In this document: piece by piece, positions 1 through 64,000 of the stretch
Layout: the number at the start of each line of letters is the position of its first letter
Position numbering within the stretch: position 1 is the first letter of the stretch
Assembly (NCBI GenBank): GCA_034667545.1
Contig: JAXDJR010000015.1
Location: forward strand, 2,850 to 66,849
Reading direction: 5' to 3'
DNA from: Actinomycetota bacterium
GTDB lineage: Bacteria; Actinomycetota; CADDZG01; WHSQ01
Length of the DNA: 64,000 nt
Program-made: the position numbers and the translations under genes
The notes under the pieces: model-generated
Seen by the model: only the letters and a program-made list of their open reading frames with translations
The model's database searches: none
Told to the model about the DNA's origin: nothing

Positions 1-153
1 GTGAACGTCACGGCGAAGGGGCGCAAGGGGTTGCTCCCTTCGATCCTGGATCACGCCGAGGCGGGGGGCTTCACCATTACGGATCTGTCGGCCTCAGAAC
101 CGACACTCGAAACAGTGTTCATCCGGCTGACTGGAAAGGATCTTCGGGAATGA
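1..153 (+). CDS. ABC transporter ATP-binding protein, C-terminal fragment (gene starts upstream of window)
   Basis: Frame 1 is open from the window edge to TGA 151-153. The tail ...GFTITDLSASEPTLETVFIRLTGKDLRE looks like the C-terminal end of DrrA/ABC-2-type ATPases. The stop overlaps the permease ATG (ATGA at 150-153). Confidence 0.7.
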   Translation: MNVTAKGRKGLLPSILDHAEAGGFTITDLSASEPTLETVFIRLTGKDLRE

Positions 154-980
154 TCGAAACGACCGAGCTCGCTTTTCTACGACCCGTAAGACAGGCGTCC
201 ATCACCGCTTTCGGCGCACTCGTCCTTCGCGATCTGGTCGTCCTGCGAAAGGGCTTGGGTGTTTTCGTCATCCGTACGATCATGCAGCCACTTCTCTTCG
301 TTTTCGTCTTCACCTATGTCTTTCCGAAGATCGGTCAGGGCATCGGAGGTGCTAGTGGCGCAGCTCAGTTCTCGAGCCTTCTCGTGCCCGGTGTGGTTGC
401 GATCGCTTGCATCTTTCAGGGCATCCAAGCAGTAGCGCTGCCGTTGGTACAGGAGTTCAGCTACACACGCGAGATCGAGGACCGCGTCATGGCGCCGTTA
501 CCGGTGTGGGCCGTAGCCGCGGAGAAGATAGTGGCCGGCGCGTTGCAAGGCGTGATCGCTGGAGCGATCGTCTTCCCGCTCGCACTGGTGATACCTACGA
601 CCGTGGTTCACCTGAACGTCCGGTGGTTCGAGCTCCTAACCTTTCTTCCACTGGCCGCGATCGTCGGAGCGTCCCTGGGCCTCTCAATTGGCACGCGCGT
701 GAAGCCGCAGCAGGTTCCTCTGTTGTTCAGCATCATCGTTCTGCCCCTCACGTTTCTCGGAGCGACTTATTACCCCTGGGCGAAACTGACACCGATCCTG
801 TGGCTGAAGTATGTGGTTTTGGTGAACCCGCTCGTGTACATGAGTGAGGCCTTCCGTACGGCGCTGACCCCACAGATCCCGCACATGCCCACAGGGGTTA
901 TCTACCTTGCGCTGGTCCTGTTCTGCGTCGGCCTGACCTGGCTAGGCGTCGATGGATTCAAGCGCAGAGTGCTCGCCTAG
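150..980 (+). CDS. ABC-2 type transporter permease
   Basis: 276-aa polytopic membrane protein of typical ABC-2 permease size and layout, translationally coupled to the upstream ATPase fragment. Confidence 0.85.
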   Translation: MIETTELAFLRPVRQASITAFGALVLRDLVVLRKGLGVFVIRTIMQPLLFVFVFTYVFPKIGQGIGGASGAAQFSSLLVPGVVAIACIFQGIQAVALPLVQEFSYTREIEDRVMAPLPVWAVAAEKIVAGALQGVIAGAIVFPLALVIPTTVVHLNVRWFELLTFLPLAAIVGASLGLSIGTRVKPQQVPLLFSIIVLPLTFLGATYYPWAKLTPILWLKYVVLVNPLVYMSEAFRTALTPQIPHMPTGVIYLALVLFCVGLTWLGVDGFKRRVLA

Positions 981-987
981 CTGATAC

Positions 988-1464
988 TCAGGAGTCTTCT
1001 TTCCGGCGCCGGCCGGTCGCCTTAGACCGGAGCTTTTCAAGCACGCCCGGGGGATTGACCCCACCGATAAGGCCTAGAGCTTCCACATCGCCAGAGCGCA
1101 AAGTGACAACATCCGTGATCAGATCGCCGCGTTCGGTGAGGACTTCATTGATGTATTCGCTGACCCACTCCGCCTCCGAGGACAGCTGCGAAAGCTCATT
1201 GAGATCGATAACCAATTGCTCTCTACCCTCAGGATTCACCTGCTCGAGCACCGCGGCCAACATCCTGTCCGGAGGAGTCGCATAGAAGGCAGCCAGCAGA
1301 CAGAATCGATCTAGGGAGATGGAACGCTCTCCCCTCTCGTATCCGCCTACAGAAGACGGTTTGAACCGACCCGCAGAGCGCATCCAGACATCATCGAGAG
1401 TCAGCCCGCGCTCGAGGCGCGCTTTCCGCAGGATCTGACCAACAGCCTGTGCGAAGGTTTGCAT
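988..1464 (-). CDS. XRE-family helix-turn-helix transcriptional regulator
   Basis: N-terminal HTH_3-like segment (GQILRKARLERGLTLDDV...GGYERGERSISLDRFCLLAAFY) followed by an acidic C-terminal domain. Confidence 0.8.
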   Translation of the reverse strand: MQTFAQAVGQILRKARLERGLTLDDVWMRSAGRFKPSSVGGYERGERSISLDRFCLLAAFYATPPDRMLAAVLEQVNPEGREQLVIDLNELSQLSSEAEWVSEYINEVLTERGDLITDVVTLRSGDVEALGLIGGVNPPGVLEKLRSKATGRRRKEDS

Positions 1465-1659
1465 CGTTCTCTTCCTGTCGATGTCAGAAGAGATTATCGA
1501 GGGCTGGCCCGCAGAACCACGACAAACAGCCGTAGCTTGGGTACGGCTAAGGGCAGCCTAGAAGACCGCTCTCCGCGTTAGTCAATCTCGAAATACCCGT
1601 TCTTTTGGCCCGGCCACGGCCTCGCTCCCCGATACACTGGGTGCTCCGAACGTCGATCA

Positions 1660-3252
1660 TTGTTGGAAAGAGGTTGGCGAGAGCCGATGAGCCCCCCACA
1701 GAAGATCGATCTCAGCGGAACCAGGTTCGGAGCGCCGGCCCGGATAAGAGAAGCCCTGAGGATAGTCACTCGATCCGTGAAACCAATCGTCGGTCCGGAA
1801 GGCAAGGTGCGGCTGTTTCTCCTGCCAGAGCGGGGAAGCCGGCCGATCCTCGCGGTCTCCGAGTCCAGCGAAGGCCTGCGCAAGGCTGTGGCGACGCGCT
1901 CATCAGCCTTGTCTAACCTCAAGCCAGTACGGGTGCATCTCGACCAGGTTTCTGGACGCACGGTGGCGGTACTCCCTCTCATCTCTCGAAGCGAGGCTCT
2001 CGGCGTGTTGGAAGTCGTTGGGCCTTCTGCAGCTGTCGACTCTTCGTGGAAGAGCTTGAGAGCCGTTGCCGACGAAGCGGGCCTGATCCTCAGGATGTTG
2101 CAAGAGGCGTCATCGTTGAGAACCCAGACCGAGTCGTCGCGCATGCTCGCAGACCTGGCTCGTGACCTCGTTAGAGCGAGATCCATCAGCGAGGCGGTTG
2201 AGGATGTAGCTCGGAGCATCTTTGAGAGATATCGAGTCCCCGTTGTGTCGTGGGCAGTACGAGCGGATCTGACCCGCCTCACCTTCCTATCCGCCCATGG
2301 CCTCTCATCTCCGGCATCGAACCGTCTCCAGACTGAGATGCGGATCATCAAGAGACTCAGTGCGACGGGACCCCAAGCGAAGGCTCAACTGCTGGATTCG
2401 ATCGCAGAGAGCGCCGGCATCGCCCGAACGTCGATGATCGACGGCCGTGACGCCCTCATCGTCATCGCAGCACAGTCATCGGAGATCGCAGCGACCGTGG
2501 CGCTGATTCAACCCCTGCTCAGGGATGTCCTTCGTCGCCTGGGGATCCTGGCACAAGCGGATCTCCACCACGAGCGCCTCGACCTTGGGATCTCGTGGAC
2601 GGCCCATGAGTTGAGAGGCCCCCTCACAGGAACGCGCGCGGTCATCGACCTCCTTCTTCAAACCGCCGACGAAGAAAGCCGGACCCAGCATCTGCTCAAA
2701 CGGTCGAGGGAGGACCTCGACAGGATGTCGGCTCTCGTCGATGGAGCATTAAGGGTGACGATGGCCGACGAGTCTGTGGCTCACCGCCCAACTCCCCTGA
2801 TGCGAGTCGTGCGAGATGCCATCAACATCTGTCGAGCGGAACGCTCGACCACCGAGATCCTGCTGCGGAGCGAGGCGGAGGTCGTGCTTCAAGCCGACGC
2901 TCCACAGCTAACTGGGGCCATAGCGAACGTGGTTCGCAACTCTCTGTGGCACGCTCCTCCGGGCTCCTCGGTGGAGATCGACGTGGTCGTTCGAGGCGCC
3001 AACGTTCAACTCCGGGTGACCGACCAGGGACCTCGTGTGTCGGGGGTAGACAAAGAGATGATCTTCGATCCCTTCGGTCGGGGCGAATCCCCACGAGCGG
3101 TGGGGCGTGGCAAGGGCCTGGGACTATTCATCGCACGCCGGGTCATAGAGGGTCATGGTGGGACAATCAAGGTTGGCTCCAGCTCGTCAGGGGCCATGTT
3201 CGTGATTGACCTACCAGTAGCCGAAGAGAGGAGACAGGCATCCGCGTCCTGA
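1660..3252 (+). CDS. Cytoplasmic sensor histidine kinase with GAF-like N-terminal region
   Basis: H-box WTAHELRGPLTG, N-box VVRNSLWHAPPGS, G-boxes DQGPRV and GKGLGLFIARRVIEGHGGTI. No clear TM segments. Start is uncertain (TTG 1660 or ATG 1687). Confidence 0.85.
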   Translation: MLERGWREPMSPPQKIDLSGTRFGAPARIREALRIVTRSVKPIVGPEGKVRLFLLPERGSRPILAVSESSEGLRKAVATRSSALSNLKPVRVHLDQVSGRTVAVLPLISRSEALGVLEVVGPSAAVDSSWKSLRAVADEAGLILRMLQEASSLRTQTESSRMLADLARDLVRARSISEAVEDVARSIFERYRVPVVSWAVRADLTRLTFLSAHGLSSPASNRLQTEMRIIKRLSATGPQAKAQLLDSIAESAGIARTSMIDGRDALIVIAAQSSEIAATVALIQPLLRDVLRRLGILAQADLHHERLDLGISWTAHELRGPLTGTRAVIDLLLQTADEESRTQHLLKRSREDLDRMSALVDGALRVTMADESVAHRPTPLMRVVRDAINICRAERSTTEILLRSEAEVVLQADAPQLTGAIANVVRNSLWHAPPGSSVEIDVVVRGANVQLRVTDQGPRVSGVDKEMIFDPFGRGESPRAVGRGKGLGLFIARRVIEGHGGTIKVGSSSSGAMFVIDLPVAEERRQASAS

Positions 3253-3269
3253 TCGTCGACGATCACAAA

Positions 3270-3884
3270 TTGTTCGCTGAAGCGATCCGCTCGAGTCTCG
3301 AAGCCCTGGGGATGGAAATCCTGGAGCTAACGCAAACCGGGGAAGAAGCGGTCGCTGCAGCACATCAGCAGCCAGACCTCGTGTTGGTAGACCTTGGTTT
3401 GCCGGATATGCACGGGGTGGAGGTTGGCAAGGCGATCCTTGCCCAATGCCCTTCTGCCACAGTGCTGGCCGTGACATCGATCATGGATCCTGCCGTGGTT
3501 CGGGAAGTTATGCGCGCGGGCTTTCATGGTTACCTCACCAAGAACACCCCGCTCGATCAATTCATCAAGTCGATCGAAGCCGCTCTCTCGGGGCAGATGG
3601 TCATCCCCCAACATCTCGCAAGCAGGGCCGCCGGACAGCGAACCAAGGAGCAGCAGGAAACCGACCTATTGGTCCGGCAGCTGACCCCTCGCGAGCTCGA
3701 GATCCTGACGTTGTTGGCTCAGGGCAAGTCGGGGGGAACGATGGCATCGGAGCTTTCGATAAGCGCGAACACCATCCGAAGCCATATCCAGAACATCCTC
3801 ACGAAGCTGCAGGTCCATTCCCGACTCGAGGCGGCCACCTTCGCAGTCAAGCACGGGATCGTGCAGGTAGAGGGGACGGGTTAA
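3270..3884 (+). CDS. LuxR/NarL-family response regulator (receiver homology extends upstream to ~3240, see findings)
   Basis: Receiver domain (DLVLVDLGLPDMHG, phospho-acceptor Asp) plus a C-terminal LuxR HTH (LTPRELEILTLLAQGKSGGTMASELSISANTIRSHIQNILTKL). The first canonical start is TTG 3270, but the in-frame IRVLIVDDH lies upstream of it. Confidence 0.85.
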   Translation: MFAEAIRSSLEALGMEILELTQTGEEAVAAAHQQPDLVLVDLGLPDMHGVEVGKAILAQCPSATVLAVTSIMDPAVVREVMRAGFHGYLTKNTPLDQFIKSIEAALSGQMVIPQHLASRAAGQRTKEQQETDLLVRQLTPRELEILTLLAQGKSGGTMASELSISANTIRSHIQNILTKLQVHSRLEAATFAVKHGIVQVEGTG

Positions 3885-3940
3885 CTCCGCGGGCTCTGCC
3901 CGGGCTCGCCTTTAGGAATGAGGCTGGCCCCCAAATGACT

Positions 3941-3968
3941 TCGGGCCGCCCCCAGGGGAGCGGCCCGA
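3941..3968. terminator. GC-rich hairpin between convergent genes (putative bidirectional terminator)
   Basis: TCGGGCCGC (3941-3949) pairs with GCGGCCCGA (3960-3968) around a 10-nt loop. It sits between the regulator stop and the LPXTG gene stop. Confidence 0.4.
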
Positions 3969-3991
3969 CAGATCAGAAGTTGAGAAGCTTC

Positions 3992-4297
3992 CTACGAAGA
4001 GATACTTCCTGGCCTCGACTTACGGAAGAGAGTCAGTCCAGCTCCGAAGGTCAGTAAACCGATCCCAAGAAACAGGATGACGTCCGCACCCGTGAAGGGC
4101 AGTGTGCCGGCTGGAGCCTGGTGGATGGAAGCAGCGTGCACAACCGGACCTGCCGGCGGTCGGTTCAGCTTCTTACCCTTGACGATTGGGGGCCCTGCTG
4201 GCTTGGAGCCCGCGGCATACGAGACGCCCACCATGGAGGCGAGAGCTAACAGGACGCCCGCCACCACCAAGATACTTTTGAAACGGCCCAAGGCCAT
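3992..4297 (-). CDS. Small secreted LPXTG cell-wall-anchored protein (101 aa)
   Basis: ATG at 4297 is preceded by AGGAGG (4305-4310 on the complement). N-terminal signal/TM segment is MALGRFKSILVVAGVLLALASMVGVSYA. The C-terminal sorting signal is LPFTG + hydrophobic stretch + RKSR tail. Confidence 0.7.
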   Translation of the reverse strand: MALGRFKSILVVAGVLLALASMVGVSYAAGSKPAGPPIVKGKKLNRPPAGPVVHAASIHQAPAGTLPFTGADVILFLGIGLLTFGAGLTLFRKSRPGSISS

Positions 4298-4480
4298 GAC
4301 GGTTCCTCCTCTATAACGGCTATTAGTCACAGGATGGGGCCACTGGACCACCCCTGCCTGCGCGTTTGAGCGTATCTTGCCACTTGACGGGCATGAGGCC
4401 ATGACATTTCCCCATATATTCGGTGCTTGCTTGCCTGTTTTGTCAGGAGATGACCCAACCGGCGCCCGGAGGGGCAGTTT

Positions 4481-5563
4481 TCAGCCGCCTCCCAGTTCGA
4501 CCAGCTGACGGCGCCACACCGCCGTTACGTTTCCCCAGGACATGTCTGAGTTGACGATGGCAGACCCTCTCTCCGACACCGCCGGCGCCTCCGAGGACAC
4601 CAGCCGATCCAGGCCCGCCGCGAGGCTTGCCGGAGAAGGATCGGAGAGAAACGCTCCTCCCTTCGAGGCCAGGTAACGTCCCAGAGGATAGGTCGTGGTC
4701 AGGGTGGGAACGCCAACCGAAACCGCTTCCGCCACCGAGTTGCCAAAACCCTCCCAGCGGGAGGGGTAGACAAAGCCGCTGGCAGCAGCGAGCAGGTCCC
4801 ACTTCTCCCTTCCGTACACCGGCGCTTCGATGGTGACCTCGGCCCCCAAACCGAGTCTGCCGATGAGGGCCGCGACGGCTTTCTTTCGCCCTCGCCAGTC
4901 GGGGCCGACCAGCCGCAGGATCGGCCGTGACCCCGGTCCCATCTGGGCGACGCCATGCAGGAGGAGATCAAGGCCCTTGTGCTCGGGGTCGAAACGGCCC
5001 ATCCACAGGACGTATCCGCCGCTCCCCCCATCCCAGCGCACGCCTTCGGGGGGCTCGACACCATTGGGGGCCACCAGCCACGGGCCGGTGTAGCCCAAGT
5101 TCTGCATGTCGTCGCGTTCTGAATCGAAGAACAGGTGCATCGCGCGAGCGCCTTGAACCAGGCTTCTTTCGAAAGCGACCCACCAGGCAAGCTTGAAAAG
5201 CCTCTTCCGGCGAACGATGTGGGGGTCGTAAGCACCACGCGGAGCCAGAATGTAAGGGACGTTCGCGCGTCTGGCGACCGCCCCAGCGGCGACATTGTGA
5301 ACGACCCAGGCGGAATGAAAGATGGCAAGGTCGGCTCCCTCGAAGACCTCGCGCAGCTTCAGTGGAACTCTTGCCCTCCGAACGCCGACATGATCTATCT
5401 GCTCCCAGACGACTGCGGGGTCCCGATCTCTGCTGTCACCCTCGCCAAATGCGATGGACACCTCGAGGCCAGAAGTCGCCAGGCCATGGGCCAAACGGCG
5501 CACGGCGCCGGTCATGCCCCCGTCGCCGACAACTGCGCGGGGGTAGTAGAAGACGATCCTCAT
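4481..5563 (-). CDS. Glycosyltransferase family 4 (GT-B)
   Basis: C-terminal Glycos_transf_1-like region with an EX7E-type motif (YPSRWEGFGNSVAEAVSVGVP). Confidence 0.9.
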   Translation of the reverse strand: MRIVFYYPRAVVGDGGMTGAVRRLAHGLATSGLEVSIAFGEGDSRDRDPAVVWEQIDHVGVRRARVPLKLREVFEGADLAIFHSAWVVHNVAAGAVARRANVPYILAPRGAYDPHIVRRKRLFKLAWWVAFERSLVQGARAMHLFFDSERDDMQNLGYTGPWLVAPNGVEPPEGVRWDGGSGGYVLWMGRFDPEHKGLDLLLHGVAQMGPGSRPILRLVGPDWRGRKKAVAALIGRLGLGAEVTIEAPVYGREKWDLLAAASGFVYPSRWEGFGNSVAEAVSVGVPTLTTTYPLGRYLASKGGAFLSDPSPASLAAGLDRLVSSEAPAVSERGSAIVNSDMSWGNVTAVWRRQLVELGGG

Positions 5564-5603
5564 ATCGCCGCTGCCCTCACCAGTGAAGGCTACCGGCAGG
5601 AAG

Positions 5604-6602
5604 CTACGAGGCGGCGCCCACCGGCGAGGCGCTGATGCGTCCGGCCTTCTCGAGTTCTGATTCGATGAATCTGTAGGTAGATCTCAGACCTTCTTCGAGA
5701 GAGACTGCGGGCTTCCACGCCAGAATCTCCCACAGCTTTGAGTTGTCGCTGTTCCGACCACGCACGCCTTGCGGCTTCGAAACATCGTGGCGCTTCTCGA
5801 TCGTCTTTCCCGCAATCTTGGCCACCATGTCCACCAGGCGGTCCACGCTCACGAGCTCGTCGGTTCCGAGGTTCAGCGGCTGCGAGTGATCCGACTGCAT
5901 CAGCCGAAAGATCCCTTCCACGCAGTCGTTCACGTGCATGAAGGATCTGGTTTGGAGGCCGTCACCCCACACCTCGATCTCTCCTCCGTCCACGGTTAAC
6001 GCCACCTTCCTGCAGATGGCCGCGGGGGCTTTCTCCCTGCCCCCTTCGTAGGTGCCGAGGGGGCCGTAGATGTTGTGGAATCGAGCGACGCGGGTGTCGA
6101 TCTTCCCTTCTTCGGTGTAGTACTGACACAGCTTCTCGGCGTAGAGCTTCTCCCAGCCGTAACCCTCTTCGGGGTCAGCCGGATAAGCATCGTCCTCCTT
6201 GAGTGGCTTTACATCGGGACTCGTTTGCAGATACATCGGATAGATGCATGCCGACGAAGAATAGAAGTGCCTGTCTGCACCGCTGACCCGGGCCGCCTCC
6301 AGCATGTGGGCGTTTATCAGGACGTTATTGCGAGCCACTTCGGCGTGGTTGGCCGTGATGTAGCCGATACCACCCATGTCGGCGGCCAACTGATAAACCT
6401 CGTGGACGTCGTTCGTGGCCTCGAGACAATTGTCATATTCCCTCAAGTCCAGCAGCAGGAACTCGTCAGCCGCCGTGGGTTCGTACTCCGCCTCTTTGAT
6501 GTCAACGCCTCGGACCCAATAGTCCCGGTCTTTGAGGTAATTGACCATGTGATGGCCGATGAACCCACCGGCTCCTGCCACCACTGCTCTTCGCTGACTC
6601 AT
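5604..6602 (-). CDS. GDP-mannose 3,5-epimerase-like NAD-dependent epimerase
   Basis: GAGGFIG Rossmann motif plus blocks I recognise from plant/bacterial GME: LAADMGGIGYI, SSSACIYP, RFHNIYGPLGTYEGGREKAPAAICRK, WGDGLQTRSF, GVRGRNSDN. Good RBS (GCAGGAGG) upstream of ATG 6602. Confidence 0.85.
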   Translation of the reverse strand: MSQRRAVVAGAGGFIGHHMVNYLKDRDYWVRGVDIKEAEYEPTAADEFLLLDLREYDNCLEATNDVHEVYQLAADMGGIGYITANHAEVARNNVLINAHMLEAARVSGADRHFYSSSACIYPMYLQTSPDVKPLKEDDAYPADPEEGYGWEKLYAEKLCQYYTEEGKIDTRVARFHNIYGPLGTYEGGREKAPAAICRKVALTVDGGEIEVWGDGLQTRSFMHVNDCVEGIFRLMQSDHSQPLNLGTDELVSVDRLVDMVAKIAGKTIEKRHDVSKPQGVRGRNSDNSKLWEILAWKPAVSLEEGLRSTYRFIESELEKAGRISASPVGAAS

Positions 6603-6647
6603 GCCTTGGAACCTCCTGCGCTTGGAATTTCGGAAAGCCTTACCCAG

Positions 6648-6803
6648 TTACTTCGGATGAAGTCCGGGATGGGTAAAGCCACAACCGTGAGTTTCTATCG
6701 TTGCCTCTGCGTACAGGGTGCCACAGGGCGCGGTCATGGCAATCAACCATCCACCGTAGGTCCCTGTCACCATCCGCAGGAGGCGTCCGTCTGCTGCGCT
6801 CAT
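6648..6803 (-). CDS. Possible 51-aa coupled small ORF (hypothetical)
   Basis: Its ATG overlaps the TGA of the upstream GT4 gene (ATGA, 6800-6803). It fills most of the otherwise unexplained 197-nt GT4-to-epimerase gap. Third-position GC is only moderate and I recognise no homology. Confidence 0.3.
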   Translation of the reverse strand: MSAADGRLLRMVTGTYGGWLIAMTAPCGTLYAEATIETHGCGFTHPGLHPK

Positions 6804-7963
6804 CGGTTCGTTGTTGGTCCGCCGACGACCTTCGAGTAGACGGCCTCCAGGCGTCGCAGATGGGCCTCCGGGGTGAACTCGGCAGCTGCTCTCTCGAGCG
6901 CCGCAGAACCTGCTTCGAAGCAGAGCCGGTCGTCGGTAGCAAGCGCCTTCATCTTGGCAGCGAGGTCGTGAGGATCGCCGCGCCGGCACATGAATCCCTC
7001 GCCGGAAGAGACCAGTTCCGGCAGACCGCCGCCTTCCGTGACCAGAAGCGGTCGTCCGGCGGCCAAAGCTTCAAGGGCGGCGAGGGGAGCATTTTCGTCC
7101 CACAACGAAGGAAGGACGAAAAAGCGTGATCCCTGAAGCTCCGCCGCAACCTGGTCCCCGGCTAGCTGCCCGAGAAAGTTGGCATTCTGCAGGCCCCTTT
7201 CGGCGGCGAGGTCTTCCAAGGCGGGCAGCGCCGGTCCGTCGCCGCAGATATGAAAGGGAGGGTCCCCGGCCAGGCTTAGGGCCTCCAGCAGGACGTCGAC
7301 GCCTTTCTCGCTCGAAAGCCGACCGAGATAGATCCCGTAGGCGCCCGGCACGGCGCTTCCCGCATGATGATCGGTGAAGTTACGGACCACATCAACGCGT
7401 GATCCATCGAATCCCCAACTGATCATTCGATCGTGCATGAACTGGCTCGGAGTTATGTAGGCCGCCACCTTGTCATCGGTGTGAAACATGAATCGGTGGA
7501 CCCAGAGTGACGAGGCGTAACTCGCTGCCTGCTTTCCGTCGGAAAAGCAATGATGCAGAACCGCGTTCGAGTAGTTGCCTCCTTCGCAGCGATGGCAAAG
7601 CTTGCCTTCGGTGAACATGTAACCGTTGGGGCATCTCAACCTGCAGTTATGTACGGTCATCACCAGCGGGATACCAGCGCGTTGCGCCTCCAGATGCACG
7701 GCAGGGCCGAGGGCCGGGTACGCGTTGTGGAGATGGATGACGTCGGGGCGGAAGGATCGAATGACCCTCCGCAGATCCCCTCTGTCGTGAGAAGACGAAG
7801 CCGTCATGAGGACCGCCGTCGAAAGCCCCCCACCCAGCTCCTCGTTACGGCGACTGAACAGCTCGACCGCGTGCTTCCCCTTTAAGAGCTGGATCTGCTG
7901 CCCGACGTACCTATCCTCGCCGCCCGGCAAACGGTAGAAGCTGTGGGCTATCAAGACTCTCAC
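6800..7963 (-). CDS. Glycosyltransferase family 4 (GT-B) with Cys4 insertion
   Basis: RLSSEKGVDVLLEAL...GDGP...LPSLWDENAPLAALEALAAGRPLL is a typical Glycos_transf_1 region. The N-domain carries CX3CX11CX2C. Confidence 0.9.
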   Translation of the reverse strand: MRVLIAHSFYRLPGGEDRYVGQQIQLLKGKHAVELFSRRNEELGGGLSTAVLMTASSSHDRGDLRRVIRSFRPDVIHLHNAYPALGPAVHLEAQRAGIPLVMTVHNCRLRCPNGYMFTEGKLCHRCEGGNYSNAVLHHCFSDGKQAASYASSLWVHRFMFHTDDKVAAYITPSQFMHDRMISWGFDGSRVDVVRNFTDHHAGSAVPGAYGIYLGRLSSEKGVDVLLEALSLAGDPPFHICGDGPALPALEDLAAERGLQNANFLGQLAGDQVAAELQGSRFFVLPSLWDENAPLAALEALAAGRPLLVTEGGGLPELVSSGEGFMCRRGDPHDLAAKMKALATDDRLCFEAGSAALERAAAEFTPEAHLRRLEAVYSKVVGGPTTNR

Positions 7964-8048
7964 CGGTAGCTCACCAGCCTGATCGGCACGAGAGAAAGCC
8001 TGGATCGGTGGAGGAACCTAAGAGCTGAGAGCCGAAGCCCGATGTGAC

Positions 8049-9737
8049 CTACTTAGGTGCCGGTAGGTCAGCCTGGGACTGGGTGTCGTCCGGATCGAGG
8101 CTCTTGCCTCCGCCTGAGGATTGCCGCGTGGTTGCCGCGCGCGTCTCTTCTCTAGTGGCGCGAGCATCACGCTTGGGCAGATCTTGGTAGTAGGAGTAGT
8201 AGCCGGCGTGGTGACGGTAGGCCCGGGCACGAGACTTCTCCAGGTTGTTGATCACGATGCCGATACGGCGGGCTTGCAGTTGGTCCAGCTGCTCGCGAAC
8301 GTCGTCGGCAGCGGCACGAGTAGACACCGCAGGGTCCACCACGAGCAAAACACCGTCGCTGTGCGGAAGAAGAGAGGCAGTGTCGGCAACCAGCAGGATG
8401 GGGGCCGCGTCCACGATCACGAAATCACTCCGATCACGCAAGTTATCCAGCACTTTCCCCATCGCCTCGGATCCGATGAGCTCTGCTGCATTGTCACGTG
8501 CGCCGCCGCTGAACAGGATCTGCAACTCGTCGATAGAGGAGGGCACTAGCGCGCGGTCGATAGTTGTCTGACCGGTCAGAACCGTCGCAAGTCCGATCGG
8601 AGAGGAGCCTCCGAAGAACTCGTGCAGCCTCGGCTTGCGCAGGTCGGCAGAGAGCAGCGTGACTCGTTTCCCGGCTTGAGCGAGAGCCACAGCCAGGTTC
8701 GCTGCGGTAGTCGTCTTGCCTTCCCCTTCGAATGCACTCGTGACCAAGATCACCTTGGCACCGGTGCGGGATGCCGCGAAGAGCACCCCCGCGCGAAGGG
8801 TCCGATAGGCATCAGCAGCAACCGACTGAGGCATCGATGACGAGAGCAGCACCGGAACACCACGTCCTTGCGAGCCGCGTACTTTTGGAACTACGGCCAG
8901 CACCGAGGCTCCGGCGTGAGCTTGCAACTCTGCCCGGTCCGTGAAGTGCTCGTCCAGACGCTCCCGGAGGAACGCGACCCCTATGCCGAGGGCGAACCCT
9001 ACGAGCACCGCCAGCAGCATGTTCTTGATGAGGCTGGGGCTCGAAGGTGCGGACGGCAGCTCGGCAGGCGTCGTGATATTGCCTACCTGAACGCTGCTGG
9101 CGGGAGTGATGTTGGCGATCTGCCCCTGGAGGAGAGTCTTCCTGTCGCGGAGCGAGTTCTCCTTGTTGTTAAGACTCGCCAGGATTGCCGGATCCGTTGT
9201 GCTAGTGATCTGGTTGGTGACATTTTGAATCTGCGAGTAGAGACGCTTCACGCGCAACTGCAACGGTTGGATCACCGTCTGGACGGTCTGGACCGCCTGT
9301 TGGGTGCGGTACTGAAGGTACGCGGTCGCGAACCCCGCAGCGATCTGCTGGGCCTCAGCAGCCTTCGGTGAGGAATAGGAGATCTGAAGGATCTCGGTGT
9401 TGGTGGGCACCGTGACCGCAAGATTCTGCAACAGCGTCTTGGTGCTCTCCTGTAGCGAAAGATCCTTCAGGACGAGGGAAGCCACGGTCGCAGAAGAAAC
9501 TAGGTTCTTCTCGGTGTCCATGTTGGGGGGTACCGGCTGTCCCTGTTGGATAGCCGTCAAGGAAAACGGTTGCACTTCGACTTGCGCCTGAGACGTATAG
9601 ATCGGGGTTTGCTGGAACGTGAACGCCAGAGCCGACAGGATGACGACTGCAGCGATAGCGAGGACGGACCACTTGCGGTATCTCAGAACCTGTAGGTAGT
9701 CGTTCAGATCGCTACCGGCGCCACCTGCTGAACTCAT
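8049..9737 (-). CDS. Polysaccharide co-polymerase / tyrosine autokinase (Wzz domain fused to CpsD/Wzc-like BY-kinase)
   Basis: Two TM segments flank a long coiled periplasm-like Wzz region. Walker A is EGEGKTTTAANLAVALAQAG and Walker B is FVIVDAAP. A C-terminal tyrosine cluster reads YRHHAGYYSYY. Confidence 0.9.
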   Translation of the reverse strand: MSSAGGAGSDLNDYLQVLRYRKWSVLAIAAVVILSALAFTFQQTPIYTSQAQVEVQPFSLTAIQQGQPVPPNMDTEKNLVSSATVASLVLKDLSLQESTKTLLQNLAVTVPTNTEILQISYSSPKAAEAQQIAAGFATAYLQYRTQQAVQTVQTVIQPLQLRVKRLYSQIQNVTNQITSTTDPAILASLNNKENSLRDRKTLLQGQIANITPASSVQVGNITTPAELPSAPSSPSLIKNMLLAVLVGFALGIGVAFLRERLDEHFTDRAELQAHAGASVLAVVPKVRGSQGRGVPVLLSSSMPQSVAADAYRTLRAGVLFAASRTGAKVILVTSAFEGEGKTTTAANLAVALAQAGKRVTLLSADLRKPRLHEFFGGSSPIGLATVLTGQTTIDRALVPSSIDELQILFSGGARDNAAELIGSEAMGKVLDNLRDRSDFVIVDAAPILLVADTASLLPHSDGVLLVVDPAVSTRAAADDVREQLDQLQARRIGIVINNLEKSRARAYRHHAGYYSYYQDLPKRDARATREETRAATTRQSSGGGKSLDPDDTQSQADLPAPK

Positions 9738-10023
9738 TGATCGGTTCCCCTAAACTTGTCGTGAAAGCATCGTTGTGCACTACCCGTTCCGTACCAATCC
9801 TCCCGGGCGGGGGCCCTGAACCCAACCTCTGCCCCACGTAGAGCCGATACGTTGACGGGAGCAGACCGCCATCCCCGCCACGATATCCGACCGTTGCGGG
9901 CACATCCGGCGAGCAGGGCGACCAGATCTTCCATTGGAAGCGTGGTTACCGGTCCTATATCGGACACTCCCACGAGGTTCTTGAGAATGTGCCCGCTCTG
10001 GTTCCCGGCGAAACTGGCAGTAA

Positions 10024-11100
10024 TCAGACGGGAGGGGGAGCCTTCTTTCGCCCGGGCCAGGGTCTCCGCAGAGCGAAGGCGAGGCGGGCGAGCATGGGCC
10101 CCGGGTCCGACAGGGACTCGTAGCTGTGGATGGTTCCCCGGTGGGGGGCAAGGGCACGGACCGCGGCCCCCGCATCCATCCGTCCCTGTCGAAGGTTCGT
10201 GAGCACGCTGCGAAAATCGCCTTCCATCCACCGGAAGAATCTTCCAGGACGACCCCTCACGGTCGCGACGGCCCCGCCGGTGACGAGGCGGCAATACGAG
10301 GCGGGGAGGTTCACGCCTGCGCCCAACGCCAACGGGAGCGTCCCGTGGACGCGGGGATTCAGGTCGAGCAGATAGTCGCCTGCGAACTCGGCGTGAAAGA
10401 TGCCGTTGTATCCGGCCAGCAATCTCAACAGTCCCGCTTCCGTGTCCTCATCGGGGGAAACGGTGACTGCGGAGGCAGTCGTTCCGCAGGGCATGGGCCA
10501 CACGCGCACGTAGTCCAGATGCACTGCTGCCCTCAATTCCCCCTCCCACATGAGCCCGACAACCGCCCGCAATCTGTCAGAGAGGTAGGGCTGGACGATC
10601 ACCGGACCTTCTTCCTTCAAGGCCTTGGGAAGCTGAGCCGCCGAGTCCACCCGCGCGGCCGAATACCTCTTGAGGGCGGGCTTGATCACCACCGGGTAGT
10701 CGAGCTGGTGGGCGGCTGAAAGAAGCTCGCCGGTAGATCCGAAGGTCTGACTGGGGGGAACCGACAGACCCGCCGCTACGGCGGCCTTGGCACATTCGAC
10801 CTTGTCCATGAGGTGCCTGACCGGAAACTTGAGGGCGACGAGAGCAACATCACTAGTGGGGATGATGGCGGCGTACGAGCCTCTGTCGAACTCCTCCATC
10901 ACCGCTTCGGGATAACCGTCGGTCCCCGCGTAGGGGACGTTAATGCGGGCTGCGCAGAATCGCGACGCTGCAGCCATCGACAACGAACCAGAGACGGTGA
11001 CGGTGGGCTTCCACCCATCGGAAGCCAACGCGCGCACGGTGGATACGGTGCCCCGGGACTGACCGCTCCCTCCGTGGGTCACGAGAACTCGCCTAGACAC
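10024..11100 (-). CDS. ATP-grasp domain protein (carboxylate-amine/thiol ligase-like)
   Basis: The pre-ATP-grasp N-domain is followed by YPVVIKPALKRYSAARV and PVIVQPYL blocks typical of ATP-grasp enzymes. The GTG start overlaps the upstream ORF stop by 8 nt. Confidence 0.8.
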   Translation of the reverse strand: MSRRVLVTHGGSGQSRGTVSTVRALASDGWKPTVTVSGSLSMAAASRFCAARINVPYAGTDGYPEAVMEEFDRGSYAAIIPTSDVALVALKFPVRHLMDKVECAKAAVAAGLSVPPSQTFGSTGELLSAAHQLDYPVVIKPALKRYSAARVDSAAQLPKALKEEGPVIVQPYLSDRLRAVVGLMWEGELRAAVHLDYVRVWPMPCGTTASAVTVSPDEDTEAGLLRLLAGYNGIFHAEFAGDYLLDLNPRVHGTLPLALGAGVNLPASYCRLVTGGAVATVRGRPGRFFRWMEGDFRSVLTNLRQGRMDAGAAVRALAPHRGTIHSYESLSDPGPMLARLAFALRRPWPGRKKAPPPV

Positions 11101-11911
11101 GGCCTTCGGCCTCCATACCGTGCATCTCGTGCGTCTCGGCTACTTTCGCCAGCCACGCCGCCCGGTTCTCAGGGATCTTGCGGCGCGTGCCCAAGATCGC
11201 TTTGACTATCGGACAGCTGGACTTCGTTTCGAACCGGAATCTCGCTCGCCGCGCCAGGATGACGGGATTGCGGATGCCTTTTACGACGAACCATCCATCG
11301 ACGAGCGCCATAGCACTTGGCTCCCAGCGAGACTCTGCAGCTGCACGCGCCCCTTTAATGACGGCATCTTTGACCGGACCAAAGAGCCGCGCCGCCATCT
11401 CGACGCCGGCGGGATCGGCGGCCAGCAACTCTCTTATGTTCTTTTCCTCGATGCCCTCCCAGTTCGGACGACCGCCCCATTTGGTGCCGTTGAGGACCAG
11501 CTTGAAAAGGCCCTCGGCCCCCGGCCGCAGCCGGCGGAAGCCCCGCTGATCCATCTCGGAGAGGCCCTCTAGGTCCTCAATCACGAACAAGGTCGAGCCC
11601 CGGAAAATGCGCCTCTCTTTCACGCTCATCTCGAGGAATGCTGCCGCCCCCTGTGGAAAGGCAACCAGGTTGAGCCCTCCGGGGATGTGGCGGCAGACCG
11701 CCGCGGGCCCCAACCTCTCGCGCAAAGCCCAGTCCAGGAATTCGTTCTCGATGCTGTTCCACTGCGCCGAGGGTGCTGCCGAATCGACATCCCCTACGCC
11801 TGAAAGTGCGGAGTCGACGTTCTTCCACACCAGCCACTCATCCGACACCGTGCTCAAGGTGCGCAGCAAAGGAAGCCAGGGCGAGGAGGGTGTTTCGAGT
11901 GAGCCTTCCAC
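11093..11911 (-). CDS. Hypothetical protein, weak nucleotidyltransferase-like GxGDxD signature
   Basis: 272-aa ORF with coding-like composition, translationally coupled to the ATP-grasp gene (GTGTCTAG overlap). The only recognisable element is LSGVGDVDSAAP. Confidence 0.6.
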   Translation of the reverse strand: MEGSLETPSSPWLPLLRTLSTVSDEWLVWKNVDSALSGVGDVDSAAPSAQWNSIENEFLDWALRERLGPAAVCRHIPGGLNLVAFPQGAAAFLEMSVKERRIFRGSTLFVIEDLEGLSEMDQRGFRRLRPGAEGLFKLVLNGTKWGGRPNWEGIEEKNIRELLAADPAGVEMAARLFGPVKDAVIKGARAAAESRWEPSAMALVDGWFVVKGIRNPVILARRARFRFETKSSCPIVKAILGTRRKIPENRAAWLAKVAETHEMHGMEAEGRV

Positions 11912-12080
11912 GCGTATCCTCCTTGGGCTGTATCGACCGGCTTTTGCGGCTCCATCCGCAGCGCGAACGAGCCCCGCTCCGGGAGGAACGGCAGCACTAG
12001 GATACGAGTGAATCAGAGCCGCCTCTTAGCCCCCCACTTGCTAAGACGAGCGCTGACATCGCTAGGAGGTTTCAACACCC

Positions 12081-12899
12081 ATGATCGATACCCAGGTCCT
12101 TCGCCGGGCGCGGTTCCGAAGCAAGATCTTGCGACGCCCCACGGTTTGGGCCAGGCACCGTGGGATACAGCGACACGATGCGATCTTGGCGAGCTATCCG
12201 CGATCGGGCACTACGTGGATGCGATTCCTCCTCTCTCAGGCCTTGTCGGGCCAATCCTCCGAGTTCAAAGCGATCAGAGGAATCGTTCCGTACGTGGGCC
12301 GGCACAGGCACGCGCTATCGATCCTGCCCGGAGGCGGCAAGCTTATGTACAGCCACGATCTGCTTAGCAAAGACGTCACCGACAGGGCCATCTACGTGGT
12401 GAGGGACGCGCGCGATGTTGCCCTTTCGGAATTCAACTGGCAGAAGCGCATCGGGGTCTACGAAGGCGAGCTCGATCCGTTCTTAAGAGACTTCGTGTCG
12501 GGTCGGGGAAGCCCGTTCGGTTCGTGGGGGGCTCATGTCGACGGCTGGTTTGACGCCGATCGGATCGCCGATGATCGTCTGAAGGTTGTGAAGTTCGAAG
12601 ACCTCAAGAAGGACGCGCCCGGCGTTCTGGCATCCGTACTCTCGTTCCTGCGCGTGACGGTGCCCGAGGCTGAGATCGCCCAAGTGGTGGAGAGCAATTC
12701 GGTCGAGATGATGCGTCAGAAAGAGGATCGCGCGCCAGAGGGCTCCTTCAAGAAGCGAGTGGTCAAACGGAATGTTCGCTTCGTGAATGCGGGGTCCGTG
12801 GGTAAATGGCAGAGAAACCTGAACCCCACCCAAGAACAGCTCATCGAAGAAGCCTTCGGATCGCAATTGCAGCGGCTCGGCTATGCGCTTCACTCGTAG
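12081..12899 (+). CDS. PAPS-dependent sulfotransferase (Sulfotransfer_1-like)
   Basis: 5'-PSB loop YPRSGTTWMRFLL and 3'-PB motif YVVRDARDVALSEF. Confidence 0.85.
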   Translation: MIDTQVLRRARFRSKILRRPTVWARHRGIQRHDAILASYPRSGTTWMRFLLSQALSGQSSEFKAIRGIVPYVGRHRHALSILPGGGKLMYSHDLLSKDVTDRAIYVVRDARDVALSEFNWQKRIGVYEGELDPFLRDFVSGRGSPFGSWGAHVDGWFDADRIADDRLKVVKFEDLKKDAPGVLASVLSFLRVTVPEAEIAQVVESNSVEMMRQKEDRAPEGSFKKRVVKRNVRFVNAGSVGKWQRNLNPTQEQLIEEAFGSQLQRLGYALHS

Positions 12900-12910
12900 C
12901 GCCCGTATGG

Positions 12911-13528
12911 ATGACCACTAGCTCCTCGGCGGGCCGAGTGATTGCGGTACTCGGGCCCGACGGCAGTGGGAAGTCGACGTTCGCCGATGCTCTTGTCGCG
13001 GGGCCTCTCAACCGAGAGACCATCCTTCGCTTGCATCACAGGCCGGGGGCGGTCGTTTCCAAGAGCCCGAGCGAGGCCCCCGTTACAGAGCCCCATGCCG
13101 GCGACCCCTACCCCCGGACCCTTGCCCTAGCCAAGCTCGTATTCCTCTTCCTCGACTTCCAGATCGGGTGGTGGACCCGGATCAAACCATTCGTACGGCG
13201 GGGGGGATGGGTTGTCTGGGAGCGGCCTTGGTGGGACATCTCCATCGACCCCACCCGCTACCGGCTGCAAGGTTCGGAGCGCGCCGCGCGCGTGCTGGGT
13301 GCTGCGTTGCCGGTTCCCGATCTAGTCATCGTGCTCGAGGCGCCCGTCGACGTGCTCCTCGCGCGCAAGCGCGAAGTCTCGGAGGCCGAACTGGAGAGGC
13401 AAACGCACGAGTTACACCACGTCGTGCCGGCAAAGGTCCGAACGGTGTTCCTGGACTCTCGCGAGCCCATACCCACCCTGCTGCAACAAGCGACGGAAGA
13501 GCTGGAGAGCCTTCGGAGCGAGGATTGA
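12911..13528 (+). CDS. Thymidylate-kinase-like P-loop kinase
   Basis: N-terminal Walker A VLGPDGSGKST. The later blocks VVWERPWWDISI and PDLVIVLEAPVDVLLARKRE resemble the dTMP-kinase/nucleotide-kinase fold. ATG 12911 lies 12 nt after the sulfotransferase stop. Confidence 0.7.
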   Translation: MTTSSSAGRVIAVLGPDGSGKSTFADALVAGPLNRETILRLHHRPGAVVSKSPSEAPVTEPHAGDPYPRTLALAKLVFLFLDFQIGWWTRIKPFVRRGGWVVWERPWWDISIDPTRYRLQGSERAARVLGAALPVPDLVIVLEAPVDVLLARKREVSEAELERQTHELHHVVPAKVRTVFLDSREPIPTLLQQATEELESLRSED

Positions 13529-13614
13529 GAGGCAAGACGCGATGGGCCCCCATCCCTCCAGCGTCATCGCGATGGCTGCTGCCGACGACGCCGCGCCGGG
13601 CCGCCACCAATAGC

Positions 13615-14478
13615 GTGCACATCTATCACCCCGTGACGATCAAAGGACTCTTGGGATGGGAAGCCGCGCGTGCGGTTGCGTCGGTGGGCGGGTTCAGATT
13701 GCTTCCCGGCCGCGGCGCAGTCCCTGCGGAAGTGACCGAGCTCCTCCGGGCCAACGGGCTGGCATACCGATCGCTTGCCGTGGCCCGGGCCAACCACCCT
13801 TCCCGATTCCTTGCGCTGCTACTGGGCGAATCCTTGGCCTGTACAGGGGTAGCCAAGATGGCATTCGACGACAAGGGACGTCACGCCCTAGCCAGGGAGG
13901 CGCAAGCGATCGAGGCAGCAACAGCCGTGCTGCCTGCGCCCGTGCGGCCGCCTCTCGTTCGTGCTGCAGCCGATGGATTGCTCCTGCTGGAGCCGGTGGC
14001 GTGGTTGCCGCGCATCACCTCGTGGCGTCTTCCCGGAGAAGTCGCTTATGGATTGGGGGTGTACTCGAGGATGAAGGGAGCCGGTGGCCAGGGTGCCACC
14101 GCAGCCCACGGTGACTTTGCTCCGTGGAACCTCCTGCGGACCGAGGGTGGATGGGTGTTGCTGGATTGGGAGCATGCGTCCGAGTCCAAACCTCCTTTCT
14201 TCGACCTGTGGCACTACTTCATGCAAGCTCATTCGCTACTGGGACGTCCCAACGCGCGAGCACTCGTGGACGGCGTGAGGAAGGGGGACGGCTGGGTTGG
14301 GATCGCTCTGGCGCAATATGCGCGCGGCAGTCAGAGGTCTCCCGCGGAGGCAGTCGATTATTTCGATGACTACATCAGGGCAAGCGCCGAACAACTCGCG
14401 GGAAGGAGCCAGCGGGAACAGCACGGGCTGACGGCGCGAACCGAACTACAGCGTCAGATCACACGTGGACAAGAATGA
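13615..14478 (+). CDS. Aminoglycoside-phosphotransferase (APH)/choline-kinase-like phosphotransferase
   Basis: Catalytic loop HGDFAPWNLL, metal-binding LLDWEHA, and a candidate beta3 lysine in GVAKMAF. The start is uncertain (GTG 13615 chosen). The upstream part of the 436-aa track ORF overlaps the previous gene. Confidence 0.7.
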   Translation: MHIYHPVTIKGLLGWEAARAVASVGGFRLLPGRGAVPAEVTELLRANGLAYRSLAVARANHPSRFLALLLGESLACTGVAKMAFDDKGRHALAREAQAIEAATAVLPAPVRPPLVRAAADGLLLLEPVAWLPRITSWRLPGEVAYGLGVYSRMKGAGGQGATAAHGDFAPWNLLRTEGGWVLLDWEHASESKPPFFDLWHYFMQAHSLLGRPNARALVDGVRKGDGWVGIALAQYARGSQRSPAEAVDYFDDYIRASAEQLAGRSQREQHGLTARTELQRQITRGQE

Positions 14479-14649
14479 AAGAAGCGATGGGCAGAGGTGT
14501 AACGGTTAGCCTGAGGGCACATTCGCCCTTTAGGAGACTCCTCGCTTTGATCGGCAAGAACGCCTTCCCAGACATCTGCAACCTGATCCTTCTGGATAGC
14601 AGCGCGTCGTCATCCCCCCGACTCGGTCTCGCGGAAGCCGGCTGAAACG

Positions 14650-16212
14650 GTGGACGAAACCCCGGGAGTAGAAGACCTAACGCAGGAATCCGCCGCCGAT
14701 GTCGCGACTCTGGCCAAAGGCGGGGCCCTGCAGATGGTTGGTCGCGTCAGCTCTCGCATCCTTGGCTTCGCGTTCATCGCCGTTGCAGTACGGATCTTGG
14801 GGACCAGCAGATATGGGCTGTTCCGAGAGGTCACGCAGGTCCTGTTGATCGCCGCCGCGCTGGCCCCCGGTGGGTTCCAGTTCGCAGCCGTTCGATTCAT
14901 CGCCCGAGCACGCGCGTTGCACCGGCCGGGGGCCGTGCGAGGGTCGGCGACCGTCGCGGTATGGGGCGGGGCAACTGTCTCCACCTTGGTCTTTATCGGC
15001 CTGCTCATATTGGCTCAGCCGATCGCGGATCACTTTGCATCAGGCGCCACGAAGCAAACGGACTTGGCGCATCTCTTGCGGCTGGGGGCACTGTTCGTGC
15101 CGCTCTACTCGATGACTCTGGTGCTCCTTTACTGCACGCAGGGTTACAGAACGCTGGTTCCGACCACGACGGTGAACGATGTGGGATTGCCGGCGGCGCG
15201 CTTCGCCCTGGGAACCATCGCGATCCTGGTAGGGCTCGAGGTTGCGGGATTGGTGGTTGCCCTCGACGTGTCGGCGGCACTGGCTCTGCTCGGAGCGTTG
15301 TGGTTCTACAGAAAGCTCCTCACCGAGGAGGAGAAAGTGGCGACGCCGGAGCGCGAAGTGGGGCCGATCGTGAGATTCGCTCTCCTGTTGGGGGCCTCCA
15401 ACCTATTCAGCACCCAATCGCTGGGGCTCGGCATCATCCTGCTCGGGATCTATTCGACCGATCGCAACGTCGGTTTGTTCGCGATCGCCCTCGCATTGCA
15501 AGCAGCGGGCGGTGTCTTTCTGCAAAGTCTGGTCGGGATCTGGGCTCCAGTCGTGACCAAGGTTTACGAAGAGGGGGACATCGCGCGCTTGCAGTCTCTT
15601 TACCAAGCGATCACGCGATGGATCGTGACGCTGGCCTTCCCCGTATACGCAGCGTTGATGGTGCTCCCGGGCTTCTTCGGTCGTTTGCTGGCCGGTCACA
15701 ATGGAGCCGACGCCGCTCCCCTGATCGTGGTTCTTGCGCTTGGAAATATCTTTTACGCCGGGACGGGACCCTCGGGCCACATCCTGAACATGACGGGGCG
15801 ACCTCGCGTCACGCTCATCAACTCGATCACGGCCGTCATCCTCTACATCATTCTGGGCGCGATCCTGGTGCCGCGCTATGGGGCGATAGCCATGGCAGGA
15901 GTCGACGCCGGAATCACCGCGGCGATCAACCTCACCGTTGTGTTGGAGGGACGCATCCTCGTCGGCGTCCACCCCTTTGGGAAGTCCTTCCTCAAACCGT
16001 TGGGCGCAACGGTGGTCTTTGCCCTATTCCTGTTGTTGTGGAGAACCGTCCTTGGCACGGGACTCGCCGTCGAGGGGGCCGGGTTGGTCGTCGGGGTGAT
16101 CATCTACCTGGGGATCCTGGCGAAGCTGGGGATGGACCCAGAGGAACGGTACGTGTTTGGGCGGATCAAACAGCGGATCCCCTTCCTCGCCCGGCGAGGC
16201 AGAGGTCGCTGA
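14650..16212 (+). CDS. wzx: Oligosaccharide/polysaccharide flippase (MOP superfamily, Wzx-like)
   Basis: 520-aa protein with about 12-14 TM helices. The N-terminal LAKGGALQMVGRVSSRILGFAFIAVAVRILGTSRYGLF is typical of polysaccharide biosynthesis (Wzx) proteins. Confidence 0.85.
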   Translation: MDETPGVEDLTQESAADVATLAKGGALQMVGRVSSRILGFAFIAVAVRILGTSRYGLFREVTQVLLIAAALAPGGFQFAAVRFIARARALHRPGAVRGSATVAVWGGATVSTLVFIGLLILAQPIADHFASGATKQTDLAHLLRLGALFVPLYSMTLVLLYCTQGYRTLVPTTTVNDVGLPAARFALGTIAILVGLEVAGLVVALDVSAALALLGALWFYRKLLTEEEKVATPEREVGPIVRFALLLGASNLFSTQSLGLGIILLGIYSTDRNVGLFAIALALQAAGGVFLQSLVGIWAPVVTKVYEEGDIARLQSLYQAITRWIVTLAFPVYAALMVLPGFFGRLLAGHNGADAAPLIVVLALGNIFYAGTGPSGHILNMTGRPRVTLINSITAVILYIILGAILVPRYGAIAMAGVDAGITAAINLTVVLEGRILVGVHPFGKSFLKPLGATVVFALFLLLWRTVLGTGLAVEGAGLVVGVIIYLGILAKLGMDPEERYVFGRIKQRIPFLARRGRGR

Positions 16213-16422
16213 TCGAGCGGGCCTCCTTGGCACGTCCACCCGTCAGGGATGAGATGGCCCCGTCCGAGAAAATGCCCCCTAGCGCGCCCCACGCAGCCCT
16301 TGATACCCTCATAGAAGGCATCACCAGCAAGTTGCAAAGGTTCAGGTGGATTGACGTTTGAGTAGCGGGCACGTACGGATCTGCTCGTGGACACGTACTG
16401 ACGACTACTTCTAGGCGGCTGA

Positions 16423-17925
16423 ATGCTTAGTTCCTCACAAGGGTCCTGGTACCGAAGGACCTTGCCGGGCGTTAATCCGGCGCGGGCCGCGGGAAACGCG
16501 GTGATCGCGATGACGGCATTGGGAGCCGGTGTCGGCATCGCTCTGGGAAGTAAGTGGGGGCTGGCGATCGCCGGAATCTCCCTCTTGTTCGCAGCGGCGA
16601 GCGTGGGCTTGTTCCAACTCACCATCCCTCGGTACGCGTTCGGGTACATGGCTATCGAACTACCGGCGATATTCATCTTGATAGCAAGTCTTGGTCTTCG
16701 GGCACGCACAGCGGAGGACCTCGCGGCCAATCCGTTGGACTTCGTCGGCTTGCTGCGCCTTGCCAGCACGGGAATCGCTTTCATGCTGGGGGCCATCGCG
16801 TGCATCTCCGCGACGCGCGATACGACCGAGACCGTGACGAACAGGCCGCTGCGCATCTATATCTGTTACGCGCTCGTGGCCTCGATCGGGATCTTTGCCT
16901 CCGTGAGCCCGGCCCTCACGGGTTACCGCGCCTTCGAGGTGATCGCCGCGATCGTGATGATCGCAGGCGCTTACCGAACCGCCGGGAAAGAAGCTTTGCT
17001 TCGCCTGGAAGGGTTGCTCTATTGGTGGATACTGATCCTCGTTGGCACCGTCTGGGTTGGAGTGGCAGCGTTCCCAGCCCTGACCGTCCAGCACATCAAC
17101 AGTCCGATCCCATACCAGATCCAAGGCGTCTATCCGGGGGTCACCTCCAACACGCTCGGCGAGCTGGCCGTCCTGCTGATCTTTTGGTCTGTGGGCCGGT
17201 TGCTGGCACCCGGGGTCGAGAGGGGCCCCAGGCGTCCGGTTGCGTGGGCGGTCGCGGCCTTTGGATTCATCACGTTGATGGGGGCCCAGTATCGAACTGG
17301 TTACGCGGCCGTGATGCTTGGATTTGCGATATTGCTGTTCCTGCGCGGCCGCAAAGTCCTTGCCGGGTTCGGCGTCATCGTGGTGGCTGTCGGGACCATC
17401 ATCGGATCGAGAGTCGCGACGCAAGCTGCGCCGCTTCTCTTGCGGGGGCAGAATAGCTCGCAGGTCAGCAACTTGAATGGACGTCTGAACTGGTGGGAGC
17501 TCGCCATCCCGATCTGGAAGAAATCCCCCATCATCGGAGGTGGCCTTCGTACCGCCAGCCGGCTGCTCGTCTTGGGACAGTCAGGCTTCCAGAACACCAG
17601 CACCGTCCACAGCACGTGGGTGGAAGCGCTCGTCGGGACGGGAGTGCTTGGAACTGCCGCCCTTGCCATCTTTCTGATGATTACGATGCGCCGGGCTTTC
17701 CTGACTGCGCTGCGACCGTACGGAAGGATCGTCCCCCTTCTCGCCCTCAGCACGCTTGCGGTGAGGAGCTTCACTGGGGATACCTTCGAGAGCGGTGGTC
17801 TTTACTGCTTGCTCACGCTGGTGTTCGTGATGGGTCTACGGGATCAGTACTTCGTTCGACCGAGGGCGTCAACCCGCATCAGCTCATCCGGTCACGCCGA
17901 GCGTGTTCCCGTGGGAGTCGACTAA
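16423..17925 (+). CDS. wzy: O-antigen ligase/polymerase family membrane protein (Wzy-like)
   Basis: 500-aa polytopic membrane protein. A Wzy_C-like block (STVHSTWVEALVGTGVLGTAALAIFL) follows a large loop. Confidence 0.8.
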   Translation: MLSSSQGSWYRRTLPGVNPARAAGNAVIAMTALGAGVGIALGSKWGLAIAGISLLFAAASVGLFQLTIPRYAFGYMAIELPAIFILIASLGLRARTAEDLAANPLDFVGLLRLASTGIAFMLGAIACISATRDTTETVTNRPLRIYICYALVASIGIFASVSPALTGYRAFEVIAAIVMIAGAYRTAGKEALLRLEGLLYWWILILVGTVWVGVAAFPALTVQHINSPIPYQIQGVYPGVTSNTLGELAVLLIFWSVGRLLAPGVERGPRRPVAWAVAAFGFITLMGAQYRTGYAAVMLGFAILLFLRGRKVLAGFGVIVVAVGTIIGSRVATQAAPLLLRGQNSSQVSNLNGRLNWWELAIPIWKKSPIIGGGLRTASRLLVLGQSGFQNTSTVHSTWVEALVGTGVLGTAALAIFLMITMRRAFLTALRPYGRIVPLLALSTLAVRSFTGDTFESGGLYCLLTLVFVMGLRDQYFVRPRASTRISSSGHAERVPVGVD

Positions 17926-17936
17926 CCGAGTAAAGA

Positions 17937-18827
17937 TCAGGCGATGTTCCAGCCGTCGAAGTCGTTTCCCAGTAGGACCCGCAGCCGTCGAATGTCCGAT
18001 GAGAACTCTGCTTCCAGTTCGGCGCGCAGAGAATCCGGGATAACCGCCTCGGAAGATTCGTAGACGCTCTGCGCGGGCTTGCCCAACATCTGTTTGACCC
18101 GATTGGGAACCAGGCGAGGGATCTTGACAGTAGAGAACACGCGCTTCTTGAACCAGCGACGGCTGTTCCCTACCCAGGCCGGATAGGCCAAGCGCCGCTC
18201 AGATGTAAAGAACTCCTGCTCCAGCACCTCGGACTTCCAATCAGCGCGCACGCCGAGGAAGGAGTAGACGCGCTCGAGAGTTTGTACTCGAGTCGAGCGC
18301 AAAGCCTCCGAAGTGATGATGAGCATCTGATCGGTGCGGAAATGCGAAAGATATTGATCCAGCTGCATCGCGTACTTGCTGAAGTTGATGTAGTCGGGAT
18401 TCGTTTGGACCGCCTGAGCTAGGGGCGCGGTTTCGGTGCCGAAGGCCACGTTGTGAACGTAGTGAGAGCGAAGGCGATCTATCGGATTGCGCACCACGTA
18501 TATGAGGCGCGCCTCGGGAAGATAGCGCGCGATGAGCTCTGCAGAACCTGAATAGCGGGGAAACTTGGTGTAGCTGGTTGAGGCCTCACCTACTGCGGCT
18601 ACCCCGGGACCGGCGTCGGCAAAGAGGCGCTGATACCAGGCGAAACCTCGCTCCCAGTTGATGCCGGCGGTGAAGAAGTCCAGCTCTTTGATGTCGGGCA
18701 TGAAGACCTGCGGATGCGACCGCAGATATTCGTAGAGGCTCGTGGTTCCCGACTTCTGAGCGCCAATAACGAGAAAGTCGGGAAGCCGGAGCTTGCCTGT
18801 AGGTGTTGGATAGTCCGAGGGGCTCAC
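17937..18827 (-). CDS. PAPS-dependent sulfotransferase
   Basis: 5'-PSB FLVIGAQKSGTTSLYEYL and 3'-PB YVVRNPIDRLRSHY. The GTG start overlaps the stop of the upstream sulfotransferase (GTGA). Confidence 0.85.
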   Translation of the reverse strand: MSPSDYPTPTGKLRLPDFLVIGAQKSGTTSLYEYLRSHPQVFMPDIKELDFFTAGINWERGFAWYQRLFADAGPGVAAVGEASTSYTKFPRYSGSAELIARYLPEARLIYVVRNPIDRLRSHYVHNVAFGTETAPLAQAVQTNPDYINFSKYAMQLDQYLSHFRTDQMLIITSEALRSTRVQTLERVYSFLGVRADWKSEVLEQEFFTSERRLAYPAWVGNSRRWFKKRVFSTVKIPRLVPNRVKQMLGKPAQSVYESSEAVIPDSLRAELEAEFSSDIRRLRVLLGNDFDGWNIA

Positions 18828-19855
18828 TCAGAACCGTCGCTTGGCGAACTTTCCGACAGAGAGCGGAGATGGTTTCCCGCCTTACGAGTTGCCAGCGAGT
18901 AGCGCAACATCAGCGGCAGCGTCAACGAAGTCACGAGCAGCTTGTCTCGTCCGGGCATCTCGTCCTTCCATCTGTTGTCCTCACGAACCGGCACCTGACC
19001 AAGCCGGAACCGATCTGGGTTGCCGGACACAGTGTGGTTGCCGCCGAGGCTAACCGTGTGATCGTCGGCAAAAGGCAGTTGCGCGCCTGCATCGCCGACC
19101 AGGGATGTGATTGCGCGAACCAACTCACGGGGACGCGAGCAGAAATCGTGGTAATCGATCAGCATCGAGCGATCTGGTCTCTGAGCTCTGCGAACAGCAT
19201 CCGCCGCGAGATTTCGGCGGATCCATTGAAACGCACTGGCCGAGATCCCGGTGGGTGCCATAACCGCAGGCTGGTTGCGGTCCGGGTTGGCTTTCACCTT
19301 CGATTGCGAGTAAGCCATGGCGCGAGGATCACGTACGAGGTGGACGAAGAATGGTTCGACGTTGCGGACCGAGCCCAACAAAGCTGCGTCCCAGGGGCGC
19401 TTGGAAGAATCCACGATGACCGAGGCTCCAGTCACTGCTTTGATCGCCTCATACAGATCGCCCATCAGTGCACCGTGAGCTTGTATCTGTCCGGGAACAT
19501 TGTCCTTAGTTGTCTGATGGAGGAGCTGCCACGTACGCCAAGTCCCCGAGATCTGCCTCTGACGTGCCATGACAGCCCGGGCCGTTGCAGAGGGCTCTGA
19601 GCCGGCAACCTTGTCGAGGACACGGGACCAGATCTCACAACTCTCGAACGACTTCCCACACCCGCAGAATCGTCCTTGGTCGAGCCGCTGCCACAGAAAA
19701 CGAAGCTCTCCCGCGGAAAAGAACCCTGCGACCTCGTTCAGGACGTTGTCCAGCACTGTGCTGCCGCAGCGGGGGGCGCCCATGATGTAAAGCACTGTGA
19801 TCGGCTCATCCCGCGCCGGGGACGCGGCCGAAGCGTGGGGGTTGGGTCCGTCCAT
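18824..19855 (-). CDS. Sulfotransferase family protein (Sulfotransfer_3-like)
   Basis: P-loop-like 5'-PSB LYIMGAPRCGSTVLDNVL and 3'-PB HLVRDPRAMAYS. Confidence 0.8.
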   Translation of the reverse strand: MDGPNPHASAASPARDEPITVLYIMGAPRCGSTVLDNVLNEVAGFFSAGELRFLWQRLDQGRFCGCGKSFESCEIWSRVLDKVAGSEPSATARAVMARQRQISGTWRTWQLLHQTTKDNVPGQIQAHGALMGDLYEAIKAVTGASVIVDSSKRPWDAALLGSVRNVEPFFVHLVRDPRAMAYSQSKVKANPDRNQPAVMAPTGISASAFQWIRRNLAADAVRRAQRPDRSMLIDYHDFCSRPRELVRAITSLVGDAGAQLPFADDHTVSLGGNHTVSGNPDRFRLGQVPVREDNRWKDEMPGRDKLLVTSLTLPLMLRYSLATRKAGNHLRSLSESSPSDGSE

Positions 19856-20101
19856 GTGGCCTTCCTTCGTGTGATCGCTCCTGGAGGAAGCGTCACTCAG
19901 CTTCGCACGCTATCGCGGCGCCTGGCCCCAAACCTACCCACCCTGAGCGTGCGATGGTGCAGGGGCTCGGCGGCCGCGTTCAGCCATCCAGCCCGATAAG
20001 GCAGGGCCCCGGGGGGGCATGGGAATTGCTTGGCACGGCTCCGAGTAGAGTTTGGCTCCTAGAACGATGGGGAGAAAAGCGGTGTCAGAGGCCTCAAGGG
20101 G

Positions 20102-22891
20102 GTGTCGAGGCTACGCGCGCGCCAGTTTGCGGCGCGGATCGTCCGCAGCCCGATGCACAAGTCTCAGTCGCCGAGCCTTTCGAGGCTCGGCCCAACCTCC
20201 GGGAGGCGACAGACCATCGTGATCTACCTCGAGGTCGGGGCACTCATCGTGGTGGTCGCCTTGATCTCTGTGTCCGACCTGATCTATCGGCGGGTGACCA
20301 AATCCGGCCGCCGGCGAGGCCGGGCCTCCGTGCGAGGCGCCCGAGCGGCAGTGCTTCGTTCGCAATCCGGGGGCGGGCCCTCGCCCAGGAGTGCGCCGGC
20401 TCAGCCGTCGGCAAGGACCTCTCCTTCCGTGCCACCGCCCGCTCCAGGAACAAGTGAGTTCGTGCGGGTAAAGCTCCGCTCCGGGCGCATCGTGGAGGGA
20501 TGGAGGGAAGCAGGCACCCTGGAAAGCTCCGGGGGCTTAACGGACGCCTTCGATCTGGATGTCTCCAAGGCGTTCGATCCCAACGGCAACCCCATGAGTT
20601 TTCCCAGCAACTCCTTCATCGTCTTTACCTCCCAGGTCGAGCGTCTGGAAGTCCTCGAATCCTCTTCGGAAAGGAGTTCGAGCCGCGAGGTGGCCGCGGA
20701 ACGCCAGCGAGCCTCTGGGGCCACGACCGCCCCCATCGCGCCCGTGCGTGATTCGGGATCCCAAACTGCACGGAAAGAAGAGGACACAGCGAACCCTGAG
20801 GGGCCGGACACCAGCCCCGCTCCGGACGAGTCATCCGACGGTCTGGGCCGGCTGATCCAACTGCCAGAGCCCGAGGACCTGAACGCTCCAGCAGCAGTGC
20901 TCGCTCCTGTCCCTGAGCCCGCTCCTGAGGGTTCTCAGATCAGGCATATCGAGCCCAAGGCAGCGAGTCCGGAAACCCCCTCAGTGCCCGCTCCGCCCGC
21001 TCCCCATAAGAAGCGGCGAGCCCGCCCCTTGTTATGGGTGGGAGCTATCGCCGCGCTCCTCATCGTGGCCCTGATCGTCGACGGGATGTATACGTTCTTC
21101 GCCCTGTCCAACTCCCTCAACTCGGCGCGGGGTGATCTGCGACGTGGCAGCAACGCTCTCCTCTCGGGCCACTACCAGTCGGCGCGCGCGGAATTTCTAA
21201 AGGCTGCATCCGCTTCCGGGACCGCCGATGGGCTCCAAGGCCATCCTGCGTTCTGGGTGGTGTCCCACCTTCCGCGAGTACACCGGGATGCAGTTGCTCT
21301 AAAGGCCTTGGGTAAGTCCTCGGACCTGTCCTCGCGGGCCGGCCTCGACGCCGTGCAGGCGATTCGAGCGATGGGAGCCCCCGCCCAGGGTTTGGCCGCC
21401 GCTATCTACAGCCATGGTCAGATCAATCTCAACGCCGCTCAGAGAGGCGTGCCCTTCTTCATAGACATCGAGGACAAGCTCAACAAGGCCTATGTCAGCT
21501 TGAGGAGCGCTCCTCAACCGGTCTTCGGGGCAGTGCAGTCGGCCCTGTCGCTCGCCCTGACCAAGGTTTCCGAGGCGAGGGACGCGATTCACAAGACCCG
21601 CAACCTGGTGCAGGCCCTGCCGTCCCTATTCGGACGCGACCAGACTCGCCATTACCTGCTGCTGTTCGACAATCCGAGCATCGCCCGGGGCTCGGGTGGA
21701 CCTATCGACCTGTTCGGCATCCTCACCGCAAAGTCGGGTTCCCTGCGCGTGGGATCGATCCACCCGGTCGACGACCTTGCCGCCACGGCGGCACCGAGAA
21801 CTCTGTCCCCCGCTTGGTTCCGCAAGGCATACGGGCCCGCCGGCGCGTTCGATAGTTGGGACCAGATCACTCGGTCGCCGAGCTTCGACTCCGTTGCGCC
21901 GATCGCCCAGAGCCTGTATCAGTCGGCGACGGGCACGACAGTCGACGGTGTGGTCGAGATGGATCCCGTGGCGCTGGGTCTGATGACACGTGCAGTGGGA
22001 TCAGTCCGACAGCCGGGATACAACGTCTCAGTCAACGCCCGTAACGCAGTGCAGACCCTCACGCACGACGTCTATCTGCACTTCGGAACCGACCAACGTG
22101 GCCGGGAGGAGTGGGTGGCCGGGTTGATCGAACAGGTTTGGAACAGAGTGAGCCGGGGGGACGCAAGCGCTGCCGAGCTGACCACAGCCCTCGGGGATTC
22201 CTCGAGGGGGTCTCACTTCACGATGTACTCGAACAGCCCGTCGGACGAACGAGCCTTGAACCAAGTCGGGGTGGGCGCCACATTCTCGACATTCGAGCCC
22301 AATGTGCAGATGGCCGTCACCAACAACAGCACGCTGTCCAGGCTCGGCTATTACGAGAAGCGAAGCGTGAGCACGAGAGTGCAGCTGACCAGCCGCGGCC
22401 AAGCCTACGTGACCTCAACCTTCCGACTCAGCAACACCGCTCCCAAAGGCGTCGCCAAGGTGCTGGTGCACAACCTTCAGTCCGCCCAGGACCGCTCCGA
22501 CCTGAGCTTCATCCTCCCCACCCACGCGAAGGTGCAGGAAGTCTCGTTGGCAGGCAAGTCCCAGCGCTACGACCTTGGGATCGAGGGGACGAATCCTCGC
22601 TTCACGCTGCCGCTGTCGGTGGCCCCGGGGAGCACGGTCCGAGTGGTCTGTTCCTACGTCATCCCACACGCCTTCAAGCTGACCGGCGCAGGAGGCGTGT
22701 TCCGATTCGCAACAGTGCCGCAGGCTGCAGCCAAACCGGATGCAACCTCCGTCACCGTGATCCCACCCGGCGGGCTCGAAGTCGTCAAGGGGGGATCGGT
22801 CGGAGGTGAGGTGGACGGATCGTCTTACGTAGCGAGCGACACTGCCGGGGGTCCCCTGACGGTGGCAGTCAAGTTGGCGCCACCCCCGTAA
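20102..22891 (+). CDS. DUF4012 domain membrane protein with long N-terminal extension
   Basis: The C-terminal ~600 aa after the TM helix LLWVGAIAALLIVALIVDGMYTFFAL contains HYLLLFDNPSIARGSGGPIDLFG, resembling the DUF4012 core seen in actinobacterial EPS loci. The N-terminal ~300 aa is Pro/Ser-rich with one extra TM helix. Start is uncertain. Confidence 0.8.
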   Translation: MSRLRARQFAARIVRSPMHKSQSPSLSRLGPTSGRRQTIVIYLEVGALIVVVALISVSDLIYRRVTKSGRRRGRASVRGARAAVLRSQSGGGPSPRSAPAQPSARTSPSVPPPAPGTSEFVRVKLRSGRIVEGWREAGTLESSGGLTDAFDLDVSKAFDPNGNPMSFPSNSFIVFTSQVERLEVLESSSERSSSREVAAERQRASGATTAPIAPVRDSGSQTARKEEDTANPEGPDTSPAPDESSDGLGRLIQLPEPEDLNAPAAVLAPVPEPAPEGSQIRHIEPKAASPETPSVPAPPAPHKKRRARPLLWVGAIAALLIVALIVDGMYTFFALSNSLNSARGDLRRGSNALLSGHYQSARAEFLKAASASGTADGLQGHPAFWVVSHLPRVHRDAVALKALGKSSDLSSRAGLDAVQAIRAMGAPAQGLAAAIYSHGQINLNAAQRGVPFFIDIEDKLNKAYVSLRSAPQPVFGAVQSALSLALTKVSEARDAIHKTRNLVQALPSLFGRDQTRHYLLLFDNPSIARGSGGPIDLFGILTAKSGSLRVGSIHPVDDLAATAAPRTLSPAWFRKAYGPAGAFDSWDQITRSPSFDSVAPIAQSLYQSATGTTVDGVVEMDPVALGLMTRAVGSVRQPGYNVSVNARNAVQTLTHDVYLHFGTDQRGREEWVAGLIEQVWNRVSRGDASAAELTTALGDSSRGSHFTMYSNSPSDERALNQVGVGATFSTFEPNVQMAVTNNSTLSRLGYYEKRSVSTRVQLTSRGQAYVTSTFRLSNTAPKGVAKVLVHNLQSAQDRSDLSFILPTHAKVQEVSLAGKSQRYDLGIEGTNPRFTLPLSVAPGSTVRVVCSYVIPHAFKLTGAGGVFRFATVPQAAAKPDATSVTVIPPGGLEVVKGGSVGGEVDGSSYVASDTAGGPLTVAVKLAPPP

Positions 22892-23014
22892 ACGGGCTGC
22901 GCAGCTGGTGCTCGCCCGGGGAGTGAACCTAGTTATGCCGCGCTTATTCGACTACACGGGATGGATTGCCCCAATGGGGATCCGGCTGACCGGTCTCTTA
23001 CGGCGTGCGGCAGC

Positions 23015-23872
23015 CTAGTCGCGTCCATGCGCCGCCAACTGTTTGACGAGCAGGAAAACGAAGCGCGGATTACGGTACAGGTACCTCTTCCACAACCTGC
23101 GAGGCTCGGAGCAGAGACGGAAGAGCCACTCGAGCCCCATCCGCTGCATGATGCTCGGAGCCTGCTTCTTCACGCCGGCAAGGAAGTCAAAAGCGGCGCC
23201 GACCCCGACCATCACCGCAGGAACCTTCCCGCGGCGAGCTGCCATCCAAAGCTCCTGCTTAGGCGTACCGAGACCTACGAATACGATCCCCGCGCCCGAG
23301 TCGATGATCTCCTGATCCACTTGGCGATCTTCCTCTTCGGTCGGGGCCCTGAACGGCGGAGCGAACCGATACACCACCTGGAGTTTCGGAAAACGAGCTT
23401 TTAGGTTGGCGATGAAGGACTCGAGCACGTCCGGAGTGCCGCCGTAGAAACCCACAGGAACTCCAGCCTCGGCCGCGCGCTCACACAGGATCGGGGTGAG
23501 GTCGGGCCCGTACACCCGGGTGGCGTCCCGTAGACCGAGCAGCTTGAGACTCCAGACAAGCGGCATACCGTCAGAGGTGACGAGATCGGCCAGGTTCATG
23601 ATCTGCTGGAAGGCTTCACTGGCGCGTGACTCCATCACGTTGTTGACCGAGGCCACGCAGACGTAACGAGACTCGCGTTGCTTGCCCCACGCGACGATGC
23701 GAGAGGCGGCATCTTCATAGTTGGTGCGATCCACACGCATCCCAGCGATGTGACGAGACTCGAGAGGCCGCGCCTCGGAGACGACGACCGGCGATCGTAG
23801 GTCTGGGCTCGACGGTCCCAGATCGGGTGAGGTGCTCAAGATCAGTACGCGCCCTTCCCGCCCAGGACGCAT
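23015..23872 (-). CDS. WecB/TagA/CpsF family glycosyltransferase (GT26)
   Basis: VCVASVNNVMES...DGMPLVW...GVPVGFYGGTPDVLESFIANLKARFPKLQVV...GLGTPKQELWM are typical of the family. An alternative TTG start at 23839 lies 2 nt after the upstream stop. Confidence 0.85.
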   Translation of the reverse strand: MRPGREGRVLILSTSPDLGPSSPDLRSPVVVSEARPLESRHIAGMRVDRTNYEDAASRIVAWGKQRESRYVCVASVNNVMESRASEAFQQIMNLADLVTSDGMPLVWSLKLLGLRDATRVYGPDLTPILCERAAEAGVPVGFYGGTPDVLESFIANLKARFPKLQVVYRFAPPFRAPTEEEDRQVDQEIIDSGAGIVFVGLGTPKQELWMAARRGKVPAVMVGVGAAFDFLAGVKKQAPSIMQRMGLEWLFRLCSEPRRLWKRYLYRNPRFVFLLVKQLAAHGRD

Positions 23873-25332
23873 CCAAGTGTCTTGAAGAGGATGTAAAGGT
23901 CCAGGGACAACGACCAGTTCTCGATGTAGAAGGCATCCATACGAACCGCCTCTTCAGCGGCGACATCGCTCCGGCCGTTGGTTTGCCACCAACCGGTGAT
24001 GCCCGAGCGGATCTGGTGCCGAGCTTCCATGAGCTGGGGATTGGCCGCCACCTGCTCAGCCGGCAGAGGCCGAGGCCCCACCAGGCTCATGTCGCCGATG
24101 ATGACGTTCAAAAGCTGAGGGATCTCGTCCAGGCTGAAGCGCCGCAGGAACCGGCCGACTGTGGTCAGGCGAGGGTCCCTCTGGAGCTTGAAGAATGCGT
24201 CGGTTGTCTTCACAGACATCTTGTCGGCATTCGGGACCATTGTTCTGAACTTGCACATGGTGAAGAGACGTCCATCCTTGGTCACACGCTTATGACGGAA
24301 CAGGACCGGGCCTCTCGACGACACCGCGATCGCAGCGGCTATCACCAAGCAGATCGGCAGCAGCAGCAGAGACAGCAGCGTGGCGGCAAACACGTCGAAG
24401 ACTCTCTTCACGAACGCTTGGGGGCCGGCGAGTCGCACGGGCCGAAGGGAGAGCGTGAGGATCGATCCGAGCGGCTGCACCGAAACGCGTGAGGTCAAGA
24501 TGTTATTCAGGTTCGCCGTGACACGCACGGCCACTCCCTCTTGGCGGGCTGCCTGGACCGCCAGCACCATCTCCGAAGAACCCACCGCGGTGGAAGCGAC
24601 GAAGATGCAATCAGCGGAATACTCACGGACTACCTCGCGCAGATTCTCGATCGTCCCGATGACCGGAAGCCCGTCTGGTGACGCCGTGGGACCGGCGACG
24701 CTAACGAAGCCCAGTGGCGAGAATCCAAGGCCTCGCTCTTGAAGAAGATGTGCGAGGCGGCCCGCCTCATGGTTCGTGCCCACGACGACCGTGCGCAACG
24801 CCAAGCGGCCGGTTGCCCGCAGCTTTGCGAGGCGCCAACGCCACGCCCGCCGGGTCAGAAGCTCGCCGAAGACCGCGAAACCCCAAAGAAGCGCCACCCA
24901 CTCGCGAGAGAACGCAGTTTGGGACCAGAAACTAGTAGCGATTATCCCGAGGATGCCGACGCTTGCGGCTCCCACGATCCGTTGCAGTTCGTCGACCGCT
25001 GAGATGCGGTGCGGCGAGTACAGAGAAAAGACGCGGAAGATCAACACCCACAGCAACGGTGCGGTCACGCCGAGCGTGATGTAAGGACCGTGGATCGTGG
25101 CTTGAAAGCGAACCAGATAGGCAGCGATGAACGCTGCCGACAAAACCAGGGCATCGGAGATGACTAGCCCTGCGGTGACCCGCCGATACATCCGGCGGAC
25201 ATCTATGCCGGAGCTGGAGGAATCCTCGGGCGCATCAAGCTGGATGGCAAGGGGGTCGGACTCGACGTCCTGAACGATCCGAAGGCCGTCATTGACCGTA
25301 GTCGAGTAAGCCTCGCCGGGGGTCTCTATCAT
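23842..25332 (-). CDS. Polyprenyl-phosphate sugar phosphotransferase (priming glycosyltransferase, WbaP/CpsE-like)
   Basis: N-terminal TM bundle, central Rossmann-like domain, and a C-terminal bacterial sugar transferase domain (KRVFDVFAATLLSLLLLP...CKFRTMV...DPRLTTVGRFLRRFSLDEIPQLLNVIIGDMSLVGPRP). Confidence 0.9.
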   Translation of the reverse strand: MIETPGEAYSTTVNDGLRIVQDVESDPLAIQLDAPEDSSSSGIDVRRMYRRVTAGLVISDALVLSAAFIAAYLVRFQATIHGPYITLGVTAPLLWVLIFRVFSLYSPHRISAVDELQRIVGAASVGILGIIATSFWSQTAFSREWVALLWGFAVFGELLTRRAWRWRLAKLRATGRLALRTVVVGTNHEAGRLAHLLQERGLGFSPLGFVSVAGPTASPDGLPVIGTIENLREVVREYSADCIFVASTAVGSSEMVLAVQAARQEGVAVRVTANLNNILTSRVSVQPLGSILTLSLRPVRLAGPQAFVKRVFDVFAATLLSLLLLPICLVIAAAIAVSSRGPVLFRHKRVTKDGRLFTMCKFRTMVPNADKMSVKTTDAFFKLQRDPRLTTVGRFLRRFSLDEIPQLLNVIIGDMSLVGPRPLPAEQVAANPQLMEARHQIRSGITGWWQTNGRSDVAAEEAVRMDAFYIENWSLSLDLYILFKTLGCVLGGKGAY

Positions 25333-26018
25333 CGGCGCGCCGACCCGTTAGTGAGGATGCCGTTCTCCAGCAATCCGTTCTGCATAGCTATGGCGGCGGC
25401 TTCCAGCCTCGAGTGAACGTTCAATTTCCCGAGGATGTTTTGGATATGGGTGCGCGCCGTCTGAGGGCTGATGACCAAGGCTCGTGCGATGGCTTCATTG
25501 TCCGCCCCCTCCGCCAACAGTGCGAGCACTTCTTTTTCGCGCTGAGTGAGACGAAGGATCCTCTCGAAGGCGGCATCTTCCTGCTTGCGTTGCCGCATGA
25601 GGGTGGTGAGGAGCGGGCCAAGCATGTGCCCAGGTACAACCGTTTCGCCACGCTGGAGTGCCCGGACTGCGCCGAGAAGGCCCTGAAGGGGCGATTCCTT
25701 GGTGACGAAACCCTCTGCGCCTGCGCGAGCTGCCCGAAGGACTGCAGAGTGCCCACTGCTTTCTACCAGCAGGAGGACGCGGCACTGGGGAAGTTGGCGC
25801 TTGATCGCGCCGACGAGTCCGTCATCGCCATCTGCTATCTCGACGTCGAGGACGACGAGATCGGGACGCGTATCTGCTAGTTGAGACAGGACCTCCGGCC
25901 CCGTGGAGGCCTCGCCAACTACCTCGAAGTCGTTCTCGCCCTGCAGGACGGCTCGCACCGCTTCGCGGAAGAGAGCGTGATCTTCTGCAAGGAATATCGA
26001 AAATTTTGCCTTGTCCAC
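25329..26018 (-). CDS. LuxR/NarL-family response regulator
   Basis: Receiver (IFLAEDHALFREAV...DLVVLDVEI) plus LuxR HTH (LTQREKEVLALLAEGADNEAIARALVISPQTARTHIQNILGKL). The stop overlaps the start of the priming transferase (ATGA 25329-25332). Confidence 0.9.
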   Translation of the reverse strand: MDKAKFSIFLAEDHALFREAVRAVLQGENDFEVVGEASTGPEVLSQLADTRPDLVVLDVEIADGDDGLVGAIKRQLPQCRVLLLVESSGHSAVLRAARAGAEGFVTKESPLQGLLGAVRALQRGETVVPGHMLGPLLTTLMRQRKQEDAAFERILRLTQREKEVLALLAEGADNEAIARALVISPQTARTHIQNILGKLNVHSRLEAAAIAMQNGLLENGILTNGSARR

Positions 26019-26134
26019 AAACCACTCCCAAACGGGTAAAGCAGCTCAAGCAAGCTGCTCATTCAAGTTAGGCGCTCGACTTGCCGATAGCACTGCCCCG
26101 ACGTCGTATTCGGCCTACTCCAAACGTACGACGT

Positions 26135-27256
26135 CTACTCCGTCGCGGGCAGCGTTTCCGTTAAGCATCCGGGCAGAAGGACCTTGAAGGAAGCACCGCC
26201 TCCAGGGCGGTCTTCTACCCAGGCCCTTCCTCCCAGTAACCTCGCGAATCTTTCTACCAAAGCCAGCCCGATCCCGGTGCCTGCCACGGAAGGTGATGCT
26301 GCTACCCGGACGAAGGGATCGAAGATAGCCTGTTTCGAGTCCTCGTCTACGCCGGGTCCATCGTCGTCTACGTACAGGATCAGGTCCGACCGTCCGGCGG
26401 CCTCGAATCCGAGCCACACTTTCCCTCCAGGAGTGGTGTAGCGCAGGGCATTATCGAGGAGATTGACCAGGATCCGTTCCAAGACCGCCCGATCGATCTT
26501 GGCGACGAGCCCCGAGGACCGGAGTTCGACGCCCCGCTGCCGGTGCGTCTCGAGCTGGCTGAACGCCTGCCGGCCCAGCTGGTCGAGGTCGACAACGTCG
26601 TCCATCGTCCCCAGGTGGCCGCCCCTGAGACGGTCGAGGTCGAGGAGGTCGGTAAGGAGACCCTTCATCTGGTAGGCGCTCCTCAATATCCGTTGGAGGA
26701 GCTCGGTCATCTCCTCGGGCTCGAGGTTGAGGTCCTCCCGCACGAGGGTCTGGGCTAACCCGATCACGGCCGCCAGCGGGCTGCGAAGGTCGTGTGACAC
26801 GGACTGAAGGAATGTGTCCTTCAGTGTGTGCAGCATCTTGAGCCGGAGTTCGCTCTCTCGGAGAAGGTCCCTGCCCCGGTTGCTCTCGGTGACGTCCCGG
26901 ATCAGCCACCTGAGCGCCTCACCGCCGCCGGTTCGCACTCCGCCAACCCGAAGGGAGACCGGCACGGGATCGCCTCGCTCGGGAGCCATCGTTGCCTCCC
27001 ACTCCTCCAACGAGCCGGGGGCGCGCAGGGCGGCGATCCGCTCTAGGGCGTTGGCTTTCGAAGCGGGGGCTATGAACTGCAGGATAGACAGCCCGCCAAG
27101 CTTCTCGACAGGCGCGCCAAGGAGGTCCCCTGCAGCTGCATTGGCCCCCAGGATGCGCCCTCCGGTGTCGGTCACGATGTAGGGGTCGGGGGCAAGCTCG
27201 AAGAGCAGCCGGTAATCGGCAGCCTCCAGCCTGCTGAGGTTGATGTCCGGGTCCAT
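26135..27256 (-). CDS. Cytoplasmic PAS-domain sensor histidine kinase
   Basis: PAS-like N-terminus (YRLLFELAPDPYIVTD), H-box SVSHDLRSPLAAV, N-box LVNLLDNALRYT, G-boxes DDDGPGV and GTGIGLALVERFARLLGG. ATG 27256 with a GGAG-type RBS is preferred over GTG 27322. Confidence 0.85.
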   Translation of the reverse strand: MDPDINLSRLEAADYRLLFELAPDPYIVTDTGGRILGANAAAGDLLGAPVEKLGGLSILQFIAPASKANALERIAALRAPGSLEEWEATMAPERGDPVPVSLRVGGVRTGGGEALRWLIRDVTESNRGRDLLRESELRLKMLHTLKDTFLQSVSHDLRSPLAAVIGLAQTLVREDLNLEPEEMTELLQRILRSAYQMKGLLTDLLDLDRLRGGHLGTMDDVVDLDQLGRQAFSQLETHRQRGVELRSSGLVAKIDRAVLERILVNLLDNALRYTTPGGKVWLGFEAAGRSDLILYVDDDGPGVDEDSKQAIFDPFVRVAASPSVAGTGIGLALVERFARLLGGRAWVEDRPGGGASFKVLLPGCLTETLPATE

Positions 27257-27355
27257 CCTCTCCCCGCTCTCTCCGGGCTTGTGCTCTCTAAAGGTGTCCC
27301 CCTTCAGAAGGTGACCACTCACAATAAGCTGGGCGCCATCGAGAAGAATGCTGAG

Positions 27356-27751
27356 ATGCGCGGCACGGTCGTGGTCGTCGACGACGATGAGAATTTCCGT
27401 TTTGCCCTGATCTTGATGCTGCAGCTGGAAGGCTTCGAGGTCGTGGGAGAGGCCGCCGACGGGTTCGAGGCGGTCGACGTCACCGAGGCGGCGAAGCCTT
27501 CTTTCGTCATCATCGACACGATGTTGCCGGGACGGGACGGGGAAGAGGCCGCCGCCCTGATCCGCACCCGGGCCCCCGGTTCGAAGATCATCGCGTCCTC
27601 GGGTTTCCTGAGGTCAACCCCCACGTGGGCAGATGCCTTCGCCGACAAGACCGACGTGGCCGCGATAGCGAAGTTGTTGAGAGAGCTCGCCGGCGAGGGC
27701 CCGCCCGACGGGCTCCGGGGGCGGGACTCGAACCCGCAACCTACCGGTTAA
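27356..27751 (+). CDS. Single-domain (receiver-only) response regulator
   Basis: VVVVDDDENFRFALILMLQLEGFEVVGEAADG...FVIIDTMLPGRDG is a CheY-like receiver. It is divergent from the PAS kinase. The last ~13 codons read through the antisense tRNA-Asn gene. Confidence 0.75.
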   Translation: MRGTVVVVDDDENFRFALILMLQLEGFEVVGEAADGFEAVDVTEAAKPSFVIIDTMLPGRDGEEAAALIRTRAPGSKIIASSGFLRSTPTWADAFADKTDVAAIAKLLRELAGEGPPDGLRGRDSNPQPTG

Positions 27752-27785
27752 CAGCCGGTTGCTCTGCCAATTGAGCTACCCCGGA
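27713..27785 (-). tRNA. tRNA-Asn (anticodon GTT)
   Basis: Hand-folded cloverleaf: acceptor TCCGGGG/CCCCGGA, D-arm GCTC-AATTGGCA-GAGC, anticodon arm ACCGG-CTGTTAA-CCGGT, variable loop AGGTT, T-arm GCGGG-TTCGAGT-CCCGC, discriminator G. CCA is not encoded. Confidence 0.95.
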
Positions 27786-27883
27786 TCGACCGCCGACATA
27801 TTAAGTGGACGGCGGATCGACGGCTGGAAGCACCCGGATACGATGCGAGCTACGCCGATCTCAAGAGACATAGGAGGGTCAGC

Positions 27884-28165
27884 ATGCGGGGCCGAATGGG
27901 TCTGTTCATCGGGATGGGGGCCGGCTACGTCCTGGGCACGAAGGCTGGGCGCGAGCGCTACGTACAACTGAAACGTCTCTACGACAACCTCACCGCGTCA
28001 CCTGCCTTCCGCCAGGCCAAAGCCAAGGCTAAAGAGGCAGCCGGAAGCGGGCTCGGCACTGCGAAAGACGCAGCGGGTGGCGGCGTGTCGAAGGTGGCCA
28101 GTGCGGTCCGCAATCGGGGCGACGATCGGTCCGGAGGCCTCTCGGTAGCTCCCCCACCCTCCTAG
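27884..28165 (+). CDS. Small YtxH-like membrane-associated protein (hypothetical)
   Basis: AGGAGG RBS upstream of the ATG. An N-terminal hydrophobic helix (LFIGMGAGYVLG) is followed by a Lys/Ala-rich amphipathic region. Confidence 0.6.
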   Translation: MRGRMGLFIGMGAGYVLGTKAGRERYVQLKRLYDNLTASPAFRQAKAKAKEAAGSGLGTAKDAAGGGVSKVASAVRNRGDDRSGGLSVAPPPS

Positions 28166-28181
28166 CCCCAGCACGTCTTGG

Positions 28182-28199
28182 CGCGGGCCACGGCCCGCG
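28182..28199. terminator. GC hairpin between convergent genes (putative bidirectional terminator)
   Basis: CGCGGGC-CACG-GCCCGCG is a perfect 7-bp stem between the stop at 28165 and the sigA stop at 28211. Confidence 0.45.
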
Positions 28200-28210
28200 G
28201 AGTGCGCCTC

Positions 28211-29458
28211 CTACTCGAGGTAGTCGCGCAGTTTCTGGCTGCGCGATGGGTGCCGAAGCTTGGACAGGGTCTTTGACTCGATCTGACGGATGCGCTCGCG
28301 GGTAACTCCGAACTTCTTGCCGACTTCTTCAAGCGTTCGGGGCTGGCCATCGACCAAACCGAACCGCAAGCGGATCACTTCCTTCTCGCGGTCAGTGAGC
28401 GTGTGCAGTACCGATTCGAGTTGCTCTTGTAACAGCTTGAAAGAGGCTCGCTCGAGGGGCACGACCGCTTCATCGTCCGGGATGAAGTCCCCGAGATGGG
28501 AATCCTCTTCCTCGCCGATCGGGGTTTCGAGTGACACGGGCTCTTGTGAGATCTTCTGGATCTCACGCACCTTTTCGGGCGAGAGTTCCATCTGTAAGCC
28601 GATCTCATCCGCAGTGGGCTCGCGTCCGAAGTCCTGGAGCAACTGCCGTTGGATGCGTACCAGCTTGTTGATGGTCTCGACCATATGCACCGGAATGCGG
28701 ATAGTTCGAGCCTGATCTGCGATCGCTCGGGTGATCGCCTGGCGGATCCACCATGTCGCGTAGGTGGAGAATTTGTAGCCCTTGGTGTAGTCGAACTTCT
28801 CGACCGCACGGATCAATCCGAGATTGCCCTCTTGTATCAGGTCCAGAAAAGCCATGCCTCGTCCGACATAGCGTTTGGCGATCGACACCACGAGACGCAG
28901 GTTTGCTTCAACCAGATGGCGCTTCGCCATGGCCCCGTCGCGCTCGAGCCATTCCACCTCCATCACCTTGTCCGAAGATAGCTTGTTGCGTTCCTTTTCG
29001 AGTTTCTCGGTAGCGAACACGCCTGCTTCGATCCTTTTGGCTAGCCACACCTCTTCTTGTGCGGTTAGCAGGGCGACGCGTCCGATCTCCTTCAAGTACA
29101 TGCGAACGGGATCGTTCGTGGGGGCCTTGAGTGCCATCTCGACTTCCTTCCGAGCGCGAACTCGGTCCTCGTCGGGATCGGCAGCTTCCGGCTTTTCGTT
29201 CTTGACCTCTTCTTCTTCGATGATCGCTTCGTCTTCGGCGACGTCCACGCCCAAGTCCATCAAGCGCTGATAGACCGCGTCGGTGTCATCCGGCGTCAGA
29301 TCGAGGACCGAGAGCTTTTCCGCGAGGTCGGCGGCGGTTACGGAGCCGTCCGCCTTCGCCGCCCGGATAATACGGTCGACCTCGGCCTGAGTGGTGCTGA
29401 CCTCGGTAACGGTGCCCGTACCGCCACCCTCCCGATCCGGTCCCCCAGGTTCCACCAT
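28211..29458 (-). CDS. sigA: Principal RNA polymerase sigma factor (sigma-70/SigA)
   Basis: Region 2 is [38 protein letters not shown]. Region 4.2 is [30 protein letters not shown]. Confidence 0.95.
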
Positions 29459-31267
29459 CTAGACCCCGCTCTCTATCCGCCGTAGAAGGTCGCGCCGCTG
29501 TGCTTCGAGCCCCACGAGCGTAGTGAACAAATCGTCGTGCCGCTCGGGTTCATTGAGCGGGTTGATGTCCTGCAGGATGTCCCGGCGCTTCTTTATCTCG
29601 CGTTCCAGCCGGAAGACCTGCAGGCGCACAAACACTTCGTCGGCGCGCTGCGGCCACTCTTCTTCGGAGGTGGCCGCATCGGTCATGGCGAGCTCTGCAA
29701 AAAGCGTACGGGCATCCGGACTGAGGCGCTCGGCGATGTCGCCGCCGAACTCACCATTGGTCGAGGAAACTGCCTGCATCGCCTCCCGGAACAGCTCGCG
29801 ACGAGCCGGTGAGGTGAAGTCTGTCTCGGTGATCTCCGTCGCTCGCGAAGCGATTGCCCGTGTCCGCGTCAGCAACATCTGCAACGCCTCCCGTTCGACC
29901 TTTACATGCCCGGGGAAACGCCGGTCTCGCTCACGTTCGTTCATTCCCCCCGTTGCTCCCGAACCACCGGACGAGCGTTCGTTGAGCGCCCGTTGCACCG
30001 CCTCCGGTTCGACCCCGATCCTTCGTGCGGCAATGAAAACATACTGTCCGCGTGCTATCGGATCGGGGTGCCACCCTAGCACTTCTACAGCTTCTCTCAC
30101 CGCGCGAGAGCGCGCTTCAGGCGTGTCCAACGGCAGCTTGGCCAGCGTTTGTTCGAGCTTGAATTCGAGGATCGGCTGAGCGTCACCTATAACCTTTCGG
30201 ATCAGATCGGGCCCGTGCTCTCGCACCGCATCGGCGGGATCCTGATCGGAGGGCAGCGGCGCGACGAGAACCTCGAGCCCGATGCGGTGATGCATGCCAA
30301 AGCCTCTTTCGGTTGCACCTCTGCCCGCTTCGTCCGCGTCGAACATCAACACTGCGCGTTCCGCGAATCGTTTGAGTAGCTCGAAGTGACTCTCACCCAG
30401 CGCGACGCCGTTGGTGGCAACGGCCTCATCGATACCTGCCTCGTGAAGGGCGATCACGTCGGTGTATCCCTCGACGACTAGGGCCGTGCTCGTCCGCGCC
30501 ATTGTTCTCTTCGCTCGGTTGAGTCCGTACATCACTCGCGACTTGGAGAACACGGGCGTTTCTGAAGAGTTGAGGTACTTCGGTTGCTGGTCGCCAAGCG
30601 CTCTGGCCCCAAAACCAATGACGTCGTCGTTGAGGTTCCACGTGGGGAAAGTGATCCTGTCGCGGAATGTGTCGTACAGGCTTCCATCCCGCTCGCTCTT
30701 CCTGACCAGATCGGCCTGGACCAGCTCCTGATCCGAGAAACCCCTGCTCAATAGGTGTCTGCAGAGCAGGTCTCGCCCCGGCGCGAACCCCAGCTTCCAC
30801 CGCTCGGCGACGTCTCGTCCGAACCCGCGGCCCTCGAGGTAGCGTCGGGCCTCGAGGGCCGCGTCGGACTGGAACAGGGTCCGATAGAAGAAGTCCGCGG
30901 CTGCGTTGTTCGCTTCGATCAGGCGCGCCTTTTGGCCGCGTCGTTGTGTCTCTCCGGGACGAGCCTCCTCGTAATGGATCTCGTAGCCGGTCTTGCGCGC
31001 GAGCCATTCCACGGCTTCCGGGAAGGGAAGAGCTTCGACCTTCTGGATGAATTGGTAGACGTTGCCGCTCTCTCCACAACCGAAGCAGTGATAGAGACCC
31101 CGGCCGGCATCAACTGTGAAAGATGGAGTCTTCTCGGAATGGAAAGGGCAAAGCCCCTTGAAGGTTTGGCCCCCGGACTTTTTGAGGTGCGTGTAACCCG
31201 AAACGACGTCGACGATGCTGGCGCGCTCGCGCAGTCCGTCGATGTCGTCTTCTCTGATCTTTGCCAC
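29459..31267 (-). CDS. dnaG: DNA primase
   Basis: Zinc-binding domain CPFHSEKTPSF...YHCFGCGESGN and TOPRIM block LVVEGYTDVIAL. It lies immediately upstream of sigA. Confidence 0.95.
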   Translation of the reverse strand: MAKIREDDIDGLRERASIVDVVSGYTHLKKSGGQTFKGLCPFHSEKTPSFTVDAGRGLYHCFGCGESGNVYQFIQKVEALPFPEAVEWLARKTGYEIHYEEARPGETQRRGQKARLIEANNAAADFFYRTLFQSDAALEARRYLEGRGFGRDVAERWKLGFAPGRDLLCRHLLSRGFSDQELVQADLVRKSERDGSLYDTFRDRITFPTWNLNDDVIGFGARALGDQQPKYLNSSETPVFSKSRVMYGLNRAKRTMARTSTALVVEGYTDVIALHEAGIDEAVATNGVALGESHFELLKRFAERAVLMFDADEAGRGATERGFGMHHRIGLEVLVAPLPSDQDPADAVREHGPDLIRKVIGDAQPILEFKLEQTLAKLPLDTPEARSRAVREAVEVLGWHPDPIARGQYVFIAARRIGVEPEAVQRALNERSSGGSGATGGMNERERDRRFPGHVKVEREALQMLLTRTRAIASRATEITETDFTSPARRELFREAMQAVSSTNGEFGGDIAERLSPDARTLFAELAMTDAATSEEEWPQRADEVFVRLQVFRLEREIKKRRDILQDINPLNEPERHDDLFTTLVGLEAQRRDLLRRIESGV

Positions 31268-31316
31268 TACCGCCCCTTGTTAGCGCGCGCGAGCCGAACT
31301 TCGGGGGGAAGTGGCG

Positions 31317-32315
31317 TCATCCTAGTCCCGCCGTGAGGTCTGGAGGGGGCATCCCCACAACGGACTCGAACGCCTTGATGGCGAAGCGGTCGGTCATCCC
31401 TGAGACGTAGTCCACGGCGGACATCGCGGTGGCTTGACCTGGTTCCGTGGCTTCTTCCGGGATGCCGTTCTTCGAGAAATGATCGAGCAGGCTTTTCACC
31501 ACCCGATGCACAGCCTCGCGCGTAGACGCCGCCACCAGACCCAGATAGACGCGCTCGAAGAGAAAATCGCGCGTCACTCCCATCGCGTTCATCACATCAT
31601 CGGTCATCCGGATGCCGTCTTTCCCATACGACGCGTCAACGATGTCGTTCACCATGGTCCCGATCCGGCGAGTCTTGCCGACCCCCAGGATGGCGCGGGT
31701 GACCTGCGGCAGATCACTCTCTGCCAGGATCCCGGCACGGATTGCATCTTCGATGTCGTGGTTGATGTAGGCGATGCGATCGGCGTACCGCGCGATCTGG
31801 CCTTCCAGGGTGGTGGGCATCGCCATAGACCATGTGTGGTTGGCGATCCCGTCGCGCACCTCCTTGGTCAGGTTCATCGGCTCCAAGACTTCAACGATCC
31901 GCACCGATTGCAGGTTGTGGCGAAAGCCAGGCTGGAACTCGGCGACCATCTCTTCACCCAGATGACCGAACGGAGTGTGGCCGAGATCGTGCCCGAGGCA
32001 GATTGCCTCGACGAGGTCCTCGTTGAGTCTCAAGGCGCGGGCGATGGTCCGGGCGACCTGGGTGACTTCGAGCGTGTGGGTCAAGCGGACCCTGTAATGG
32101 TCGCCTTCGGGGGCGAGGAATACCTGGGTCTTGTGAGCGAGCCGGCGAAAGGGCTTGGAATGGATGATCCGGTCCCGGTCCTGCTGGAAAAGAGTCCGGA
32201 TGGGATCGTCCGGCTCCTGCATCTCGCGGCCGAGGGACTCCACAACAAGTTGGGCGCGTTCAGAAAGTGTCTGTCGCTCTACCTCTTCGGTTCTCTGCCG
32301 GTAGCCTTCGCGCAC
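31317..32315 (-). CDS. dgt: dGTP triphosphohydrolase-like HD-domain protein
   Basis: FQQDRDRIIHSKPFRRLAHKTQVF, RLTHTLEVTQVARTIA and HDLGHTPFGH. Confidence 0.9.
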   Translation of the reverse strand: MREGYRQRTEEVERQTLSERAQLVVESLGREMQEPDDPIRTLFQQDRDRIIHSKPFRRLAHKTQVFLAPEGDHYRVRLTHTLEVTQVARTIARALRLNEDLVEAICLGHDLGHTPFGHLGEEMVAEFQPGFRHNLQSVRIVEVLEPMNLTKEVRDGIANHTWSMAMPTTLEGQIARYADRIAYINHDIEDAIRAGILAESDLPQVTRAILGVGKTRRIGTMVNDIVDASYGKDGIRMTDDVMNAMGVTRDFLFERVYLGLVAASTREAVHRVVKSLLDHFSKNGIPEEATEPGQATAMSAVDYVSGMTDRFAIKAFESVVGMPPPDLTAGLG

Positions 32316-32503
32316 GAAGACTCCGTTCAGCCGGTCGTGTCGAGTTGGGGGCCGGAAAGATACCTGCCCGTGGTCCTATGGTGCGATTGAGAGATAGGCA
32401 CTCGCTCAATCGTAGTGCGGTAACTGCCCGTGGACGTGATGCCCGTCACTCGTGTGTCTTCGCGGAGGTCGAGCCACGCAGCCTGGCCCGGTCTCGCCAA
32501 GAA

Positions 32504-35230
32504 CTACTTGGAGCTGGAGAGAGCCGCGCCCATAACTGCTTGAGCCGCCGCCAGCCTGGCCGTCGGCACACGGAATGGTGAGCAGGAGACATAGTCGAGG
32601 CCCAGACGGTCACAGAACCCCACCGAGTCCGGGTCGCCTCCGTGTTCGCCGCAGATCCCCAGGTGCATCGACGGGTTCGCCTGGCGCCCGCGAGTCACCG
32701 CGATCTCCATCAACGCCCCCACGCCCGGTTCATCGATCGTCACGAAAGGATTCGCCGGAACCAGCTTGCGTTCCTCGTACATGGCGAGGAACTTTCCGAT
32801 GTCGTCGCGCGAGAATCCGAAGGCCGTCTGCGACAGATCGTTGGTGCCGAAAGAGAAGAAGTCGGCGTGGGTTGCTATCGCATCCGCAGCCATGCACGCC
32901 CGCGGCAGTTCGATCATCGTTCCGAACTCGATCGGCAGATCGACCTTCGCCTTCGCGAGGATCTGCTGCGCAACGGGCTCGAGCTCTTCCCGCATCTGAC
33001 GCAGCTCTTCAGCCGTCGCGACAAGGGGAATCATGATCTCGGGACGGGGGTCCTTGCCTTTCTTCTTCAGCTTGACGGCAGCCTCGACCATGGCTCGCAC
33101 CTGCATCGCGTACAAGCCGGGCTTCACGATCCCAAGGCGTACCCCGCGAAGGCCGAGCATGGGGTTGGCCTCGTGGAGCTCGTCGACCTTCCGCAGGATC
33201 TCTTCGGCCGCTTTGAGCGTGAAGGAGTCTCCCCGGATGGTCACTTTGCGCTTTCCTGTCGCTCGTGCGACCGCCACCTGGGAGGCCAGCTCTACTTGAT
33301 CGGGCAGGAACTCGTGGAGGGGCGGATCGAGCAGACGAACCGTCACCGGCAAGCCGTCCATGGCGTCGAAGATGTCCACGAAGTCGTTGCGCTGCAGCGG
33401 TAAGAGCTCATCCAGCGCGGCGGATTCCTCCTCAGGGGTGTCGGCAAAGATCATCTTGCGGACCACGGCCACACGCTCTTCGCCCAGGAACATGTGCTCG
33501 GTGCGGCAGAGCCCGATGCCCTGGGCTCCCCGCCGGCGGGCATTCTTAGCTTGGTCGGGGGTATCGGCGTTGGCGCGCACGCGTAGCCGGCGAGCGTCGT
33601 CGGCCACCGTCATGAACCTCTCGTAAGCCGCCCACAGCGGTGACCGCTGAGCATGTTTGTCACCAAGCAGGGCAGCGTCGAGAACTGAGGGTTCGGTCTC
33701 GAGCTTGCCCGCGTAAACGGTGCCCTCGGTTCCGTCGAGAGTGATCCAGTCACCCTCCTTGATGACGGTTCCGGCGACCGAGAATCTCTTTGCCTTGCGG
33801 TCGATATGGATCGCTTCGGCGCCGCAGACTGCGGGTATCCCCTCGCCCCGGGCGACGACTGCAGCATGCGAATTCGTTCCACCCGCCGAAGTGAGGATGC
33901 CCTGCGAGGCGATCATCCCGTGATAATCGTCCGGCGTCGTTTCCCTGCGCACCAAGATGACGTGCTCGCCGGCGGCTCCCCACTGCGATGCATCCTCGGC
34001 GTCGAAGACCACTCGTCCGACCGCGGCCCCCGGCGAGGCATTGAGGCCGCCGGCGATCGGGGTCGCCGAGGACTTGAGATCCGCTCTGATCACGCGCTTG
34101 AACAGCTCGTCAAGCTTGTCGGCGGTCAGCCGGTCGCGCACGGCTGTTGCCGGATCGATCACGCCCTCATCGACCATGTCCGTTGCGATCCGCCACTCGG
34201 CTAGCGAGGTGCGCTTCCCCACCCGGGTCTGCAGCAGCCACAGCTTGCCCTGTTCGACGGTGAACTCGATGTCGCACATGTCCTTGTAGTGCCCTTCGAG
34301 AGTGGCCATGTGCTGTTGGAGCTCCGACCACGCGCGCGCCTGCACATTGCCCATCTCTTCCAGCTTCAAGGTGGTGCGGATGCCCGCCACGACGTCCTCG
34401 CCCTGCGCATTCTCGAGATAGTCGCCATAGGGATGGGGCTCGCCCGAGGACGGGTCCCTCGTGAAAGCAACACCGGTGCCAGAGTCCTCACCTTTGTTGC
34501 CGAACACCATCGCTTGGACGTTGACTGCGGTTCCGAGCGTGTCCGAGATCTTGTTCCGGCGCCGGTAGTCCTGGGCCCTGCGGTTATCCCACGACCTGAA
34601 GACAGCTTCGATCGCCAGAGTCAGCTGCTCGGAGGGGTCCTGCGGGAAGTCGCGCTTGGTGCCGCGGCGGATGATTTTCTTGAAGGTCTTGACGAGTGCT
34701 TTGAGGTCCGGGGTGGCGAGATCTACGTCGTTCCTGACCTTCTTGCTTTTCTTCGCGTCATCTATCGCATCCTCGAACAGATCGCCATCGAGTCCCAACA
34801 CGGTTTTGCCGAACATCTGCAACAGACGGCGATACGAATCCCATGCGAACCGATCGGAGCCGGTCTGAGACGTCAAACCTTCGACGCTCTCGTCGTTGAG
34901 GCCGACGTTCAGGACGGTGTCCATCATTCCCGGCATCGAGAATGGCGCACCGGAGCGCACCGACACCAACAACGGGTCGCGCGGGTCGCCTACCTGTCGC
35001 CCCAGCGTTTCCTCCAGATTCTTGCGATGTTCGGCCACTTGATCGAGCAGCCCGGGAGGGAAAGTGTGATCGCCTTGGCGGTACGCGTTGCATGCTGCGG
35101 TCGTGATCGTGAACCCCGGAGGCACCGGAAGGCCGAGGTTCGTCATCTCCGCCAGGTTGGCTCCCTTGCCCCCCAACAGGTTCTTCTGGGAGGCATCACC
35201 TTCGCTGAAATTGTAGACCCACTCGCTCAT
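32504..35230 (-). CDS. ppdK: Pyruvate, phosphate dikinase
   Basis: 908 aa. N-terminal LLGGKGANLAEM, phospho-His loop GGTNSHAAVVARGEG, and a C-terminal PEP-utilising TIM barrel (FFSFGTNDLSQ). Confidence 0.95.
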   Translation of the reverse strand: MSEWVYNFSEGDASQKNLLGGKGANLAEMTNLGLPVPPGFTITTAACNAYRQGDHTFPPGLLDQVAEHRKNLEETLGRQVGDPRDPLLVSVRSGAPFSMPGMMDTVLNVGLNDESVEGLTSQTGSDRFAWDSYRRLLQMFGKTVLGLDGDLFEDAIDDAKKSKKVRNDVDLATPDLKALVKTFKKIIRRGTKRDFPQDPSEQLTLAIEAVFRSWDNRRAQDYRRRNKISDTLGTAVNVQAMVFGNKGEDSGTGVAFTRDPSSGEPHPYGDYLENAQGEDVVAGIRTTLKLEEMGNVQARAWSELQQHMATLEGHYKDMCDIEFTVEQGKLWLLQTRVGKRTSLAEWRIATDMVDEGVIDPATAVRDRLTADKLDELFKRVIRADLKSSATPIAGGLNASPGAAVGRVVFDAEDASQWGAAGEHVILVRRETTPDDYHGMIASQGILTSAGGTNSHAAVVARGEGIPAVCGAEAIHIDRKAKRFSVAGTVIKEGDWITLDGTEGTVYAGKLETEPSVLDAALLGDKHAQRSPLWAAYERFMTVADDARRLRVRANADTPDQAKNARRRGAQGIGLCRTEHMFLGEERVAVVRKMIFADTPEEESAALDELLPLQRNDFVDIFDAMDGLPVTVRLLDPPLHEFLPDQVELASQVAVARATGKRKVTIRGDSFTLKAAEEILRKVDELHEANPMLGLRGVRLGIVKPGLYAMQVRAMVEAAVKLKKKGKDPRPEIMIPLVATAEELRQMREELEPVAQQILAKAKVDLPIEFGTMIELPRACMAADAIATHADFFSFGTNDLSQTAFGFSRDDIGKFLAMYEERKLVPANPFVTIDEPGVGALMEIAVTRGRQANPSMHLGICGEHGGDPDSVGFCDRLGLDYVSCSPFRVPTARLAAAQAVMGAALSSSK

Positions 35231-35487
35231 CGGACCCCTTCCGGTTCGGTCAGATCGATATCCAGCACAGTGTCTCTGTCACCCAGCTGCACTTCAGCAA
35301 GCGCGCGCCGGCCCTGGTGGTCCCACGCTCGCAAACTCCAAGAGCCGGCGATGAGGTGAAAGGCGTAGATGCCCGAGCCGTCTACTTGCATCTGGTCGAG
35401 GACGTCACCGGAGGAATTGTGGAGCTCGACCACGGCGTTCGGCGCAGGCGACAGGCCGTTGAGGGTGACTCGTCCGGTGAGGATCAC
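35227..35487 (-). CDS. DUF1416-like / carboxypeptidase-regulatory-like beta-sandwich protein
   Basis: 86 aa. The pattern G-V-x-x-G-x-P...VELHNSSGD...GxYxF...GSWSLRAW matches what I recall of actinobacterial DUF1416. It overlaps both neighbours by 4 nt. Confidence 0.6.
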
Positions 35488-36812
35488 GCCGCGAACCTGG
35501 CCTTCAGGTAGGCGATCACTCCATCTATGGAGATCCGATCCTGGTGCATCGAGTCGCGCTCTCGAACCGTCACTTGGTTGTCGGTCAAGGTGTCGAAGTC
35601 GACGGTGACGCAGAACGGCGTTCCGACCTCGTCTTGACGCCGGTACCGGCGTCCGATCGACCCTGCAACATCGAGGTCGGTCACAAAGTGGGCACGGACA
35701 TCCGCCGCAAGCTTCTCGGCGGGGGGGCCGAGATCGGCATGTTTCGAAAGTGGCAGGACGGCGACCTTCGTGGGTGCGAGTCGTTTGTCCAAGTGGAGGA
35801 GCGTGCGCTTCTCGACTTTCCCACCGGCGGTGGGCGCTTCTTCTTCCGCGTACGCGTCCACGAGAAAAGCCAGCGCCAGCCGCTCCACGCTTACCGCTGG
35901 TTCGATGACGAAAGGAATGAAGCGCTCATCGGTCTCGGCCTCGAAGTAGGAGAGGTCTGTTCCAGTCGCCTCGGCATGGACCCGCAGGTCGAAATCGCTG
36001 CGGTTCGCGACGCCCTCGAGCTCGGACCATCCCAAGCCCGGGAAGTCGTACTCGATGTCGAAGGTGCGCTTGGCGTAGTGGGACAACTCGTCTGCCCCGT
36101 GCTCCCTTAGGCGCAGGTTGGTCTCGCCCAGACCCAGATCGAGGTACCAGCGCATCCGCTCCTGGAGCCAGTAGTCGTGCCACGTCTCATCGGTGCCGGG
36201 CTTGACGAAGAACTCCATCTCCATCTGCTCAAACTCACGCAGCCGAAAGACGAAGTTCCCGGGAGTGATCTCGTTACGGAACGATTTGCCCTGCTGGGCG
36301 ATACCGAACGGGATCTTCTTCCGGGACGTTTGCTGCACCGTCATGAAGTCCACGAACATGCCTTGCGCCGTCTCCGGCCGAAGATAGACCTCGTTGGCAG
36401 ACTCCTCGACCGGCCCGATGTGCGTGCGAAACATCAAGTGGAAGTTGCGTGGCTCCGTCCAGGTGGCTCGTTGCCCGCAGTTCGGGCAGGCTCCAGCGAG
36501 ATCGACGTGGTCGGCGCGGAACCGCTGATGGCAGTTGGTGCATTCCACAAGGGGGTCGGTGAAAGTCTCGAGGTGTCCAGACGTCGCCCACACCTTGGGG
36601 GCCATGATGATGGCGCTGTCGAGACCCACCACGTCGTCGCGAGAATGGACGATCGCCCGCCACCATTCCGCTTTGAGGTTGCGCTTCAGCTCGACGCCCA
36701 ACGGTCCCCAGTCGTACGCAGAGCGCAAACCGCCATAGATCTCGCTGGAAGGAAAGACGATCCCACGTCTCTTGCAGAGGTTCGCGACCTGCTCGATCGA
36801 TGTCTGCGCCAT
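35484..36812 (-). CDS. glyQS: Glycine--tRNA ligase (dimeric class II type)
   Basis: [36 protein letters not shown], class II motifs, and a C-terminal anticodon-binding domain. Confidence 0.95.
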
Positions 36813-36920
36813 GCGGCGATGATACGAGGGCGGTTCCGGCCAATATCGCTCGGCACGCCGTCTCTCAGGCGCTCCCGGGATCCGGCGCGCCAGAGGTCCG
36901 GCGCGCTAGCCTGCACCCCA

Positions 36921-37583
36921 ATGACTGAAGATGCCTCGAGACCCGTGCGCCCCCAGTTGATAAAGGCCCTCGGCATCTTCGTCCTCCTGGTCGCGGGATT
37001 CGTCATCGCGCGCTTGGGGAACCCGACCTCCCATATCTGGGGCAAGAGGTTGGAGGCATTTCTGGGCGCGGCCTTAGTGCTGCTGGCCGGCATCGTCATC
37101 GTCCGGCTGGTGGCTTCGGCGGTTCGGATGGCGATGGAGCACCATCGCGGCGACCAGCGGGGGGCGCCTTTGGGGCTGATCGTCTCGGGCATCGGCTATC
37201 TGGCATTGCTGCTGGCGGTGCTCTCCGCGCTCCGCTTCAAGCTCGACAGCCTTCTGCTCGGCGGCGCTCTAACCGGCGTCATCATCGGCATCGCCGCGCA
37301 GCAAACCTTGAGCAATTTCTTCGCGGGGATCCTGCTCATGATCGTGCGGCCGTTCAACGTCGGCGACCGAGTGGTCCTCCGGTCGGCGCTCGGCGAGTAC
37401 GAAGGTGTCGTCCGGGATATCGATTTCTTCTATGTGAAGCTCGCTACGCGCCGCGGACCATTGGAGTTGCCCACGGCAAGCGTGCTGGGGTCGGCGATCG
37501 GCCCAGGAGCCCGCTCTCAGGATCCAGCCCCCGAACCCGACGGCGACGACCGGTCGCCGGGTAGGAATGCTACGTCCGGCTAA
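36921..37583 (+). CDS. Small-conductance mechanosensitive channel (MscS family)
   Basis: Three TM helices followed by IGIAAQQTLSNFFAGILLMIVRPFNVGDRV. ATG 36921 was chosen because the upstream part of the track ORF is antisense to glyQS. Confidence 0.8.
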   Translation: MTEDASRPVRPQLIKALGIFVLLVAGFVIARLGNPTSHIWGKRLEAFLGAALVLLAGIVIVRLVASAVRMAMEHHRGDQRGAPLGLIVSGIGYLALLLAVLSALRFKLDSLLLGGALTGVIIGIAAQQTLSNFFAGILLMIVRPFNVGDRVVLRSALGEYEGVVRDIDFFYVKLATRRGPLELPTASVLGSAIGPGARSQDPAPEPDGDDRSPGRNATSG

Positions 37584-37838
37584 AGACCGCTTAGTTGTGG
37601 TCAACCAGGTGCTGTCAGCGCCTGGCCTCGGACCGAAGAGCTGCGCGTCGCAGCCGGCAGCTCGTCTCTGTGCCTCCTGGGAGGCGGCCCCCAAGCAACC
37701 TCTTCTCCAGAAGACATGTGCTCGAGCCTCGAGACCGAACGGGCCACAGGTAGCGCGCCTGGCCGAAAGAACCCTGGGTTGGGTTTCGCAGTCCCGGGCC
37801 GCGATGTTTCTGTCACACCTCGCCTCTAACGTGTCCGC

Positions 37839-38417
37839 ATGACAAGGAAAATCGGGCTTCCCAGTGCCCCAGGCGGGGGCGCGAAAGACACCACGCAGAG
37901 GGAACCGCCCAGGCAGGGTGAACCGGAGGAAGAGCTGGAGCCTGTTGATCCAGAGCTCGCGCAGCTTCAGCGTCGTTACGAATCGGTTCGAGAGCGGCTC
38001 GAACGGCAAGAAAAGAGCAGAGAGCGCAAGGCGCGGCGTGAGCGCTACCAGCGCGAGATGGGGGTGGGCTACCTCATCTACGTCGCTCGGCGATATCGGC
38101 GCCTGTCGCAAGCCGAGCTGGCCCGGAGGATCCGGACGGCGCGCAGTGTCATCCCCCGGTGGGAATCGGGAGGGCGACTGCCAAGCCTCCTGACCTTGGA
38201 GAGAATCGCTGCCGAGACCGATCTCGAACTCCTTATCGGCTTGCGCGACCCCGAAGACAGGAATGGCGACCTATTGGCGCTGGGAATCGCTTTCGAAGAG
38301 GGCAACCTGACCGAGCTCCTGATGCTCATCGACAAGAACAACGACCAGCTGCGGGTCACTCCATGGAGGAAGCGGATGGTCGAGGAAGAGCCCCATCTCG
38401 CCGACGTCCTCTTGTGA
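37839..38417 (+). CDS. XRE-type HTH protein with highly charged coiled-coil-like N-terminal region
   Basis: HTH segment RRLSQAELARRIRTARSVIPRWESGGRLPSLLTLERIA. The N-terminal ~75 aa are Glu/Arg-rich (LAQLQRRYESVRERLERQEKSRERKARRERYQRE). Confidence 0.7.
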   Translation: MTRKIGLPSAPGGGAKDTTQREPPRQGEPEEELEPVDPELAQLQRRYESVRERLERQEKSRERKARRERYQREMGVGYLIYVARRYRRLSQAELARRIRTARSVIPRWESGGRLPSLLTLERIAAETDLELLIGLRDPEDRNGDLLALGIAFEEGNLTELLMLIDKNNDQLRVTPWRKRMVEEEPHLADVLL

Positions 38418-38438
38418 AGCTCAGCCCGTGAGCTGAGG

Positions 38439-39098
38439 TCAGAGACCTCCGAAGCGCCGCTCTCGGGAGGCGTAGTCCTGTAGCGCCCCCAACAGTCCCT
38501 CGCGTTTGAAGTCGGGCCACAGTGTCTCGGTGAAGTAGAGCTCTGCGTAAGCGGATTGCCACAGGAGGAAATTCGATAAGCGCCGTTCTCCCGAGGTTCT
38601 GATCAGGAGGTCCACGTCGGGCGCGTCGGGGGCGTAGAGATGCTCTGCGATACGCCCGCCGGCTGCCGCGTCTTCGAGCTCCGCCCGGCCCCCGTAGTTG
38701 AAGCAAACGAGGAGGTCCAATCGTGAGTTCCCGTTCGTGACTCGTTCCGCCTCGTCGAACTCACTCAGGACCTCGTCGGGAACGCCGTCCCGCCGGCCGA
38801 TACGACGAAGCCTCACTCCGCGGCTTTTCAGAGCCTCGCGTCGCGCCCTCAGCAACGATCTATTGAACTCGAGCAAGAACTCGACTTCGTCCGGGGGCCG
38901 GGTCCAGTTCTCGGTGGAGAAGGCGAACACGGACAGATAGCGAAGCCCAACCTCTAGTGCGCCCTCAACGACATCGAAGAGAGCCCGCTCCCCTTCTTCG
39001 TGACCCTTCGTTCGCGGCAGGCCGCGCTGCTCCGCCCAGCGGCCGTTGCCGTCCATGATGATCGCCACGTGTGCGGGAAGCCGGCTCAGGGGGTCCAT
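38439..39098 (-). CDS. uppS: Isoprenyl transferase (undecaprenyl-diphosphate synthase family)
   Basis: HVAIIMDGNGRWA, FAFSTENWTRP and RLSNFLLWQSAYAELYF. Confidence 0.95.
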   Translation of the reverse strand: MDPLSRLPAHVAIIMDGNGRWAEQRGLPRTKGHEEGERALFDVVEGALEVGLRYLSVFAFSTENWTRPPDEVEFLLEFNRSLLRARREALKSRGVRLRRIGRRDGVPDEVLSEFDEAERVTNGNSRLDLLVCFNYGGRAELEDAAAGGRIAEHLYAPDAPDVDLLIRTSGERRLSNFLLWQSAYAELYFTETLWPDFKREGLLGALQDYASRERRFGGL

Positions 39099-39102
39099 CG
39101 CT

Positions 39103-39825
39103 TCAGGAAACGATCAGAAGGTGCAGGCTCCGGAGTGGTCTTTCGATGTGGTACTCCGCGTATCTCCTCAGAGTTTGAAGCGATTCGAATGTCTGGTCGC
39201 GCTGCGAGCTCTGTCCGAACTCTCCTGCGAGCAGTCTCGCAAGAAACACGATGGTGTCGCCCGATACCTGAAAAGAATCGGGATCTTCCTGCCAGCAGAG
39301 CTGACACACGGCTCCCCCCATGGAGGGGCTGAACCCACCTAGGCCTGTCGTCGTCCCACAACCTGCACACACGGTCAGCTGAGGGTGGTAGCCGGAAAGC
39401 GACAACAGCTTGACGAGAAAGGCAGGTACAACGCTGTCGCCTTTGCCATCTGCGAGCGCTTGAAGACCTCCGAGCAACAGCGCGTAGACCGAGAATGAAC
39501 GTTCGCGGTCGGGGGTTATCTTCTCCACCGCTTCGACCAAGGCGGCCGCGGCAGTCAACCGCGAGTAGTCGGTGCGCACGTCGTCGAACGAGGTGATGAT
39601 CTGCGCCGCGGTGATCGTGTCGAGGTCGCGGCCCCGGTACATCATGAGATCGACACGCGTCAGCGGCTCGAGACGGCCCCCAAAACGACTTTTGGTCTTT
39701 CGGATCCCTTTGGCGACGGCGCGAACCTTGCCATGCTCCCGGGTCAGCAGGGTAACGATCCGATCCGCCTCACCGAGCTTCATCGTCTTGAGAACGATGG
39801 CTTCATCTTTGTAGAGACCAGGCAT
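39103..39825 (-). CDS. recO: DNA repair protein RecO
   Basis: N-terminal OB fold (DEAIVLKTMKLGEADRIVTLLTREHGKVRAVAKG) and a zinc-finger-like CAGCG...CQLC. Position next to uppS and era is conserved. Confidence 0.9.
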   Translation of the reverse strand: MPGLYKDEAIVLKTMKLGEADRIVTLLTREHGKVRAVAKGIRKTKSRFGGRLEPLTRVDLMMYRGRDLDTITAAQIITSFDDVRTDYSRLTAAAALVEAVEKITPDRERSFSVYALLLGGLQALADGKGDSVVPAFLVKLLSLSGYHPQLTVCAGCGTTTGLGGFSPSMGGAVCQLCWQEDPDSFQVSGDTIVFLARLLAGEFGQSSQRDQTFESLQTLRRYAEYHIERPLRSLHLLIVS

Positions 39826-39900
39826 GTCCTCAGCGTAGTGGGCGAGCTCAGGGATCCACGGTAGAAAAGCAAAGGTTCTGTGAGCGGATCGAGAAGCGGC

Positions 39901-39941
39901 GCCTGTTAGGCGTGCCTGTCAGGCGATGCCTGTTAGGCGAT
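39901..39941. repeat. Three tandem 13-14 bp units GCCTGTYAGGCG(A)T, each an internal mini-palindrome
   Basis: Units read directly at 39901-39913, 39914-39927 and 39928-39941. The last unit contains the TAA stop (39933-39935, minus strand) of the 70-aa ORF. Confidence 0.7.
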
Positions 39942-40145
39942 GCCGATCCGGAGGTTGCGGATCTTGGTTTCCCCGGCAGATTCCACTAGATCGAACGTGA
40001 CACGCTGCCCCGGCCGCAGGAAGCGGAACATCGGAGAGGAATCCATAACCTCGGCGTCGACCCTCCACTCCTTGACTCCGTCATCCGAAATCAGAGCTCC
40101 GGTGCGGGTCATCGAGTCATAGGTCCTTACTGTCGCTTGCGGCAT
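39933..40145 (-). CDS. Hypothetical 70-aa protein
   Basis: Compact ORF between the ABC-2 permease and recO with coding-like composition. I recognise no family. Confidence 0.5.
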   Translation of the reverse strand: MPQATVRTYDSMTRTGALISDDGVKEWRVDAEVMDSSPMFRFLRPGQRVTFDLVESAGETKIRNLRIGIA

Positions 40146-40154
40146 GGGCGGCCC

Positions 40155-40898
40155 CTACTCGCTGCGGGGCCACAGCGGCCCCCGAACGGCCCAAAAGGAT
40201 AGCGCCCCGAACCCCGCAAGGACCAGGAGGTCTCCCACCTGACCCGACGAGAAATGCCCGTGCAGTCCCGGTTTCAGCGCGTTGATCGCGTACGTCGAGG
40301 GGATGATCGCCCTGAGGGGCCCCAACCACCCTGGGATGGTGGCTGCCGGCAGGATGCCCAGGAATAGCACGGTCATCATGGCCAGGTTCGAGTACATGCC
40401 GGCCAGTTGCTCATCGGGGGCCGCGAAGCCGATCAGCAGACCGATGCCTGCGAGAGCGAACGAACCGAGAGCCCATACCGGCACGACTGCCCACAGTGCC
40501 GCGATCGACAAGTTGAACATCAACGCTCCGAGCGTCACGACGATGATCGTTCCCGGCAACGCGAACACCGCGAAGGAAAGCAGCACCGAGGCGACAACTG
40601 CAGCCCGCGGAACCGGGAGCGTGGCGTAGAAGTCCATGGTCCCGCTCTCTTTCAGTGACGCCATGCGTTGGGCAAGCATGACTATCGCCGTCATCGCAAT
40701 GGCGAGCACAGCCGATCCCGCGACGATCTGCACGCCGTACCGAGACACCTGTGACGGTTGCATAACCGCTCGCATCAACAAAGCTATGCCGAGAGGCATC
40801 GCGGAAGAGACGATCAGGTACGGCCGCCACGCCGTGCGCAAGCGCGCCATCTGCATCCATAGGAGCACCGTCAGCTTTCCACGTGACGACGCGCTCAT
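40155..40898 (-). CDS. ABC-2 type transporter permease
   Basis: 247-aa protein with six TM helices. It overlaps the upstream ATPase gene by 4 nt. Confidence 0.8.
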   Translation of the reverse strand: MSASSRGKLTVLLWMQMARLRTAWRPYLIVSSAMPLGIALLMRAVMQPSQVSRYGVQIVAGSAVLAIAMTAIVMLAQRMASLKESGTMDFYATLPVPRAAVVASVLLSFAVFALPGTIIVVTLGALMFNLSIAALWAVVPVWALGSFALAGIGLLIGFAAPDEQLAGMYSNLAMMTVLFLGILPAATIPGWLGPLRAIIPSTYAINALKPGLHGHFSSGQVGDLLVLAGFGALSFWAVRGPLWPRSE

Positions 40899-41860
40899 CG
40901 GATGTCCTCCTCGACCGGAAGTTCCCTGCCGCCCTCGAGAAAGACATCTTCGAGTGTTGGCGTAACCAGTCGGACATCCTCCAATGCGTCCATGTCGACT
41001 GCCGACATGAACTTCTCGAGGCGCCGGATCGCCTCATCGCGCGGCACCCACGCACTGATATGCCGCCCGCGTACGATGGCTCCTTCAGCAAGATCCTCTG
41101 CGACGGCTCGGGGATCGACGGGGCCGTCTTTGGCGGTCACGACCTCGATACGCGTGCGGTGTGCAAGACGCGCCTTCAGCTCTCCGGGCGCTCCTGCGGC
41201 AACGATGTTGCCTCGATCCATGATGGCGACGCGGTCGAGAACCTGTTCGGCTTCGGTTACATCGTGGGTCACGAGGATCATCGCAACTCCGTTTCGGGCG
41301 CGCTGCCAGAGCATCTGCCATATCCGTTTGCGAAGGCTTGGATCGATATCGGCGGTCGGTTCGTCGAGGATGATCACCGGCAGGCTTCCGACCAGGGTCA
41401 TGGCGATCTGCACCAGTCGGCGCTGACCGCCCGAGAGCTTGCGCAGCTGGCGGTCGGCGACGCTTGCCAGCTCGAGCTGTGCGATCAATTCCTCGGCTTC
41501 GGAGTGGGCTGGTCTCTTGGAAACGCCCCGAAGCATCCCAGTCCAGGCCACTGCCTCACTCACGCGCAGATCACCCAGAGAAGGGAGCCCCTGGGGAAGG
41601 TACGCGACGGTGCTACCGACGCTCGCTCCCCTGGCCGTCTGCACCGGGTGTCCGAACAATCGAACCTCACCCGAGGTTGGTGCCATCAGACCGACGATTT
41701 GCTTTACGAGGGTGGTCTTGCCCGCACCGTTCCGGCCCAGCAAACCGAACGCCTCGCCCGGGTGCACCACAAAAGAAATGTCGTCGTTGGCGACAACATG
41801 TGGCGACCGATAGACCTTGCGGACGTGCGAGACCTCGAGAGCGGGGGCCGTTGCGGACAC
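40895..41860 (-). CDS. ABC transporter ATP-binding protein (DrrA-like)
   Basis: Walker A GRNGAGKTT, signature LSGGQRR, Walker B VIILDEPT. Confidence 0.9.
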   Translation of the reverse strand: MSATAPALEVSHVRKVYRSPHVVANDDISFVVHPGEAFGLLGRNGAGKTTLVKQIVGLMAPTSGEVRLFGHPVQTARGASVGSTVAYLPQGLPSLGDLRVSEAVAWTGMLRGVSKRPAHSEAEELIAQLELASVADRQLRKLSGGQRRLVQIAMTLVGSLPVIILDEPTADIDPSLRKRIWQMLWQRARNGVAMILVTHDVTEAEQVLDRVAIMDRGNIVAAGAPGELKARLAHRTRIEVVTAKDGPVDPRAVAEDLAEGAIVRGRHISAWVPRDEAIRRLEKFMSAVDMDALEDVRLVTPTLEDVFLEGGRELPVEEDIR

Positions 41861-41862
41861 CT

Positions 41863-42765
41863 CTACGAGAACCCGAGCCGGTGCAGGGACTGCGGCCGTC
41901 GTTGCCAGTCCTTCTCCACCTTCACGCGGAGATCGAGGAAGACGTGACGGCCGAACAGGGTTTCGATCTCCTCGCGCGCTTCGGTTCCCACCGCTTTCAG
42001 CGTGGCGCCTGCTTTACCGATGACGATCCCTTTCTGTGAGTCGCGCTCGACATAGATATTGGCCCTGATCTCCAGCAATCCGTCGTCTCGCTCCTCGTAA
42101 TCCGCAGTCACCACCGCGATCGAGTGAGGAAGTTCGTCCTGCGTCCGTCGCAATAGTTTCTCGCGCACGAGCTCTGCCACGAACACAGGAGGTGGCTGGT
42201 CGCTCCGGGTGCCGGGGGGGTAATAGATGGGGCCGTGGGGAAGCTTCTCGAGGATCAACCGCTTCAGTGTGTCCACGCCGTCGCCGGTCTTCGCCGACAC
42301 GGGAACAAACTCCTCGAAATCCCCCAGCTGAGAGGCCGCTATCAGAGCCGCCGCGATGCCGTCACGGCCGAGAAGGTCGATCTTGTTGACCACGCAGAAG
42401 ATGGGGCGGCGAGCTTCGCTCAGGTCGGCGGTAACTCTCTCGTCACCGCGCCCGACGCCGGACCTGCCGTCTACGACGAATACCGCAACGTCCACGTCAG
42501 ACCACGCCTCGCGCACCACCTCATTGAGCCGCTCCCCCAGCGCGGTGCGCGGCTTGTGATAGCCGGGAGTATCGACGAGGACGGCCTGAGCCCCCGGAGC
42601 GTCGAGGATCCCCCTGATGGCCGAGCGCGTCGTCTGCGGCTTGTCGGAAGTGATCGCTACCTTGTCGCCGACGAGGACGTTGACCAGCGTGGACTTGCCC
42701 ACGTTCGGCCGTCCCACGACGCTTACGAATCCAGAACGGAAACCGTCCTCTGGCGAACTATCCAA
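41863..42765 (-). CDS. era: GTPase Era
   Basis: G1 GRPNVGKSTL, G3 DTPG, G4 NKID, and a C-terminal KH domain. TTG 42765 is preferred as start (TTGGATAG overlap with the upstream stop). The longest ORF reaches 42831. Confidence 0.9.
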   Translation of the reverse strand: MDSSPEDGFRSGFVSVVGRPNVGKSTLVNVLVGDKVAITSDKPQTTRSAIRGILDAPGAQAVLVDTPGYHKPRTALGERLNEVVREAWSDVDVAVFVVDGRSGVGRGDERVTADLSEARRPIFCVVNKIDLLGRDGIAAALIAASQLGDFEEFVPVSAKTGDGVDTLKRLILEKLPHGPIYYPPGTRSDQPPPVFVAELVREKLLRRTQDELPHSIAVVTADYEERDDGLLEIRANIYVERDSQKGIVIGKAGATLKAVGTEAREEIETLFGRHVFLDLRVKVEKDWQRRPQSLHRLGFS

Positions 42766-44038
42766 CTGGCTGCGGTTCGGACTCCGGTGGAAGCTTGGTG
42801 ATGACCACCTTCTGTATCCGGCGACCAGCAACGCGTTCGGTTCGGAACTCGAGAGAATCGAACCTAACGGTTTCCCCGGGAACGGGCACTCTCCCGATCA
42901 GCCCGAAGACCAAGCCGCCGACGGTGTCCCATTCGTCATCGGGAAGCTGAGCCTTCAAGAGATCGTTGACGTCATCGATCGATAACCGGCCGTCGACACG
43001 CATGCTCATGTCGTCGATGGGCTCTACGAGCGGTTCTTCTTTGTCGTACTCGTCCACGATCTCTCCGACGATCTCTTCGATCACGTCTTCGATCGTGCAG
43101 AGACCCGCGATGCCCCCGTACTCGTCCACCACTATGACCATATGCACTCGGTCGCTTTGCATCTCACGAAGAAGGTCCGCTACCTTCTTCTGCTCGGGCA
43201 CGAAGGTGGCGGGCCGTTCGAGGGCGGCCACATTGGCGGGTCTGTCGGTCTCACGGTGGATGTTCTTGAGCAGATCTTTCGCGTAGAGGATGCCGACGAT
43301 GTTGTCGCTGTCCCCCTCGTACAGAGGAACCCGCGAATAGCCGGCTTCGATGACGCTGTCCAACGCCATGTCGAGCGAGACATTCGAAGGCAGCGTCACC
43401 ATGTCGGGACGCGGCACCATCACCTCGCGCACGACGGTGTCGCCGAACTCGAAGATGGAATGGATCAACTCCTTTTCCTCTTCCTCGATGGTTCCTTCCT
43501 CTTCCGCCACGTCGACCGTGTGGCGGATCTCTTCCTCAGTCACGAAGGGGCCGCTCGGAAGCCCGTGTCCAGGAAGAAGCACCATCGCTGCATTGGCGAC
43601 AAGGATCAGCAGTCTCGAGAGAGGTTGCAGAACCCTGCCGAAAAGCAGCACGGGGCGGGCCATGAACAGAGCAGCCCGATCCGTTCGCTGCACAGTGAAC
43701 GTCTTTGGCACTGCCTCTGCGAACACGAAGATGACAAACGTCATCACTCCGGCGGCCACGGCCTCGCCCGCCTTGTGGAAGTGATGGATCGCTATACCCG
43801 TTGCTATCGCGGTGGCGGCAGTGTGCGCTATGAGAGTGAGCAGAAGAACAACCGTTAGGAAAGGCGCCGGCTCTTCCGCGATCCGTTGGAGGGCAAGAGC
43901 CGATCTGGTCTTGCGGTCCTGCGCGAGATGGTGGGCGTGGACCCTGCTCACACGCGAGATGGCGGTCTCGGAAAGCGCCGTAAAACCCGCGAACACCAGC
44001 AAGAAGAAGATAACGACGACACCCAGTAGGTCGCCCAT
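42758..44038 (-). CDS. Hemolysin-family protein (CNNM TM domain + CBS pair + CorC/HlyC domain)
   Basis: N-terminal DUF21-like four-TM region, CBS pair (VREVMVPRPDMVTL...VDEYGGIAGLCTIEDVIEEIVGEI), and a C-terminal transporter-associated domain. Confidence 0.9.
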   Translation of the reverse strand: MGDLLGVVVIFFLLVFAGFTALSETAISRVSRVHAHHLAQDRKTRSALALQRIAEEPAPFLTVVLLLTLIAHTAATAIATGIAIHHFHKAGEAVAAGVMTFVIFVFAEAVPKTFTVQRTDRAALFMARPVLLFGRVLQPLSRLLILVANAAMVLLPGHGLPSGPFVTEEEIRHTVDVAEEEGTIEEEEKELIHSIFEFGDTVVREVMVPRPDMVTLPSNVSLDMALDSVIEAGYSRVPLYEGDSDNIVGILYAKDLLKNIHRETDRPANVAALERPATFVPEQKKVADLLREMQSDRVHMVIVVDEYGGIAGLCTIEDVIEEIVGEIVDEYDKEEPLVEPIDDMSMRVDGRLSIDDVNDLLKAQLPDDEWDTVGGLVFGLIGRVPVPGETVRFDSLEFRTERVAGRRIQKVVITKLPPESEPQPVG

Positions 44039-44472
44039 CAGGCGCGTTGGGATTCGAAGGAAGATAGGACCTCGGCGACGCGCTGCTCCATCCGGCTACC
44101 GTCTTCGACGCCCTGATGGTCGTAGCCGAGTAGATGGAGGATGCCGTGAACGCACAGCGTGTCCAACTCCCGGTCCAGGGAATGACCCAGCTTCCTGGCG
44201 TTGTTGCGCGCCACTTGAGGACACATGACGACATCGCCGAGCACCATCGTGTCTTCGTCTTCTTCCATCATCGGGAAGGCGAGGACGTCAGTGGGATAGT
44301 CGTCACCCGCGAACCTAGCGTTGAGCCGCCGCATGTGGCTGGGGGTCACCAGGAGAACGGAAAGCTCGGCTGAATCGTCGATCTCCTCCGAAGCCAGCGC
44401 GTGACGAGCGAGGACCGAAAGCCGGACCTCGTCGACAGCCAGATCCTGCTCGTTCGCCACGAAGACGTTCAT
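44038..44472 (-). CDS. ybeY: Endoribonuclease YbeY (rRNA maturation)
   Basis: Zinc motif HGILHLLGYDH. Position in the phoH-ybeY-tlyC-era order is conserved. Confidence 0.9.
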   Translation of the reverse strand: MNVFVANEQDLAVDEVRLSVLARHALASEEIDDSAELSVLLVTPSHMRRLNARFAGDDYPTDVLAFPMMEEDEDTMVLGDVVMCPQVARNNARKLGHSLDRELDTLCVHGILHLLGYDHQGVEDGSRMEQRVAEVLSSFESQRA

Positions 44473-45434
44473 CGAGCTTCGGAGTAGAGCCGGTAAGCCT
44501 CGACGATGTCTTGAACGATCTTATGTCGCACGACGTCGCGTGCATCCAGATGCATAAAGGACACACCTGGGATGTCGTTGAGTATCTGCTCGACCACGAC
44601 TAATCCTGAACGCGCCCCCTGGGGCAGATCGACCTGCGTCACGTCACCTGTGACCACGGCGCGCGACCCGAAGCCGAGCCGCGTCAGGAACATCTTCATC
44701 TGCTCGGGCGTGGTGTTCTGAGCCTCGTCAAGGATGATGAAGGCATCGTTGAGCGTGCGGCCCCTCATGAATGCGAGCGGAGCTATCTCGACGGTCCCCT
44801 GTTCCACGTAGCGGTGGAAGGTATCGGGGTCGAGCATCTCGTAGAGCGCGTCGTACAGAGGTTTGAGATAGGGATCGATCTTCGCGGCCAGGTCGCCGGG
44901 CAGGAACCCGAGCCGTTCGCCGGCCTCGACAGCGGGGCGCGTGAGCACGATGCGAGATACCAACTTGGCGCGCAAAGCTTGGATGGCCATGGCGACGGCC
45001 AGGTAAGTCTTGCCGCTTCCCGCCGGCCCGATACCGAAAACGATCGTGTTGTTGCGGATGCAGTCGACATACCTCTTCTGCCCACTTGTCTTGGGGCGGA
45101 TCGGCTTTCCGGCCTGCGTGACTATTACGGTGTCTCCCAGGATCTGTGATGGGGTGCCCTCGGTTCCGTTCTTGATGATGTCGATCGAGCGGTGCACCGA
45201 TTCGCTGGTGAGGACGTGGCCTTGTTCGAGAAGGCTCAGAAGTTCCTCGAAGAGCTTCGAGACGCGTTGGGTTTCGACCGCATTGCCAGATAGGGCGATC
45301 TCGTTGCCCCGAACCAGGATCTTGGTGTCGAATGCCGCTTCGATGAGCTTTAGAAGCTCGTCCCTGGCACCCACCAGGGCAACCATGTCCTGATTGCCGG
45401 GGACGAGGATCTTCACCTGAGTATTGGTAAGCAT
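44469..45434 (-). CDS. phoH: PhoH-family ATPase
   Basis: Walker A GPAGSGKTYLAVAMA and Walker B FIILDEAQN. Confidence 0.9.
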   Translation of the reverse strand: MLTNTQVKILVPGNQDMVALVGARDELLKLIEAAFDTKILVRGNEIALSGNAVETQRVSKLFEELLSLLEQGHVLTSESVHRSIDIIKNGTEGTPSQILGDTVIVTQAGKPIRPKTSGQKRYVDCIRNNTIVFGIGPAGSGKTYLAVAMAIQALRAKLVSRIVLTRPAVEAGERLGFLPGDLAAKIDPYLKPLYDALYEMLDPDTFHRYVEQGTVEIAPLAFMRGRTLNDAFIILDEAQNTTPEQMKMFLTRLGFGSRAVVTGDVTQVDLPQGARSGLVVVEQILNDIPGVSFMHLDARDVVRHKIVQDIVEAYRLYSEAR

Positions 45435-45515
45435 GTATGCCTTCAGAAGTTTAAGGCTTCGAGGGTCGCTTGGGGCCTGATTGGGGCGACCAGGCGCTCG
45501 ACGGAGCCGGGATTG

Positions 45516-45860
45516 CTAGCCCGGGGGCCAGGCCATGCTCCGGCCCCCCAGCAGGTGGAAGTGAAGGTGATCGACGGTCTGGCCGCCATCCGGACCGATG
45601 TTCGTGACTATGCGGTAGCCGCTCTCCAAACCCTCGTCGCTGGCGATCGAAACCATGAGCTCCAACATCTCGGCCAGGATCGCCGTGTCACCGGCCCCCA
45701 GTTCTCTCACCGACGCGATGTGGTGCTTGGGGATCACCAAGATGTGTGTCGGCGCCACCGGGGCGATGTCTCTGAACGCCAGGACGCGTGGCGATTCCGC
45801 CACTATGTCCGCATCGATCTCCCGCGCGGCGATCTTGCAGAAGAGGCAATCGTTAGTCAC
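45516..45860 (-). CDS. HIT-family nucleotide hydrolase/transferase
   Basis: CLFCKI zinc-like motif and histidine triad HLHFHLLGG. Confidence 0.9.
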   Translation of the reverse strand: MTNDCLFCKIAAREIDADIVAESPRVLAFRDIAPVAPTHILVIPKHHIASVRELGAGDTAILAEMLELMVSIASDEGLESGYRIVTNIGPDGGQTVDHLHFHLLGGRSMAWPPG

Positions 45861-45861
45861 G

Positions 45862-47157
45862 CTAAGTCCTCACCTCGAGCAGCTCGGCTCCTCTTATCCC
45901 GTCGGCGCGGATCTCATGGCCTCTTACCATCGCCAGCCTGCCGAGGAGACCGCATCCTTCGAACCACAGCCGCACGTAGTCATCGGTCTGCCCCGAGCAC
46001 ACGCTCACCCCTTCCACCTCACGTTCGTCTTCCACCAATACTTCTAAAGGTCTGCCCAAGTGGTCTTCCAGAAAGCGCCGCCTGATCGTGTTGCCGAGGT
46101 CGATGAGGCGCTTCGAACGCTGCTTCTTTATATCGGGCCCGACCGTGTCGGGCATGGCCGCAGCCTCGGTATCGGGACGAGGTGAGTACCTGAATACGTG
46201 CAGCTTCGAGAAGCGGAGGCGTGCAACGACATCCATGGTTGCCGAGAAGGCCTCCTCCGTCTCGGTCGGAAAGCCGACGATGACGTCCGTTGCCAGCGCC
46301 AGGCCGGGGATAACCGCGCAGGCTCTTTCGATCGCGCTCACATAGTCATCTATCCGGTAGGGGCGGTTCATGTCCGCCAGGACGGCGTCATCGCCCGACT
46401 GCATCGGGACATGCAGATAACGGCACATACGTGGCTCCTGAGCCATGAACGAGACGACTTCGTCCGTCAGATGGCGCGAAAGGATGGACGACAGCCGGAT
46501 CCGGAGGACGCCTGGGATGCCCAACAGTCTCTCGAAGAGACGGACCAAGCTGCGTTCGTCGCCTCCGTGGTCGTAGGTGTACTTGCCGAGATGGACCCCC
46601 GTTAGGACGAGCTCGCGTGTGCCCGCAGCGACTCGGCGGCGAGCTTCGGCGACGAGATCGTCTTCGTTCATTGAGCGAAGCGGGCCGCGCGTCGTCGGGA
46701 TGATGCAGAAACTGCACCACTCATCACAACCCGTCTGGGCCTTGAGGTTGGCGCGCACCTTCGGTGCTACCAGCGCTGTGGGAGCCACGCGTCCGATCTG
46801 CAGCAAGGGGCGGATCTCCGCGTGGCCCGCCAGAACGTCCCCGATGCGCTCCTTGTCGTAGTTATCGACGATGACGTCGACGCCATCTATCGCCTCAACC
46901 TCGTCGCGGTCCGAGACTGCGTAGCAACCGGCCACCACGACCCTGGCTCCGGGATGGGTCTTGATCGCCCTGCGGATCGCCATCCGAGAGGCTTTGGTCG
47001 CCTCGCGCGTAACCGTGCACGTGTTGATGACTACGAGCTGAGGCTCTTCGCCCTCGGCAGGGGCGCCGACGCCCCGAGCCGCCAGTTGCTCCGCCATGGC
47101 GTCGGACTCCGCCTGGTTCAACCTGCAGCCAAGGGTGGTGAAGAGAGCAGAGGACAT
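45862..47157 (-). CDS. mtaB: Radical-SAM methylthiotransferase, MiaB family (MtaB-like by operon context)
   Basis: N-terminal UPF0004 segment TLGCRLNQAESD, radical-SAM cluster CDEWCSFC, and a C-terminal TRAM-like region. It sits in a dnaJ-rsmE-mtaB order as in Firmicutes. ATG 47157 is preferred over GTG 47193. Confidence 0.8.
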   Translation of the reverse strand: MSSALFTTLGCRLNQAESDAMAEQLAARGVGAPAEGEEPQLVVINTCTVTREATKASRMAIRRAIKTHPGARVVVAGCYAVSDRDEVEAIDGVDVIVDNYDKERIGDVLAGHAEIRPLLQIGRVAPTALVAPKVRANLKAQTGCDEWCSFCIIPTTRGPLRSMNEDDLVAEARRRVAAGTRELVLTGVHLGKYTYDHGGDERSLVRLFERLLGIPGVLRIRLSSILSRHLTDEVVSFMAQEPRMCRYLHVPMQSGDDAVLADMNRPYRIDDYVSAIERACAVIPGLALATDVIVGFPTETEEAFSATMDVVARLRFSKLHVFRYSPRPDTEAAAMPDTVGPDIKKQRSKRLIDLGNTIRRRFLEDHLGRPLEVLVEDEREVEGVSVCSGQTDDYVRLWFEGCGLLGRLAMVRGHEIRADGIRGAELLEVRT

Positions 47158-47168
47158 GCGCGGGGACG

Positions 47169-47906
47169 CTATCCGATGAGGCGGTAGTGCCACAGCAACG
47201 CCGCCGTGGCCGCCACGGACGCCATCTCGGTGCGAAAGATGCGGGGGCCGAGCGATACGAGAGCAGCACCCGCGGCCGCAAGAGCTTCGGCCTCCTCGGC
47301 CGCGAATCCGCCCTCAGGGCCGACGACCACCGCTATCCGCTCGGCCGTCGCCGGCAGAGCGTCTCGCAGCCCGGTGGAAGCATCCTCCCACAGGGTCACA
47401 ACGAAAGGCTCCTTTCCGATGCGATCCAGCATCTCCGGCCAGGTCATCGAGGGCCCCGTGCGCATGACGAACGGGTTGCGAGATTGCTTCGCTGCAGCTC
47501 GCGCCCTTCCGTGCCAGCGCGCGGCGAGTTGTGCAACCTTGGCACCCCGCCAGCGGACCACGGTACGCATCGATTCGAACACGCGCAGTTCCGCGATCCC
47601 CAGCTCGGCCGATCGCACGACGATGTCGTCGAGCTTCGCACCCTTAGGCGCGGCTTGGTAGAGAGCGATCTCGGGCCAGGGGCGTGGCTCGGTTCGCTTG
47701 TCGATGATCGAGGCTACGAGGCGGCCATCCTTGACGCCGTCCATCGCACAGCGAGCGACGGTCCCATTACCGTCGAACACGCAGATCGTCTCTGTGGGCG
47801 AGACCCGGAGCACGTGAAGGGCGTGGTGGGTCTCCTCGACGCTGAGCAGGACGCGATCGGAAAGCCAATCACCTTCGGGTGCCATGAACCAAGCGCTCCC
47901 GCTCAC
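47169..47906 (-). CDS. rsmE: 16S rRNA (uracil1498-N3)-methyltransferase
   Basis: PUA-like N-domain with HHALHVLRV and a SPOUT C-domain (VVVGPEGGFAAEE). Confidence 0.85.
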   Translation of the reverse strand: MSGSAWFMAPEGDWLSDRVLLSVEETHHALHVLRVSPTETICVFDGNGTVARCAMDGVKDGRLVASIIDKRTEPRPWPEIALYQAAPKGAKLDDIVVRSAELGIAELRVFESMRTVVRWRGAKVAQLAARWHGRARAAAKQSRNPFVMRTGPSMTWPEMLDRIGKEPFVVTLWEDASTGLRDALPATAERIAVVVGPEGGFAAEEAEALAAAGAALVSLGPRIFRTEMASVAATAALLWHYRLIG

Positions 47907-47968
47907 GGGGCTCTTCGGCTAGCGGGCGTCGATGCCGGCTGGCCGGGCTGCTGCAATCGCGCTCTCTG

Positions 47969-49045
47969 TCACTGGAACGCGTCTTTGATCTTGTGCAGGA
48001 AGCCTTTCTCAGCGACCTCTTCATCGCGAAGGTTCGCGAACCGGCGCAGAAGCTCTTCCTGTTCGGGATCGAGGCGCCGAGGGGTCTCGACCTTTACGAG
48101 GGCGACTAGATCCCCGCGCCCTCGTCCGCGAAGACGCGGCATCCCCATCCCTCGCAGAGTTATCACCTCGCCGGATTGCGTACCGGCCTGGATCTCCACC
48201 AGCTCAGATTCCTCCAGGGTCGGTATAAAGATCTCTCCCCCCAGTGCAGCAGTCGACATCGGCACGGTCACCTCGCATCCCAGATCGTCGCCCACCCTCC
48301 GGAAGATGTCGTGCGGTGCGACGCGGATCAGGACGTAGAGGTCTCCCGACCGGCCCCCTCGGACACCGGCCTGACCACGCCCCGTCACCCTCAGTTGCGC
48401 CCCGTCGTCAACACCTGGAGGGATCGACAGCGTCAGGGTCTCGGTCCCCTCGATCCGGCCCGCTCCCCCACATACGGGACACGGCGTAGCGATCTCCTCG
48501 CCACTCCCCTGGCACCGTCCGCAGGTGGTTGCCGTCATGACGTTGCCGAACACCGTTCGGCGCACCTGTCGAACCTCACCAGTGCCCCCGCACATGCTGC
48601 AGCGGCTGGGGAACGTTCCGGGGGCCGCCCCGGTCCCCGCACAATCGGGGCATTCCGAGAGCGTCTGGATCTCAACATCTCGCTCGATCCCGAGGGCGGC
48701 CTCCTCGAGGGTGATCTCAACCTCAGCAACTACGTCTGCGCCACGGTTGGATCCGCGCGCCCCCGACGCGCTGCCGCCGAAGAACGACGAGAAAAGATCG
48801 GAGATGTCGCCGAACCCCCCGAAGCCCGGAGCGCCTCGCTCGTCTCCGAACATGTCGTAGCGCTGTCTCTTTTCGGGATCAGATAGGACCTCGTAGGCCC
48901 GGGTGATGTCCTTGAAGCGCTCCTCGGCGCCGGGATCGCTGCTCGCGTCGGGATGATGCTGGCGCGCCAGCCGCCGGTAGACGCGCTTGATTTCCTCAGC
49001 CGATGCGCTTCTAGTCACGCCGAGCGTCTCGTAGGGATCGGGCAT
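47969..49045 (-). CDS. dnaJ: Molecular chaperone DnaJ
   Basis: J-domain with HPD, a G/F-rich linker, and four CxxCxGxG repeats (CPDCAGTG, CSMCGGTG, CGRCQGSG, CPVCGGAG). ATG 49045 lies 2 nt after the hrcA stop. Confidence 0.95.
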   Translation of the reverse strand: MPDPYETLGVTRSASAEEIKRVYRRLARQHHPDASSDPGAEERFKDITRAYEVLSDPEKRQRYDMFGDERGAPGFGGFGDISDLFSSFFGGSASGARGSNRGADVVAEVEITLEEAALGIERDVEIQTLSECPDCAGTGAAPGTFPSRCSMCGGTGEVRQVRRTVFGNVMTATTCGRCQGSGEEIATPCPVCGGAGRIEGTETLTLSIPPGVDDGAQLRVTGRGQAGVRGGRSGDLYVLIRVAPHDIFRRVGDDLGCEVTVPMSTAALGGEIFIPTLEESELVEIQAGTQSGEVITLRGMGMPRLRGRGRGDLVALVKVETPRRLDPEQEELLRRFANLRDEEVAEKGFLHKIKDAFQ

Positions 49046-49047
49046 CG

Positions 49048-50091
49048 CTAACGCTTTCCAGTCAGCATGCGGCCCAGATTCCCGGCGACCTCCCACACCG
49101 CGGCGATGATGCGGCGGTAGTCCATCCTCGTCGGCCCCACCACCCCGAGCGACCCGATCGCTCTGTCCTCGGTTCCATAGGGAGCCGTAACAACCGAGCA
49201 CGCCTGCATCTCTTGAACCTGGTTCTCTGTTCCGATCCGCACCGAGACGTTTGGTTCCCCAAGGGACTCGGCAAGCATCTCCAGCACCACTCGGCGATGC
49301 TCCAGCGCGCCGACGACCTGCTTGACGGTCTCGAGATCGGGGAATTTACCCCCGTCGACCATCGTCGAAGTTCCCTCCAGAAAGACCCGTTCGGCCTCGC
49401 GCTGGGAGGTCTCTTGGGCGAGTCCGGCAGCGACGCGGGCGGCAACCGGGCGCAGATCGGGAGGCAAGGTAGCGAGTGAATCTGCTATCACTCTCGCCGA
49501 CCCTTCGAGCTCAACACCGACCACGAGGCGCTTCAGAGCGCCGGCGGCGCGATCCAGCTCGGGTTGCGTCAAGGACTCATCGACAAGAACCACGTAGTTC
49601 TGCACCCGGCCCATATCGGTCACCACGAGCACCATGGCGCGTCCTGCGATCAATCCCACCAGCTCGAGGTCTCGCACGATGCTGCGGTCCACCGCAGGCG
49701 CGAAGACAACGGCGGCGTGATCGGTGAGGGCCGACAACAGCGAGGCAGTCTGACGCAAAGCATCTTCGAACTCCCAGCGGGGCTCGACGAAGAAGCGCCG
49801 AATCCTGAGTGCGTCCCCCGCAGAGAGGCGGGCCCCCGTGGTGTTGGAATCCACGAAGTGGCGGTAGCCCACATCTGTAGGGATCCGGCCGGCCGAGGTG
49901 TGGGGTTGAAAGATGAAGCCCCCTTCCTCGAGGAGACCCATCTCGTGACGGGCAGTGGCCGGGGAGATGCCGAGCTTGAAGCGCTCGACGAGGGTCTTGG
50001 ACCCCACCGGCTCACCGGTCGTGACGTAATGGGACACGAGGGCGTGCAGGATCGCGGACTTTCTTTCGTCCAGAGGAGCGTTATCGACCAT
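49048..50091 (-). CDS. hrcA: Heat-inducible transcription repressor HrcA
   Basis: N-terminal winged helix LDERKSAILHALVSHYVTTGEPVGSKTL. A CIRCE element sits 22 nt upstream of ATG 50091. Confidence 0.9.
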   Translation of the reverse strand: MVDNAPLDERKSAILHALVSHYVTTGEPVGSKTLVERFKLGISPATARHEMGLLEEGGFIFQPHTSAGRIPTDVGYRHFVDSNTTGARLSAGDALRIRRFFVEPRWEFEDALRQTASLLSALTDHAAVVFAPAVDRSIVRDLELVGLIAGRAMVLVVTDMGRVQNYVVLVDESLTQPELDRAAGALKRLVVGVELEGSARVIADSLATLPPDLRPVAARVAAGLAQETSQREAERVFLEGTSTMVDGGKFPDLETVKQVVGALEHRRVVLEMLAESLGEPNVSVRIGTENQVQEMQACSVVTAPYGTEDRAIGSLGVVGPTRMDYRRIIAAVWEVAGNLGRMLTGKR

Positions 50092-50112
50092 GGGCTGACG
50101 ATGGTACCCCGG

Positions 50113-50139
50113 CTGGCACTCTCCGACGGGGAGTGCTAA
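50113..50139 (-). promoter_or_regulatory. CIRCE operator (HrcA binding site)
   Basis: The minus strand reads TTAGCACTC-N9-GAGTGCCAG against the consensus TTAGCACTC-N9-GAGTGCTAA. Confidence 0.85.
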
Positions 50140-50205
50140 CCGGTCCCCCACGCATCTGGGCAGGCATCCGGCGGTGCGCCGGGCTCAAAAATCCTCTCGC
50201 CGGCG

Positions 50206-50502
50206 CTAGCCGAGCGTGCCGCTCAGGAGGATCTCGTGGTCCCGGCCCCCGCACACCGGGCAACAGGGCAGCCTGCCCGTGCTCAGCTCGGACGAACACC
50301 GGGGGCACAATCCCCTCACCTCGAGCAGCGTCCGGCCGTCGGATACGTCTCCGTCCACAGCCAGGATGGTTCCCGAGACGGGCTCTACGTGGACGACGTG
50401 GTCACGTTCGCATCTGTACTCATCGGCGTCCTGGAAAGAGCCCCAGCGAGAGGTGAAAGTAAGACCGCAATCGCGACAGGTGAGATTCCCGAGGTAAGCC
50501 AC
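50206..50502 (-). CDS. Hypothetical zinc-ribbon protein (~98 aa)
   Basis: The C-terminal part of the 315-aa track ORF does not overlap the HD-GYP gene. Cys pairs are CRDC...C, CPRC and CCPVC. GTG 50502 is proposed as start, with no strong RBS. Confidence 0.45.
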   Translation of the reverse strand: MAYLGNLTCRDCGLTFTSRWGSFQDADEYRCERDHVVHVEPVSGTILAVDGDVSDGRTLLEVRGLCPRCSSELSTGRLPCCPVCGGRDHEILLSGTLG

Positions 50503-50534
50503 CCCGCGATGATGGCACGGCGTTTCCGGGTTGC

Positions 50535-51734
50535 CTAGTTGGCGTAACGGACGAGCTTTTCCTCGAGATCCTCGTCGCCAACCTTGGTGAGCATCTCCAC
50601 CAGCAACCTGGCGCACATGGGATCGAACTGGGTACCGGTACAGCGCAGGATCTCGTCGACGGCTTCCGCGACGGGCACTCCTGCTCGGTAGGGCCTGTCG
50701 GAGACCATCGCGTCGAAGGTGTCGCAGACGGCGACCATTCTCGCCCCCAAGGGGATCTCCTCTTTGGCGAGACCATCGGGGTAGCCACCGCCGTCCCAGC
50801 GCTCGTGATGATGCCGGATGATGGGCAGGGCCGGCGCCAAGAACTCGATCGGTCTCAGCATGCGCTCTCCGATCGTGGGGTGACGACGCATGATCTGCCA
50901 TTCGGTTTCGCAAAGGGAAGCGGGCTTGAGCAAGATCGAGTCCGGCACGCCGATCTTGCCGACGTCGTGCAGGATCGAACCGAGCCTCAGAGAGCGGCGG
51001 AACTCTGGGGACAGATGCATCGCCGAGGCGAGCCCTAACACCAGATCGGGGATCCGCTTGGCGTGGGCGTTCGTGTCCGGGTTTCGGGCTTCGAGAGCCG
51101 ACACCATCGTCTCGATCGTGGTCGTGTAGTGCGATTCCAACTTGGAGGCCCATCGGATGTTGGAATAGGAGTTCATCGCGAACCGCGCCAGGACCTCGAT
51201 CTGCCGGTGATCCTCTATCCGAAAGGGCCGCTGGTCGAGGCGATAAGCCTCGACGATGCCGATGGCCGTCCCGTCGACTACGAGCGCCGACAGGATGACC
51301 TGCGAGAACCCCAGCTCTTGCAGGAATCCGGTCTCGCTCGAGTCCGCATGAGGGTCAGAGAGAGAAACCATCGAGCTCCGCTTCGTATCGATGACCGCTC
51401 TCGTGAGAGGGTAGTCGTCCAGCCGGTATTCGCCGGCGATGTCGTTGAGCTGGGCCGGCGGCACCACGCTGGCGGAGACGTCCCTAAGCGTTTCCCCGTC
51501 TTCGTCCAAGATCGAGACAAGGCACGCGTCAGCTTTCACCGCGTTGACGGTGGCGCGCGCGAGACCAGCGTAGAGGTCCCTGAGGTCGGTGGCGTCCTGC
51601 ATCGGCTCAAGGTCGACAAGGACGTCTGAAAGCGACCGGTCGTTGCGAGCAACGTACTGGATCAGGTCGTCACGACGAGGGCCCCTGCGGGCCTCTGCTA
51701 CCGAAAGATGTTTCATTAGGCCCGTTATCGACAC
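50535..51734 (-). CDS. GAF-domain HD-GYP phosphohydrolase (putative c-di-GMP phosphodiesterase)
   Basis: HD motif HDVGKIGVP and HHERWDGGGYPDGL. The N-terminal region is GAF-like. Confidence 0.85.
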   Translation of the reverse strand: MSITGLMKHLSVAEARRGPRRDDLIQYVARNDRSLSDVLVDLEPMQDATDLRDLYAGLARATVNAVKADACLVSILDEDGETLRDVSASVVPPAQLNDIAGEYRLDDYPLTRAVIDTKRSSMVSLSDPHADSSETGFLQELGFSQVILSALVVDGTAIGIVEAYRLDQRPFRIEDHRQIEVLARFAMNSYSNIRWASKLESHYTTTIETMVSALEARNPDTNAHAKRIPDLVLGLASAMHLSPEFRRSLRLGSILHDVGKIGVPDSILLKPASLCETEWQIMRRHPTIGERMLRPIEFLAPALPIIRHHHERWDGGGYPDGLAKEEIPLGARMVAVCDTFDAMVSDRPYRAGVPVAEAVDEILRCTGTQFDPMCARLLVEMLTKVGDEDLEEKLVRYAN

Positions 51735-51749
51735 CGGGGGCCAGGGCCT

Positions 51750-52922
51750 TTAGACGAGGCGGCAGAGCACCTCGTTGGCGATCAGCGTCGCGTGGCCGGC
51801 TAGCCGGAGCCATCCCTCCGCACGGCTCACCAGGCCCAGATTCTCGAGCTCCTCGAGGACCCCGGCGCGAGAGTCGGACAGGTCACCGAAGCGGCGATAA
51901 AAGCCCGCCAGATTCACTCCCGAGGTCAGTCGAAGGCCAAGCATCAGGGCTTCTCCCGCTCGGTGATCTGCTTCCAGGCTCTCGGCTCCCTCCTCCGTGA
52001 AGCCCCCATCGTCCGCCACAGCGATGAAGTCCCGAGGCAAACGGATCGCCCATGAGCGGCGTCCATCGAGGTGCCCGTGCGCGCCCGCCCCGAAGCCAAG
52101 GTAGTTGCCGGCCGACCAGTAGAGGACGTTGTGGCGGGAAGCCCGGCCCGGGCGCGCCCAGTTCGATATCTCATATCGACCGTAGCCCGCCGCGGTAAGG
52201 AGCTCACCGGCCGCCTCGTAGCGGTTTGCCTGGATATCCGGATCGACGTCCGGGGCTCGCCCGGTCCGAACCAAGGTCGCCAGCGGAGTCCCCTCTTCCA
52301 CCGTCAAGGCGTACGCCGAGATGTGATCGGGCAGCTCCGCAAGGACTCCCTCCAGCGACGATCGCCAATCTTCGGGGCGCTCCCAGGGCGAGCCATAGAT
52401 CAAGTCTGCATTCACGTCCGCAACTCCTGCCCGGCGAGCCGCCCTCATCGCGTCGAGAGCTCGGTGCGCCGAATGTTCCCGCCCCAACGCCCGTAGCACG
52501 TGGGGGGCCAGCGACTGGATACCGATGGAGACCCGGCCGAATCCCGCCTCGAGGAGCGCTTCGAAGATGCCCTCGTCGACGGTTTCCGGGTTGGCCTCGA
52601 CCGTGATCTCGGCATGCTCTTCGATCCCGATCCGGTCGCGGACCGCCTGCAGGATGCGAGCCAAGGAGGGAGGAGGCAGCAGGGTCGGAGTGCCGCCTCC
52701 GAAGAAGACCGAGGTCGCGCGGGGAAAATCGCCTACGGCCCGCTCGATGTCGCGCACCAGGGCGACCACATAATCGGCGTGCAGAGCTTCTTGACCTTCG
52801 TAGGTGTTGAAGTCGCAGTAGTGGCACCGGTGGCGGCAGAAAGGGATGTGCACGTACACGCCGAACCCCGGATCTTCTAGCCAGGCCCCCGACCGCGTTG
52901 CCTCGGCCACTACCACGCTCAT
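51750..52922 (-). CDS. hemW: Radical-SAM heme chaperone HemW (HemN-like)
   Basis: [14 protein letters not shown] cluster motif. Position directly downstream of lepA is conserved. Confidence 0.9.
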
Positions 52923-54736
52923 TGTGCTTTCACTTCCTGGTCGAGGCGGAGCGCTTCGATGAAAGCTGATTGCGGGACCTCCACGGAGCCGATCTGTTTC
53001 ATCCGGCGTTTACCTTCCTTCTGTTTTTCGAGCAACTTACGTTTGCGGGTGATGTCGCCCCCATAGCACTTCGCAAGAACGTCCTTGCGTTTCGCCTTCA
53101 CCGTTTCCCGCGCGATGACCCGGGAGCCGATCGCCGCTTGGATCGGCACGTCGAAGAACTGACGCGGGATCAACTTGCGCAATCGCTCCGTCATCGTCTT
53201 GCCGTAGGCATAAGCCTTGTCCCGATGCACGATCGTCGAGAACGCATCGACGGGCTGCTGGTTGAGCAACACATCAACTTTCACGAGGTTCGCGGGATGC
53301 ATCCCCACGGGTTCGTAGTCCAAGGAGGCATAGCCCTTCGTTCGACTCTTGAGTTGGTCGAAGAAGTCGAAGATGATCTCGCCCAGAGGCGTGTGATACC
53401 TGAGCTCGACACGTTCCGGCGACAGGTAATGCATCTCTTTCAGCTCACCCCGACGCTCCTGGCAGAGCTGCATGATTGTTCCCACGTATTCCGAGGGCGT
53501 CACCACCATGATCGAGACATATGGCTCCGAGATCTCGGTGATGGTTCCGGCATCCGGCATGTCGGTGGGGTTCCTGACGATGCGCCGGTCACCGTTGGAC
53601 AACTCGATCTCGTACGCAACCGAGGGGGCCGTAGCGATCAGTTCGAGGTCGAACTCACGCTCCAGACGCTCCCGGACGATCTCCATGTGCAGCAGACCCA
53701 AGAAGCCGCAGCGGAACCCGAATCCCAACGCACTCGACGACTCTGGCTCGTACACCAAGGCGGCGTCGTTGAGCTTCAGCTTTTCGAGAGCGTCGCGCAG
53801 CAGCGGGAAGTCGTCTCCTTCGACCGGATAGATGCCCGCAAACACCATCGGCTTCGGCTCTCGATAGCCCGAGAGAGCCTCGACGTCGGCACCGCGAGCC
53901 CTCGACGTCACGGTGTCTCCGACTTTCGCCAGCGCTACCTCCTTGATGCCGGCGATCAGGTAGCCAACCTCGCCGGTTGCCAGACTCTTTATCGGGGTTG
54001 CATCGGGGGCCATGATCCCGATCTCGTCGGCTTCAGCTTCGACGCCGGTGGCAAGGAAGCGGATCGGCTCTCGGGCGCGGATGGCGCCGTCGACGACACG
54101 GATGTAAGCAACCACGCCGCGGAAGATGTCGTAATAGGAATCGAACACGAGAGCCCGCAGCGGTGCACCCGGGTCACCGGAGGGGGGCGGGATCTGGTGG
54201 ACGATCGCCTCCAGCAGCTCGGCCACCCCCTCGCCGGTCTTGGCAGAGATCCGCAGGACGTCACTGGGATCGCAGCCGATGAGTCCCGCGATCTCCTGAC
54301 CATACTTCTCGGGTTGCGCAGCAGGGAGGTCGATCTTGTTGAGGACCGGGATGATCTCCAACCCGGCATCGACCGCCAGATAGAGGTTTGTCAAAGTCTG
54401 CGCTTCGATGCCCTGGGCGGCATCGACCAACAGCAGCACACCCTCGCACGCAGCGAGCGACCTCGATACCTCGTAGCCGAAATCGACATGACCCGGTGTG
54501 TCGATGAGATTGAGCTCGTAGACCTCTCCATCGGCCGCGCGGTATTCCATGCGAACTGCGGCCGCTTTGATCGTGATGCCCCGCTCCCGCTCCAGATCCA
54601 TGCGGTCGAGGTACTGCTCGCGCATATCCCTCTCGGAGACGGTGCCGGTCAATCCAAGGAGGCGATCGCTGAGCGTGCTCTTACCGTGATCCACGTGGCT
54701 GATAACGGCAAAGGCGCGCTGATGAGCTTGATCCAT
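52919..54736 (-). CDS. lepA: Translation elongation factor 4
   Basis: G-domain ([18 protein letters not shown]) and a LepA-specific C-terminal domain. Confidence 0.95.
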
Positions 54737-54806
54737 CTCGCTACGGTACTAAGCGGTCCTGCTATCCTGCGAGACCAAAGAGAGCAAGAGTAAAGGTGCT
54801 TTACGT

Positions 54807-55070
54807 ATGGCGAACATAAAGAGTCAGATCAAGAGGAACCTTCAGAACGAAGCGGCCCGCGTTCGCAACAAGGGCAAGCGCTCGTCCCTCAAGACCCAAG
54901 TAAAGCGTTTCCAAGAGGCTGTTGAAGCCGGGGACAAGGACGCAGCCCTGGAGGCCTACCGGGGCACGGCGCGGGCATTCGACAAGGCCGCCAGCGATGG
55001 CGTCATCCACAAGAACAAGGCAGCGAACAAGAAATCTCGTTTGGCTAAGCGACTCGCCTCGCTGGGCTAG
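54807..55070 (+). CDS. rpsT: 30S ribosomal protein S20
   Basis: [26 protein letters not shown]...[12 protein letters not shown] is the classic S20 sequence. Confidence 0.95.
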
Positions 55071-55079
55071 CCTGTCGGG

Positions 55080-56003
55080 TCAGCCGCTTCCGATTATCCG
55101 AACTACCGCGCTCTCTAGCGCAGCCTCGGGCGATTCGCCGCCCTTGAGCTCGAGATCGGTGGTCGCGAGGATCTCCATAGCGGATATCAGCTCATCCTCG
55201 CGATAAGAGCGCGTTTGCTTAGCCAGTCGCTGTGCGCGCCACTCCGGCAACCCCAGCAATGCGGCTACTTCAGCCGGTCCTTGATCTGCGGAGCGCCGGG
55301 CCCGGAGCATCCTTCTGACATGCGCCACGAGTGCGCCAAACAGGACAAGGGGAGGATCGCCTTGCTCGAGCAGGCGACGCAATGCGCTCATCGCCACGCT
55401 CAGCCGGCGATCGCCCACGGCATCGGTGAAGACGTACATCCTCTCGTCTGCAAGCCGCGGAAATGCGTGACGGACCTGGTCGCGGCGAACGCGTGAGTTG
55501 GGGCCCAGCGCAGTTGCGAGCTGCGCAAGAGCTCCGTCCAGGTCGCGCAGTTCGACGCCGACCGCATCAACCAGCGCCCATGCTGCGGGGTCGTCGAGCT
55601 GCAACCGATGGGTCTTGGCGCGCTGGCGCGCCCATCCCACGAGCGCCCTGCCTTTCGGCGCGTCCAAACTCACTACGGCCCCCACGCGTTTCACGAGATC
55701 ATCGAACTTCGTGCGGCCCGTGCCGATTAACACCAACACCGAATCGGGTGATGGCGCCTCGAGGTACGCGAGCAGAGGCTGAGCTTGCTCCTTCTTCAGC
55801 TCATGAGCACCGCGCACGATCACAAGCCGCCGTCCGCCTAACAAAGAGGTGGTATTTAGCGCAGTGACGATCTCGGCCCCCGGTGCATCGGAATCGAAAG
55901 CGACCTCCGATAAGGGGTCCACGTTGGCTTCGGCGCGGATCTTCTGCAATCCCTCCTCTGCAAGGAACTCGTTCCCTCGCAGAAGGTAGGCAGGATGACT
56001 CAC
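55080..56003 (-). CDS. holA: DNA polymerase III subunit delta
   Basis: The N-terminus YLLRGNEFLAEEGLQKIR, the size, and the position between rpsT and comEC are typical. GTG 56003 overlaps the TGA of the upstream small ORF (GTGA). Confidence 0.85.
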   Translation of the reverse strand: MSHPAYLLRGNEFLAEEGLQKIRAEANVDPLSEVAFDSDAPGAEIVTALNTTSLLGGRRLVIVRGAHELKKEQAQPLLAYLEAPSPDSVLVLIGTGRTKFDDLVKRVGAVVSLDAPKGRALVGWARQRAKTHRLQLDDPAAWALVDAVGVELRDLDGALAQLATALGPNSRVRRDQVRHAFPRLADERMYVFTDAVGDRRLSVAMSALRRLLEQGDPPLVLFGALVAHVRRMLRARRSADQGPAEVAALLGLPEWRAQRLAKQTRSYREDELISAMEILATTDLELKGGESPEAALESAVVRIIGSG

Positions 56004-56194
56004 TCTTCGTCCAAACCCATCCGGTAGAGAGATTCGTCGTCCCGCATCAGGACCACGAGGCTCGCTCCCTCTTCCCTGAGGGTCGCCCACTCTCTCCCCA
56101 TCCAACTCTCCGCGTCTTCTTGGCTGTCGAACCGTTCGGTCCACCGCAGTTCGTTACCAGCCTTGTCCTCGAGGACCCAGAAATAGGAGCTCAC
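56000..56194 (-). CDS. Hypothetical acidic 64-aa protein
   Basis: Globular-looking sequence (YFWVLEDKAGNELRWTERFDSQEDAESWMGREW). It overlaps both neighbours by 4 nt (ATGA and GTGA). Confidence 0.55.
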   Translation of the reverse strand: MSSYFWVLEDKAGNELRWTERFDSQEDAESWMGREWATLREEGASLVVLMRDDESLYRMGLDEE

Positions 56195-56553
56195 CGGGCG
56201 GCGAGCCCGTACATGACGAAGGAGGCAGCCATGATGCCTCCACCCACGACGAGACCCCAGACGAAGAGCTCGGCAGAGGACACTCGCTCGACGCCGGGAC
56301 GGTCACCCGCGACCCGGGCCATGAAACCCCGGCGGCCCTCGACCCCTCGCCTAGAGGCCCATCCTTCCTGCGGCTCGGTAGCTCCTAGTAACCCAAGGCC
56401 AAGGCACACGAGGGAAACGAAGAACAAGCCGGTGCCGATGCCGTATGCCAATGACCGATGGCCGACCCAGGCGAATACCAGGCCTCCTCCGATCCCCCCG
56501 GCGGCGGCGACAACGAGCGAGGTCAAGAGGACCTTGAAGTGATAAAGGCTCAC
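56191..56553 (-). CDS. Hypothetical membrane protein (120 aa, about 3-4 TM)
   Basis: Hydrophobic helices with Gly-rich faces. It is translationally coupled to the downstream small ORF. Confidence 0.55.
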   Translation of the reverse strand: MSLYHFKVLLTSLVVAAAGGIGGGLVFAWVGHRSLAYGIGTGLFFVSLVCLGLGLLGATEPQEGWASRRGVEGRRGFMARVAGDRPGVERVSSAELFVWGLVVGGGIMAASFVMYGLAAR

Positions 56554-56562
56554 TCTCGCAGG

Positions 56563-57966
56563 TTATTCGAGGGTGCGCGCGGCGGCAGCAACGGCGGCGA
56601 CGAGGACTGGGACGGCGGCGAAGTAGGCGGCGGCCTTGGGAAGATCCACCGCGGCACCGGGGGCCCTGCCGAGGGATGTCCCGACCCACGCGATCCAACC
56701 AGCGAAGGGGCTCGCCATGGCTGCGAGCAGCCGGGCGGCAGCGGCGTTCGCCAGCGACACCACACCGGCGCAGAGGCCCAGGACGGTGGGCGGGGCCACT
56801 GCAGGAAACGCCAGCAGGTTCGCAAGAGGACTGATCACTGACAGTTGACCGAAGGTGGCGATGAGTATGGGCGCCACGGCTATCTGCGCCGAGATCGTCA
56901 CCGCCAGCGGAAGCGCGATGGCGCGCGGGAGGATCCGGAGCGCTCGTTCGACAGGCTTGGTCCAGAGCACGATCCCGCTAGTGGCGGCGGCACTCAGCTG
57001 GAGTCCTACCGAAAAGACCAGCCCCGGCCGGAATGCGATCACGACGATGAGGGCCGTGGCAAGGACCGCCAGAGGTTGCGCGCTATGCCCCCTTCCGACT
57101 GCCGCGACCATCACCGCCCCCATGACGGCAGCGCGCAACACCGAAGGTTGCGGGCCGACGACGAGCACGAACAGTCCGATCGCGCAAAGGTACGCGAGCA
57201 GTCGCAGCCGGTAATGCAACCGGCGTATCGCAAACGCCAAGGCACCGAGAAACATCGCAAGGTTCTCTCCCGATACGGCAAGGAGATGAGAAAGTCCGGC
57301 ACGCCGGAAGTCGTCAACGGTCACAGGATCGAGGTCGCTCGTGTCACCGATGGTGAGTCCTCGTACCAGACCGCGCCGCGGGGGGCCGAGGGATCGCGTC
57401 GCGTCGAGCAGGCCGTTGCGTATCGCCGACGCCAGACGCAGCGGCGGAGCGGAAGCTCGGCCCGTGCGACTCGAACCCGCGTCGAACATCGCGGAAGCCC
57501 CGGCTCGCCTCCGCGCTAAGTCGAAGGGATCGTCCTGCAGAGGAACGAGCGTGCCGGAGGCCGACACCGTCGCTCCAGGATCGGCGACACGCGTCGGAAA
57601 CATCACGGTGCCCGGATTCTGGATGGGTGCGTAAGCATTACAGTGTGCCTGCGCGAGCGCAACCAGCGTGCCCAAGGCACCTTGATCCTCCAGCACGCGC
57701 CCCGTGACTTCGCAATGAGCGAAGTCTGATGCGAGAACCGAGACTGCCGCCGTGCGCTCGGTCCGCAGCGAGGCATCGAGAGCTCCCGCGCCAAACGCAG
57801 CAGCGACGACGCCCACCAGCAGCAGGATCGCCTTTCGCCGGAAGCTCAGGGTCGCGCCCCCGAGCGCGCACAGACCGATGGCCGGGAGAGGACCGGGATG
57901 CGCGTACCCCCACAGGACCCCCGCCGACAACCCCGCGACGGCGAGCCACAGCCGTAGCAGCCTCAC
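56563..57966 (-). CDS. comEC: ComEC/Rec2 family protein lacking the metallo-beta-lactamase domain
   Basis: N-terminal OB/DUF4131-like region plus a Competence domain (GLSHLLAVSGENLAMFLG). The protein ends after the TM region, with no HxHxDH motif. Confidence 0.85.
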   Translation of the reverse strand: MRLLRLWLAVAGLSAGVLWGYAHPGPLPAIGLCALGGATLSFRRKAILLLVGVVAAAFGAGALDASLRTERTAAVSVLASDFAHCEVTGRVLEDQGALGTLVALAQAHCNAYAPIQNPGTVMFPTRVADPGATVSASGTLVPLQDDPFDLARRRAGASAMFDAGSSRTGRASAPPLRLASAIRNGLLDATRSLGPPRRGLVRGLTIGDTSDLDPVTVDDFRRAGLSHLLAVSGENLAMFLGALAFAIRRLHYRLRLLAYLCAIGLFVLVVGPQPSVLRAAVMGAVMVAAVGRGHSAQPLAVLATALIVVIAFRPGLVFSVGLQLSAAATSGIVLWTKPVERALRILPRAIALPLAVTISAQIAVAPILIATFGQLSVISPLANLLAFPAVAPPTVLGLCAGVVSLANAAAARLLAAMASPFAGWIAWVGTSLGRAPGAAVDLPKAAAYFAAVPVLVAAVAAAARTLE

Positions 57967-58101
57967 TGTGCCGTTGACGGTGAAGGCGTATCTCCTACCG
58001 ACGGACCCAAAGCGCGATCACCGGTCTCACGCAGCACAATCTCCACCCCCCGGTGTCCCGTCGCCGTGGCCTGGGCGGGCCTGCGCACCCTGGGGGTGGG
58101 A

Positions 58102-58782
58102 CTAGATGCTGATATAAGGGCGGATGTTCTCGACCGTAGCGGGCCCGATGCCGTTCACGTCGAGCAGCTGCTCGATCGATGTGAAGTGCCCGATGCGAGT
58201 GCGGTAGGCCAGGATGGCATTGGCAGTGACCGGTCCAACTCCGGGAATCTGCTCGAGTGCGGGTTCGTCCGCAGTATTGATGTCGACCACCGGCACAGAG
58301 GGCGACGGCGCCGCGCCCGACGTTCCGACCGTTCCCGTGGCGGCCGCCGGCGCGACTTCTCCTTTGCGTGCGACGTCGACCTTCACGCCGTCGGTCAAGA
58401 GTTGGGCGAGATTGAGGAGGTCGAGGTCCGCGTGCGTCGCGGGGCCACCTGCGGCTTGGATCGCATCCGCAACCCGGGACCCCAGATCCAGCTTGTAGAG
58501 ACCCGGCCGCCGAACGGCGCCTGAGACGTCCACATAGAGGAACCCTGCCGAAGGGGAGGCCGCGACTTGAGCCGAGACTTGTGGGTTGCCGGCGGGTGGT
58601 TGCACCGCTCCTGACTGCTCCGTGGCGGGCGGTGCGATCTGGGCCGGGGCGCCGCGGGCCCACATCAGCAATGCGGCTGCTACGGCGGCGACCACGAAAC
58701 CGGCAACGATCCAGCCGCCGCGCCGCGTTTGTAACTCCTCGAGCCGTTCGCGCCAGCCGCTCGCGATGATGATGTCCGACAC
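58102..58782 (-). CDS. comEA: ComEA-like helix-hairpin-helix DNA-binding protein
   Basis: N-terminal TM helix, SLBB-like segment (PGLYKLDLGSRVADAI), and C-terminal tandem HhH (INTADEPALEQIPGVGPVTANAILAYR...LLDVNGIGPATVENI). Confidence 0.85.
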   Translation of the reverse strand: MSDIIIASGWRERLEELQTRRGGWIVAGFVVAAVAAALLMWARGAPAQIAPPATEQSGAVQPPAGNPQVSAQVAASPSAGFLYVDVSGAVRRPGLYKLDLGSRVADAIQAAGGPATHADLDLLNLAQLLTDGVKVDVARKGEVAPAAATGTVGTSGAAPSPSVPVVDINTADEPALEQIPGVGPVTANAILAYRTRIGHFTSIEQLLDVNGIGPATVENIRPYISI

Positions 58783-58861
58783 GTGGCAGAGTTCACGCCG
58801 AAGCGAGCGAGACGGCAGTGAGGATGGTCACAACCGAATCCAAAGACCGCCCCTTTAGCAT

Positions 58862-60082
58862 GTGCCGATGCCACTCCAGGTCCGTACTTGCTCAGCCGAG
58901 GACATCGCCTCTTTCTTGGGGACGGTGGAGGCCGCCTTCGGTGAGGAATCGCACCTTGAGGACCTCGAGAAGGAACGACGGATCTTCGAGCCCGATCGGT
59001 GCCACTACATTGCCGACGGCGATGGGATGGTCGGAACCGCGGGGGCGTTTTCGTTCTCGATGAGCGTGCCGGGTGCCGACCTACCGACGGCGGGGGTCAC
59101 GATGGTGGGCGTCTTGCCGAGCCACCGGCGTCGAGGGATCCTGACCCAGCTGATGACACATCAGCTGGGCGATGTCCACCGGAGAGGTGAGCCGCTGGCG
59201 GCGCTGTGGGCCTCCGAGGGCACGATCTATGAGCGGTTCGGGTACGCCATCGCGACGCTGCAAGGCGGGAGCGACATCGAGCGGGACCGTGCGAGGTTCC
59301 GGGATGACCCGGGACCGGTAGGTCAGACGCGGCTGCTCGCGCGCGAGGACGCGGCAAAGATCTTCGACCCGATCTACGAACAAGTACGGCGCCAACGCCC
59401 CGGGATGTATTCGCGCAACGAAGACTTCTGGTCGGTGCACACGCTGGCCGACGCGCCCCACATTCGACGGGGCGCAGGACCGCTCTTCTGCGCCGTGCAC
59501 GAGACCTCGGGACAACCGGACGCATACGCGTCCTACCGAGTGAAGCACGACTGGACAGGAGTGTCCGAGAGCCAGCTGGTGGTTCGGGAGGCCCTGGGGA
59601 TCGATGCTCGCGCCACTCGAGAGATCTGGCGATTCCTCTTTGGGATCGATCTCATGCAGAGGGTGCAAGCGCGTTCGCTGCCGATCGATCACCCGTTGTA
59701 TCTCATGCTGGACGAGCCCAGGCGCTTGCGACAGACGCTGGGAGATGGCTTGTGGCTGCGCGTCGTCGATCTCGAGCTCGCCCTCCAGGCGCGTTCGTTC
59801 GCGGCTGCGGACCGGGTCGTTATCGCTATCGAAGATCCGTTGTGTCCGTGGAACAGTGGTTCGTGGCGGATCGACACGACCGGTACGAGCACCTCGGTGA
59901 CGCGCACCGAAGATCCTGCTGAAATGACTTTGACACCGTCGGATCTCGGCGCCGTCTACCTGGGAGGGTTCAGCCTCGCTCAGCTTGCGAGGGCGGGCCG
60001 CGTCGAGCCGAGCGATGCCGTCGAGCGGATGGACGCGATGTTCCACACCCACATCGCGCCCTACTGCTCGGGGACTTTCTGA
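58862..60082 (+). CDS. Eis-like GNAT N-acetyltransferase with SCP2-like C-terminal domain
   Basis: The GNAT acetyl-CoA loop GVLPSHRRRGILTQLM, the ~400-aa three-domain length, and a C-terminus ending in F are as in Eis-family enzymes. Confidence 0.8.
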   Translation: MPMPLQVRTCSAEDIASFLGTVEAAFGEESHLEDLEKERRIFEPDRCHYIADGDGMVGTAGAFSFSMSVPGADLPTAGVTMVGVLPSHRRRGILTQLMTHQLGDVHRRGEPLAALWASEGTIYERFGYAIATLQGGSDIERDRARFRDDPGPVGQTRLLAREDAAKIFDPIYEQVRRQRPGMYSRNEDFWSVHTLADAPHIRRGAGPLFCAVHETSGQPDAYASYRVKHDWTGVSESQLVVREALGIDARATREIWRFLFGIDLMQRVQARSLPIDHPLYLMLDEPRRLRQTLGDGLWLRVVDLELALQARSFAAADRVVIAIEDPLCPWNSGSWRIDTTGTSTSVTRTEDPAEMTLTPSDLGAVYLGGFSLAQLARAGRVEPSDAVERMDAMFHTHIAPYCSGTF

Positions 60083-60198
60083 TATCCGGTTTGTGGTCGA
60101 GAAGTGAAACCTCCAGAAGTAACTGAGGCGCGCAGGAAACGGGGACTTCAGATTCCGCATGGGGATACCACCTCAGAGGAGGCCGAGCCCTCGTCAGA

Positions 60199-62664
60199 TC
60201 ACACCACCAGGGAGATCAGCTTCGGCGGCTTGATGATGATCTTGGACGGCTCACCACCGTCGAGGTAGCTGCGGACCTTGTCGGAGGAGAGAGCCAGCTC
60301 TTTCATCTCTGACTCCGCGATATCCGGCGCGACCGACAGCGTGTCCCGCACCTTGCCGTTGACCTGAATCACCATCGTCACCTCTTGCTCCGAGGCAAGT
60401 GCGGGATCGAACTCCGGCCACATCTCCTTGTGTATCGATGTCTCGTGCCCGAGGCGGTGCCATTGCTCCTCGGTGATGTAAGGGGCCATCGGCGCCAGCA
60501 TCTTGAGCAAGGCTTCCACCAGCTCTCGAACCATAGGTCCCCCGCCGCCCTCAGCTTGATAGCGGTAAGCGTGATTGACCAACTCCATCAACCGGGCGAT
60601 GGCGGTGTTGAACGAGAACCCCTGATAGTCCTTGGTGACGATCTTGATGGTCCTGTGGATGTGTCTCCGTAGCTCGGTCTCGGCAGCGCCGTCGCCTGCG
60701 TCCGCAGCGGCTTCCTGCACCTGCTCGCATAAGCGCCACACCCGTTGGAGCCAGGGAAAGGTCACCCGTCCGATCGCGGTCACCCCTTCTTCGGGCCAGT
60801 CGATCGCTTGTTCGGCGGGGCCGAAGAAGAGCAGGTACAGGCGTAGTGAGTCTGCTCCATACAGATCGAGTGCCGCACTGGCCTCGACGATATTGCCGCG
60901 CGACTTGGACATCTTCTTTCCGCCCATCGTCACGACTCCGTGGTTGAGCATGTTCGGATACGGCTCCGGGTCTCGAACCATGCCCATGTCCATCATCACC
61001 TTCTGAAAGAAGCGGGCATAGATGAGGTGGCCGACCGCGTGTTCGATGCCTCCCGTGTATTGATCGGTCGGCATCCATGCATCTGACTTCGCGCGGTCGA
61101 AGGGAGCGTGGTCGTTGTGCGGATCCAGATACCGATGGAAGTACCAAGACGAGTCTACGAAGGTGTCCATCGTGTCGGTGTCACGCCGGGCCCGGCCCCC
61201 GCACTGCGGACAGTCGACATTCACCCAGTCGTGGGCGGTGGCGAGCGGTGATCCCTCGCCCGTCGGTTTGAAGTCGACGACCTCAGGCAGGACGACCGGC
61301 AACTGATCGTCTGGGGCCAGTACCTCACCGCAACGCTCGCAGTGGATGACCGGGATCGGTGTTCCCCAATAACGTTGCCGGCTGATCAACCAGTCACGCA
61401 ACCTGAAGTTCTTGGCGCGCCTGCCAAGGCCGTTGGCTTCCAGCCACGCGACCACCGCTTCTACCGATTCCGAAGCTGAGATCCCGTTGAAGTCACCGCT
61501 GTTGACCATGACGCCATCGTGTGACCACGCTTCGGTCATGGTCATCGGGTCTAGCTGGCGATCTTCCGGACTGATCACGACACGAACAGGCAACCCGTAT
61601 TGACGGGCAAAGTCCAGATCGCGCTGGTCGTGGGCGGGAACCGCCATGATGGCCCCCGTGCCGTAATCCATCAGGACGTAGTCCCCCACCCAGATCGGCA
61701 TTTTTTCCCCGGTGACAGGGTTCATCGCGTACTTCCCCAGGAACATGCCGTGTTTGGGATGTTCCAAGGAGAGACGGTCGATCTCGGTCATCGCTTCGAC
61801 CTGTTTTCTGAACTCGGCGAGCTCCGACTCCTTGTCGGTGTCCGCAACGAGCTCCTCGGCCAGCGGGTGCTCGGGGGCAAGGACGAAAAAGGTAGCGCCC
61901 CACAGGGTGTCGGGCCGCGTCGTGAAGACCGTGACCGGCTCCGCGATGCCCTCGAGCTTGAAATCGACCTCCGCGCCGAACGACCGGCCGATCCAGTTTC
62001 GCTGGAGGGTCTTCAGCCGCTCGCTCCAGCCGGTATTCAGCGCCAGGTCATCGAGCAACCTGTCTGCATAATCGGTGATCCTGAAGAACCACTGCGACAG
62101 GTAACGCTTGACGACGACGGTGTCGCAAAGCTCGCAGCGTCCTGCGATGACTTGCTCGTTCGCCAAGACGGTCTTGTCCTTGGGACACCACCACGCGGCC
62201 GCCTCTTTCCGGTAGGCGAGACCGCGTTCGTAAAAACGCAAGAACAACCATTGGTTCCAGCGGTAGTACTCCGGTTCGCAGGTTGAAAGCATCCGGTCCC
62301 AGTCGAAGGAACATCCGAAGCGCTCGGCGGACGCCCGCCAGATGGCGATATTCCTGTCGGTCCATTCTCGAGGCTGAATCCCTCGCTTGATAGCCGCGTT
62401 CTCTGCGGGCAATCCAAAAGCATCAAACCCCAAGGGGTTGAGCACCTCGTAACCCTGCATGCGCACGAAGCGCGCTATCGAGTCATGGATCGCAAAGATC
62501 TCGACGTGTCCAACGTGCATGTCCCCCGAGGGATAGGGATACATCGTGAGCATGTAGCGTTTCTTCGCCGGATCGGGAAAGTCGGGCGCAGCCCAGTACT
62601 TGCCGCCGATCCATTCCTTCATCCAGCGGTCTTCTATCGACTTGTGGTCGTACTCCCGCTCCAT
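60199..62664 (-). CDS. leuS: Leucine--tRNA ligase
   Basis: HIGH-type motif PSGDMHVGHV, KMSKS motif GGKKMSKSRGN, and a CP1 editing domain. Confidence 0.95.
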   Translation of the reverse strand: MEREYDHKSIEDRWMKEWIGGKYWAAPDFPDPAKKRYMLTMYPYPSGDMHVGHVEIFAIHDSIARFVRMQGYEVLNPLGFDAFGLPAENAAIKRGIQPREWTDRNIAIWRASAERFGCSFDWDRMLSTCEPEYYRWNQWLFLRFYERGLAYRKEAAAWWCPKDKTVLANEQVIAGRCELCDTVVVKRYLSQWFFRITDYADRLLDDLALNTGWSERLKTLQRNWIGRSFGAEVDFKLEGIAEPVTVFTTRPDTLWGATFFVLAPEHPLAEELVADTDKESELAEFRKQVEAMTEIDRLSLEHPKHGMFLGKYAMNPVTGEKMPIWVGDYVLMDYGTGAIMAVPAHDQRDLDFARQYGLPVRVVISPEDRQLDPMTMTEAWSHDGVMVNSGDFNGISASESVEAVVAWLEANGLGRRAKNFRLRDWLISRQRYWGTPIPVIHCERCGEVLAPDDQLPVVLPEVVDFKPTGEGSPLATAHDWVNVDCPQCGGRARRDTDTMDTFVDSSWYFHRYLDPHNDHAPFDRAKSDAWMPTDQYTGGIEHAVGHLIYARFFQKVMMDMGMVRDPEPYPNMLNHGVVTMGGKKMSKSRGNIVEASAALDLYGADSLRLYLLFFGPAEQAIDWPEEGVTAIGRVTFPWLQRVWRLCEQVQEAAADAGDGAAETELRRHIHRTIKIVTKDYQGFSFNTAIARLMELVNHAYRYQAEGGGGPMVRELVEALLKMLAPMAPYITEEQWHRLGHETSIHKEMWPEFDPALASEQEVTMVIQVNGKVRDTLSVAPDIAESEMKELALSSDKVRSYLDGGEPSKIIIKPPKLISLVV

Positions 62665-62699
62665 CGAGGAACACTAATCGGCGCGCACGCCGCCCGGCT

Positions 62700-63530
62700 T
62701 CAGGCGATTGGGCAACCGGCGAAAGGTGCGCCCGAGAACTCTCGAAGGCGTTGGAGGGCGGCCGGCGACAGAGTCTTGCGTTGAGTGCGCCTCGGGCGGT
62801 ACTTCAGTACGCCGGTCCCCGGCCTGAAGAAGCGGCGCACCACCTTGTACCTGGTTCCCAAGGATCCCTTAGCCAAAGCTCCCGAGATCACGACCGTGCC
62901 GCGGCGGTTGCAGGCTTCTCCGTCGAGATGGCCAACGCTCCCCCCGTAGGCGAAGAGGCCGGTGAAAGGGGTGCCCTTTATCGTTACGGGAACGAGAGTG
63001 CCCGCGGAATAGGTGTAGACACCTTCGAACTGCGTTGATGCGCCGGCAGCGACATCGACGACCACCTCGCCTCCAGGGGCACCGTCTATCCGGGCAACCG
63101 AGTTCAGATGAGGCGCGGGAAGGACAGGGGTCGGTTCCCATTGCCGGATCGCCGCTGCCGCTTGTGTCCCGCTCGCTGTGCGAACTGCAACGAAGGCCTG
63201 GCATCCGGTGGCGCCGGAGGGATCGAGTGCGATCCGTACGGTGTCTGGCCGGCCGTCACCGTCCACGTCTCCTCGCAGGGAGCCTGGTCTCGTAAGGCCA
63301 GGCGTCGCCAGGACCGCGGCTTCGTTGCTGCAGCCGTCATCTGATGCTGCCGACGCCGTTGGGGAGGGAGAAGGCGACGGCGTTCCCGACGGCGTCCGTG
63401 TCAGAGATGGGGAGGGAGTGACGGAATCTAGAGATGTTGTGGAGCCCGCGCCGACTGATTTCGCGTCGCTGCTGTTGCAGGCCGCCAGTCCTACGAGACA
63501 GATGGCGGCGATCGCGACGTAGGTCTTCAT
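62700..63530 (-). CDS. Secreted lipoprotein, hypothetical (FG-GAP/VCBS-like DxDxDG motif)
   Basis: Signal peptide with lipobox LVGLAAC, a Ser/Pro/Thr-rich linker, and GDVDGDGRPDTV. Confidence 0.7.
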   Translation of the reverse strand: MKTYVAIAAICLVGLAACNSSDAKSVGAGSTTSLDSVTPSPSLTRTPSGTPSPSPSPTASAASDDGCSNEAAVLATPGLTRPGSLRGDVDGDGRPDTVRIALDPSGATGCQAFVAVRTASGTQAAAAIRQWEPTPVLPAPHLNSVARIDGAPGGEVVVDVAAGASTQFEGVYTYSAGTLVPVTIKGTPFTGLFAYGGSVGHLDGEACNRRGTVVISGALAKGSLGTRYKVVRRFFRPGTGVLKYRPRRTQRKTLSPAALQRLREFSGAPFAGCPIA

Positions 63531-63601
63531 GGCGATGAAGATACCGAGGCCCGCCGGAAGGGTGGTGTGGAACCCCCGGCGAGCCTCGGAGACCTAAGCA
63601 G

Positions 63602-64000
63602 CTATGCGCTCATCCGCGGGCGCCACCAACGCACCGCCAGGAGGGCGAGTAGCGCAAGCAAACCGATGGGTAGCACGTAAGCGGCTCCAACGATCACCGA
63701 GGAGATCACACTCAGAAGGGCCGCTCCGGCTTGGCGCCATGCCTTTTGGATCGTGCTGTCGTGCTGAACTACAACACCTGTTTGCGATAAGCCGACGGTG
63801 ATCGTGCTCATGGCTGTCTGGCTCCCGAGGTAGCGAAGCTGACCCTTGAGCCGCTCGATCGACAGCTGCACCCCTTCGAGCTGCTGCTCGACCCTGATCG
63901 TGCCGGACACCGACTTCGCTCGATCCATCAACCGAAGAAGCACCGCCTCCTGAGCCTTCGCGTTGCGCAGGCGGGCTTGGAAGTCGATGAACTCCTGAGA
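63602..64000 (-). CDS. DUF4349-like protein, C-terminal part (gene continues beyond window end)
   Basis: The frame is open to the window edge. A coiled-coil (IRVEQQLEGVQLSIERLKGQLRYLGSQTAMSTITV) and a C-terminal TM helix match the DUF4349 layout as I recall it. Confidence 0.65.
   Translation of the reverse strand, partial: SQEFIDFQARLRNAKAQEAVLLRLMDRAKSVSGTIRVEQQLEGVQLSIERLKGQLRYLGSQTAMSTITVGLSQTGVVVQHDSTIQKAWRQAGAALLSVISSVIVGAAYVLPIGLLALLALLAVRWWRPRMSA

What the first reader, a model, noticed from the sequence alone, without database searches (positions are those of the whole stretch)
17937..19855. Two translationally coupled sulfotransferases plus a third at 12081-12899, with no PAPS-synthesis genes nearby
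Each of the three ORFs carries both PAPS-binding signatures. The 5'-PSB loops are YPRSGTTW, AQKSGTTS and APRCGSTV. The 3'-PB motifs are VVRDARDVALS, VVRNPIDRLRS and LVRDPRAMAYS. Outside these motifs the sequences differ clearly, so they are not recent duplicates and probably sulfate different positions or sugars. The pair at 17937-19855 overlaps by GTGA and is transcribed divergently from DUF4012. No sat/cysDN/cysC (APS/PAPS synthesis) gene is in the window, so the donor must come from elsewhere in the genome.
Basis: partly seen in the sequence, partly recalled or inferred. Interest (0 to 1): 0.7.

Follow-up and report, generated by a model that had tools for sequence, protein, structure and literature searches.

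The report
Three sulfotransferases in actinobacterial polysaccharide locus
An uncultured soil actinobacterium carries a standard surface-polysaccharide gene cluster that also encodes three unrelated, apparently intact sulfate-adding enzymes, so it probably makes a sulfated slime or capsule, which is still rarely documented in bacteria but has published precedents.

Summary
ORFs 12081-12899(+), 17937-18827(-) and 18824-19855(-) all pass Pfam sulfotransferase cut-offs, carry the quoted motifs, and the last two overlap by GTGA. They belong to three lineages with no significant pairwise similarity: ST-A is SULT/StaL-like, ST-B is heparan-sulfate-OST/XssA-like, and ST-C is a TPST/CurM-like clade. 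PAPS-binding and catalytic-base residues are conserved across orthologues. The genes sit in a Wzx/Wzy polysaccharide locus (about 4.5-25.3 kb) of an Actinomycetota MAG, and the locus is syntenic in related metagenome contigs. No PAPS-synthesis gene is in the window by Pfam, motif scan with positive control, or tblastn; the P-loop kinase after ST-A is not an APS kinase. Each ST has one reciprocal homologue in the Sinorhizobium meliloti pSymB nodP2-smb21248 cluster, which is linked to nodP2Q2/cysQ. ST-B matches XssA of the synechan cluster. The conserved pair is ST-A plus ST-C (always present, fused in P0132); ST-B is accessory. Verdict: a probable sulfated-exopolysaccharide locus, a new member of a known kind. 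Side finding: the ST-C clade (more than 4,000 clusters, none characterised to my knowledge) has an invariant CxCG-x6-C plus His motif.

The parts
12081..12899 (+). ST-A: SULT/StaL-like sulfotransferase, first gene of the operon ST-A > kinase-like > APH-like > Wzx > Wzy
   Evidence: Pfam Sulfotransfer_1 7e-29. PDB sequence hits are cytosolic SULTs at 1e-16 and StaL/Teg12/Teg14. R41, H92, R108, S116, G238 and W243 are invariant in 24 orthologues. No hydrophobic segment.
12195..12218 (+). ST-A 5'-PSB loop YPRSGTTW (Arg41 replaces the SULT Lys)
   Evidence: aligned to TYPKSGTTW of SULT1A; Arg in 24/24 orthologues
12396..12428 (+). ST-A 3'-PB motif VVRDARDVALS (R108, S116)
12911..13528 (+). P-loop dTMP-kinase-like protein, always downstream of ST-A; not an APS kinase
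   Evidence: Weak Thymidylate_kin match. Only Walker A aligns to the NodQ APS-kinase domain. Full-length PDB profile hits are dTMP/CMP/dN kinases. Fused to the APH-like protein in L020 and L032.
13525..14478 (+). APH/choline-kinase-like phosphotransferase; its TTG start overlaps the preceding stop (TTGA)
   Evidence: Pfam APH, weak; start and overlap
14650..16212 (+). Wzx-type flippase
   Evidence: Pfam Polysacc_synt 3e-18; 13 hydrophobic segments
16423..17925 (+). Wzy-type polymerase
   Evidence: Pfam Wzy_C 2.5e-14; 10 hydrophobic segments
17937..18827 (-). ST-B: heparan-sulfate-OST/NDST-like, XssA-like sulfotransferase (accessory in the clade)
   Evidence: Pfam. PDB hits are 3RNL 5e-25, 3-OST-3 4e-16 and NDST1. 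XssA match at 35% identity, E=8e-39. K25 and E48 present; R113 and S121 invariant. Absent in L004/L005.
18824..18827 (-). GTGA overlap of the ST-C stop and the ST-B start
   Evidence: conserved in L003, not in L006
18824..19855 (-). ST-C: member of a large uncharacterised TPST/CurM-ST-like sulfotransferase clade
   Evidence: Pfam Sulfotransfer_3 1e-10. Profile versus PDB: OLS ST 1.9e-13, CurM ST 1.4e-9. AF2 pLDDT 89.6; the top 18 Foldseek hits are all sulfotransferases. 4,255 cluster representatives at E<=1e-30.
19754..19777 (-). ST-C 5'-PSB loop APRCGSTV (R29)
19637..19666 (-). ST-C clade-specific CGCGKSFESC motif (C64, C66, C73)
   Evidence: Invariant in 88/88 sequences, together with H274. 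The segment does not align to CurM/OLS ST.
19307..19339 (-). ST-C 3'-PB motif LVRDPRAMAYS (R175, S183)
20102..22891 (+). DUF4012 membrane protein, divergent from ST-C
   Evidence: Pfam DUF4012 5e-27; syntenic in relatives
23015..23872 (-). WecG/TagA-family glycosyltransferase
   Evidence: Pfam 8e-60
23842..25332 (-). Priming polyprenyl-phosphate sugar-phosphate transferase
   Evidence: Pfam Bac_transf 2e-64 plus CoA_binding_3
25329..27322 (-). LuxR-type response regulator (25329-26018) and PAS histidine kinase (26135-27322) flanking the locus
   Evidence: syntenic in L003 and L004
4481..11911 (-). Remaining locus genes: GT4 (4481-5563), NAD-epimerase (5604-6602), GT4 (6800-7963), Wzz plus BY-kinase (8049-9737), ATP-grasp-like (10024-11100), conserved unknown (11093-11911)
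   Evidence: synteny

Best explanation
The window holds a Wzx/Wzy-dependent exopolysaccharide or capsule locus (about 4.5-25.3 kb) of an uncultured Actinomycetota bacterium. Its lipid-linked repeat unit is probably sulfated at up to three positions before export. Inferred mechanism: the priming transferase, WecG and the GT4 enzymes build an oligosaccharide on undecaprenyl phosphate at the cytoplasmic face. Three soluble cytoplasmic PAPS-dependent sulfotransferases of different lineages (ST-A, ST-B, ST-C) then each transfer sulfate to a different hydroxyl or amino group. Wzx flips the unit, Wzy polymerises it, and the Wzz/BY-kinase controls chain length. PAPS is supplied by genes encoded elsewhere. 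Shown here: domain identities, conserved catalytic and PAPS-binding residues, the sulfotransferase fold of ST-C, synteny, and linkage of homologues to PAPS genes and to glycan enzymes in other genomes. Inferred: PAPS as donor, the glycan as acceptor, the timing of sulfation before flipping, and distinct regiospecificities.
For: Domain calls exceed the Pfam cut-offs. Locus composition is a priming transferase, WecG, two GT4s, Wzx, Wzy and a Wzz/BY-kinase. ST-A aligns to SULT1A with the catalytic His and the 3'-PB Arg/Ser, invariant in 24 orthologues. ST-B aligns to 3-OST-3 and NDST with the PSB Lys and the Glu base. In ST-C, R29, E50, R175 and S183 are invariant or nearly so in 88 sequences, and its confident model matches only sulfotransferases at the top. 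None of the STs has a hydrophobic segment. The locus is syntenic in related contigs at 60-87% ST-C identity. ST-A-type and ST-C-type domains are fused in P0132, next to Wzy and GT4. ST-C domains are also fused to GT2 and to a polysaccharide deacetylase. Each ST has one reciprocal homologue in the S. meliloti nodP2-smb21248 cluster, which adjoins cysQ-nodQ-cysD and is proposed to make a sulfated polysaccharide (PMC5498481). ST-B, WecG, the priming transferase, the PCP and the HK/RR have counterparts in the synechan xss cluster, whose product is chemically shown to be sulfated (PMC8205485).
Against: No biochemical data exist for any member of the ST-A or ST-C clades. The products of the S. meliloti and Actinoplanes clusters have not been shown chemically to be sulfated (PMC5498481, PMC13390465). 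ST-A deviates from canonical SULTs (Arg for the PSB Lys; N-x-G for RKG). The nearest solved relatives of ST-A and ST-C act on small molecules, acyl-ACP or protein tyrosine, not glycans. ST-C homologues at about 40% identity in Corallococcus lie in a non-glycan, secondary-metabolism-like context. A PAPS route in this genome is unverified.
Confidence: 0.75

Rival explanations
1. One or more of the sulfotransferases act on a non-glycan acceptor, such as a glycolipid, a secreted peptide or protein tyrosine, or a small metabolite, and are merely co-located with the polysaccharide genes.
For: The closest solved relatives of ST-A are cytosolic SULTs and the glycopeptide-antibiotic enzymes StaL/Teg. 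Those of ST-C are TPST1/2 and the CurM/OLS acyl-ACP sulfotransferases. ST-C homologues in Corallococcus and Micromonospora are not in Wzx/Wzy loci.
Against: ST-A heads the operon that contains Wzx and Wzy, and this order is conserved at 60-87% ST-C identity. ST-C domains are fused to GT2 and to a polysaccharide deacetylase, and the ST-A/ST-C fusion lies beside Wzy and GT4. All three have counterparts inside polysaccharide clusters of S. meliloti, and ST-B has one in Synechocystis.
Confidence: 0.15
2. At least one of the three, most plausibly ST-A or the accessory ST-B, is a catalytically inactive or non-PAPS-using paralogue with a structural or regulatory role.
For: ST-A has Arg instead of the SULT Lys and lacks the R-K of the RKG 3'-phosphate motif. 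ST-B has Asp where 3-OSTs have His, and it is dispensable in some relatives. In synechan one of the two STs (XssE) had little phenotype (PMC8205485).
Against: The deviating residues are family-wide and invariant (Arg41 in 24/24), as are His92, Arg108 and Ser116, which indicates purifying selection on an active site. By my own knowledge, not tested here, Arg occupies this position in active TPST and CurM-type enzymes; one search shows the same RSGST loop in CurM and OLS ST. ST-B keeps K25, E48, R113 and S121.
Confidence: 0.08
3. The conserved P-loop kinase-like and APH-like pair downstream of ST-A is a cryptic local donor-synthesis system, for example an APS-kinase analogue, so PAPS synthesis is in fact encoded nearby.
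For: It is a roughly 205-aa P-loop kinase with a GPDGSGKST Walker A resembling CysC's GLSGSGKST. It is always immediately downstream of ST-A and is fused to the second kinase in L020 and L032.
Against: Only 20 Walker-A columns align with the NodQ APS-kinase domain. Full-length PDB profile matches are dTMP/CMP/dN kinases, and no APS kinase is among the 60 listed. The LDGDxxR and KGLY motifs are absent. No ATP sulfurylase is present to make APS. The pair is more simply explained as a sugar or polymer phosphorylation module.
Confidence: 0.03

Closest known systems
Synechan (xss) cluster of Synechocystis sp. PCC 6803 plasmid pSYSM (PMC8205485)
   Same: It is a Wzx/Wzy/PCP polysaccharide cluster with a priming sugar transferase, a WecG-family GT, GT4s, sulfotransferases of distinct subfamilies and an adjacent histidine kinase/response regulator, and it has no PAPS genes in the cluster. 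ST-B is homologous to XssA (35% identity, E=8e-39). WecG, the priming transferase, the PCP and the HK/RR also match.
   Different: It has two STs, not three. ST-A and ST-C have no xss counterpart, and XssE has no clear counterpart here. The host is a diderm cyanobacterium and the cluster is on a plasmid. The xss cluster has no DUF4012 gene and no homologue of the P-loop kinase, APH-like or ATP-grasp proteins. The synechan product is chemically verified as sulfated; this one is not.
Sinorhizobium meliloti pSymB nodP2-smb21248 cluster with SMb21237, SMb21243 and SMb21249 (PMC5498481)
   Same: It has three sulfotransferases that correspond one-to-one and reciprocally to ST-C, ST-B and ST-A (E=2.6e-34, 7e-32 and 1.6e-14). 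It also has GT4s, a sugar transferase, a Wzy-type protein, a Wzz/tyrosine kinase and an ATP-grasp protein. Assignment of the SMb numbers to the three annotated genes is inferred from gene order.
   Different: Identity is only 26-33%. The host is an alphaproteobacterium and the locus is on a megaplasmid. It is physically linked to PAPS synthesis and recycling genes (cysD/nodP2, nodQ2, cysQ), which the window lacks. The ST-A homologue there keeps Lys (YPKSGRTW). The product is uncharacterised.
Actinoplanes missouriensis wps-1 cluster (PMC13390465)
   Same: It is an actinomycete Wzx/Wzy/Wzz cluster with two sulfotransferases from different families, one of heparan-sulfate type like ST-B, plus a protein-kinase-like protein. 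Both ST genes are needed for a phenotype, and a sulfated EPS is proposed.
   Different: It has two STs, plus a methyltransferase and a GH26 that are absent here. Sulfation is not chemically verified.
Solved sulfotransferases: cytosolic SULT1/2 and StaL/Teg12 (for ST-A); 3RNL, heparan-sulfate 3-OST-3 and NDST1 (for ST-B); TPST1/2 and CurM/OLS ST (for ST-C)
   Same: They share the PAPS-binding 5'-PSB and 3'-PB motifs and the position of the catalytic base, His or Glu.
   Different: Identities are low (Foldseek 14-18% for ST-C; TM 0.45-0.59). ST-A has Arg for Lys and N-x-G for RKG. ST-B lacks the His/Asp of the 3-OSTs. ST-C has an extra segment of about 60 residues with an invariant Cys triad. 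The acceptors of the solved enzymes differ (small molecules, heparan sulfate, tyrosine, acyl-ACP).

Membership tests
PAPS-dependent sulfotransferase superfamily (Pfam PF00685/PF13469) | Profile match above the curated threshold | tested here: met
   ST-A 101 bits, ST-B 71 and 70 bits, ST-C 42.7 bits, against cut-offs of 22 and 27
PAPS-dependent sulfotransferase superfamily (Pfam PF00685/PF13469) | 5'-phosphosulfate-binding loop (P-K/R-S/x-G-T/S-T) | tested here: met
   YPRSGTTW, AQKSGTTS and APRCGSTV. Conserved in orthologues: R41 in 24/24; K/R25 in 14/14; R29 in 87/88.
PAPS-dependent sulfotransferase superfamily (Pfam PF00685/PF13469) | 3'-phosphate-binding Arg...Ser motif | tested here: met
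   R108/S116 in 24/24; R113/S121 in 14/14; R175 in 88/88 and S183 in 87/88
PAPS-dependent sulfotransferase superfamily (Pfam PF00685/PF13469) | Catalytic base (His or Glu) after the PSB helix | tested here: met
   ST-A H92 aligns to the THLP His of SULT1A, 24/24. ST-B E48 aligns to the 3-OST-3 Glu, 12/14. ST-C E50 aligns to the PEL of CurM/OLS ST, 87/88.
PAPS-dependent sulfotransferase superfamily (Pfam PF00685/PF13469) | Sulfotransferase fold | tested here: met
   ST-C AF2 model has pLDDT 89.6, and the top 18 PDB matches are all sulfotransferases. ST-A and ST-B rest on significant sequence matches to solved STs.
PAPS-dependent sulfotransferase superfamily (Pfam PF00685/PF13469) | PAPS binding and sulfuryl-transfer activity | not testable with these tools
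   Needs protein biochemistry
Cytosolic SULT family (for ST-A) | Lys in the PSB loop and the R-K-G 3'-phosphate motif | tested here: not met
   Arg41 replaces Lys in 24/24. FVNAGSVGKW stands where SULTs have FMRKGMAGDW; only F, G and W are conserved. ST-A is SULT-like but a separate bacterial clade.
Heparan-sulfate 3-OST/NDST-like, XssA-type (for ST-B) | PSB Lys, Glu base, 3'-PB Arg/Ser, and significant similarity to XssA | tested here: met
   K25, E48, R113 and S121; XssA E=8e-39
Heparan-sulfate 3-OST/NDST-like, XssA-type (for ST-B) | The His and Asp following the Glu in 3-OSTs (ExHxxD) | tested here: not met
   ST-B has KELDFFT where 3-OST-3 has AEPHFFD. Asp50 stands at the His position, and that column is variable.
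TPST / CurM-OLS 'activating' sulfotransferases (for ST-C) | Closest sequence and fold relatives, with a PSB Arg and a following Glu | tested here: met
   OLS ST 1.9e-13 and CurM ST 1.4e-9; TPST2 and CurM ST are the top Foldseek hits
TPST / CurM-OLS 'activating' sulfotransferases (for ST-C) | Context: a PKS module (CurM/OLS) or a protein or peptide substrate (TPST) | tested here: not met
   ST-C is a standalone gene in a Wzx/Wzy locus. It has a clade-specific Cys-triad insertion, and TM is only 0.45-0.59.
Wzx/Wzy-dependent (sulfated) exopolysaccharide cluster | Priming transferase, glycosyltransferases, Wzx, Wzy and a PCP/BY-kinase in one locus | tested here: met
   hydropathy of Wzx and Wzy
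Wzx/Wzy-dependent (sulfated) exopolysaccharide cluster | Sulfotransferase genes embedded in the locus and conserved with it | tested here: met
   Synteny in L003-L007; co-occurrence table; fusions
Wzx/Wzy-dependent (sulfated) exopolysaccharide cluster | Sulfate present in the polymer | not testable with these tools
   Uncultured organism; needs chemistry
Translationally coupled gene pair (ST-C/ST-B) | Stop/start overlap, conserved among relatives | tested here: inconclusive
   The GTGA overlap is present here and in L003. L006 has a 61-nt gap, and ST-B is absent in L004/L005.
APS kinase (CysC), for the P-loop kinase at 12911-13528 | Full-length similarity to APS kinase with LDGDxxR and KGLYxKA motifs | tested here: not met
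   Only Walker A aligns; the PDB profile hits dTMP/CMP/dN kinases; motifs absent

The most novel reading that the evidence does not exclude
ST-A plus ST-C (with ST-B as an add-on) form an ancient, horizontally shared multi-sulfation cassette found in soil Actinomycetota and rhizobial polysaccharide loci, producing densely sulfated, glycosaminoglycan-like polymers outside cyanobacteria and animals. ST-C represents a very large (more than 4,000 clusters at 50% identity), biochemically uncharacterised sulfotransferase clade defined by an invariant CxCG-x6-C plus His site, possibly a structural Zn site. Given its fusions to polysaccharide deacetylase and GT2 domains, it may include bacterial N- or O-sulfotransferases that work like NDST.
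Probability: 0.25. Interest if true: 0.55.

Novelty: new member of a known kind. Interest (0 to 1): 0.35.

Why it matters
Two recent papers state that bacterial sulfated polysaccharides are essentially confined to cyanobacteria (PMC8205485, PMC13390465), although sulfated capsule clusters from Vibrio and Cobetia have also been published (PMC11641403, PMC11766843). This locus and its many syntenic relatives in soil MAGs suggest that uncultured Actinomycetota commonly encode multiply sulfated exopolysaccharides. That bears on soil aggregation, cation and water binding, phage and predator resistance, and the search for microbial sources of heparin-like polymers. The one-to-one match to the three S. 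meliloti pSymB sulfotransferases offers a genetically tractable proxy for work on the three enzyme types. The natural ST-A/ST-C, GT2/ST-C and deacetylase/ST-C fusions give testable hints about partners and acceptors for a large uncharacterised clade.

Tried and rejected
(1) Hidden APS kinase. The P-loop kinase-like gene after ST-A was compared with the NodQ APS-kinase domain and with PDB as a single sequence and as a profile. Only Walker A is shared, so this was rejected.

(2) Linked PAPS genes in relatives. A six-frame motif scan of the window plus 86 loci (1.39 Mb) gave three hits, in L040, L042 and L044. Pfam and translation showed a PASTA Ser/Thr kinase, a 497-aa ORF with no Pfam hit lying antisense to a UDP-glucose dehydrogenase gene, and a frame full of stop codons. 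All three were false.

(3) NCBIfam gave no hit for any of the three STs.

(4) The promoter and terminator scan of 11800-20300 gave counts below the shuffled expectation and was uninformative.

(5) Extending beyond the window to reach the rest of the 74-kb contig. There was no record for the right-end protein, and the left side added only about 1.3 kb holding an ABC ATPase.

(6) The window's own species is not among the GTDB representatives found; the best match is 49% identical. The rest of the genome, and therefore its PAPS route, could not be examined.

(7) ST-A and ST-C were searched against the synechan cluster and have no counterpart there.

Full report
OBSERVATION. The three ORFs are present as described: ST-A at 12081-12899 (+, 272 aa), ST-B at 17937-18827 (-, 296 aa) and ST-C at 18824-19855 (-, 343 aa). 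All six quoted motif strings translate at the expected coordinates. Pfam places all three above the curated thresholds. ST-A matches Sulfotransfer_1 at 7e-29, ST-B matches Sulfotransfer_1 at 1e-19 and Sulfotransfer_3 at 5e-19, and ST-C matches Sulfotransfer_3 at 1e-10. NCBIfam has no model for any of them. The ST-C stop and the ST-B start overlap as GTGA. ST-C is divergent from a DUF4012 gene across 246 nt. The three proteins show no significant pairwise similarity (E=0.29-11).

WHAT EACH ENZYME IS. ST-A is most similar to cytosolic SULT1/2 enzymes (about 1e-16) and to the bacterial glycopeptide sulfotransferases StaL, Teg12 and Teg14. In the alignment its PSB loop, a His at the THLP position, and the Arg/Ser of the 3'-PB motif are in register. 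Across 24 orthologues recovered from related loci (down to 38% identity), R41, H92, R108, S116, G238 and W243 are invariant. The Lys-to-Arg change and the N-x-G in place of RKG are traits of the whole clade, not decay in this gene.

ST-B matches the bacterial structure 3RNL (5e-25), heparan-sulfate 3-OST-3 (4e-16) and NDST1. It has K25, E48 at the catalytic-Glu position, R113 and S121. It lacks the His/Asp that follow the Glu in 3-OSTs.

ST-C was the weakest call. A 30-sequence family profile hits the OLS and CurM sulfotransferase domains (1.9e-13, 1.4e-9) and TPSTs weakly. An AlphaFold model (pLDDT 89.6, pTM 0.88) has only sulfotransferases among its top 18 PDB matches, led by TPST2, CurM ST, TPST1 and OLS ST, with TM 0.45-0.59. 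In 88 family sequences R29, G31, T33, E50, R175, R178 and S183 are invariant or nearly so. None of the three has a hydrophobic segment, while Wzx and Wzy show 13 and 10. The STs are therefore soluble cytoplasmic enzymes, which is where PAPS is available (PAPS availability is background knowledge).

CONTEXT. Pfam scans of about 50 ORFs show that 4.5-25.3 kb is a Wzx/Wzy-type polysaccharide locus. On the minus strand it holds GT4, an NAD-epimerase, GT4, a Wzz plus BY-kinase, an ATP-grasp-like protein and a conserved unknown. On the plus strand it holds ST-A, a P-loop kinase-like protein, an APH-like kinase, Wzx and Wzy. Then come ST-B and ST-C (-), DUF4012 (+), and WecG, the priming Bac_transf enzyme, a LuxR-type response regulator and a PAS histidine kinase (-). 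Next is tRNA-Asn, and the remainder is housekeeping (rpoD, dnaG, PPDK, uppS, recO, era, dnaJ, hrcA, lepA, leuS and others).

The source is an NCBI 'MAG: Actinomycetota bacterium'. The locus is syntenic in JGI and Logan metagenome contigs with 87%, 67% and 61% ST-C identity. In those relatives ST-A and ST-C are always present. ST-B is absent in L004/L005, and in L006 it is separated from ST-C by 61 nt. The GTGA coupling is therefore real here and in L003 but is not a conserved property. A beta-helix protein is inserted next to DUF4012 in some relatives.

DONOR SUPPLY. No ATP-sulfurylase, APS-kinase, CysD/CysN or CysQ family appears in the window by Pfam. A six-frame motif scan found nothing in the window, and the same scan recovers all four expected motifs in a genuine NodQ. 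tblastn with NodQ and CysQ finds only the LepA GTPase.

The one candidate for a hidden donor gene is the P-loop kinase that always follows ST-A. It shares only its Walker A with an APS-kinase domain, and its profile matches dTMP/CMP/dN kinases over the full length. It is not CysC.

None of the 86 related loci has linked PAPS genes by motif scan or by tblastn, and the synechan cluster has none by motif scan. Unlinked donor genes are therefore the rule.

RELATED SYSTEMS. A search of plasmid records showed that all three STs have their most numerous hits on Sinorhizobium pSymB, and within a single locus. In S. meliloti ml47 that region holds three annotated sulfotransferases, GT4s, a sugar transferase, a Wzy-type protein, a Wzz/kinase and an ATP-grasp protein. 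Immediately beside them lie cysQ, nodQ and cysD. The correspondence is one-to-one and reciprocal: ST-A 1.6e-14, ST-B 7e-32, ST-C 2.6e-34. This is the published nodP2-smb21248 cluster. Its three sulfotransferases (SMb21237, SMb21243, SMb21249) are co-activated with nodP2Q2 by Clr, and the authors proposed that it makes a sulfated surface polysaccharide, still uncharacterised (PMC5498481).

ST-B is also homologous to XssA of the synechan cluster (E=8e-39). WecG, the priming transferase, the PCP and the HK/RR have counterparts there too. Synechan is chemically shown to be sulfated (PMC8205485). An actinomycete precedent also exists: the Actinoplanes wps-1 cluster has two sulfotransferases of different families and a kinase-like protein (PMC13390465). 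I could not test sequence homology to it.

THE ST-C CLADE. The clade is large: 4,255 representatives of 50%-identity clusters at E<=1e-30. Its members are mostly from Actinomycetota MAGs, but it also occurs in cultured Micromonospora, Nocardia, Rubrobacter marinus, Myxococcus and Corallococcus.

Natural fusions tie it to glycan chemistry and to ST-A. P0125 is GT2 plus ST-C. P0148 is a polysaccharide deacetylase plus ST-C, an NDST-like layout. P0132 is an ST-A-type domain (42% identical to ST-A, E=9e-68, retaining YPRSGTTW) plus ST-C, encoded next to Wzy and GT4.

On the other side, homologues at about 40% identity in Corallococcus lie among a split transketolase, a LysX-type ATP-grasp, an amino-acid kinase and M20 peptidase genes. 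Acceptors probably vary across the clade.

The clade carries an invariant C64-x-C66-G-x6-C73 triad and H274 (88/88, including the S. meliloti protein at 26% identity). The motif sits in a segment that does not align to CurM/OLS ST. A metal or disulfide site is plausible but untested.

VERDICT. The refinement is that ST-A plus ST-C, not ST-B plus ST-C, is the conserved functional pair. The most likely function is multi-site, PAPS-dependent sulfation of a lipid-linked repeat unit in a Wzx/Wzy exopolysaccharide pathway (confidence about 0.75). This is a new member of a known kind. The closest precedents are the synechan, S. meliloti pSymB and Actinoplanes wps-1 clusters. Interest is moderate (0.35). 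It extends probable sulfated-EPS capacity to uncultured soil Actinomycetota and points to a large uncharacterised sulfotransferase clade, but a specialist would not be surprised by the mechanism.

Noticed in passing
window 19637-19666 (ST-C residues 64-73) and 19034-19036 (H274): An invariant CxCG-x6-C triad plus an invariant His are present in all 88 ST-C-family sequences examined, including S. meliloti, Micromonospora and myxobacterial members. The motif is absent from the aligned CurM/OLS ST and TPST regions. It may be a Zn or disulfide site in a sulfotransferase clade of more than 4,000 clusters with no characterised member that I know of.
   Followed up: partly
window 12911-13528 and 13525-14478; L020 and L032: A dTMP-kinase-like P-loop protein and an APH/choline-kinase-like protein always follow ST-A. 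They overlap by TTGA here and are fused into one ORF in L020 and L032. The pair is not an APS kinase; it may phosphorylate a sugar or the polymer. Actinoplanes WpsI, with a kinase-like domain at residues 175-329, might be the same fused protein.
   Followed up: partly
P0132 / L091 85-1935; P0125; P0148; P0121, P0122: Natural fusions involve the ST-C domain: ST-A-type plus ST-C (next to Wzy and GT4), GT2 plus ST-C, polysaccharide deacetylase plus ST-C (an NDST-like layout), and tandem ST-C plus ST-C.
   Followed up: partly
L057 5036-15439 (Corallococcus coralloides); L035 (Micromonospora sp.): ST-C homologues at about 40% identity sit in non-Wzx/Wzy contexts. In Corallococcus the neighbours are a split transketolase, a LysX-type ATP-grasp, an amino-acid kinase, an M20 peptidase and an SDR, which looks like amino-group-carrier-protein secondary metabolism. 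In Micromonospora they are a DegT aminotransferase and a methyltransferase.
   Followed up: partly
window ~988-1464 (-), from the gene calls of L089/L090: A 158-aa BldD-like_C/HTH regulator lies between an ABC-transporter pair (150-980 and its upstream ATPase) and the histidine kinase/LuxR pair at 1660-3884, just upstream of the polysaccharide locus. It may provide developmental or c-di-GMP-type control of the EPS.
   Followed up: no
L004 7666-9669; L006 3166-4191: Relatives carry a beta-helix (plus Laminin_G_3) protein between DUF4012 and ST-C that is absent from the window. It may be a polysaccharide lyase or depolymerase for the same polymer.
   Followed up: no
window 10024-11911 (-): An ATP-grasp-like protein (weak ATPgrasp_Ter match) and an overlapping 272-aa protein with no Pfam hit are conserved with the locus. 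They co-occur with ST-A and ST-C in distant MAGs (L020, L021, L032), and an ATP-grasp protein is also annotated in the S. meliloti cluster. They may attach an amino acid or similar group to a uronic acid.
   Followed up: no
window 17925-17937: The convergent Wzy and ST-B genes end only 11 nt apart, and no terminator-like hairpin was detected there, so the transcripts may overlap.
   Followed up: partly
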